Positions 1 to 32,478 of a stretch of 32,478 nucleotides of DNA are shown piece after piece. Numbering within the stretch: position 1 is the first letter of the stretch; each line of letters starts with the position of its first letter. Under the pieces are notes generated by a model. It made no database searches. It worked only from the letters and a program-made list of their open reading frames with translations, and was not told the origin of the DNA. The translations under genes and the position numbers were made by a program. The stretch is from IMG/VR virus record IMGVR_UViG_3300038530_002790, positions 1 to 32,478 of that record, one strand, 5' to 3'. This DNA comes from a virus. Lineage: Duplodnaviria > Caudoviricetes.

Positions 1-131
1 ATCGTCTTTGTTGTGGATTCCTTCTTCCGCTTTGTTGCCCTTATTGAGCAGGCCAAAGTTGGATTTGGAACAATGGAACAGATCATCAGACTTGTTGCCA
101 TAGCAATGGCCGAATTTGCACTCAGCTCCAT
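1..131. repeat. Terminal direct repeat, left copy (circular-assembly overlap)
   Basis: 1-131 matches 32348-32478 except A78 vs G32425 (GAA/GAG, both Glu). It lies inside the tape-measure ORF. Confidence 0.97.
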
Positions 132-1698
132 GCAAAGCCTGACACAGATCCCACTGATTGGTCCAAAGATCCAGGAAGGTCTTGGTGGTGCGATGGAAGC
201 AACTGAAGCAACCATTGGTTCAATGAATCGGGAATTGTCCAACACAACAGATGCAATCGATGCTGCACGCGAAAAGCAGCAAGCATTTCTTGAAAAAGGA
301 CAGGAGGTGGTCACAAGGATTGAAACCATGGCTACCGGATTTCAGAAAGCTGCAGACGCTGCTGCAGACATCGAGCCACCAGAAGGCTCCGATGCAATCA
401 TGACGTTGGTGGGCATTGACAAAAAAGCAGTGGACCAAGCAAAGAAAGCAGCAAAAGAAGCAGAGAAGAATGCAGCCAATCTGGAGAAGTTCGGTGGGTC
501 CATGGTTCGGATGCGGGACCAGTTCCGTGGTGCTGCGATGTCTGCAGATGCAAACACCAAAGCATCGGAGAAGCTTCAGTTCAGACTGGAGGACATGGCG
601 AAAAAATTTGCAGCTGCCAAAGCGGAAGCAGAAAAGCTTGGACCAGAAGCGGTTCAGAGATTCCAAGAGATAGAAGCGGGGATGGTCGCTTCGATGAATG
701 CGATTGCAGCACAGATTCCACAAGCACAAAGACAAGAACGTGGTGAAGCGATTGGTGGTGCAATCTCTGCAGGGACTGACGCACTTGCTTCAGGTGGTCT
801 CTCAGCACTTGGTGCAGCTGGTCCAGTTGGTGCAGGAATCGCTTCAGCGATTGGTCTTGGTCAGCAAGGTGATGCAGCTTTTGATGCAGCTGCTGCAGAG
901 AAGGCAGGAGAGATTGCAGGGGAAAGACAGGCAGAAATGCAAGCACAGAGAGACAAGCTGCTTGCAGCGGGAACAAGTGAAGCACAGCTGTCTGCTATGG
1001 GATTGGGAGAAGATGCAATCAGTGAAGCTGGAGAGGTGACAGAAGAAGACATTGCAGCAGCAGAAGCACAGACAGACCGTGGTGAAGCAATGGCTGGAGT
1101 GGTGAAAGAAGCTGTCCAGGGTGTGATTGATGGGATCAAATCAATCATTGAAGGTCTTCCAGATATTCTTTCGGAACTGATTCCCATGCTTCTGATTGAT
1201 CTTCCGATGGCATTGATCGAAGTTCTGCCTGCATTGATTGAGAAGCTGATTCCAGTTCTGATCATGGATCTTCCAAAGGCTTTATTCCAGATGGTGATCA
1301 AGCTGATTCCACGCTTGCTTGTCTTGCTGTTTCGTGATCTACCACTTGCGCTATTCAATGGGATTGCGAAATGGTGGACCACAGTGTGGAACGCAATCAA
1401 GGACTTCTTCAGCTTCTCATTCCAGACTGGTGGCTATGTCCCAAGGACGGGGATGGCACTCGTCCATCAAGGTGAGCACGTGATTCCATCCAATGGTGCT
1501 GGAAGCGGTACAGCTACAGCAAAAGGGCTGCAAGCATTCACAGGAGGTGGGGGAAAGAGTTCAGTCACCATCAATACTGCAGTGGTCGATCCAGATTCCG
1601 TGCCCGCTTTGGGGCGCATGCTGGACAGAGATCTTGGTGCGCATGGACGTGCAGAGAATGATCTTTTTGGACAAGTCAACCCATTTACCAGCTTTTGA
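1..1698 (+). CDS. Tail tape measure protein, C-terminal part (continues from 31475 across the join; about 856 aa in total)
   Basis: In frame from position 1 with the ORF starting at 31475. Ala/Gly-rich and helical, with LP..L..LIP periodic repeats and a C-terminal FQTGGYVP..ALVHQGEHVIP motif typical of tape measures. It follows the tail tube and chaperone genes. Confidence 0.9.
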   Translation: MVFVVDSFFRFVALIEQAKVGFGTMEQIIRLVAIAMAEFALSSMQSLTQIPLIGPKIQEGLGGAMEATEATIGSMNRELSNTTDAIDAAREKQQAFLEKGQEVVTRIETMATGFQKAADAAADIEPPEGSDAIMTLVGIDKKAVDQAKKAAKEAEKNAANLEKFGGSMVRMRDQFRGAAMSADANTKASEKLQFRLEDMAKKFAAAKAEAEKLGPEAVQRFQEIEAGMVASMNAIAAQIPQAQRQERGEAIGGAISAGTDALASGGLSALGAAGPVGAGIASAIGLGQQGDAAFDAAAAEKAGEIAGERQAEMQAQRDKLLAAGTSEAQLSAMGLGEDAISEAGEVTEEDIAAAEAQTDRGEAMAGVVKEAVQGVIDGIKSIIEGLPDILSELIPMLLIDLPMALIEVLPALIEKLIPVLIMDLPKALFQMVIKLIPRLLVLLFRDLPLALFNGIAKWWTTVWNAIKDFFSFSFQTGGYVPRTGMALVHQGEHVIPSNGAGSGTATAKGLQAFTGGGGKSSVTINTAVVDPDSVPALGRMLDRDLGAHGRAENDLFGQVNPFTSF

Positions 1699-1707
1699 TG
1701 GAGGTCA

Positions 1708-2502
1708 ATGATGGGATTCCCTTTCTTTACTTGGTGGCCGCATCAAAGCAAGCTTGGAACGACTCGCCAGACAATCACACTGTCTGAAGGTCTCAGTGAT
1801 CTGCAGATCACACCCAAGAGAGACATCATTGATACATACACCATCGACGGTGGACGAGTGAGGGAGCTGCTCCGACCATATCTGGATGTGAGAATTGTCT
1901 TGGAGCGATACACAGACAGGAACCTTTTCCGAGATTTGAACTCCATGATCAATCACTTGGAACGTGGTGGAACTGTTGCATTCGGTCTTGATTCAGAGAA
2001 TGCTTGGTCTTGTCAGTTGCTGGTAGAGGTAGAACCAGGAGCAACCTTGCTGAAGGTGGGACCAAATGAGACTTCGACCTATCATGCAGACAGTGCAAGT
2101 GCGGTCCCACAAATCAAAGATGAAATCACGATAGAATCTGGCCCACCAGTGGCAAAAAGGGAGAGTCATGTGATTGAGGGGATTGGAACAAGTGGAGAGA
2201 ATTTCAATTTGACGATTGATCCTGCAGATGTCTTGAGGGAGCGCGCCACCTTTGACTACTTTCCAGAAGGGTCCACAGTCAGGTTCAGTGACTTCTTCCC
2301 CACCATGATCCTTCCAACGGGTGCAGTGGGGTCAATGATGAACACCCATGATCACCGAATTGCATACACATTGGATATCACCCTGACCTATGTGATCCCA
2401 CGCAAAGAGATAGCCGTTCCGAATCAATATGGAAATCTCGGAATAGCTACTGTGGATCAGCCCCAATACGACATCAAGAATCCAATGAAATTTCAGGTGT
2501 GA
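1708..2502 (+). CDS. Putative tail-tip/distal tail protein
   Basis: 264-aa ORF with a GGAGG RBS, directly after the tape measure. Function inferred from position only. Confidence 0.55.
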   Translation: MMGFPFFTWWPHQSKLGTTRQTITLSEGLSDLQITPKRDIIDTYTIDGGRVRELLRPYLDVRIVLERYTDRNLFRDLNSMINHLERGGTVAFGLDSENAWSCQLLVEVEPGATLLKVGPNETSTYHADSASAVPQIKDEITIESGPPVAKRESHVIEGIGTSGENFNLTIDPADVLRERATFDYFPEGSTVRFSDFFPTMILPTGAVGSMMNTHDHRIAYTLDITLTYVIPRKEIAVPNQYGNLGIATVDQPQYDIKNPMKFQV

Positions 2503-2503
2503 T

Positions 2504-4459
2504 ATGGGGCGATGGTCGTACGAATTCAGTCAAAGACTAAAGAATGACCGGGTGTATGCACCACAATTCAGACTGGTGATCGGGACTCCTGCAGTCAGCA
2601 CAAAGGTGGGGGACTGGGAATCCTCCAATCAGAAGGTTCTCGAAATCACTTCCCACCCCAACACCAATTCATTCAGTGGTGCATTCAAGGGTGTTGCATA
2701 TCAGTATTTGGTTGGATTGACTCGAAACATATCAGTGGGAGCGCAAAGCATAACACCAAGAAAATTCCAGTACACTGGAATGACCATGACTGCAGAAGTA
2801 ACGAGAGCAGCTGCAGAACTTGCGCAACAGATGCCCATAGGCACTCTGTCAAGATTGCAGATGCGATTGGTCGGTTCTTCGGAGCACGGTGGTGTCACTG
2901 ACTTTGAGAACATCCACCTTGGAGTCTTCAAGGGATTGAAGTGGAACGGTGAAAAATACATTCTGAACTTCTCAGACGCACTGGAAGCAGCACAGCAAAG
3001 AGTGACAGAAGATGGAACCTATCGAGCAGCATCTGCTTCAAATTATAGTTGGTTTGCAGGGATTGGAGTTGGTCAGGATCTCACCACAATGACTGCTGTG
3101 GGCACGTTCGGTGGAAGCATTGGTGTCACCCTCACAGCACCATATGATGCTGAATCGTCCACTCGGACAGGTCATGCATACAAGAAGGTGGATTCTTTTG
3201 GTGGTCAGGATTTCCACTATGGTCTTCCATTGAGTCCACTGAGCAGCAGGTTCCACAACCTCTTCTTCCAGGTGACCAACACAGAAAATGAATCCACATT
3301 CTTGGTTGCGAGTGGACTATTCACCAGTGCTGACCCCACTCCAAGAATGCGCCTGGGATCTGTTTATTCCAACGCTGTGTTCCCATATTTAGGTAGGCAG
3401 CAAGCAGGGGACACAGACCATGGAATGGAGGCCGGTTCAAAAGTGAAGCAGGTCTGCATCATTCACGGGACTCCAGTCACAGAGATTGTCAACACAATTT
3501 ACACCATGGGATATCATCACCAGATGGTCTGTGGGCTATTTGGTGAGACCGTAGATGAAGCAAAGAATGCTTTGAACATCATGGACATCAATGCTGCACA
3601 TGGGAGATTCAATGAAGCATGGGCTGCATCTACAGGTGTCTCAGCGAGAAGAACGGGTGTGATTCCCATGTTCGCAGCATTTACCAAAGAGAGTCAGAGT
3701 GGATACTCTGACATCAAAAAAATCTGTTCCAAATATGGTGTGTTCCCACGCTTCAAGGAAGGGGGCTATGGTGTGGGAGCGTGCACGCATCCACAATATG
3801 ACAAATATCCACGAAGCGCAGACACTTTGATTCTTGCACAAGATATTGAATCAGCAGAATACAACCTTCCAGATCCACAAAGTAAAGGGATCTATTCAGT
3901 GCTGACGCAGAGTGATTCTGATCATTCCAGTGATAGTCCATCTGTCTTCGATGGGAATTACACCATCAATGGAACCTCTCCGATCATCCCACAATTCACA
4001 TTGAATACTTCTGATGTGGCTCCAGGACAGGTGTTGGGCGAAAAGTATTTTGACTACTTCAACAATCAAATCTTCTCCAGGTGGTTTGCAGCACAGAGAA
4101 GACAGGTGGTGTTGCGTCTTTGCGGGTTTAAATTTGCGCACCTTGCACCAGGGGACACAGTGGACATCTTCATGGGAGTGACAGATTCCAACAGGGCTCA
4201 TGGATGGGGTCTGAGAGGTACACCATCAGCTGGACGGCATCATGTGCTGACAAGCGTGGATTCTGTCGAGGCAAGACAACAAGGTGCATACACAGTGATG
4301 AGTGTCAAGGTGGACTGGATAGGTGCAAAAGTCCACCTGACCCTGTCACGATTTGCAACAGGGAAGGCCAATGCAACATTCTCATTGGTGCCTGCAGGAG
4401 ATGGAAGACTGGCGAATGAGCTTGGAGTTCCCCAAGATGACATTGATCCGGATTACTGA
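2504..4459 (+). CDS. Putative baseplate hub/tail-tip protein
   Basis: 651 aa, second gene after the tape measure. The C-terminal L.PGDTV....YTVMSVKVDW...VHLTL pattern resembles hub-type tail proteins. Confidence 0.55.
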   Translation: MGRWSYEFSQRLKNDRVYAPQFRLVIGTPAVSTKVGDWESSNQKVLEITSHPNTNSFSGAFKGVAYQYLVGLTRNISVGAQSITPRKFQYTGMTMTAEVTRAAAELAQQMPIGTLSRLQMRLVGSSEHGGVTDFENIHLGVFKGLKWNGEKYILNFSDALEAAQQRVTEDGTYRAASASNYSWFAGIGVGQDLTTMTAVGTFGGSIGVTLTAPYDAESSTRTGHAYKKVDSFGGQDFHYGLPLSPLSSRFHNLFFQVTNTENESTFLVASGLFTSADPTPRMRLGSVYSNAVFPYLGRQQAGDTDHGMEAGSKVKQVCIIHGTPVTEIVNTIYTMGYHHQMVCGLFGETVDEAKNALNIMDINAAHGRFNEAWAASTGVSARRTGVIPMFAAFTKESQSGYSDIKKICSKYGVFPRFKEGGYGVGACTHPQYDKYPRSADTLILAQDIESAEYNLPDPQSKGIYSVLTQSDSDHSSDSPSVFDGNYTINGTSPIIPQFTLNTSDVAPGQVLGEKYFDYFNNQIFSRWFAAQRRQVVLRLCGFKFAHLAPGDTVDIFMGVTDSNRAHGWGLRGTPSAGRHHVLTSVDSVEARQQGAYTVMSVKVDWIGAKVHLTLSRFATGKANATFSLVPAGDGRLANELGVPQDDIDPDY

Positions 4460-4471
4460 TAGGATTTGCAC
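4457..4471 (+). promoter_or_regulatory. Candidate extended -10 promoter (TGaTAGGAT), copy 1
   Basis: TGATAGGATTTGCAC is nearly identical to 16841-16854. It sits at a gene junction and is followed by an RBS (AGAGG). Confidence 0.45.
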
Positions 4472-4488
4472 AAGATAAGAGGTGTCCA

Positions 4489-4833
4489 ATGGCAATGACC
4501 GAAATCACGTTTTCAAGAAATATCTCACCAGATGTGAAGCGATTCCAGTTGGATGGGAGCAGTGCAGACAAAGCAACCCAAGTGAACATTCCAAACTGGT
4601 GCAGAAGGATCACGATCCGTCCAGAGGGACACAAAGCACGTCTGTCATTCACCAGCTCATCTGATAACATCAATGATGACTTCATCAAGCTCAGTGCAAA
4701 TTCACCATCTGAAATTGAAATTGTATCTGGTGAAGGAAAAGATAACCGAGTCAACAAACTGTACATTGCAAACATTACTGGACGTGTGGGTCAGTTTGTT
4801 TCTGTGCTGGTTGAAGGGAAGACAACACGATGA
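4489..4833 (+). CDS. Hypothetical virion-associated protein
   Basis: 114 aa with an AGAGGT RBS. Its stop overlaps the next start (ATGA). Confidence 0.6.
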   Translation: MAMTEITFSRNISPDVKRFQLDGSSADKATQVNIPNWCRRITIRPEGHKARLSFTSSSDNINDDFIKLSANSPSEIEIVSGEGKDNRVNKLYIANITGRVGQFVSVLVEGKTTR

Positions 4834-6770
4834 AGGGCACAGCAGAACAAGCAGTGACTGCAGTCAACAATGCAGTTGAAAACAGGGTGTTGACAGTTGG
4901 ATCTGTTGCAGATGAGCAACAAGAGCTGGAAGCTGAATCTAATTTGACTTTCGATGGTTCTACGCTTGCACTCACAGGTGATCAAACAATCAGCGGCAAT
5001 CTGACTGTAAGTGGAACCACCACTTCTGTTCAGACCACCAACACGGTGGTCAAAGACCAACTGATTGAACTTGGAAATGGTCGGACTGGAAGCGCTTCTG
5101 GTGATGCTGGAATCATTGTGGAGCGTGGAAGTGACGCGAATGCTGGACTCATTTGGGATGAAAGTGCAGACTCTTGGCACGTGTGCACCACGTCAGCAAC
5201 AGGCGCGAGCAGTGGAGACCTAACGTTGACAGACGCAGCGCTCAAGACAGCTGCCATCACCACAACGGGCATCACTGCAAGCGGTCAAGTGCAAGCGGTC
5301 TCATTTACGAGCAGCGGGAATGCGTCTTTTGATGGGAACATGGAAGCGGCAACCGTCACAGTGGGTGGAACTGCATTGAATACAGTCATCGCTGGTGTGA
5401 CAGTCACTAACGCAACCAACGCAACCAACGCGACCAACGCAACCAACGCGACCAACGCAACCAACAGCACCAACGTGGTGGTTGCTGACGAGTCAAGCGA
5501 TACAACATGCTTTCCACTATTTGCAACAGCTGCATCTGGAACACTGCCTGTGAAAACGGGAAGCAATCTGACATTCAATTCATCCACTGGAAAGTTGACT
5601 GTCTCCGAAGTTGCATCAGGTGACATCACTGGTGCAACTGTTTCATGCAGTGGCGTGGACTGCACTGGTGCAATTGATGGGGTGACAGCTGCAATTGGTC
5701 AAGTCACAGTGGATGACATTTTGATTGATGGCAAAATCATCACCATGACAGGGTCCAGTGGAGACACTGCGACATTCACAGCGGGAACCAATGGCACACT
5801 GGATATTGCCACCACTGACGCCACTGGAGATGCAGCGAATATTGGAATCACAGCAGATGGGACTGCAACGCTTGCTGGAACCACTGTCACACTGGATTCT
5901 TCTGGTGGTATCACACTTGACGCGGACGGTGGGACCATCACTTTTGCTGATGCGGGAAGCTCATTGGGAACGATCACTTCATCTGGATACTCTGGCACAG
6001 CAGCAGTTGCCAGTGCTGTCACGGTATCCGATGAGTCATCAGACACCAGCTGCAATGTTCTATTTGCAACAGCAGCCACTGGTGATCTATCACCCAAAAG
6101 TGGAACCAATCTCACATTCAATTCTTCCAATGGAACACTCTCTTGCACTGCCTTGGACATCAGTGGTGATGCTGACATTGATGGAACGCTGGAAGCTGAC
6201 GCTATCACTGTGGACGGTGTAGCACTGACAGAGGTCATTCAAGACACTGTTGGTGCAATGGTTAGCAGTAACACGGAGCAGGGGATCTCTGTCACATATG
6301 AGGACGGTGATGGGACTCTTGATTTTCAGATGAGCAGCACCATCGTTGCAAACACTTTGGAGATCAATCAAAGCACGCTTGCTGATGAAAACATATCTGG
6401 AATCACAGCAATCTTTTCCGCTGGTGAATCGATGAATCGCGGTGATGTGTGCTTCTTCGATTCTGGCAACAATAAGATGATGAAAGCAAACCACGCAACG
6501 GGACAGCACAAGAAGATGATTGTTGCGATGGCTGGTGAAGACATCAGTGCAAATGCCGATGGAGTCTTTCTGATGCAGGGATTCTGCAGAGATGCTGCAT
6601 CATTCCCAAGCTTCACAATTGGTGAACCAATATATGGACCAGAAGCAGAGGGACCACCAACAAGCACAGCACCTTCTGATGATGGTGATCTTGTTCAGGT
6701 GCTGGGGTTCAGTGTCACAGCAGATATGGTTTATTTTGCGCCATCCTTCAACATTGTTGAGATAGCCTGA
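4830..6770 (+). CDS. Fibre protein (tail or head fibre), Thr/Gly/Ala/Ser-rich
   Basis: 646 aa with a TNA tandem repeat, a duplicated DESSDT.C..LFATAA.G.L..K.G.NLTFNSS module, and a C-terminal AGE...GD domain resembling capsid-cement-like domains. Confidence 0.75.
   Translation: MKGTAEQAVTAVNNAVENRVLTVGSVADEQQELEAESNLTFDGSTLALTGDQTISGNLTVSGTTTSVQTTNTVVKDQLIELGNGRTGSASGDAGIIVERGSDANAGLIWDESADSWHVCTTSATGASSGDLTLTDAALKTAAITTTGITASGQVQAVSFTSSGNASFDGNMEAATVTVGGTALNTVIAGVTVTNATNATNATNATNATNATNSTNVVVADESSDTTCFPLFATAASGTLPVKTGSNLTFNSSTGKLTVSEVASGDITGATVSCSGVDCTGAIDGVTAAIGQVTVDDILIDGKIITMTGSSGDTATFTAGTNGTLDIATTDATGDAANIGITADGTATLAGTTVTLDSSGGITLDADGGTITFADAGSSLGTITSSGYSGTAAVASAVTVSDESSDTSCNVLFATAATGDLSPKSGTNLTFNSSNGTLSCTALDISGDADIDGTLEADAITVDGVALTEVIQDTVGAMVSSNTEQGISVTYEDGDGTLDFQMSSTIVANTLEINQSTLADENISGITAIFSAGESMNRGDVCFFDSGNNKMMKANHATGQHKKMIVAMAGEDISANADGVFLMQGFCRDAASFPSFTIGEPIYGPEAEGPPTSTAPSDDGDLVQVLGFSVTADMVYFAPSFNIVEIA
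5406..5474 (+). repeat. 9-bp coding tandem repeat encoding (TNA)6-TNS-TN
   Basis: Six ACYAACGCR units at 5406-5459, then ACCAACAGC and ACCAAC. Confidence 0.95.
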
Positions 6771-7939
6771 TGCCTAATCTGGAAAAGATGAACACCGTCG
6801 CCGCTGGTAGCATCGAGAAGATTGATGGTGTTGCATATGCCAGTGTGGACAAGATTGATGGTGTCTCGTGTCCATCTGCATCTGGAGCAACACGTTGGGT
6901 GATTGCTGCAGCTGGTGGGCATTGCATGCACGCTTCTAATTCCGATCGGACGAGCTGGACCAGCTATGACAACACAGCAAGCACTGCGACCCCACAAAGA
7001 TTTGATGCTGGCTTTGGCAAGGACAACAATGGAAATGGGATCTACATGTTTGCAAGCGCAGGATCTACCAGAGAAATTCAAATCTCTGGAAGTGATGTGA
7101 CATCTGTGTCTGATTGGACTGATGTGAATCTGACCAATGATTCTCTCTGGCAGATCATGTGGGGTGCAAGGTCAGACGGTTCAGCTGCAGGGACATGGAT
7201 GGCTGTTGGTGAACAGGACAATGAACAAATCTATCGAAGCATAGACGGTGGACAGAATTGGTCTGCTATTGATCTCTCTGGATTGACCGGACACAGTGGA
7301 GGGACTGCCAACGACATCAAAGGAATTGCATCAGACGGACAAGGTAATTGGATGTTCGGTCAAGGAGACCGCATATACTACAGCAACAATGATGGTGCAT
7401 CCTTCACTGTCAGCGTTCCAAACTGGAGCAACAATGAAAGTCCGGGAACGATGCAGGGCATCACCTACACAAATAATAGTTGGGTGATCTGCTACAGCAG
7501 GGGAAGTCAGCCACGGTTTAGATCTTGCGCAGCGTCGGACATCACAGACTGGTCTGATGAACTTTCGGTTGGAGATTCTGGAGACAATTGGACTGGCTCA
7601 ATTGCACATCCAGATTCACAAGAGAAAAGGATGATCATGGCTTCTGCTGCTGGTCGCGTTGCTGCGATTTCAGAACTGGATGATCGGGTTGTGTATTTTG
7701 ATGTGAATGGAAAGAGCATGACCAATGTGTCCCAAGCGGACATGTCCATGAGTGGTGACACGGCCTACGACATGGCGACGGATGGAAGCACATGGTTGCT
7801 CGCTTGCAAGGATGGGGATGTTTGGGAATCGACCAATGCAGCTGCGACGTGGAACCAGATTGTGGACGGATTCACCCAAGCAAATGGAACAGCACACCAC
7901 CTGATGGGTGTCACTTGTGATGTTCTGCTTCCACTTTGA
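6770..7939 (+). CDS. Putative receptor-binding protein, Asp-box/BNR beta-propeller
   Basis: Contains YRSIDGGQNW, YYSNNDGASF and WESTNAAATW Asp-box-like motifs plus N-terminal KIDGV repeats. Coupled to the fibre gene by TGATG. Confidence 0.7.
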   Translation: MPNLEKMNTVAAGSIEKIDGVAYASVDKIDGVSCPSASGATRWVIAAAGGHCMHASNSDRTSWTSYDNTASTATPQRFDAGFGKDNNGNGIYMFASAGSTREIQISGSDVTSVSDWTDVNLTNDSLWQIMWGARSDGSAAGTWMAVGEQDNEQIYRSIDGGQNWSAIDLSGLTGHSGGTANDIKGIASDGQGNWMFGQGDRIYYSNNDGASFTVSVPNWSNNESPGTMQGITYTNNSWVICYSRGSQPRFRSCAASDITDWSDELSVGDSGDNWTGSIAHPDSQEKRMIMASAAGRVAAISELDDRVVYFDVNGKSMTNVSQADMSMSGDTAYDMATDGSTWLLACKDGDVWESTNAAATWNQIVDGFTQANGTAHHLMGVTCDVLLPL

Positions 7940-7947
7940 GGTGATTC

Positions 7948-8517
7948 ATGCTTCCAGAAGTATTGCAAGAGGTCAAGAAGCGTGGACATGCAATCTTTGA
8001 GCGTGGTGCGTGGAATCTGAATTTGATTGGTGTCAGAACGCCCACACTTCAATCCAATCTCTTTGATGATCATCTTCACTGTGTATTCAAGGATGATTGT
8101 GGTCAATGGGTTGACATCAGCTTCCAATGCACCACAGATCCAGGTCTGTATTGGTTGCACAATCCAATGAGATCTGCAGGAACTGCAATCATGTGTCCCG
8201 GTCAATATCGCGGAGCATACAAGATTGGGATGCACAGAAAGAGGTATCCAGCATTGGTTCAGGTGAAACCAGTCAAAGTGTTCAGGGACCGCAACAGGGA
8301 TGAGATCCTGGACATGGACCCAAAGACGATCACTGAAGGTCTGTATGGTGTGAACATCCACCACAGTGGAGAGAGTGGTTCTGAAAACGTGAATCGCTGG
8401 TCAGCTGGTTGCACGGTCCTGTCCAATCTGAATGACTGGGAAGTCTTTTTGTCTATCGTGAGGAGATCAGCTGACACATATGGTGATCGGTTCACATACA
8501 CCCTGATTGAAAAATAG
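7948..8517 (+). CDS. Putative endolysin, YkuD/L,D-transpeptidase-like cysteine peptidase
   Basis: GVNIHH...RWSAGC fits the H-x(n)-S-x-G-C catalytic motif. It lies directly before a holin-like gene and has a GAGGTG RBS. Confidence 0.65.
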   Translation: MLPEVLQEVKKRGHAIFERGAWNLNLIGVRTPTLQSNLFDDHLHCVFKDDCGQWVDISFQCTTDPGLYWLHNPMRSAGTAIMCPGQYRGAYKIGMHRKRYPALVQVKPVKVFRDRNRDEILDMDPKTITEGLYGVNIHHSGESGSENVNRWSAGCTVLSNLNDWEVFLSIVRRSADTYGDRFTYTLIEK

Positions 8518-8525
8518 GAGAACCT

Positions 8526-8729
8526 ATGCTTGAGAAATTCAAGAGTCGAAAATTCATCGCTGCATTCTGTGGTGCACTGCTTCCACCTGTCCTTGCATAC
8601 CTTGGACAAGAGATTGAACTTGGTGAAGCTTTGCAACTGTCTGCAGCTGTCATTGTTTCGTACATATTCGGGCAAGGATATGTGGATGGGAAGGCTGCAG
8701 AAGGTGCAGATACCTCATCAGATGGTTGA
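8526..8729 (+). CDS. Putative holin
   Basis: 67 aa with a basic N-terminus (KSRKF), two hydrophobic segments and a charged C-terminus. AGGAG RBS; adjacent to the endolysin. Confidence 0.7.
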   Translation: MLEKFKSRKFIAAFCGALLPPVLAYLGQEIELGEALQLSAAVIVSYIFGQGYVDGKAAEGADTSSDG

Positions 8730-8976
8730 CATGCTTGGAGCAATCATTGACGCACTTGCAGTGATAGGTGCTGCAGGTGTGATTGCTTTTGCTGGCTTTG
8801 TATGGAAAAAGCTGCAAGGATCAAAGCAGAAGACACTGACACCATCACAACCCGCTTCAGAGGTTAGAAACATCGTGATCAATCATGGGCAAGACAATCA
8901 AGATCAGATTGATTCTGCCTTGGAGTCTGACGATGCTGCAGGGAGACTTGCGCAGCTTGGAAACAAAAGACGCTGA
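8722..8976 (+). CDS. Single-TM membrane protein, possibly i-spanin-like
   Basis: Likely start is ATG 8722 or 8731 within the 8530 track ORF. N-terminal TM segment followed by KK, then a helical domain; lysis cassette position. Confidence 0.5.
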   Translation: MVDMLGAIIDALAVIGAAGVIAFAGFVWKKLQGSKQKTLTPSQPASEVRNIVINHGQDNQDQIDSALESDDAAGRLAQLGNKRR

Positions 8977-8978
8977 TC

Positions 8979-9392
8979 ATGATGAATCTTCTGGTGCTAT
9001 CACTGGCTGCTGCTGCATCACCTGCAGTCCTTCCACAGTGGCCAGATGCACCAGATCCTGCACACAGTGAGTGTCCAGAATCTGTTCCGGTTCGAGCTGG
9101 TCAGAAGCTTCCCAATCTCCTTTCAGGGGAGTCTGGTCTTGCTGTGTGCTCTTCTATCTGTGAACCGCTTTCATCATATGCACACCTGTTGCAGATTGAG
9201 CAGCACGCAAAGACGTTGGAAGAGTTGTATCAAGTGGACACAGAAAGACTGCAGCATGATGTGAACTATTGGCGACAGCAAGCGCAGCAGCATAACAGTC
9301 TACACAGACAGCCTTGGTTTGTGGCTGTCACCACCACGTTGCTTGTTGGAACACTTGTTCTGACGTATGATTCAACCAGAGGTGCAGAATGA
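8979..9392 (+). CDS. Exported/membrane protein, possibly spanin-like
   Basis: Signal-peptide-like N-terminus, Pro-rich segment, three Cys, a coiled coil and a C-terminal hydrophobic helix. Confidence 0.5.
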   Translation: MMNLLVLSLAAAASPAVLPQWPDAPDPAHSECPESVPVRAGQKLPNLLSGESGLAVCSSICEPLSSYAHLLQIEQHAKTLEELYQVDTERLQHDVNYWRQQAQQHNSLHRQPWFVAVTTTLLVGTLVLTYDSTRGAE

Positions 9393-9691
9393 ACAACAAT
9401 GCAATTGAATGGAGTCATTGGGTTGCACCTTTGATCTCTTTGGTCTTTGTTGCAGGTGGTGGATGGTTTACGCTTGAAGCAGTTGCTAATGATTCAGAAG
9501 CGCTGGAAGTCAAAGTGGAATCCATAGAGTCTCGACTTTCAGAGCAGGACGTTCTTGAAGTCAAGGTTCAACAGGTCCAAGACCGATTGGAGAAGATGGA
9601 GAAGCTGCTTGAAAAGACCATAGAGATTCAACAGATCCAGATGGCTAATCAAGCAGCTATCTGTCAAGCTACGTCTGCTCGTTGCCGCTAA
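9389..9691 (+). CDS. TM plus coiled-coil hypothetical protein
   Basis: N-terminal hydrophobic helix followed by heptad repeats. ATGA-coupled to the upstream gene. Confidence 0.6.
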   Translation: MNNNAIEWSHWVAPLISLVFVAGGGWFTLEAVANDSEALEVKVESIESRLSEQDVLEVKVQQVQDRLEKMEKLLEKTIEIQQIQMANQAAICQATSARCR

Positions 9692-9899
9692 CAGCAGCAG
9701 CATCCTTTTCTGCTTTCCATTTCGCATTCAGCTTTGCATGACGGTCAACGCATTCCCAACAAGCATATTCACCACGATTCATCATCATCTCATAGTATGG
9801 ATGTGATTTACCACACCATGCACACTCGCTGATATCATCGGGGTGGACGCTACTGTGCAATGCTCGCACCACACCACTCAGAGGTGAGTCATCAGCCAT
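9669..9899 (-). CDS. Small Zn-finger protein (CxxC...CxxC)
   Basis: AAGGAGG RBS before the ATG at 9899; CAWC and CWEC motifs. Its 3' end overlaps the convergent ORF 9389-9691. Confidence 0.65.
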   Translation of the reverse strand: MADDSPLSGVVRALHSSVHPDDISECAWCGKSHPYYEMMMNRGEYACWECVDRHAKLNAKWKAEKDAAAVSGNEQT

Positions 9900-10221
9900 T
9901 GGTGGCCTCCTTGGATGCAGCGCCATGCACAAGAACACAGAAGTCACCAAAATCCATTTTCTGAAAGTCCACAAGAAGTGGAATCTCTTCTTCATGAGTT
10001 GAAGCACTGATGTCTGCAATCGTGGAATCAATCACTATCTTCTGAAGCGTCTGCAGTGCTTTCACTTTGTCTTTTTGTGCTCCGATGTCATGAGCAGCGC
10101 AGGGACGCTGCAGCTGCATTCTGACACGGTCCAAGACTCGCTGTGCAAGGTCAATGAACAGATCATGACTGTGATCTTTTTCGTGAATGCTGCCGTCATA
10201 GGTTTGATTGTACAATTTCAT
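9892..10221 (-). CDS. Hypothetical protein
   Basis: ATG 10221 is preceded by a purine-rich ACGACAGAGAGAGAAACA leader. It overlaps the start of the next leftward gene. Confidence 0.6.
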   Translation of the reverse strand: MKLYNQTYDGSIHEKDHSHDLFIDLAQRVLDRVRMQLQRPCAAHDIGAQKDKVKALQTLQKIVIDSTIADISASTHEEEIPLLVDFQKMDFGDFCVLVHGAASKEATNG

Positions 10222-10243
10222 TGTTTCTCTCTCTGTCGTAAAT

Positions 10244-10259
10244 GGTCCCAAGAGGGACC
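10244..10259 (-). other. Short hairpin between the MTase and the 10221 gene
   Basis: GGTCCC-aaga-GGGACC, immediately 5' (minus strand) of an ACGACAG leader motif. Confidence 0.5.
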
Positions 10260-10270
10260 GGGTGGATTGA

Positions 10271-11041
10271 TCAGAATGGAAGTTCATTCTTCCGATTCTG
10301 TATTCTCTGATGACTCTTCCAGAAGTATTCTTCATCCTTTTCAATTCCCACAAAACCACGCCCCGTGTTCAATGCAGCAAGGCCAGTGCTTCCAGAACCC
10401 ATGCAGAAGTCCAAGACTGTTTGGTTCTTTGTGGTGTATGTGTTTATGAGGTATTCAATCAGGGCTGTGGGCTTTTGAGTCGGGTGGAGTCGTTTGGAAC
10501 TGTGGGGCTTCGGATACCTCAAAAGTGCAGTTGGATATTTTTCAGTGCGGACAGACTTTTGAGCAACCATTGAATTCTGATTCAACAATCTGCTGACTGA
10601 TGGTGGTCCTCCGCTTTTGGAAGGCTTCATGTGTGGCGTCATCTGTGGGATGTATGCTGCTTTGATCTTTGCCCCATTCGCTGATCTGCCATGGGAAAAA
10701 ATCAGAACATCTTCCACATTGTTCATTGGTTGAAGCTTTGCAAGTTGGAAATTCCCACCTTGAATCTTGTCCCACACCCAACGATACCGGAACATCTTGA
10801 GGTTGCTGCATGTCACAACAGCACTGAATGGTGGGGTTGCAGTCAGTGCAATGACTCCTGTGGGTGTGATTATTCGCTCCAGCTCTTTCCACAACGGTTC
10901 CAGTGGGATGACGGTGTCCCACCTACATCCAGAAGTTCCATATGGCATGTCAGCAAAAATGAAATCTACTGAATGATCAGACAGCGTTGGAAGCATGTCA
11001 AAGCAATCGCCCAACATCAAGGTCACATTGTCAGGTAGCAT
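10271..11041 (-). CDS. DNA N6-adenine/N4-cytosine methyltransferase (beta class)
   Basis: Motif IV FADMPYG is N-terminal, HPTQKP is present, and motif I VLDFCMGSGSTG...GIEKD is C-terminal. Confidence 0.93.
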   Translation of the reverse strand: MLPDNVTLMLGDCFDMLPTLSDHSVDFIFADMPYGTSGCRWDTVIPLEPLWKELERIITPTGVIALTATPPFSAVVTCSNLKMFRYRWVWDKIQGGNFQLAKLQPMNNVEDVLIFSHGRSANGAKIKAAYIPQMTPHMKPSKSGGPPSVSRLLNQNSMVAQKSVRTEKYPTALLRYPKPHSSKRLHPTQKPTALIEYLINTYTTKNQTVLDFCMGSGSTGLAALNTGRGFVGIEKDEEYFWKSHQRIQNRKNELPF

Positions 11042-11080
11042 GGGTGTCCTTTTGTGTCTGTAGGTTTGGAACGCCCCATC

Positions 11081-11109
11081 AGTTTATATCTGCGAGAAAG
11101 TGAAGTCAA
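11081..11109 (-). promoter_or_regulatory. Leftward sigma70-like promoter
   Basis: Minus strand reads TTGACT-17 bp-TAAACT, about 40 bp upstream of the MTase start. Confidence 0.75.
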
Positions 11110-11157
11110 CACTTTTCTTTCAGTAATTGATACAGATCAATATTGAATAGAAAGTGG

Positions 11158-11186
11158 TTGCAGTATGTTTGAAACACATATATAGT
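11158..11186 (+). promoter_or_regulatory. Rightward sigma70-like promoter
   Basis: TTGCAG-17 bp-TATAGT. The spacer contains the palindrome TGTTTgAAACA. Confidence 0.7.
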
Positions 11187-11228
11187 TCAGAGAGTAGGAC
11201 AAACCTACAGACAGAAAGGAGCAACATC

Positions 11229-11648
11229 ATGAATCTTGAAATCTTGGCAGATGCGCAACCACAGCAACCTGTGCGTGTGTTCGCAGAACTTCACAACAAG
11301 ACCCGAATCACATGCAGTCAAGGATCACGATTCTATGTGGTGGACGTGGTGTGTCCTTGCTGCTTGCAGGAGACTCATGTTGCACTTGCTGGATGGTCTG
11401 CTGTTGCGTGCAGAGGGTGTGGTGCAGAGTTGTACAAGAATCGGACAATCCCACGTGTCTGTGACATGTTCATTCACATCAATACAGATCCAGCTGATAA
11501 GTGGTGGGGATATGCGCAACTGCACAAGATGATTCAGAATCGGTGCATCACGAAGTCAGAGGTCTTGGATCTTGGTGAACAGTATGGATTCAATCGTGCT
11601 GTGATTGATGGACGCTTGGAAGACGTCAGAAAGATGCAGTGTGCATGA
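11229..11648 (+). CDS. Hypothetical protein with Zn ribbon
   Basis: AAGGAG RBS before ATG 11229; CPCC and CRGC motifs. Confidence 0.7.
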   Translation: MNLEILADAQPQQPVRVFAELHNKTRITCSQGSRFYVVDVVCPCCLQETHVALAGWSAVACRGCGAELYKNRTIPRVCDMFIHINTDPADKWWGYAQLHKMIQNRCITKSEVLDLGEQYGFNRAVIDGRLEDVRKMQCA

Positions 11649-12490
11649 TGTCAATCAATACAAAAAAGAGATTGGTTCCAGTTTGTGGATACAAAGGTGG
11701 GAAGCGCAGGTGGTCCAGACAGATTGCTGATCACCTTTTGTCATGCTCTGCTGAACCTGTGTATGATGTTGGAGCTGGTTCAGGTGCAGTGTCATTGTCT
11801 TTGATTGAAGCAGGACTGCAACCAAACAATCTGATCATGATTGATTCTGGACCATGGGGTGAATTTTGGAAGTCTGGTGTCACTGGTGAGCTGGACACAG
11901 ATCTGATTGAACGGATGCTTCTGCATGACAGACCAGAAGATCCAAGACAGGTCAGAGAATGGGTCATGAATGAAGTTGCACAGACCTATTCACCGGAATC
12001 TTTTTTGATCCTACAGGCTGCATCATATGGAAGCATACCAGTGTGGCATGATGGACAAAGTTGGATCAGAGGTGATGCAGGACGGTCCAGGGGATACAGT
12101 GCGCGTGGGTATTGGGAACCCGGTCCTAACTCACCAGAGACAAAACCAAGACCGACTATCTTCACACCAGAGAAGATCATTGATCGGCTGCACGCAGCAT
12201 TGGACGCCCTGCATGGTTGCACGGTGTTGCATCAATGCGCGGAGAGTGTGGAGTTCAGTCCTGGTGTTGTCTATGTTGACCCACCATATGTGGGCACCAG
12301 TGGCTATCAATCACACATGGACGTGCAGCACATTCGTCAGCGGACCACAGGACCATTCTTTTGTTCAGAACAATCTGTCCAGGGCTCGCCGGACAAAGTC
12401 CACGTGCTTGGTCCACGGAAAAGAGGTGCACTGCGTGGTGTGCAAAAGCGTCAAAAAGATGAACTTCTTTTGGAGTGGGAGCAATCATGA
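11645..12490 (+). CDS. DNA adenine methyltransferase, Dam/D12-like (alpha class)
   Basis: GYKGGK, motif I YDVGAGSGAV and motif IV VYVDPPY appear in alpha-class order. Specificity is unknown. Confidence 0.85.
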   Translation: MMSINTKKRLVPVCGYKGGKRRWSRQIADHLLSCSAEPVYDVGAGSGAVSLSLIEAGLQPNNLIMIDSGPWGEFWKSGVTGELDTDLIERMLLHDRPEDPRQVREWVMNEVAQTYSPESFLILQAASYGSIPVWHDGQSWIRGDAGRSRGYSARGYWEPGPNSPETKPRPTIFTPEKIIDRLHAALDALHGCTVLHQCAESVEFSPGVVYVDPPYVGTSGYQSHMDVQHIRQRTTGPFFCSEQSVQGSPDKVHVLGPRKRGALRGVQKRQKDELLLEWEQS

Positions 12491-12729
12491 GAAAACAAAT
12501 GAAGACAAAAGATTTCGTAACCATCACAGTGGTCAGACACATTGAAGTGGAAGTGGAGATTGAACATTCTCCAGAGGTTCCACAGTCGTTCCACACTGAA
12601 GGACAGCAGGAGCACTTTTCAATCTTGGGTTCTATTGATGTCTGTTCTGGTGAATCCATTGAACTTGACGAAGATGAAGAACTTCAAGCGATCAAGACAT
12701 TCTTGATCGAACCCACAAAACCGTTCTGA
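12487..12729 (+). CDS. Acidic hypothetical protein
   Basis: GGAG RBS; ATGA overlap with the upstream stop. Confidence 0.6.
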   Translation: MRKQMKTKDFVTITVVRHIEVEVEIEHSPEVPQSFHTEGQQEHFSILGSIDVCSGESIELDEDEELQAIKTFLIEPTKPF

Positions 12730-12741
12730 AGGAGAACAATC

Positions 12742-13287
12742 ATGACGATAGAAGAGAGACAGGTGCTTCCATATGTCAAGGGAAGCGAAACAAGCAAAGC
12801 AGCTGCAGAGTCCATGGTGCAGCACGCTCCAAGCATAGAGAGACAGCTTCTGGTGATGTTTATCGCATCAGGTGCAGAGGGATGGACAGATGATGAGCTG
12901 GAGAACGTGACAAAGAGATCCCATCAGACTGTCTCTGCACGTCGCAGAGGTCTTGAAAAAAAGGGTGTGATCTATGCAACGGGGATGAAGCGCAAGACAA
13001 GATCTGGAAGATCAGCGATGGTCTATGCAATTGATCCGTTCATCAGTCCTGCTGAGATTGAGAGCAGGATGAAAGCAAAGCAGACTGGAAGGCCAAAGAG
13101 CGACAATCCACGCAACAGCAGAATCACAATCTGCTTCAATGCTGAAGAGATGAAACACGTGAAGCACGCTGCAGATGTGGAGATGGTCACAGTTGCGCAG
13201 CTGGTGCGCAAGTCCGTCATCCAGTATCTGTGCACGCAGCACGAAGTGGACAGAAAATGTCTGCAAGAAAGTTCAGAGATCAGTTAA
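12742..13287 (+). CDS. DNA-binding protein: winged HTH plus C-terminal ribbon-helix-helix-like domain
   Basis: GWTDDEL...HQTVSARRRGLEKKG...RKTRSGR is wHTH-like. GRPK...RITICFNAEE...VAQLVR is RHH/MobC-like. Confidence 0.7.
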   Translation: MTIEERQVLPYVKGSETSKAAAESMVQHAPSIERQLLVMFIASGAEGWTDDELENVTKRSHQTVSARRRGLEKKGVIYATGMKRKTRSGRSAMVYAIDPFISPAEIESRMKAKQTGRPKSDNPRNSRITICFNAEEMKHVKHAADVEMVTVAQLVRKSVIQYLCTQHEVDRKCLQESSEIS

Positions 13288-13326
13288 CATTCAACAGCCA
13301 ATCAAGGCACAACGACAGGAAAAGCA

Positions 13327-13791
13327 ATGACTTCAATTTTCCCATGCAACAGCATGGTCAATGACACGTTCGACATGCTCCGAAACAATACGACCGATCA
13401 AAGGAAAGTGGAATTCCCTGATTGGGAATGGCCCAATTCTGATCTCAGACACTCTCAAGAGTGCGTCAGATTTGTGCTGGAGATTGATCGGAAGTACTAC
13501 ATCCAAATTTCAAAGCGAATGGCCCGAACAACAGCAGCTGGAGCGATACCAAAATTCACTGTAACGGTCTTTGAACCAGATCAGCCCAACATAGGACGGA
13601 CACTGGAGCTGGATGAACGCTCATACTTACAAGCTGAGGAACTGTGTTCTGTGTTGTACATAGATCCAAGAGGTGCAGATGCTTTGTGTGGAATCTTCAA
13701 TTCGCTTGGAGTAAACACAATCACATCCAATGGAGACATCATCACACTGCAGAAAGATGACACCATGGAAAGCGTTGGAGGTCTGTCATGA
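13327..13791 (+). CDS. Hypothetical protein
   Basis: 154-aa ORF with an ACGACAGGAAAAGCA leader; ATGA-coupled to the next gene. Confidence 0.65.
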   Translation: MTSIFPCNSMVNDTFDMLRNNTTDQRKVEFPDWEWPNSDLRHSQECVRFVLEIDRKYYIQISKRMARTTAAGAIPKFTVTVFEPDQPNIGRTLELDERSYLQAEELCSVLYIDPRGADALCGIFNSLGVNTITSNGDIITLQKDDTMESVGGLS

Positions 13792-14615
13792 CTTTTGATC
13801 CATACAATCTTCCAGACGGATTCCCTTCAGATGGTGTGCAAGAGATTCAGCGGAAGCCATACATCACACACGTAGGGCTGGTGTGGCTTGCTAATCATCG
13901 TGGAAAGCCATGGAGCAGCACCATTGACCACATCGAAAGACAATATGGTGATGATGGGTGGCCCACATACGTGGAAGTGACAGTCACCATATCAGATGGG
14001 GAGATCAGTCACACTGCGATGGGTGACGCCACTCGCAACAATGTTGGAAGAAACATCGTTCCACACTTTGTCAGGATGGCACACACAAGAGCGATGAACC
14101 GTGCACTGCGCTCCTTCTGTGGATATGCTGGATGCACTGCAGATGAGTTGGGTCAGTACGATGAAGACCCGACATTCAGTGGTTCTTCTGGTGCACAGAT
14201 GACACATGCACCAATGGTCGAGAACGGGAATGCACAACCCCGTGACACTTCCGTCCAGAATCGTGCACCCCGTTCAGCAAAGAATGGAGATCCATCATGT
14301 CCACACTGTGGATCGATGGTGTACGACAATCGCGGGACAGCCAAAGGAAAGCAGCCACTCTTTGTCTGTAGTGCAGGGGAGAGGTGTACCGGCGCCAAGA
14401 AGAAAGGGGACAAGATTTATGCATGGTCATCATGGGATGTGGACTGGTGGGACAAACAGCTGCATGACATCAAGATGATGAATGCAGACAATCAGAAGGT
14501 GGATGTGATTGCAGGAAACCTTGCAGAGAGTATGGTGCTGGATGGTCAGCATCAAGACGAAGTCAACCAAAGAGAAGAACCGCCGTTCTTCAGTGATGAA
14601 GACATTCCATACTAA
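13788..14615 (+). CDS. Putative single-strand annealing protein (Rad52/Sak-like) with Zn ribbon and acidic tail
   Basis: GDA...RMAHTRAMNRALR...TADEL core, a CPHCG...C...C ribbon and an SSB-like C-terminus (SDEDIPY). Adjacent to Gp157 and RusA. Confidence 0.6.
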   Translation: MTFDPYNLPDGFPSDGVQEIQRKPYITHVGLVWLANHRGKPWSSTIDHIERQYGDDGWPTYVEVTVTISDGEISHTAMGDATRNNVGRNIVPHFVRMAHTRAMNRALRSFCGYAGCTADELGQYDEDPTFSGSSGAQMTHAPMVENGNAQPRDTSVQNRAPRSAKNGDPSCPHCGSMVYDNRGTAKGKQPLFVCSAGERCTGAKKKGDKIYAWSSWDVDWWDKQLHDIKMMNADNQKVDVIAGNLAESMVLDGQHQDEVNQREEPPFFSDEDIPY

Positions 14616-14625
14616 AGGAGAGAAC

Positions 14626-15177
14626 ATGGAAACGACAGAAACAAAACCTTCCACGGGTCTGCAGCTGATGCGCAGAGCAGAATCAATCATTGAACAGCTG
14701 TGGGGATCAGAAGGGGAGTTGCTTGGTGTCATCAATGATGAGATTGAAGACTTCTTCAATGACTCTGATCACAAGATTGATCAGTATCGATATGTGAGAG
14801 AGATGCTGCTTGCGAAAGCTGAGAGAGCAAAAGCAAACAGGGAGAGATTCAGCAAGCTGGAAAAGCAGTGCAGGAATGAGATCAATCGAATCAGCACCAG
14901 ATGTCTTGCTTTGATGGAAGCAAGAATGGAAGTGGACCATGAAAAGGGGCGCAAGTTCCTATCGGACCATGGGACCGTCTTTGTGTCGGATCGAACCTCT
15001 TTGGAGATTGATGATGAAGAAGCATTCATCAAGCTGTGGTTGAAGAATGATCCTTCTCTGATCACAGAACAAGTCATCCACAAGATTGACAAGATTGCAC
15101 TGAAGTCCGCATTGAAGAATGGACGGGAGATTGAAGGTGCTCGTCTTGTGGTCAATCGTGGTGTCACTTTCCGATAG
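14626..15177 (+). CDS. Siphovirus Gp157-like protein
   Basis: Coiled coil followed by KIDKIALKSALKNGREIEGARLV; AAGGAG RBS. Confidence 0.8.
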   Translation: METTETKPSTGLQLMRRAESIIEQLWGSEGELLGVINDEIEDFFNDSDHKIDQYRYVREMLLAKAERAKANRERFSKLEKQCRNEINRISTRCLALMEARMEVDHEKGRKFLSDHGTVFVSDRTSLEIDDEEAFIKLWLKNDPSLITEQVIHKIDKIALKSALKNGREIEGARLVVNRGVTFR

Positions 15178-15179
15178 TC

Positions 15180-15226
15180 AAAAAAGCCCACCACGCATCC
15201 AGAGGTCTTTGGATACGTGGTGGGCT
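15180..15226 (-). terminator. Intrinsic terminator oriented on the minus strand
   Basis: 17-bp stem (15185-15201 with 15210-15226). The C/A mismatch on the plus strand becomes a U-G pair on minus-strand RNA, and the stem ends in a U run only on the minus strand. Confidence 0.75.
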
Positions 15227-15250
15227 ACGACAGAAAGAGCAATGTGCTCA
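15180..15250 (-). ncRNA. Candidate ~70-nt antisense small RNA
   Basis: Lies between a minus-strand extended -10 (TGtTATCGT, 15264-15256) and the minus-strand terminator. Its 5' part is complementary to the ACGACAG leader motifs. Inferred, not recognised as a known family. Confidence 0.45.
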
Positions 15251-15263
15251 AAGGTACGATAAC

Positions 15264-15710
15264 ATGATTCAATGGACACAATGGTGCAAATTCACTGTAC
15301 CCGGTGACCCAATACCAAAAGCACGTGCACGATCGTTCCGCACTGCAACTGGAATCGCTCACTACACACCACAGCGCACCAAGCAATATGAGAGAGACAT
15401 TCAGACTCTTGCTGCTCAGTATGCACGGAACAAACCGCCACCCAAGACACCAATCAGATTGACTGTGATCGCTATCTTCAAGCGTCCAAAATATCTGCAG
15501 AAGAAGTCATCACCAGTGGGTCTGGTCCCGCACTGCGTCAGACCAGATCTGGACAATGTTCTGAAAGCTGTCAAGGATTCGCTGAACGGGATATTGTATG
15601 AAGACGACGGACAGGTGTGCTCCATACGTGCTGAATGTTTCTATGCTGAGAAGCTACACAACCATGCACGTACAGAAATCATCATCCATAAACCCATGGA
15701 GGTGACTTAG
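15264..15710 (+). CDS. rusA: RusA-family Holliday junction resolvase
   Basis: VPGDPIPKARAR, RPDLDNVLKAVKDSLNGILYEDDGQV and a terminal RTEIII. Confidence 0.92.
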   Translation: MIQWTQWCKFTVPGDPIPKARARSFRTATGIAHYTPQRTKQYERDIQTLAAQYARNKPPPKTPIRLTVIAIFKRPKYLQKKSSPVGLVPHCVRPDLDNVLKAVKDSLNGILYEDDGQVCSIRAECFYAEKLHNHARTEIIIHKPMEVT

Positions 15711-16141
15711 TGAACATATGGCACCCTGCACCGAGAGGTCTAATAGTTGCAGCAGCCACAGAACGATGGACAAGAGAACGACCAGCAACAGAATTGGTGG
15801 TGTATCTGTGGGTGTGGTCTCAGCGTGAAGATGGAGAGAGACCCACCAGACGACAGATTGCAAGACTCTTTGGATGGACTGAACACTATGCACGGAAGAT
15901 GCTGATCAGGGTTGCAGAAGACCATGAACAGTGGCTGAAGATGGTGTCACCCAAGACTGTTGGAAGTCGTCACCCACCGGAGCACAATGATTCTGAAGAC
16001 TTACAGAACAGAATCACCCAAGATTCACCACGTATCATCCGTGATTCACCCGATCGCGTGCGCGAATTCACAACACAATCAAATTCAAAACACATCAATC
16101 AAATTGGAATGGAGTTGGGAAGATGGCATCGAAAGCAGTAA
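15710..16141 (+). CDS. Putative replication initiator-like HTH protein
   Basis: LVVYLWVWS...PTRRQIARLFGWT is HTH-like and is followed by a low-complexity linker carrying DNA repeats. The next gene is loader-like. Confidence 0.55.
   Translation: MNIWHPAPRGLIVAAATERWTRERPATELVVYLWVWSQREDGERPTRRQIARLFGWTEHYARKMLIRVAEDHEQWLKMVSPKTVGSRHPPEHNDSEDLQNRITQDSPRIIRDSPDRVREFTTQSNSKHINQIGMELGRWHRKQ
15947..16105. other. Candidate replication origin (iteron-like repeats plus A-rich tract)
   Basis: TCACCCAAGA at 15947 and 16014; GATTCACC at 16022 and 16043; AATTCAC at 16065; A-rich tract at 16071-16105. Confidence 0.5.
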
Positions 16142-16665
16142 TCATCAGGACACTTGAAGCAATAGCAAACAACCACAACAAGCCGCGATGGTGGATCGAT
16201 GACAGCATCATGGTGTGGATGGATCAGCTTGAAGATGTTTCAGATTCAGATCTGATTCAAGGGACCAAAGAACTTCTGAGAACATCGAAGCAGCTTCCAA
16301 CAGTTGCAAGACTTCGAGAGGTGATGGTTGCAAGCACACAAACCAAGGTAGGTGATCCAGTCACACATAGAGCATGCAAAGCGTGCAACGGAACTGGAAT
16401 GCGACAGTTGGTGAGGTGGTTCAGAATGCACGGGAAGCAGAAGGTCTGGTCTGGTGTGGCTGCATGTGATTGTGAGAAGGGTCGAGTGCTTGCAATGGGT
16501 GCATTCCCTGTATGGTCAGACGTTGTGAATCAATGGAAAGCAGATGATTTCACGGACAAGATCTTCTTCGGGACTCACAAAGAGCCACACATATCCTTCA
16601 AAGACAGTGTTCTTCCAGAGGTATATGAACGATCACAAGCAAGGTCTGAAGATGCCTCTTTATGA
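16123..16665 (+). CDS. Replication protein (helicase-loader-associated-like N-terminus plus Zn motif)
   Basis: VWMDQLEDVS...LPTVARL resembles G39P/P-type helical domains; CKACNGTG...CDC motif. Confidence 0.5.
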   Translation: MASKAVIIRTLEAIANNHNKPRWWIDDSIMVWMDQLEDVSDSDLIQGTKELLRTSKQLPTVARLREVMVASTQTKVGDPVTHRACKACNGTGMRQLVRWFRMHGKQKVWSGVAACDCEKGRVLAMGAFPVWSDVVNQWKADDFTDKIFFGTHKEPHISFKDSVLPEVYERSQARSEDASL

Positions 16666-16843
16666 ATACATGTGCAAAGAGTGTGGACACACAGTGGAGG
16701 TTCTGCAGTCATTCAATGCAGATGCACCAGTGTGCAATCAATGCAAACAGAACCAAGACAAACAGCATCAGATGGTGAAGCAGATTTCACGGAGCAGCTT
16801 CATATTGAAGGGATCTGGATGGGAGAGGGATGGATATGGGTGA
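16652..16843 (+). CDS. FmdB-family zinc ribbon protein
   Basis: MPLYEYMCKECGH..E.LQ...CNQC...SSFILKGSGW..DGY. Confidence 0.88.
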   Translation: MPLYEYMCKECGHTVEVLQSFNADAPVCNQCKQNQDKQHQMVKQISRSSFILKGSGWERDGYG

Positions 16844-16854
16844 TAGGATTGCAC
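16841..16854 (+). promoter_or_regulatory. Candidate extended -10 promoter (TGaTAGGAT), copy 2
   Basis: TGATAGGATTGCAC followed by AGGAGG; matches 4457-4471. Confidence 0.45.
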
Positions 16855-16869
16855 CATAGGAGGATGGAC

Positions 16870-17175
16870 ATGGATGCAATCATTGAACAACTGCTTTCAG
16901 CGGGTCATCTTGGACTGTTCGCAGTCTTTTTGATCTATCAGCATTTCAGTCTTCAGAAGCGTCATGACAAGCTGGTGGACTCGTTCCAATCACAGCTGCG
17001 TCAGATCAATGAAGACTATGAAAGCAGAATAGAGAAGATGCGGGAGAGGTATGATGCAGTGATCAGGGAAGCGAGAAAGGAGAGAGAAGAAGATGCAAAA
17101 GACTTCTTGGTGACTCGCGCAGAGATTCAGCAAAAGATTGTAGCAAAGCTGGACAGGCTACTTGAAAAGGGATGA
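16870..17175 (+). CDS. Single-TM coiled-coil protein, BhlA-like holin candidate
   Basis: AGGAGG RBS; LLSAGHLGLFAVFLIYQ TM segment followed by a coiled coil. An alternative ATG lies at 16864. Confidence 0.55.
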   Translation: MDAIIEQLLSAGHLGLFAVFLIYQHFSLQKRHDKLVDSFQSQLRQINEDYESRIEKMRERYDAVIREARKEREEDAKDFLVTRAEIQQKIVAKLDRLLEKG

Positions 17176-18167
17176 AGATGACGACAGAAGAGATCAAAGC
17201 GCTCAAAGAAAAAATCAATGGAAGGACATTGGTGGTCAGTGTCTCAGGTGGGAAGGACAGCACTGCAACCTGCTTGCATTTGCAAGAGATTGGTCTTCCG
17301 TATGAAGCAATCTTTTTCAATACTGGATGGGAACACAAAGACACATATGAATATGTGAATGAATATCTTCCAAGCAAGATTGGACCCATTCAACATCTCA
17401 GCAAAGAACCGGAATTGAAATCACCAGAAGCGGAAGCTCTTGCTGTCAAATATGAAGAACGATTGGGATTCAGGTCACCAATGGTGAGATGGTGCATCCA
17501 CAAGGGTGTCTTTCCAGCAAGGCTGTCACGATGGTGCACGCAGAATCTCAAAGTCTTTGCAGCCAAAGACTATCTGAGAGCCATGGAAGAAGAACCCATC
17601 AGCGTGGTTGGAGTCAGGGCACAAGAAAGCAAAGCAAGATCCATGATGGATGAGTGGGAATGGTTTGAAGCTGGCGACTGTGAAGTGTGGCGTCCACTAA
17701 TAAATTGGAAGACAGAAGACGTCATTGAAATCCACAAGCGTCATGGTGTGCGACCGAATCCCATGTATTTAGGGGATAACCCTGTGGACCGAGTGGGATG
17801 CTATCCATGTGTGTATGCACGCAAAGAAGAGATCAAAAGGATCGCGAGCAGTAGTCCAGAAAGAATCGCCCTTCTGTCTGATTTGGAAAAAGACATCCAT
17901 CAGATCAGGGTTGCAAGAGCTGAGAGCAAAGGAGAGGTCCTGAGAACACCCACAGGATGGTTCCAATCACCGACCGGTGACATCAATCCAGCAACAGGCA
18001 AAAGGTCTGGTCTCGCATGGCCTATTGACAAGGTTGTGGAGTGGGCACGGACTAAGCGTGGTGGAAGACAGTTTGAACTGTTTGAATCACTTCCAGGTGA
18101 ACAGGGCTGTGTCAGATGGGGGATGTGTGACACAGGAACTGCATCGAAGAACAGAACATCAGAATGA
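17172..18167 (+). CDS. PAPS-reductase-family (PP-loop) protein
   Basis: VSVSGGKDS PP-loop, NTGWE, RWCTQNLK, GVRAQES..R, RPLINW and RVGCYPC. Confidence 0.9.
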   Translation: MKMTTEEIKALKEKINGRTLVVSVSGGKDSTATCLHLQEIGLPYEAIFFNTGWEHKDTYEYVNEYLPSKIGPIQHLSKEPELKSPEAEALAVKYEERLGFRSPMVRWCIHKGVFPARLSRWCTQNLKVFAAKDYLRAMEEEPISVVGVRAQESKARSMMDEWEWFEAGDCEVWRPLINWKTEDVIEIHKRHGVRPNPMYLGDNPVDRVGCYPCVYARKEEIKRIASSSPERIALLSDLEKDIHQIRVARAESKGEVLRTPTGWFQSPTGDINPATGKRSGLAWPIDKVVEWARTKRGGRQFELFESLPGEQGCVRWGMCDTGTASKNRTSE

Positions 18168-18181
18168 GTCTTTTTCTGGTC

Positions 18182-18203
18182 ATGACATAAAGTATGTCAT
18201 ACT
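18182..18203 (+). promoter_or_regulatory. Palindromic operator-like site overlapping a candidate extended -10 upstream of terS
   Basis: ATGACATA-aag-TATGTCAT is a perfect 8-bp inverted repeat. TGtCATACT lies at 18195-18203, and there is no SD before ATG 18211. Confidence 0.5.
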
Positions 18204-18210
18204 TGTATGT

Positions 18211-18687
18211 ATGGCCGGAAGAAAGAACACAGATGAAGATGTGCTTGTCAGACTTGCTGCAGTGGAATCAGTTTTGATGTCTGGTGAATACAACCGATCA
18301 GCACAGATGAGACTGTCAGCACAGTACAGCGTGACACCAAGACAGATCCAAAGGGATGCAGCTTTGATCAGACAGCAATGGACTGAAGAGGTTGCAGAAA
18401 CAGACAGCAAAGCAGGTAAGGCTGATTGGTTGCAGCGGGTCAGAAGTGCACAGGTTCGATCATTTGATTCGGGTCACAGTATGGCTGCAGCACGATTGCT
18501 TCAGCTGGAGGGTCAAGCGCTTGGAGTATATGAACCAGCAAAGATGGACATCAATCACAATGTACACACCATTGATGATGCTCCGCGTCTTGCAGCGGAA
18601 CTGCTTCAGGCGATTCCTGCAGCTTGTGATGTTCTTGGTGTCCCTGTCCCACAGCTTCCAGTGATTGACATCGAAGAGGTGGAATGA
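18211..18687 (+). CDS. Putative terminase small subunit
   Basis: N-terminal HTH-like LSAQYSVTPRQIQRD and a helical body; located upstream of terL. Confidence 0.65.
   Translation: MAGRKNTDEDVLVRLAAVESVLMSGEYNRSAQMRLSAQYSVTPRQIQRDAALIRQQWTEEVAETDSKAGKADWLQRVRSAQVRSFDSGHSMAAARLLQLEGQALGVYEPAKMDINHNVHTIDDAPRLAAELLQAIPAACDVLGVPVPQLPVIDIEEVE
18662..18681 (+). repeat. 20-bp direct repeat, left of the MT-A70 gene
   Basis: TGATTGACATCGAAGAGGTG, identical to 19194-19213. Confidence 0.95.
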
Positions 18688-19196
18688 TGTTTGCAACTAC
18701 ATTGATGGACCCACCTTGGAAGGAGACTGGTGGTGGGAGAATCAAGCGTGGTGCGGATCGTCACTATGGACTTGTGAAGACGCATGACATGCCAAGGGTC
18801 ATCATGCAGTCTGGTGTGTGGTGTCCTGCTGATGATGCCCATTTATACATGTGGGCGACCAACAATCACTTGAGTGATGCACTTTGGCTGATGGATGCTT
18901 TGGGATTCCAATACAAGACAAACATTGTGTGGACCAAGGACAGAATTGGATTGGGTCAATACTTTAGGGGACAGCATGAATTGCTCTTGTTTGGCACAAG
19001 GGGAAAAGGATTCAAAGTCAAGACAGACGATCGCACATTGCGCTCATGGATACATGCAAAGCGAGGGGAACATAGCGCAAAGCCTGAACAGTTTTATGAA
19101 CTCATAGAGGCACGCAGTGAAGGACCATATCTGGAGATGTTTGCTCGCAAGTCAAGAAGTGGTTGGACATCATGGGGGGATCAAGTATGCGAATGA
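18684..19196 (+). CDS. MT-A70-family adenine methyltransferase
   Basis: MDPPW, HLYMWATN, GFQYKTNIVWTK, GQYFRGQHELLLFG, HSAKPE and YLEMFAR...GW..WGDQ. Confidence 0.93.
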   Translation: MMFATTLMDPPWKETGGGRIKRGADRHYGLVKTHDMPRVIMQSGVWCPADDAHLYMWATNNHLSDALWLMDALGFQYKTNIVWTKDRIGLGQYFRGQHELLLFGTRGKGFKVKTDDRTLRSWIHAKRGEHSAKPEQFYELIEARSEGPYLEMFARKSRSGWTSWGDQVCE

Positions 19197-19213
19197 TTGA
19201 CATCGAAGAGGTG
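19194..19213 (+). repeat. 20-bp direct repeat, right of the MT-A70 gene
   Basis: Identical to 18662-18681; it supplies the MTase stop codon. Confidence 0.95.
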
Positions 19214-19218
19214 AAGTG

Positions 19219-19431
19219 ATGCGTCTGGTCTGCAGATATTGCATGACAGAGATTGCTGGTGGTGGGAAAGGATATCAAGCAGCGATGAGAGCAGCTGCAG
19301 TGATCTCTGACCCACCTGCAAGAGTCACAACGTCATGGAGGTGTCCAGAGTGTGATCAGATGAACAGGACTGGACCACCAGTGCAGGGGAGATTGTTCAC
19401 ACCAACATCCACCAAGGCTGGTGCAGGATGA
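19219..19431 (+). CDS. Small Zn-finger protein
   Basis: CRYC and CPEC motifs; GAGGTG RBS; ATGA-coupled to terL. Confidence 0.6.
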   Translation: MRLVCRYCMTEIAGGGKGYQAAMRAAAVISDPPARVTTSWRCPECDQMNRTGPPVQGRLFTPTSTKAGAG

Positions 19432-20801
19432 CCAGTGCTGCAGCAGTGCTTCAAGCCATAAACAGCAAAGATGTGCTGTCAAATCTAAAGCGGGAGAATC
19501 CCCTTGCATTTGCCAGATTGTGGCACAGAGAACACCCAAAGACATCACAGCGTGCAGCATTTCAGAGCCCTGGAGAGCTGGTCACCATTGTGTGTGGTGG
19601 CAATAGATCGGGCAAGACAGAGGGCTGTGCTCAGTTTGTGGTGGCGAACATCCTTGGACGTCAACACCACGCTGTGCAAGCCTGGTGCAACAACAATCAG
19701 ATTGACCCGTTGACCATACCAAATCGACCATCCACAGTGTGGGCTGTTGCATTGGATTCCGGTGATTCGCGGGAATACTTGCGACCAGCGATTGCAAAGT
19801 ATCTCCCACCAGATGCCAAGTGGCGAAATCAGTATGGATACGGACAAGCTGAAGTGCGTCTTCCATCTGGTGGTCGATGCCTCTTCAAGTCTGTGGAGCA
19901 GGGGAGGGATGGATTCCAAGGATCGTCAGTGGATCTGTGTTGGTTTGATGAAGAACCCAATGACCAAGCAGTGGTCAATGAGTCATTGATGAGATTGGTG
20001 GACAGAAAAGGAAGAATGCTGTTCAGCATGACACCACTCAGAGGGATGACATGGCTCTATGACAGATGGATTGCAGACACACCCGATGACACACGGGTGC
20101 ACTATATTCATGGCGTGGACAATCCACATCTTCCAGAAGGTGCACTGGAGCGTCTGCTGAGACAGTATGGGAGCCATGAAAGAGCAGCAAGAGCAAAGGG
20201 AGAATGGACCACCTTGGAAGGGCGTGTCTATCAAGATTGGTCCAGACAGCGGAATGTGGTTGCACCCATTGACATTGATCCATCTTGGGCCACCTATTTT
20301 GGGATTGATTGGGGTACCCGTGCACCCACAGCGATTGTTGTCTGCAAGGTGGATCATGATGACAGAATGTGGATCGTGGATGAATACTATCGGAGTCAGG
20401 CCACAATCAATCAGCATGCAGTAGAGATCAAAAAGCTGATTGAAAAGCACGGTCAACCAGAATGGATTGTCTGTGATCCAGAAGACCGTGGTGCAAGACT
20501 TGCACTGTCAAGAGATCACGGGATTGCAAACATACCTGCACGCAAGGGTCCAAATTCTGTTGCTGCTGGAATCAATCATCTTGCAGAGAGATTGCTTCCA
20601 GATGCTTCTGGATATCCAGCGTTCTTTGTCTTTGATCACTGCAAGAACTTTATCAGAGAGATTGAATCATATATTTGGGACGATCGCGGGACTGGTGAAG
20701 GTCGAGACAGACCGAAACCATCCCAAGCTGATCACCTTTTGGATGCTGCTCGCTATGTCTGCAGCAGATTGTACAGGAGTGGGTCTCTGCATGTAGGATG
20801 A
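19428..20801 (+). CDS. terL: Terminase large subunit
   Basis: Walker A GGNRSGKT, Walker B CWFDEE, coupling motif SMTP, and nuclease motifs GIDWG and HLLDAARY. Confidence 0.95.
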   Translation: MTSAAAVLQAINSKDVLSNLKRENPLAFARLWHREHPKTSQRAAFQSPGELVTIVCGGNRSGKTEGCAQFVVANILGRQHHAVQAWCNNNQIDPLTIPNRPSTVWAVALDSGDSREYLRPAIAKYLPPDAKWRNQYGYGQAEVRLPSGGRCLFKSVEQGRDGFQGSSVDLCWFDEEPNDQAVVNESLMRLVDRKGRMLFSMTPLRGMTWLYDRWIADTPDDTRVHYIHGVDNPHLPEGALERLLRQYGSHERAARAKGEWTTLEGRVYQDWSRQRNVVAPIDIDPSWATYFGIDWGTRAPTAIVVCKVDHDDRMWIVDEYYRSQATINQHAVEIKKLIEKHGQPEWIVCDPEDRGARLALSRDHGIANIPARKGPNSVAAGINHLAERLLPDASGYPAFFVFDHCKNFIREIESYIWDDRGTGEGRDRPKPSQADHLLDAARYVCSRLYRSGSLHVG

Positions 20802-20826
20802 CAACATTGGTTCAGAAAGGTAGAGT
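20798..20826 (+). promoter_or_regulatory. Candidate promoter for the portal gene
   Basis: ATGACA-17 bp-TAGAGT. An in-frame GTG at 20833 sits at the expected +1 position. Confidence 0.4.
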
Positions 20827-23800
20827 GTGAACGTGTCAAATTTAACAGTCAAAGAGAATGCGCTTGTGAGGCTGCTGAAAGCAGTCGGTCTGGTGTCTGT
20901 CAACCCTGATGGACAGATTGATCATGACGCTGGTGCAGATTACATTTCAGATCATGGATTCCGACCACAGTATGACAGCAAGACAGCGCTGTCAGTGCTC
21001 GCTGCTTTCCCCTTTCCATATGCATGTGTGACAGCAATTAGCACAGATCTCAGTGGTGTTCCCATTCGCGTGTATCGCGGAAGAGGTGCAGATGCGGAGA
21101 TGCTGGACAGTCATCCACTGCTGGATCTGCTTGATCAGCCATCTTCCAGAATCTCTGGAGTGCAGTTCAGACGTCAGCTCTATACAGATTTGGTCCTTGT
21201 TGGGAATGCCTACACTTTGATAGCTGGAAACAGTCAACCAGAGAGTCTGCTCCGATTGCATCCATCCAGAGTGACAATCTCACCATTGCAAGACGGACAA
21301 CCAGATCAATACCACTATGAATCTGGAACACATCCAGCAGTTTACACACATGAACAGGTGCTGCACTACAGACAACCGAGTTGGTCTGATGATCCTACAT
21401 CCCTGTGGGGTGTTGGGTCAGTGCAACCAATGCACAATGATTTGATGACTGAGAAGGCACAGTCAGAACTTGCTGCACGCACTGCTGCAACAGGACAGCC
21501 CACAGGGATCCTGTCACCGAAAGAAGAAGGAATCTGGAACAAAAGACAGATTGACACACTGCGTCAAGCGTATGAATCCCAAATGAGAAAAGGTGGGTCG
21601 GGTGTTTTGATCATGGGTGGACAGGCTGAATTTCAGAAGCTTGCATTCAGTCCACGTGAATTGGAGTTTTCTTCTATTCGTGACTATGTCAGGACAGCAA
21701 CCATGTCAGCTTTCGGAGTCGTCCCCGTGAGGCTCGGCATTGAGTCGCAGAACTTTGCAACAGCAAACAACCAATTGAAGCTGTATTGGGAAGGACTCTC
21801 TGGACGTGCAGCGCTCATTGATGCTGAACTGACAAGACTTGCACGGATGTTTGGTGATGAAGATGTTCATGTGAAGCATGACTTCAGTGGTGTTGCGGTC
21901 CTTCAAGAAAGCAGGACAGACAGAGTCAAGAGGGTGTTGGATTGGACCATGACCGGCGTTCCCCTCAGTGTGGCTGCAGCGTATGAAGGATTTGAAGATC
22001 TTCCAATCACTGAAGCGCAAGATGTTGCAGCTGCTCCAGACGCTCCAGACGAAGCACCAGAAACAGCACCAGAAACAGCACCAGCAGATGAACCAAATCC
22101 AGAACAAGAGAATGAAAACCGATCAGAACCGCTTGCAGCAACAGCACTGAATGGAGCACAGATCTCCAGCATGTTGACCATTCTGCAGCAGGTTGCAGAA
22201 GGTTTGCTTTCAGTAGAATCAGCAGTGGTTCTGATGAAGGTGTCATTCCCTACTGTGTCAGAAGACCAAGCACGTGCAATCCTTGCTGGAGCATCACCAC
22301 CAACAGAAGACACAGAACAGCGTTCACTGTCTGATTTGTCTGAAGCAGTGCAAGAGGGTCTGAGGAATCGAGCAAAGAAACACAATGAAATGGTGGATTC
22401 TGATGGACTCGCTGATTGGAGAAAGACCACAGCATCCACGCTTGGAACAGTATTCAAAAGAGGTGTTGGAGCATACAACACCAATCCTGGAAGCGTCAGA
22501 CCATCAGTCTCTTCTCCAGAAGAATGGGCATATGCCAGAGTGAAATCATTCATATATGTGTTGAAGAATGACCGCTTCAGATCTGGAAAGCATGACACAG
22601 ATCTTCTTCCCAAAGAACATCCAATGTCTTCCAAAGAGAAGACCAATCAAAAAAAAAATCTCTGCAATCTGATCACCAAACAGTATGAAGAGATTGACTT
22701 TTCTGTTCCTGATGGAGTTATTGCGGAGCTGAAAAGAGGCCTTCAATGGCATGAAGACGGCCTGAGTGGTGATGGACTGCAATCAGACACAGTGTCTTGG
22801 GCTACCAGAATGGTGAATGGTGCAGACATATCACCTGACAAAGCGCGGAAGATGCGTGCATGGTTTGCACGTCATGAATCAGACAAGACTGGTGAGGGAT
22901 TCAGCCCTGGTGAAGACGGCTATCCATCAGCAGGACGGGTTGCGTGGGCTCTATGGGGTGGAGATCCTGCAGTCAGTTGGTCCAACAAGCTTGTCAATCA
23001 GATGGACCGGGAAGATCAGAAGCACATCAAGCGAACATCCATGGACGATGCTGTCTGGAAGAACTTCATTGAAAAGGTTCAAGAACCAGCAGAGAAGCAG
23101 ATGCAGGAAGCAATCCAATCATATTTTGACGCGTATGTGCAAAGGATTGCAGGACGGTTGAAGGACGTTGTGGACCCGTTCCGCAAAAGCATCAATGCAA
23201 GACCCAAGATTGATCCTGATGTAATCATCAAGCAAGGTGATGAACCATGGCTTGAAGAGTTGCTGAATCTTGGTGAAGAAGCTGCAGAGATTGATGAAGC
23301 AATGCGTCCAGCATTTGCTGATGCGTATCAAAACAGCATTCGCGCCGCAATCGAGTCAATGCCCCAAGACTTATCTGAAGAATTTATTTTTCCAGAACAA
23401 AGAATTGACAATTTGGTGGATGAGGATCTTGCGCGGTTCATCAAAGACATTGAATCCAACACCAGGAGATCAGTGAATAAGACAATCAGGGATGGTCTCG
23501 CTGAAGGTCTCAGCAACAATGAACTGCAGAAGATGCTGCAGGTCAGTTATGGGTTTGCACCTGCGAGAGCGTTGACGATTGCAAGAACAGAATCCACAAG
23601 AGCAGTCAATGCAGGTGGTGTCTCTGCATGGCAACAAGCCTCAGACGCTGTGGGTCTTGAAGTCCGCTTCAAGTGGTTGACAGCTGGAGATGAAAACGTT
23701 CGGGATGAGCATCGAGCGCTTCACAACAAGAACAGGGGAGAAGATGGATTCTGGTACGCTGGAGGTGTTAAGGCTTCTGCACCAGGGAACTTTGTTGGAG

Positions 23801-23865
23801 ACAGCAAACTGACTGCAGGGATGAACATTAACTGCAGATGCACTTTCATTCCAGAGATAGACTGA
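20827..23865 (+). CDS. Portal protein fused to accessory domains and a MuF/SPP1-gp7-like head morphogenesis domain
   Basis: The N-terminal ~390 aa are HK97-type portal (HPLLDLL..P, GNAY, LHPSRV, AFGV.P..LG). The C-terminus has RALTIARTE...KWLTAGDENVRDEH...INCRC (MuF). Confidence 0.9.
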   Translation: MNVSNLTVKENALVRLLKAVGLVSVNPDGQIDHDAGADYISDHGFRPQYDSKTALSVLAAFPFPYACVTAISTDLSGVPIRVYRGRGADAEMLDSHPLLDLLDQPSSRISGVQFRRQLYTDLVLVGNAYTLIAGNSQPESLLRLHPSRVTISPLQDGQPDQYHYESGTHPAVYTHEQVLHYRQPSWSDDPTSLWGVGSVQPMHNDLMTEKAQSELAARTAATGQPTGILSPKEEGIWNKRQIDTLRQAYESQMRKGGSGVLIMGGQAEFQKLAFSPRELEFSSIRDYVRTATMSAFGVVPVRLGIESQNFATANNQLKLYWEGLSGRAALIDAELTRLARMFGDEDVHVKHDFSGVAVLQESRTDRVKRVLDWTMTGVPLSVAAAYEGFEDLPITEAQDVAAAPDAPDEAPETAPETAPADEPNPEQENENRSEPLAATALNGAQISSMLTILQQVAEGLLSVESAVVLMKVSFPTVSEDQARAILAGASPPTEDTEQRSLSDLSEAVQEGLRNRAKKHNEMVDSDGLADWRKTTASTLGTVFKRGVGAYNTNPGSVRPSVSSPEEWAYARVKSFIYVLKNDRFRSGKHDTDLLPKEHPMSSKEKTNQKKNLCNLITKQYEEIDFSVPDGVIAELKRGLQWHEDGLSGDGLQSDTVSWATRMVNGADISPDKARKMRAWFARHESDKTGEGFSPGEDGYPSAGRVAWALWGGDPAVSWSNKLVNQMDREDQKHIKRTSMDDAVWKNFIEKVQEPAEKQMQEAIQSYFDAYVQRIAGRLKDVVDPFRKSINARPKIDPDVIIKQGDEPWLEELLNLGEEAAEIDEAMRPAFADAYQNSIRAAIESMPQDLSEEFIFPEQRIDNLVDEDLARFIKDIESNTRRSVNKTIRDGLAEGLSNNELQKMLQVSYGFAPARALTIARTESTRAVNAGGVSAWQQASDAVGLEVRFKWLTAGDENVRDEHRALHNKNRGEDGFWYAGGVKASAPGNFVGDSKLTAGMNINCRCTFIPEID

Positions 23866-24890
23866 TGACCATGAACCGGAACTTCACGATCAAATCCACC
23901 ACAAAGGGCAACACCACGAAGGTGGTTGCAAGCACGTCAAATCCTGACAGGTATGCAGACATTGTGGTGTGGGACAAGAACGCCGATTTGGAAAACTACA
24001 AGAACAATCCCGTGGTCCAATTTGGTCACAACTATGATCTTCCACCAGTTGGGAAGACCGTGAATCTGGACATTGATCCACGTTCTGGTGATTTGATTGC
24101 TGAGATCCAGTGGGATGATAGTCCAGACAATCCACTTGGTCAGACTGTAGCAAGACAATTCAGAGAAGGCTTCATGTCTGCTGTGAGTGTGGGGTTCAGT
24201 CCCGGTGAATCTACACCAAGACGAAGTCTTCCCAAAGATCATGAAGCATATGGTGAAAAAGGAGCATTGATGACATCCCCCAAATTGTTAGAAATATCGG
24301 CTGTGCCCGTGCCCGCAAATGCAGAAGCACTTGCAATCCGTGGACTGTATGGAATCACTGATCAGATCTTGGAAGTCCAAGACGATGGTGATTCATACAC
24401 AGTGGTGTTCAGAAAGATGAAAGAAGAAGACGAAGATGAAGACATGGGTATGCATGAAGATGATGAAGACATGGGTATGCATGACGAAGATGAAGATGAT
24501 GAAGACATGGGTATGCATGAAGATGATGAAGAAGATGCATATGGAGACCATGACGAAGATGAAGACAAAGCGGAGCACGATGAAGACGAAGATGAAGAAG
24601 GACCGTCTTCAGTGGCTGTGTCTGCGCCAGATGGCTATCACTGGATGAACTATGAAGGTGGACCCGTCCTAATGGCTGGAGAAGATGCCAATCATGATGG
24701 TGCTTCTGTGGAATATGAATTTGAAGTTGTATCTGAACACGATCCAGAACGACTGAAGAACCAAGTCAAGGCACTGATGGTGGATCTAATCGCGAATGAT
24801 CCAACAGTGCGATCAATGTTGCAACCCAAACAAACAACCAAAAGAATGAAGCGCAATGGTGTTGCAGCTTTGTTTGGAATTGACAATTGA
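23865..24890 (+). CDS. HK97-type prohead protease with acidic C-terminal extension
   Basis: ASTSNPDRYAD, NPVVQFGHNYDLPPVG, SAVSVGF and LLEISAVPVPAN; TGATG-coupled to the portal. Confidence 0.92.
   Translation: MTMNRNFTIKSTTKGNTTKVVASTSNPDRYADIVVWDKNADLENYKNNPVVQFGHNYDLPPVGKTVNLDIDPRSGDLIAEIQWDDSPDNPLGQTVARQFREGFMSAVSVGFSPGESTPRRSLPKDHEAYGEKGALMTSPKLLEISAVPVPANAEALAIRGLYGITDQILEVQDDGDSYTVVFRKMKEEDEDEDMGMHEDDEDMGMHDEDEDDEDMGMHEDDEEDAYGDHDEDEDKAEHDEDEDEEGPSSVAVSAPDGYHWMNYEGGPVLMAGEDANHDGASVEYEFEVVSEHDPERLKNQVKALMVDLIANDPTVRSMLQPKQTTKRMKRNGVAALFGIDN
24432..24530 (+). repeat. Three copies of GATGAAGACATGGGTATGCATGA (EDMGMH) within an Asp/Glu tract
   Basis: Read directly; the acidic tract extends to about 24600. 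Confidence 0.9.
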
Positions 24891-24932
24891 AACCGCTTCA
24901 ACTAACTCTGGTTATAAATCAGGAGACATCTA

Positions 24933-26399
24933 ATGGCTGAACCCATCATGAACACCAAGCTGGATCTGTCTGATGCTGAATCTGCGCGCAAAGCCTTGCA
25001 CGATATTCATTCAGCACAGAAGGATCTGAAACGACAAAACCGGAACCTGAAAGAAGGAATGGAGCGCAAAGCAGCTGATCTGCGCAAGATCTCCAAGCGT
25101 CTGTCAGAACTCGAAGAACGGAAGACTTCTGCTGCATCTGGTAGCAATGCTGATCTGAAGAAGTATGTGCGTGAAGACGGTTCTGTGCGTTCCACGGGTG
25201 AAGCAACAAGCACCAAGTCCTACATGCCTGGACTTCTGGACGATGCTCCCGTCTGTGATTGGCAACATGAACTGCAGAAGGCTGTGGAACAGTACACCAT
25301 GGTGAAGACTCTTTCACCGAAAGGTGCACCAAAGAGTCTTGCCAAGGTGCAAGAGATTGCATCCAAGGCACCTGTTGAAGTGCAGCGTATCTTCACGGAT
25401 GCAAGCACTGTGGGAACCGAATTCATTCCACAACCACTGCTTCCAGAATTTGAACGGAATCTGCAAAGTGCTCGACGACTCGCAGCAGCTTTCGACACCA
25501 TGGATCTTCCATCGAAGACCACACTGCTTCCGTTCCTTTCAACTGGATTCCGACCATACATCAAAGCACAAGCAGCTGCAGATGATCCTGCACAGTACAC
25601 CAGCAGCAGCATGGTGACTGCACAGCGCACCATTACTGCAACTGGCTTTGCAGTGCGTGCACAGGTAGCTGACGACGCTGAAGAAGACAGTTTGGTTGCA
25701 GTGCTTCCCACGATCCGCGCAGAACTTCTGTCTGCTTTGGTCGATGGCGAAGAAGACGCAATTTTGAATGGCTCGACGGGTACCCACCCCGATAGTGCAT
25801 TGGCAAGCTGGAACATCCGTGGACGATGGGGGGCATCTGGTCTCGGTGGATCTGCTGATCACCGCCGTGCATGGGATGGTTTGCGTAAGCATGCAATCAA
25901 TGCATCATTTGCAAACAATGCGACAAACCGTGCAACATTCAGCGCTTCCACTCTTCTTGCAGATCTTGCAAAGCTGGATGCGCCACATGGCACCACAGGG
26001 TCGGCGATCATCATCACATCACCAGAAGCATATCTTCTGGAGCTGGCGAACATGGAACAAGTTCTGACCATGGAGAAATTCCCACAGCCCACCATTGTGG
26101 ATCGCAACCAACTTGCACAAGTCTTCGGATGTCCAATCATCCTGAGTGATTTCATTGACAATGATCTTCAATCCACTGGTCTTTACACATCATCTGGTGG
26201 TGGAAAGACCATGATGCTCATCGTCAATCGCGACAGATACCGCATCGGTGCACGACGCGGAGCCACTGTGGAGGTGGACAAGGACATCACACGTGGTGTG
26301 CATTCTCTTGTCTCCACTGTCCGTGAAACCTTCTTCAGCATCGATGATGACACCAAGAAGAACATCACTGCAATGATCAACATCGACGCCACCACATAG
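24933..26399 (+). CDS. Major capsid protein (HK97 fold, N-terminal scaffold-like coiled coil)
   Basis: AGGAG RBS; follows the protease; GTEFIP, EEDAILNG and VFGCPIILSD motifs. Confidence 0.9.
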   Translation: MAEPIMNTKLDLSDAESARKALHDIHSAQKDLKRQNRNLKEGMERKAADLRKISKRLSELEERKTSAASGSNADLKKYVREDGSVRSTGEATSTKSYMPGLLDDAPVCDWQHELQKAVEQYTMVKTLSPKGAPKSLAKVQEIASKAPVEVQRIFTDASTVGTEFIPQPLLPEFERNLQSARRLAAAFDTMDLPSKTTLLPFLSTGFRPYIKAQAAADDPAQYTSSSMVTAQRTITATGFAVRAQVADDAEEDSLVAVLPTIRAELLSALVDGEEDAILNGSTGTHPDSALASWNIRGRWGASGLGGSADHRRAWDGLRKHAINASFANNATNRATFSASTLLADLAKLDAPHGTTGSAIIITSPEAYLLELANMEQVLTMEKFPQPTIVDRNQLAQVFGCPIILSDFIDNDLQSTGLYTSSGGGKTMMLIVNRDRYRIGARRGATVEVDKDITRGVHSLVSTVRETFFSIDDDTKKNITAMINIDATT

Positions 26400-26410
26400 G
26401 GAGTCACACC

Positions 26411-26794
26411 ATGTCAGTTCAAGAATCCATTTCTGTTTCGGCTTTTGTCGATACATCAGCCACAATCGACACGGGTATCTGTCACGGTCAAGCTGGAGAA
26501 TACAAGCTCGAAAGCATCACCATGGTTCCATTCGCTGCGCTCTCTGAAGACGGATCGAACAAATATGTGATTGCATTCAGTCAAGGTTCTGACAGCGTTG
26601 CTACGTCATACGACACAAGCGCGTCTGGAAATGCTCTCGCAGCGCAGACGGCCAAGTCCATCAGCGTCACAAGCACAGCTGGATCTGCGTTGGAATTTGG
26701 CGCTACAGATGTGTTGAAGGTCACAGCAACAAAGACCGGAACAGCAAATCTGAAGGTTCACGTGGTGTGCGCCTTCACCAAGGTCAGAGTCTGA
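26411..26794 (+). CDS. Putative capsid decoration protein
   Basis: 127 aa, beta-rich, directly after the major capsid gene; GGAG RBS. Confidence 0.5.
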   Translation: MSVQESISVSAFVDTSATIDTGICHGQAGEYKLESITMVPFAALSEDGSNKYVIAFSQGSDSVATSYDTSASGNALAAQTAKSISVTSTAGSALEFGATDVLKVTATKTGTANLKVHVVCAFTKVRV

Positions 26795-27066
26795 TGCCAA
26801 TCCTTGCTGTGAAATCTGATTCACCTTTGGGATCTTTTTCGGGAGGGATGCCAGAAACCAAGAAGAGGTGGTTCAAGGGAGAGCAGCGGGAGGTGTCGCA
26901 GCGCACTGCTGATTATCTTCTGAAGACGTTTGGGGATGTCTTTGAGGATGTCAGCAGTGCATCTGCTGCTGTTGGTGAGCCAGAAGTGAACAAAGCGATG
27001 AAGGCACCACCAAAGAAAAAAGCAGCACCCAAGAAGAAAGCACCCAAGAAGAAGGTCACATCATGA
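26794..27066 (+). CDS. Small protein with Lys/Ala/Pro-rich tail
   Basis: TGATG coupling; ends in KAPPKKKAAPKKKAPKKK. Confidence 0.7.
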   Translation: MPILAVKSDSPLGSFSGGMPETKKRWFKGEQREVSQRTADYLLKTFGDVFEDVSSASAAVGEPEVNKAMKAPPKKKAAPKKKAPKKKVTS

Positions 27067-27239
27067 TGTATCAAGCACTTCAATCAGGTACGTATCCAGC
27101 GGGTAATCATTGGGAAGCCGGTGAAGTGCGTGCTTTAGATGTTGCAAAAGATGCAGATCTTCCATGTTGGCTTGTTGCGGTCAAAGCACCAAAGAAGAAA
27201 GCGTCCAAGAAGGCTGAATCTGGTTCTGACGTGGGGTGA
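27063..27239 (+). CDS. 58-aa protein absent from the ORF track, with Lys-rich tail
   Basis: MMYQALQSGTYPAGNHWEAGEVRALDVAKDADLPCWLVAVKAPKKKASKKAESGSDVG. ATGA-coupled upstream and fills the gap to 27243. Confidence 0.7.
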   Translation: MMYQALQSGTYPAGNHWEAGEVRALDVAKDADLPCWLVAVKAPKKKASKKAESGSDVG

Positions 27240-27242
27240 CCA

Positions 27243-27863
27243 ATGGCTGTCATCTCAGCTGCGACTGCTCGCGATTACATCCCCACACTCAGTGGTGATG
27301 CGTCAGATTCTTTGATTGATACTTTGATCAGCAGATTTGATGCGCTTGCTGCAGCACATATGGGCTTCCCTGAACAGTCATCTGGTGCTTTGTCTATTGA
27401 AGTCGGCACCTATAATGAATATTTCGATGGCGCGATTGATGGCAAGAACGGAAGAGAATTGATGCTGACTGTGAGACCAGCAGTGTCAATCACTTCTCTC
27501 TTTGATGATCCAGATCAGCACTATGATGACACCACAGATCAGATTGCATCAGACAACTTCATTCTGTATGGGGTGGAAGGTCGTCTGGTGCTCCGAAATG
27601 ACAAAGAAGATTCAGCGTTCTCTGATGCACCACGTGCAATCCGTGTGATCTACACAGCGGGATACTCTGGTGCAACCATGCCCAAAGCCATTGAGCACGC
27701 AGCATGCTTGCAAGTTGCACACTGGTTCCAAGGGCGTGGACACATTGGGAAAACAAATGTCAGCAGCGCAGGACAGACTGCAGCACTGATGTCACTGTCA
27801 CTGCTTCCAGAAGTGAAAGAAGCACTGTCACCATATCGACTTCCCACCAGCTGGATTGGATAG
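27243..27863 (+). CDS. Head-tail connector/adaptor protein
   Basis: EYFDG, IRVIYTAGY...P.AIEHA...VAHWF..R and LPEVKEALSPYR (gp6-like). Confidence 0.85.
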   Translation: MAVISAATARDYIPTLSGDASDSLIDTLISRFDALAAAHMGFPEQSSGALSIEVGTYNEYFDGAIDGKNGRELMLTVRPAVSITSLFDDPDQHYDDTTDQIASDNFILYGVEGRLVLRNDKEDSAFSDAPRAIRVIYTAGYSGATMPKAIEHAACLQVAHWFQGRGHIGKTNVSSAGQTAALMSLSLLPEVKEALSPYRLPTSWIG

Positions 27864-28445
27864 ATGGCTGACATCACACCAAGTGATCTCGCTGAATTGA
27901 TGCGAAAGAAGTCACAAGGTGACATTCTTCGGTCTCTGAATCGATATGCAATCAGAAAGGCTGCACGGTTGGAGAAGTATGCAAAGCTGAATGCAGGACG
28001 TGTGCTGAATGTGAGAAGTGGTCGATTGCGTTCCAGCATCTCCGCAAAGCCACTTGCAGATGAGAAGGGGAATATCATCCTGACACTCCAAGCTGGTGGA
28101 CGAAAGAAGGGTGTCAGCTATGCACGCATTCATGAAGAAGGTGGGGAGATTCGACCAGTCAAAGGGAAGTTCTTGACCATTCCGATTCACAAGAGTCTCT
28201 TCACTGGTTCGGGTGTGCAGAGATATGCAAGCGTCAGAGATGTTCCAGATCCACTTGCACCAGCGCAAACCAGGAAAGGACAGATGGTGCTTGTGCATCA
28301 GATGACTGGAGAGGTCTTCTATCTGTTACGGAAAAGGGTGAAAATCGATCGCAGACCATATCTGAAGCCAGCTGTGAACAAAGTCAGACGCGAGATTGGA
28401 CGGGAGTTGAAACCGTTGCTTGGTGCGGAGTTGCGTCATGGGTAG
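27864..28445 (+). CDS. Tail-completion/neck protein (HK97 gp10-like)
   Basis: VRSGRLRSSI, YARIHEEG and RPYLKPA. Confidence 0.8.
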   Translation: MADITPSDLAELMRKKSQGDILRSLNRYAIRKAARLEKYAKLNAGRVLNVRSGRLRSSISAKPLADEKGNIILTLQAGGRKKGVSYARIHEEGGEIRPVKGKFLTIPIHKSLFTGSGVQRYASVRDVPDPLAPAQTRKGQMVLVHQMTGEVFYLLRKRVKIDRRPYLKPAVNKVRREIGRELKPLLGAELRHG

Positions 28446-28908
28446 CACAGAGAGAAACATTCTGAACAGAATCAAAAGCAATCTTCAAGGGATTGATGGA
28501 TCTGGAAGCTACAACTACAACTTCAGCACAGCTGATTCTGTGGTGATCGGATCGCGTCACATCGGATCTGCACCACGTGCTCCGGGTATATACATCAATC
28601 CACTCAGCATTCAATCAAGCAGGAATGCTGGAAGAACGCTTCTGCGCAACTATGATCGTGAGCTGACAGTTCAGATTGATGTCTTTGTTCCACGTACAGC
28701 AGAAGGTCCAGAGAATGCAGTGATGGCTGCATTGGATGCTGTCAGTGATGTGATGAAAGCAATTGAAGCAGATCCAGACGTCAACGGGATTGGACGTGAT
28801 GTGGAACTTGACGTGACAGCATATGATGGTGAACAGGTTCAGCTTCCCGGCTATGGTATTGGAACTATCCAATTATTCATTGAATATGCTGAACAGAGAG
28901 GTGCATGA
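28438..28908 (+). CDS. Putative tail terminator protein
   Basis: Size, position and alpha/beta pattern (DVMKAIEADP); GGAG RBS before ATG 28438. Confidence 0.6.
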   Translation: MGSTERNILNRIKSNLQGIDGSGSYNYNFSTADSVVIGSRHIGSAPRAPGIYINPLSIQSSRNAGRTLLRNYDRELTVQIDVFVPRTAEGPENAVMAALDAVSDVMKAIEADPDVNGIGRDVELDVTAYDGEQVQLPGYGIGTIQLFIEYAEQRGA

Positions 28909-29759
28909 TGGCATGGTTGGGAGCATCATGGTTGTATAGACACCCCATAACAATTGCGAACCATACAGACGGCAATATCTCAGGTGCGACATCTCCCGAA
29001 GTGGTTCTTCCCATACCACCAGCCATGGGACGCTTTTGGGACAATGTTTTGACCACTTTCAATGATGTCAGGATCACTGCAGCTGATGGAAGAACGCTCT
29101 TGAATTGGGCTTTCGATGGGACACCATCGCTGGACAATCGCACAATGACCATCCAGATTGATGACACCAATCACAATGTTGGAACATTGTATGGAGGTTC
29201 TAACGCTGCAGCATCTTCATCTGTTGGTGCATTCCTCTATTGGGGTAACGACACCAGCAATCTTGCATCTGGAGCGAATAACTCCACCAACATCACAGTG
29301 AACACTGCAAAGAATGGTTTGATTTCACTGGATGAACCAGGAACAGCGGACACCACATTTCTTCTGCAAGCATCAGCACCCACTGCAGATCAGCTCTATC
29401 CAGATCATCGAATCAGGAAACCTGTTGCCGATGATACCACCATATATTGGGATCTCAGCAACTGTGTGAAGCGGCTTGCACGTCCCAATGAGCGATCAAA
29501 GAGAAAAGAAGAAATAGCATATGTGAAAGCGCAAATCTTCGACCAGGATGGGAACGACACAACAGCAGCAATGACCGTGCTGAACATGATCCACATCCTC
29601 CCTGACTACATCGTTTCGATGCCAATCAAAGCAGGAGATCATGAGAAAAGATACATGATCATAATGACGTTTGCATTGGTGGATGATGCCGGTGATGTAC
29701 GTATTTTGGACCAGCGTGCTACACTGCTGGTGAAGAATCTTGCTTTGCATCCATCTTGA
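28905..29759 (+). CDS. DUF2341-like domain virion protein
   Basis: W...SW.YR.PITI.N...DVRIT..DG.TLL.W...LYWGN resembles DUF2341. Confidence 0.55.
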   Translation: MMAWLGASWLYRHPITIANHTDGNISGATSPEVVLPIPPAMGRFWDNVLTTFNDVRITAADGRTLLNWAFDGTPSLDNRTMTIQIDDTNHNVGTLYGGSNAAASSSVGAFLYWGNDTSNLASGANNSTNITVNTAKNGLISLDEPGTADTTFLLQASAPTADQLYPDHRIRKPVADDTTIYWDLSNCVKRLARPNERSKRKEEIAYVKAQIFDQDGNDTTAAMTVLNMIHILPDYIVSMPIKAGDHEKRYMIIMTFALVDDAGDVRILDQRATLLVKNLALHPS

Positions 29760-29774
29760 TATTGGAGACTAACC

Positions 29775-30773
29775 ATGCCAACTGCATCCTATTTTGGACG
29801 GAACTCATTTGTGGGAATCGGTCCTGAATCCACATATGGAACACCAGCAGCAGAAGCTGCAATCACTCGACCTATCATCAGTTGCACCATGCTGCGACAG
29901 ATTGAAAAGGTTCCACGTCCCAATCTGCGAGTTGTGGGCGTAGCTGGTCTCCGAAAATCACACTACTTGTCAAAGGACTCCTCCACAGGTGTGCTGGAGC
30001 TGGAGGCCACTTATGACAATTGCGGTTATTTTTTGAAAGCTGCACTTGGTGAAGCTGCAACATCTGCAGGTACACCCAACACCCACACATACACCATGGG
30101 AGATGTTCCAATAGAGGGGAACACACTCTTTCTGCAGCGTGGTACATCTGACAATTATGAACGGTTTGAAGGTGTAGTGGTCAACAATCTCACCTGCTCC
30201 GTTGCAGCTGGTGAGCACATGACAATGAGCATGGATCTCATTGGTGAGACAAGCACTTCTTCATCTGGAAATGCAAGACACAGCAGTCCATCACTTGTGT
30301 TCACAGATCCAACCAATGAGAATCTGGTGCTGCATCACCATGCCGGTACGCTGTCATTCAAATCGCAGAACTTCACTCTGATTGATTTCGAATATAAAAT
30401 TGAGAACGGTCTTGCAGAAAGAATGCGCCTTGGATCACTGACCACCAAGCAACCAGTTCAGTCTGACTTCAGAAGCGTGACCATGACTGTGTCTTTTGAA
30501 ACAGATGATGCAACCTATCAGAAATTCATCAGTGATGATGAAGATGATGCAATCATCACATTCAACAATGGACTGTCCAGTGGGAATGAGCGTGAAATGA
30601 AGTTTTCTCTGAACAATGCATACATTGAGTCATACACAGATGAGATCTCGGAATCTGGTCTGATTGTTGCAAGTGTGACACTGCGCGGACAAGGTGATGG
30701 GACAGCGGGTCTTGCACTTGGAACACAGATTGAAGTGAAGAATGAAGCACCAAGTGCTGTGCATTCTGGCTGA
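29775..30773 (+). CDS. Major tail tube protein
   Basis: N-terminal VGIGPESTYGT, LKAALG..THTYT and FEYKIENGL; lies before the chaperones and tape measure. Confidence 0.85.
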   Translation: MPTASYFGRNSFVGIGPESTYGTPAAEAAITRPIISCTMLRQIEKVPRPNLRVVGVAGLRKSHYLSKDSSTGVLELEATYDNCGYFLKAALGEAATSAGTPNTHTYTMGDVPIEGNTLFLQRGTSDNYERFEGVVVNNLTCSVAAGEHMTMSMDLIGETSTSSSGNARHSSPSLVFTDPTNENLVLHHHAGTLSFKSQNFTLIDFEYKIENGLAERMRLGSLTTKQPVQSDFRSVTMTVSFETDDATYQKFISDDEDDAIITFNNGLSSGNEREMKFSLNNAYIESYTDEISESGLIVASVTLRGQGDGTAGLALGTQIEVKNEAPSAVHSG

Positions 30774-30803
30774 TAATAACAATCCCAAAATTCAGGAGAT
30801 TAC

Positions 30804-31340
30804 ATGGGACAACTACTTGCAGCGATTGAGAACAGTGCGATCAAGGAGATCCACATTGGGCCAATGATATGGAGACTGAAGAAGATCTGCAGTGCGGATC
30901 TTGCAGAAGTCGGGCATGCAGCACTTGCAATGAGTCAAGGACTGGAAGGAGCATCTGGATCATCAGATGACATGACTCCAGAGCAGGTCCAAAAGCTGAT
31001 GTCTTCACAGTCTGCAGAGAAGCTGAAAACAATGGCAAGATTGAAGGATGCAGTGGTTGCAGCTGGATTGATTGCTGTTGGGAATCCAGACACCAATGAA
31101 TTTGAGAACGTGAAAGTCGTTCTGGATTCAGACAAGTCTGATGCAGAGAATGGTGTGATGTGGGTTGGATCTATTCCAAACAACATCGCCGATGAGTTGT
31201 TCACAGAATGCTTGTCCCTGGCGACTGATGGAGGTGCAGCAGTTGAGAGGCTGCAAGCCTTTCGAGAAGAATCCAGACAGTCTCTTGGTCTTGCATCAAA
31301 TAGCAAAGACCTACAACATGCATCCAGCACAGGTTCTTGA
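30804..31340 (+). CDS. Tail assembly chaperone (lambda G analogue)
   Basis: AGGAG RBS; lies between the tail tube and tape measure genes. Confidence 0.75.
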   Translation: MGQLLAAIENSAIKEIHIGPMIWRLKKICSADLAEVGHAALAMSQGLEGASGSSDDMTPEQVQKLMSSQSAEKLKTMARLKDAVVAAGLIAVGNPDTNEFENVKVVLDSDKSDAENGVMWVGSIPNNIADELFTECLSLATDGGAAVERLQAFREESRQSLGLASNSKDLQHASSTGS

Positions 31341-31470
31341 GATGTCAGTTTGGGAGATCAGTCTTGCATTCGCATGCATTCAACAAGCTGATGCAACAGC
31401 TGCACAGCTGATGAAGAGAATCAATGCTGACTCCATGCCCGTCTTCCCTGTGGTTGTATTGAAGGATTGA
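31261..31470 (+). CDS. Frameshift extension of the tail assembly chaperone (T analogue)
   Basis: Overlapping +1-frame ORF without a clear RBS or start. IAKTYNMHPAQVLEM resembles gpT-type segments, and the frame would be entered at GCC TTT CGA. Confidence 0.6.
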   Translation, partial: FEKNPDSLLVLHQIAKTYNMHPAQVLEMSVWEISLAFACIQQADATAAQLMKRINADSMPVFPVVVLKD

Positions 31471-31474
31471 TTCT

Positions 31475-32478
31475 ATGGCTGAGCAGGATGTCATCAAATA
31501 TCTTCTGAAGCTTGAAGATCAGATGTCGAAGAATCTTCAGCTGACAGGACAGCGTGCAGATGAACTTGAAGACAGCCTAACAGATCTCCGAAAAGAGAAT
31601 CAAAGAGGTGGAAAAGAAGACAAGAACAGACGCAAAAGCACTGCACAGCTTGCAAAGGGATTCACCGCTGCAGCTGCTGCAGCTGCTGCTGTTGGTGCTG
31701 CGCTTGGAACCATGGGTGGATTGGCAATCAAAACCAGTGCGAACCTTGAAAGCTTTGAGACTCGTCTTGGTGGATTGCTTGGTGGTCTGGATCAGGGGAA
31801 AGCAAGAGTCCAAGAGTTGTTTGAACTCAGTGCACGGACTCCATTCAGCATCAATGGTCTGGTAGAAGCTGAAGCCACATTGGAAGCTTTTGGAGTGAAT
31901 GCAACCCGTGTTCGCGGTGGGGTGATGGATCTCGCTGGTGCAATGGGGATGGATGTCACTGAAGCTGCGAATGCAGTTGGGAAAGCGCTTGCTGGTGGTG
32001 CAGGTGCTGCAGATCAGTTGCGGGAGAAGGGTGTTCTTGCAATGGTCGAGGTGACTGCAGGAATGTCCACAGCGGAGATGACTGCAGACCAATTCAGAGA
32101 AGCATTGGTCAAGACACTGGAAACCAATGACAAGATTGCTGGTGGGACTGCAAAGCTTGCACAAACCTTCAATGGATTATTCTCCACGCTGAAAGATCAA
32201 TTCACGGTCTTTGCGAAAGATGTTGGTGATGCAGATCTCTTTTCCACAGCAAAAGCATCACTGGTGGTGGTGCTGGAGTTGCTCGAAGAGAACAAAGAAG
32301 CGGTGAGTGGTTTTGCTGCAAGCATCGGTGGTGGTCTTGCAAAGTCCATCGTCTTTGTTGTGGATTCCTTCTTCCGCTTTGTTGCCCTTATTGAGCAGGC
32401 CAAAGTTGGATTTGGAACAATGGAGCAGATCATCAGACTTGTTGCCATAGCAATGGCCGAATTTGCACTCAGCTCCAT
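31475..32478 (+). CDS. Tail tape measure protein, N-terminal part (absent from the track; runs off the end into position 1)
   Basis: MAEQDVIKYLLKLEDQMS...ELFELSARTPFSINGL...GGTAKLAQTFNGLFSTLKD, open to the window end. Confidence 0.92.
   Translation, partial: MAEQDVIKYLLKLEDQMSKNLQLTGQRADELEDSLTDLRKENQRGGKEDKNRRKSTAQLAKGFTAAAAAAAAVGAALGTMGGLAIKTSANLESFETRLGGLLGGLDQGKARVQELFELSARTPFSINGLVEAEATLEAFGVNATRVRGGVMDLAGAMGMDVTEAANAVGKALAGGAGAADQLREKGVLAMVEVTAGMSTAEMTADQFREALVKTLETNDKIAGGTAKLAQTFNGLFSTLKDQFTVFAKDVGDADLFSTAKASLVVVLELLEENKEAVSGFAASIGGGLAKSIVFVVDSFFRFVALIEQAKVGFGTMEQIIRLVAIAMAEFALSS
32348..32478. repeat. Terminal direct repeat, right copy
   Basis: Matches 1-131 at 130 of 131 positions. 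Confidence 0.97.

Follow-up and report, generated by a model that had tools for sequence, protein, structure and literature searches.

The DNA analysed here (hereafter the window) is the whole 32,478-nucleotide stretch of IMG/VR record IMGVR_UViG_3300038530_002790; it is a single whole contig with a 131-nt terminal repeat and, because of this repeat, is a complete circular tailed-phage genome of about 32.3-32.35 kb. Genes were called with a script based on codons and Shine-Dalgarno sequences, one ORF (10221-9892) was added manually, and the borders between early and late genes were taken from gene order. When the 42 ORFs were compared with PHROG, matches were obtained for terminase, portal, capsid, neck, tail and endolysin genes as well as for three methylases, a Gam-like gene, RusA and a gene with a PAPS-reductase domain; integrase and CI families had no match among these ORFs and neither cII nor ant was found in them. 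The initial annotation had described a phage with no visible CI repressor, which holds in that no CI or integrase was found, but the product of gene 12742-13287, with two DNA-binding-like domains (weak matches to a winged-helix family and to a NikA-like domain), could be a protein regulator. Judging from the Tara-style names of several relatives the uncultured phage is likely marine. A genome scan gave one weak match of 56 residues only (L123), and the annotated phage collection that was searched gave a single weak capsid match and nothing else.

The locus of interest is the interval between the Gp157/Gam-like gene and rusA, where a minus-strand element is located (Table 1). Behind rusA, the genes 15710-16141 and 16123-16665 encode two conserved proteins that are specific to this phage family and had no Pfam or NCBIfam match; weak HTH look-alikes were seen for the first, and the two are probably a replication initiator and its partner.

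Table 1. Positions of the element, its flanking genes and the predicted pairing sites in the window (predicted hybrid energies in kcal/mol).
Feature	Position	Strand	Remark
Upstream gene, Siphovirus Gp157 / Mu Gam-like	14626..15177	+	phrog_253, PF05565
Downstream gene, RusA Holliday-junction resolvase	15264..15710	+	PF05866
Extended -10 promoter box TG-n-TATCGT (TGtTATCGT)	15256..15264	-	overlaps rusA start codon
Predicted small RNA, about 73 nt	15177..15249	-	+1 = G at 15249 (+/-1); 3' end in U run
5' hairpin, 5 bp (predicted fold)	15237..15249	-	3' arm = anti-Shine-Dalgarno part
Linker/seed, mostly single-stranded	15227..15236	-	complement of ACGACAGAAA
Intrinsic-terminator-like stem and U6 tail	15180..15226	-	17 bp, one U-G
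Start region of D12-class adenine methylase gene 11645-12490	11623..11644	+	best predicted site, -31.0
Leader and start of gene 13327-13791 (no family)	13312..13334	+	predicted target, -24.9
Leader and start of leftward ORF 10221-9892 (109 aa, no family)	10219..10239	-	predicted target, -24.0, 13 contiguous pairs
Leader of first rightward early gene 11229-11648	11207..11224	+	predicted target, -19.6
Just inside gene 12742-13287 (two DNA-binding-like domains)	12745..12769	+	predicted target, -25.7
Just inside PAPS-reductase-domain gene 17172-18167	17181..17204	+	predicted target, top genome-wide identity score, -24.8

All coordinates given in the initial annotation of this region were found to be correct. 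It had noticed a terminator that works only on the minus strand within a region whose genes are all on the plus strand, and this was confirmed: the stem 15185-15226 was called on the minus strand only, its single C-A mismatch on the plus strand becomes a U-G pair on the minus strand, and A6 at 15180-15185 is not accompanied by any T run on the plus strand. Among the 11 terminator-like sites in 8000-20000 this stem was the strongest, and the fold z was -8.1. The minus-strand extended -10 box that had been noted is likewise present; a generic promoter scan did not list it because the scan requires a -35. The loop of the 5' hairpin in the window phage is CAU, i.e. an anti-start codon. For the window and ten relative loci Rfam gave no family, with 0 matches at the gathering score and, at E up to 10, just two chance snoRNA matches that both lie outside the element. 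The 6-codon ORF pointed out earlier on the plus strand is present at 15242-15262 and is absent from the two closest relatives, L002 and L003, and was therefore rejected as a functional leader peptide.

Relatives were gathered by searches with RusA, the Gp157 gene, terminase and the genes at 15710 and 16123; a profile search for Gp157 brought no decisive addition. After removal of duplicates (L001 and L109, which equal the window, and L004-L007, L104-L108, L110, L111, L115, L118, L122, L124-L127 and L129) and of loci too short to contain the interval (L116, L120 and L121), eleven distinct orthologous intervals before rusA were available, namely those of the window phage (W), L002, L003, L010, L019, L027, L112, L113, L114, L117 and L119, of which W, L002 and L003 are closely related to each other (terminase 83%). 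The layout was the same in all 11: the upstream stop codon is followed by A-rich sequence, then by a stem of 9-21 bp that is unrelated in sequence, an A/C-rich linker and finally the antisense box. An antisense G-n-TAnnnT at 30-65 nt from the stem was found in 11/11 intervals, compared with 1/44 other intergenic hairpins, 35/366 other gene starts and a background of 0.13% per position, the pattern having been defined after the sequences were viewed and one of two box matches within 90 nt having been chosen in each of W, L027 and L119. A twelfth phage, the complete relative G006, was checked once the pattern was fixed and has the extended box, the 5' stem, a terminator stem with U4 and a linker that forms 12-13 contiguous pairs with five early leaders; it is off the spacing rule described below by 1 nt, with T at spacing 7 and G at 8. 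Over the 12 units the mean column identity is about 40% and 4/5 invariant columns fall in the box, and since only the promoter box is conserved the family is invisible to sequence or Rfam searches. The stems could not be aligned with MAFFT. A descriptor search over 3.2 Mb of redundant loci recovered 10/11 units (L117 was missed), but also matched 28 further distinct strings, and is by itself not specific. No unit was seen within 230 nt before rusA in six loci where RusA is present (L031, L033, which is the same as G008, L052, L054, L037 and L091).

If the +1 is placed at spacing 7 from the box, it is a purine and is paired, opening the 5' hairpin, in 11/11 intervals; at spacing 6 a purine and an opened 5' stem were found in 0/11 and 1/11, and at spacing 8 in 9/11 and 10/11, respectively. 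At positions outside the selection, T was present at -10 in 10/11 and at -1 in 9/11, and G at +1 in 10/11. There was no conserved -35, and upstream of -18 no position was common to more than 7/11. The long stem was more stable on the antisense strand in 10/11 units compared with 15/44 controls, and its non-Watson-Crick positions on the plus strand were 7 C-A and 2 G-T, compared with 10 C-A and 17 G-T in the controls. On the antisense strand of L112, a C(UUCG)G loop is found at +1. Across the orthologues, predicted RNA lengths are 70-91 nt; at least five U were present in the 8-nt tail of 7/11 units, and in the other 4/11, with 3-4 U, termination looks weak from the sequence of the tail. Given that the box, the stem, the spacing-7 purine and the 5' hairpin have been kept across the orthologues, it is very likely that a minus-strand small-RNA gene is present at this locus. 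The initial annotation had deduced such an RNA of about 70 nt from the window, for which the 12 orthologues now provide strong support, and since the predicted 5' end has a dedicated promoter right next to it, the RNA would seem to be a primary transcript.

The same interval could be read as a plus-strand feature, in which case no antisense RNA would be made, the unit would be a processing or stabilising hairpin followed by the rusA leader, and the box would result incidentally from the bases around the start codon. The TG of the box is indeed complementary to the A of ATG and the base preceding it in W, L002, L003 and L112, and the distant complete relative G008 (terminase 45%) has short hairpin-plus-leader cassettes with UNCG loops on the sense strand. 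However, the box does not overlap ATG in L010, L019, L027, L113, L114, L117, L119 and G006, the distance between box and stem varies from 30 to 65 nt and the rule for the +1 and the 5' stem still holds, and the stem wobbles favour the antisense strand, unlike those of the controls. We consider this explanation very improbable.

The pairing of the predicted RNA with the window genome was examined at 41 start regions. A threshold of -22 kcal/mol was passed by 3/41 start regions compared with 6/1370 other windows, and when accessibility was included the best four of the 41 were those of 11645, 10221, 13327 and 11229 (-15.6 to -10.3), the fifth belonging to a structural gene (-7.2). Widening the start regions to +30 brings in 12742 and 17172. 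The methylase assignment of gene 11645-12490 falls below the cut-off of Pfam PF02086. Genome-wide, 5 of the best 6 seed matches in W were located in start regions, which make up 3.6% of windows; for the identity of the 23-nt 5' domain, the fourth-best score was reached in 0/300 and the best in 5/300 Markov-shuffled genomes.

These results refine the target list of the initial annotation, in which copies of a 19-mer at 15226 had been reported at several start regions. The 19-mer recurs ungapped at 13311 (3 mismatches) and at 10240 on the minus strand (4 mismatches), every other copy having at least 6, and the gapped copy at 11206 is present as described. The copies at 13311, 10240, 11206, 17181 and 12745 coincide with predicted targets, whereas weak pairing is predicted at 14632 (-13.7) and before 11041 (-10.9), two sites that are outranked by mid-gene sites at 15850 (-18.1) and 29553 (-19.8); the best site, at 11623-11644 before the methylase gene, had been missed. 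The exact 7-mer ACGACAG, which had been proposed for scanning, does not exceed chance, since its 6 copies compare with 3.6 expected and 18/100 shuffles reach 6, and only the longer match is beyond chance. The proposal that one RNA co-represses both divergent early units is borne out for the second leftward gene, 10221, where the predicted site is strong, but the site of the first leftward gene, 11041, is weak. As a separate observation made by eye, both divergent early leaders have a 14-nt stretch in common in inverted orientation (11052-11065 on the minus and 11200-11213 on the plus strand), a possible promoter-proximal or operator element.

The seed differs between the phages, being ACGACAG in W, L002 and L003 (in the latter two it is retained although both flanking stems are replaced), ACAACACAACAG in L010, CAACCAACAGG in L019 and CACACGGAG in L027 and G006, and the early leaders of each phage carry that phage's own version. 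Co-variation of seed and targets in related phages, which the initial annotation had suggested looking for, was thereby found: in a double-centred matrix of hybrid energies for 8 phages the cognate combination of RNAs and leaders was the best of 40,320 permutations, with accessibility it was the second best of 40,320, and for six distant phages it was the best of 720 with both energy versions. When 9 phages were pooled, 28/54 top seed matches were located in start regions, which constitute 3.5-6.5% of windows; the number among the top 6 was 6 in G006, 5 in W and L002, 3 in L003 and L117, 2 in L010 and L019, and 1 in L027 and L119. At starts uncoupled from an upstream stop (6 phages), a match was present at 23/58 early compared with 1/67 late starts.

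Two controls limit how far these matches can be taken as evidence for action in trans. Comparison with dinucleotide shuffles, one of the tests envisaged at the outset, gave a divided answer: pairing of the 5' domain beat 200/200 shuffles in W and the shuffles were also beaten in L002, L010, L117 and L119, but not in L003 (22/200), L019 (16/200) and L027 (117/200). In the second control, other leaders were reverse-complemented and paired as pseudo-RNAs with the remaining leaders. The element stood out in W, L010, L002 and L117, where 1/41, 0/14, 4/41 and 3/16 pseudo-RNAs, respectively, were better than the element, and it was not distinct from them in L003 (13/41), L019 (18/42), L119 (9/14) and L027 (28/35). 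In these last four phages leader-versus-leader pairing equals that of the element because the early leaders there are near-repeats. A wobble-direction test on aligned seeds and targets showed no clear bias in their differences (38 vs 30), and its run-length version favoured the antisense RNA in 6/8 phages, with a tie in L117 and the reverse in L027, an outcome that G/U-rich seeds favour anyway. A shared leader style, which the rusA leader also follows, could partly explain the co-variation. In G008 one leader motif is found at five early starts, and a relaxed scan detected neither a sixth motif copy beside a stem nor an antisense unit; therefore shared leaders do not require the RNA. The initial annotation had regarded relatives that keep the leader motifs and lack the element as counter-evidence, and G008 is in part such a relative. 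In G008 and L031 a gene of 75-80 aa for a repressor-type HTH protein precedes rusA (G008: L144 2279-2506; L031 2990-3232), and the sequence before 286 in L052 suggests an HTH gene ahead of rusA there as well.

The main rival explanation is a real RNA whose action is confined to cis, as with lambda OOP or P22 sar; it would pair with the Gp157-rusA message and either cause its cleavage or dampen rusA together with the replication genes that follow. Its linker would resemble the leaders since it originated from the rusA leader or is still in use as that leader. The RNA is certainly fully complementary to its own locus, the conserved features are the promoter and the position next to rusA, the same leader motif is found behind other intergenic hairpins of this phage family, and both the leader control in 4/8 phages and the leaders of G008 are in line with this explanation. 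On the other hand, in W, L002 and L003 the element's copy of the leader motif is located about 30-40 nt before the rusA start instead of the about 10 nt seen in leaders and has AGAG where these have GGAG. In addition, the best sites of W (11623) and L002 (12173) are at starts that overlap the upstream stop and also match that phage's own 5'-hairpin loop, which leader style does not explain. The displaced copy, lacking a good Shine-Dalgarno sequence, together with these stop-overlapping sites favours action in trans, and we regard a purely cis-acting RNA as rather unlikely; a cis role may coexist with trans action.

We hold it reasonably probable that the conserved antisense unit makes an RNA of about 73 nt that pairs with about six of the phage's own early-gene starts and blocks their translation. 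The sequences themselves show the box, both stems, that these have been conserved in 12 phages, and a complementarity that changes together with the phage's own leaders, and it is from these that we infer repression in trans. According to this model the host sigma-70-type polymerase would transcribe the unit from early in infection, and the linker would nucleate pairing with the A/C-rich stretch just upstream of the Shine-Dalgarno sequence. The pairing would then open the 5' hairpin so that its 3' arm could cover the Shine-Dalgarno sequence and the start codon, ribosome loading would be blocked on the methylase, DNA-binding and no-family early genes, and the RNA accumulating after infection would shut the early genes down. 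Some cis action would also be expected, since the early message that runs across this locus is complementary to the RNA over its full length. The steps beyond complementarity are modelled by analogy on GcvB (PMC3879156) and c4 (PMC5320573, PMC12197685), as these are presented in the accessible parts of the papers. Because no integrase was found, our preference is for an early-to-late timer rather than immunity.

A trans-acting RNA could also be aimed mainly at host messages or at co-infecting related phages, as a G/U-rich anti-Shine-Dalgarno sequence pairs widely. The RNAs of L010 and L119 pair equally well with the leaders of G006, G008 and L027 and with their own, and phage sRNAs in the accessible published accounts are often host-directed (PMC12197685) or, like SviR, aimed at another virus. 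Across the family, however, the seed follows the phage's own leaders, and such targets are in our judgement quite improbable as the main ones. In an extended form of the preferred reading, the whole early regulon of a lineage without a repressor would be under the RNA as its master repressor, the leader tags serving as an address code, the sense copy titrating the RNA to give a threshold switch, the seed/tag pairs defining immunity groups like those of c4 in P1 vs P7, and the HTH gene replacing the RNA before rusA in G008, L031 and L052. This extension appears doubtful.

In its placement the unit resembles OOP, in its phage-specific pairing c4 and in its many A/C-rich targets GcvB, like a hybrid of the three, and since Rfam was negative for the window and ten relative loci it is a member of none of these families. 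GcvB is an Hfq-dependent RNA. In the accessible text of the reports on P1 and P7, c4 is a phage RNA of about 75 nt that pairs near the ribosome-binding site of the phage's own message, with a variable pairing sequence that changes together with its target between related phages (PMC5320573, PMC12197685), and the predicted pairing here has the same property. By the same accounts, c4 is released from a longer precursor through cleavage by RNase P, is made up of three stem-loops, pairs through two loops (a' and b') and controls an antirepressor message, whereas the unit here has its own antisense promoter, the window RNA is predicted to have two stems and one linker seed (a middle stem is seen in some longer orthologues), and about six dispersed targets are predicted. 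The Rfam covariance model of c4 matched neither the window nor any of the 10 relative loci.

Lambda OOP and P22 sar are described in the accessible part of the literature as short antisense transcripts with their own promoter that oppose an early operon just upstream of replication-region genes (PMC12197685), and a promoter and a terminator opposite an early operon are present here as sequence features. These RNAs are described as acting on a single overlapping message (cII, ant), whereas the linker here also matches and co-varies with distant early leaders, and the flanking genes are a Gp157-like gene and rusA instead of cII or ant, with Rfam negative. GcvB of enteric bacteria is, in the text available, a multi-target sRNA that pairs just upstream of Shine-Dalgarno sequences with ACA-rich enhancer stretches (PMC3879156); the predicted unpaired G/U-rich seed facing A/C-rich stretches before several ribosome-binding sites is similar, weakly so in L027 and L119. 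GcvB differs in that it is conserved and encoded on the chromosome, its seed is fixed and its targets are metabolic (PMC3879156), and there is no sequence relation to it (Rfam negative). SviR of Vibrio PLE satellites, as far as the accessible report describes it, is also a trans-acting multi-target sRNA lowering the translation of phage messages, but it is satellite-encoded and sequence-conserved, targets another virus as well as its own processing, and its seed does not track leaders (bioRxiv 10.1101/2022.04.08.487710).

The leader motifs are, from their sequence and position, similar to the start-associated sequences (SAS) of Cluster K mycobacteriophages, where a phage-specific motif is found at the starts of non-structural genes; in the accessible text its reader, RNA or protein, is left open and one opposite-strand copy is noted in four genomes (PMC3203893). 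The sequence and the phage group are different and no cognate RNA is identified in that text (PMC3203893), whereas the motifs described here have a candidate reader. The antisense RNAs that control a phage's own genes in the accessible review (c4, OOP, sar and aQ) act on one message each (PMC12197685), and in the parts of the literature available to us no phage sRNA was found described as a repressor of several of the phage's own early leaders. A catalogue of candidate RNAs includes, in its accessible part, six before rusA, none of them flagged as terminators and three from human-associated phages (PMC10690425); the unit may overlap one of these candidates, e.g. DNAVirus_5428 (68 nt, freshwater). 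Taken together, the comparison of sequences makes a new family of phage small-RNA genes well supported, and its RNA is probably a multi-target repressor of early translation. If so, a single RNA and phage-specific leader tags on dispersed early genes would constitute a post-transcriptional early-gene switch, and would provide a testable candidate for the reader of start-associated sequences, which the accessible text leaves open (PMC3203893). The twelve natural seed/target sets in the family are suited to swaps.

Several other features were observed in the window and its relatives. In L003 (2573-10277) about nine small early genes, located to either side of the replication region, are preceded by repeated cassettes of a promoter and a leader, which come in two kinds. 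Short GC hairpins follow stop codons ahead of the leader motif in arrays of small genes in L140 (11098-11720), L141 (4198-6761) and L143 (13224-13761), and in the G008 copies of these hairpins the sense strand has UNCG loops. Between the terminase and portal genes of more distant relatives, another kind of antisense unit, built of box, hairpin, linker and terminator, was seen (minus strand, L022 3133, L023 3120 and L024 4184), with a conserved linker and variable stems. A unit of like build precedes an HNH endonuclease gene in a distant phage (L050, minus 1403; terminase 35%), and its linker is complementary to an A/C-rich leader that includes a Shine-Dalgarno sequence and a start. The 32-kb genome has three DNA methylase families (N6_N4, D12-like and MT-A70) in addition to the PAPS-reductase-domain gene (10271-11041, 11645-12490, 18684-19196 and 17172-18167, respectively), and the presence and position of these genes differ between close relatives. 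A tail-fibre-like gene has a 9-nt tandem repeat (5397-5484), and the head protease gene has a repeat that is acidic (24423-24592).
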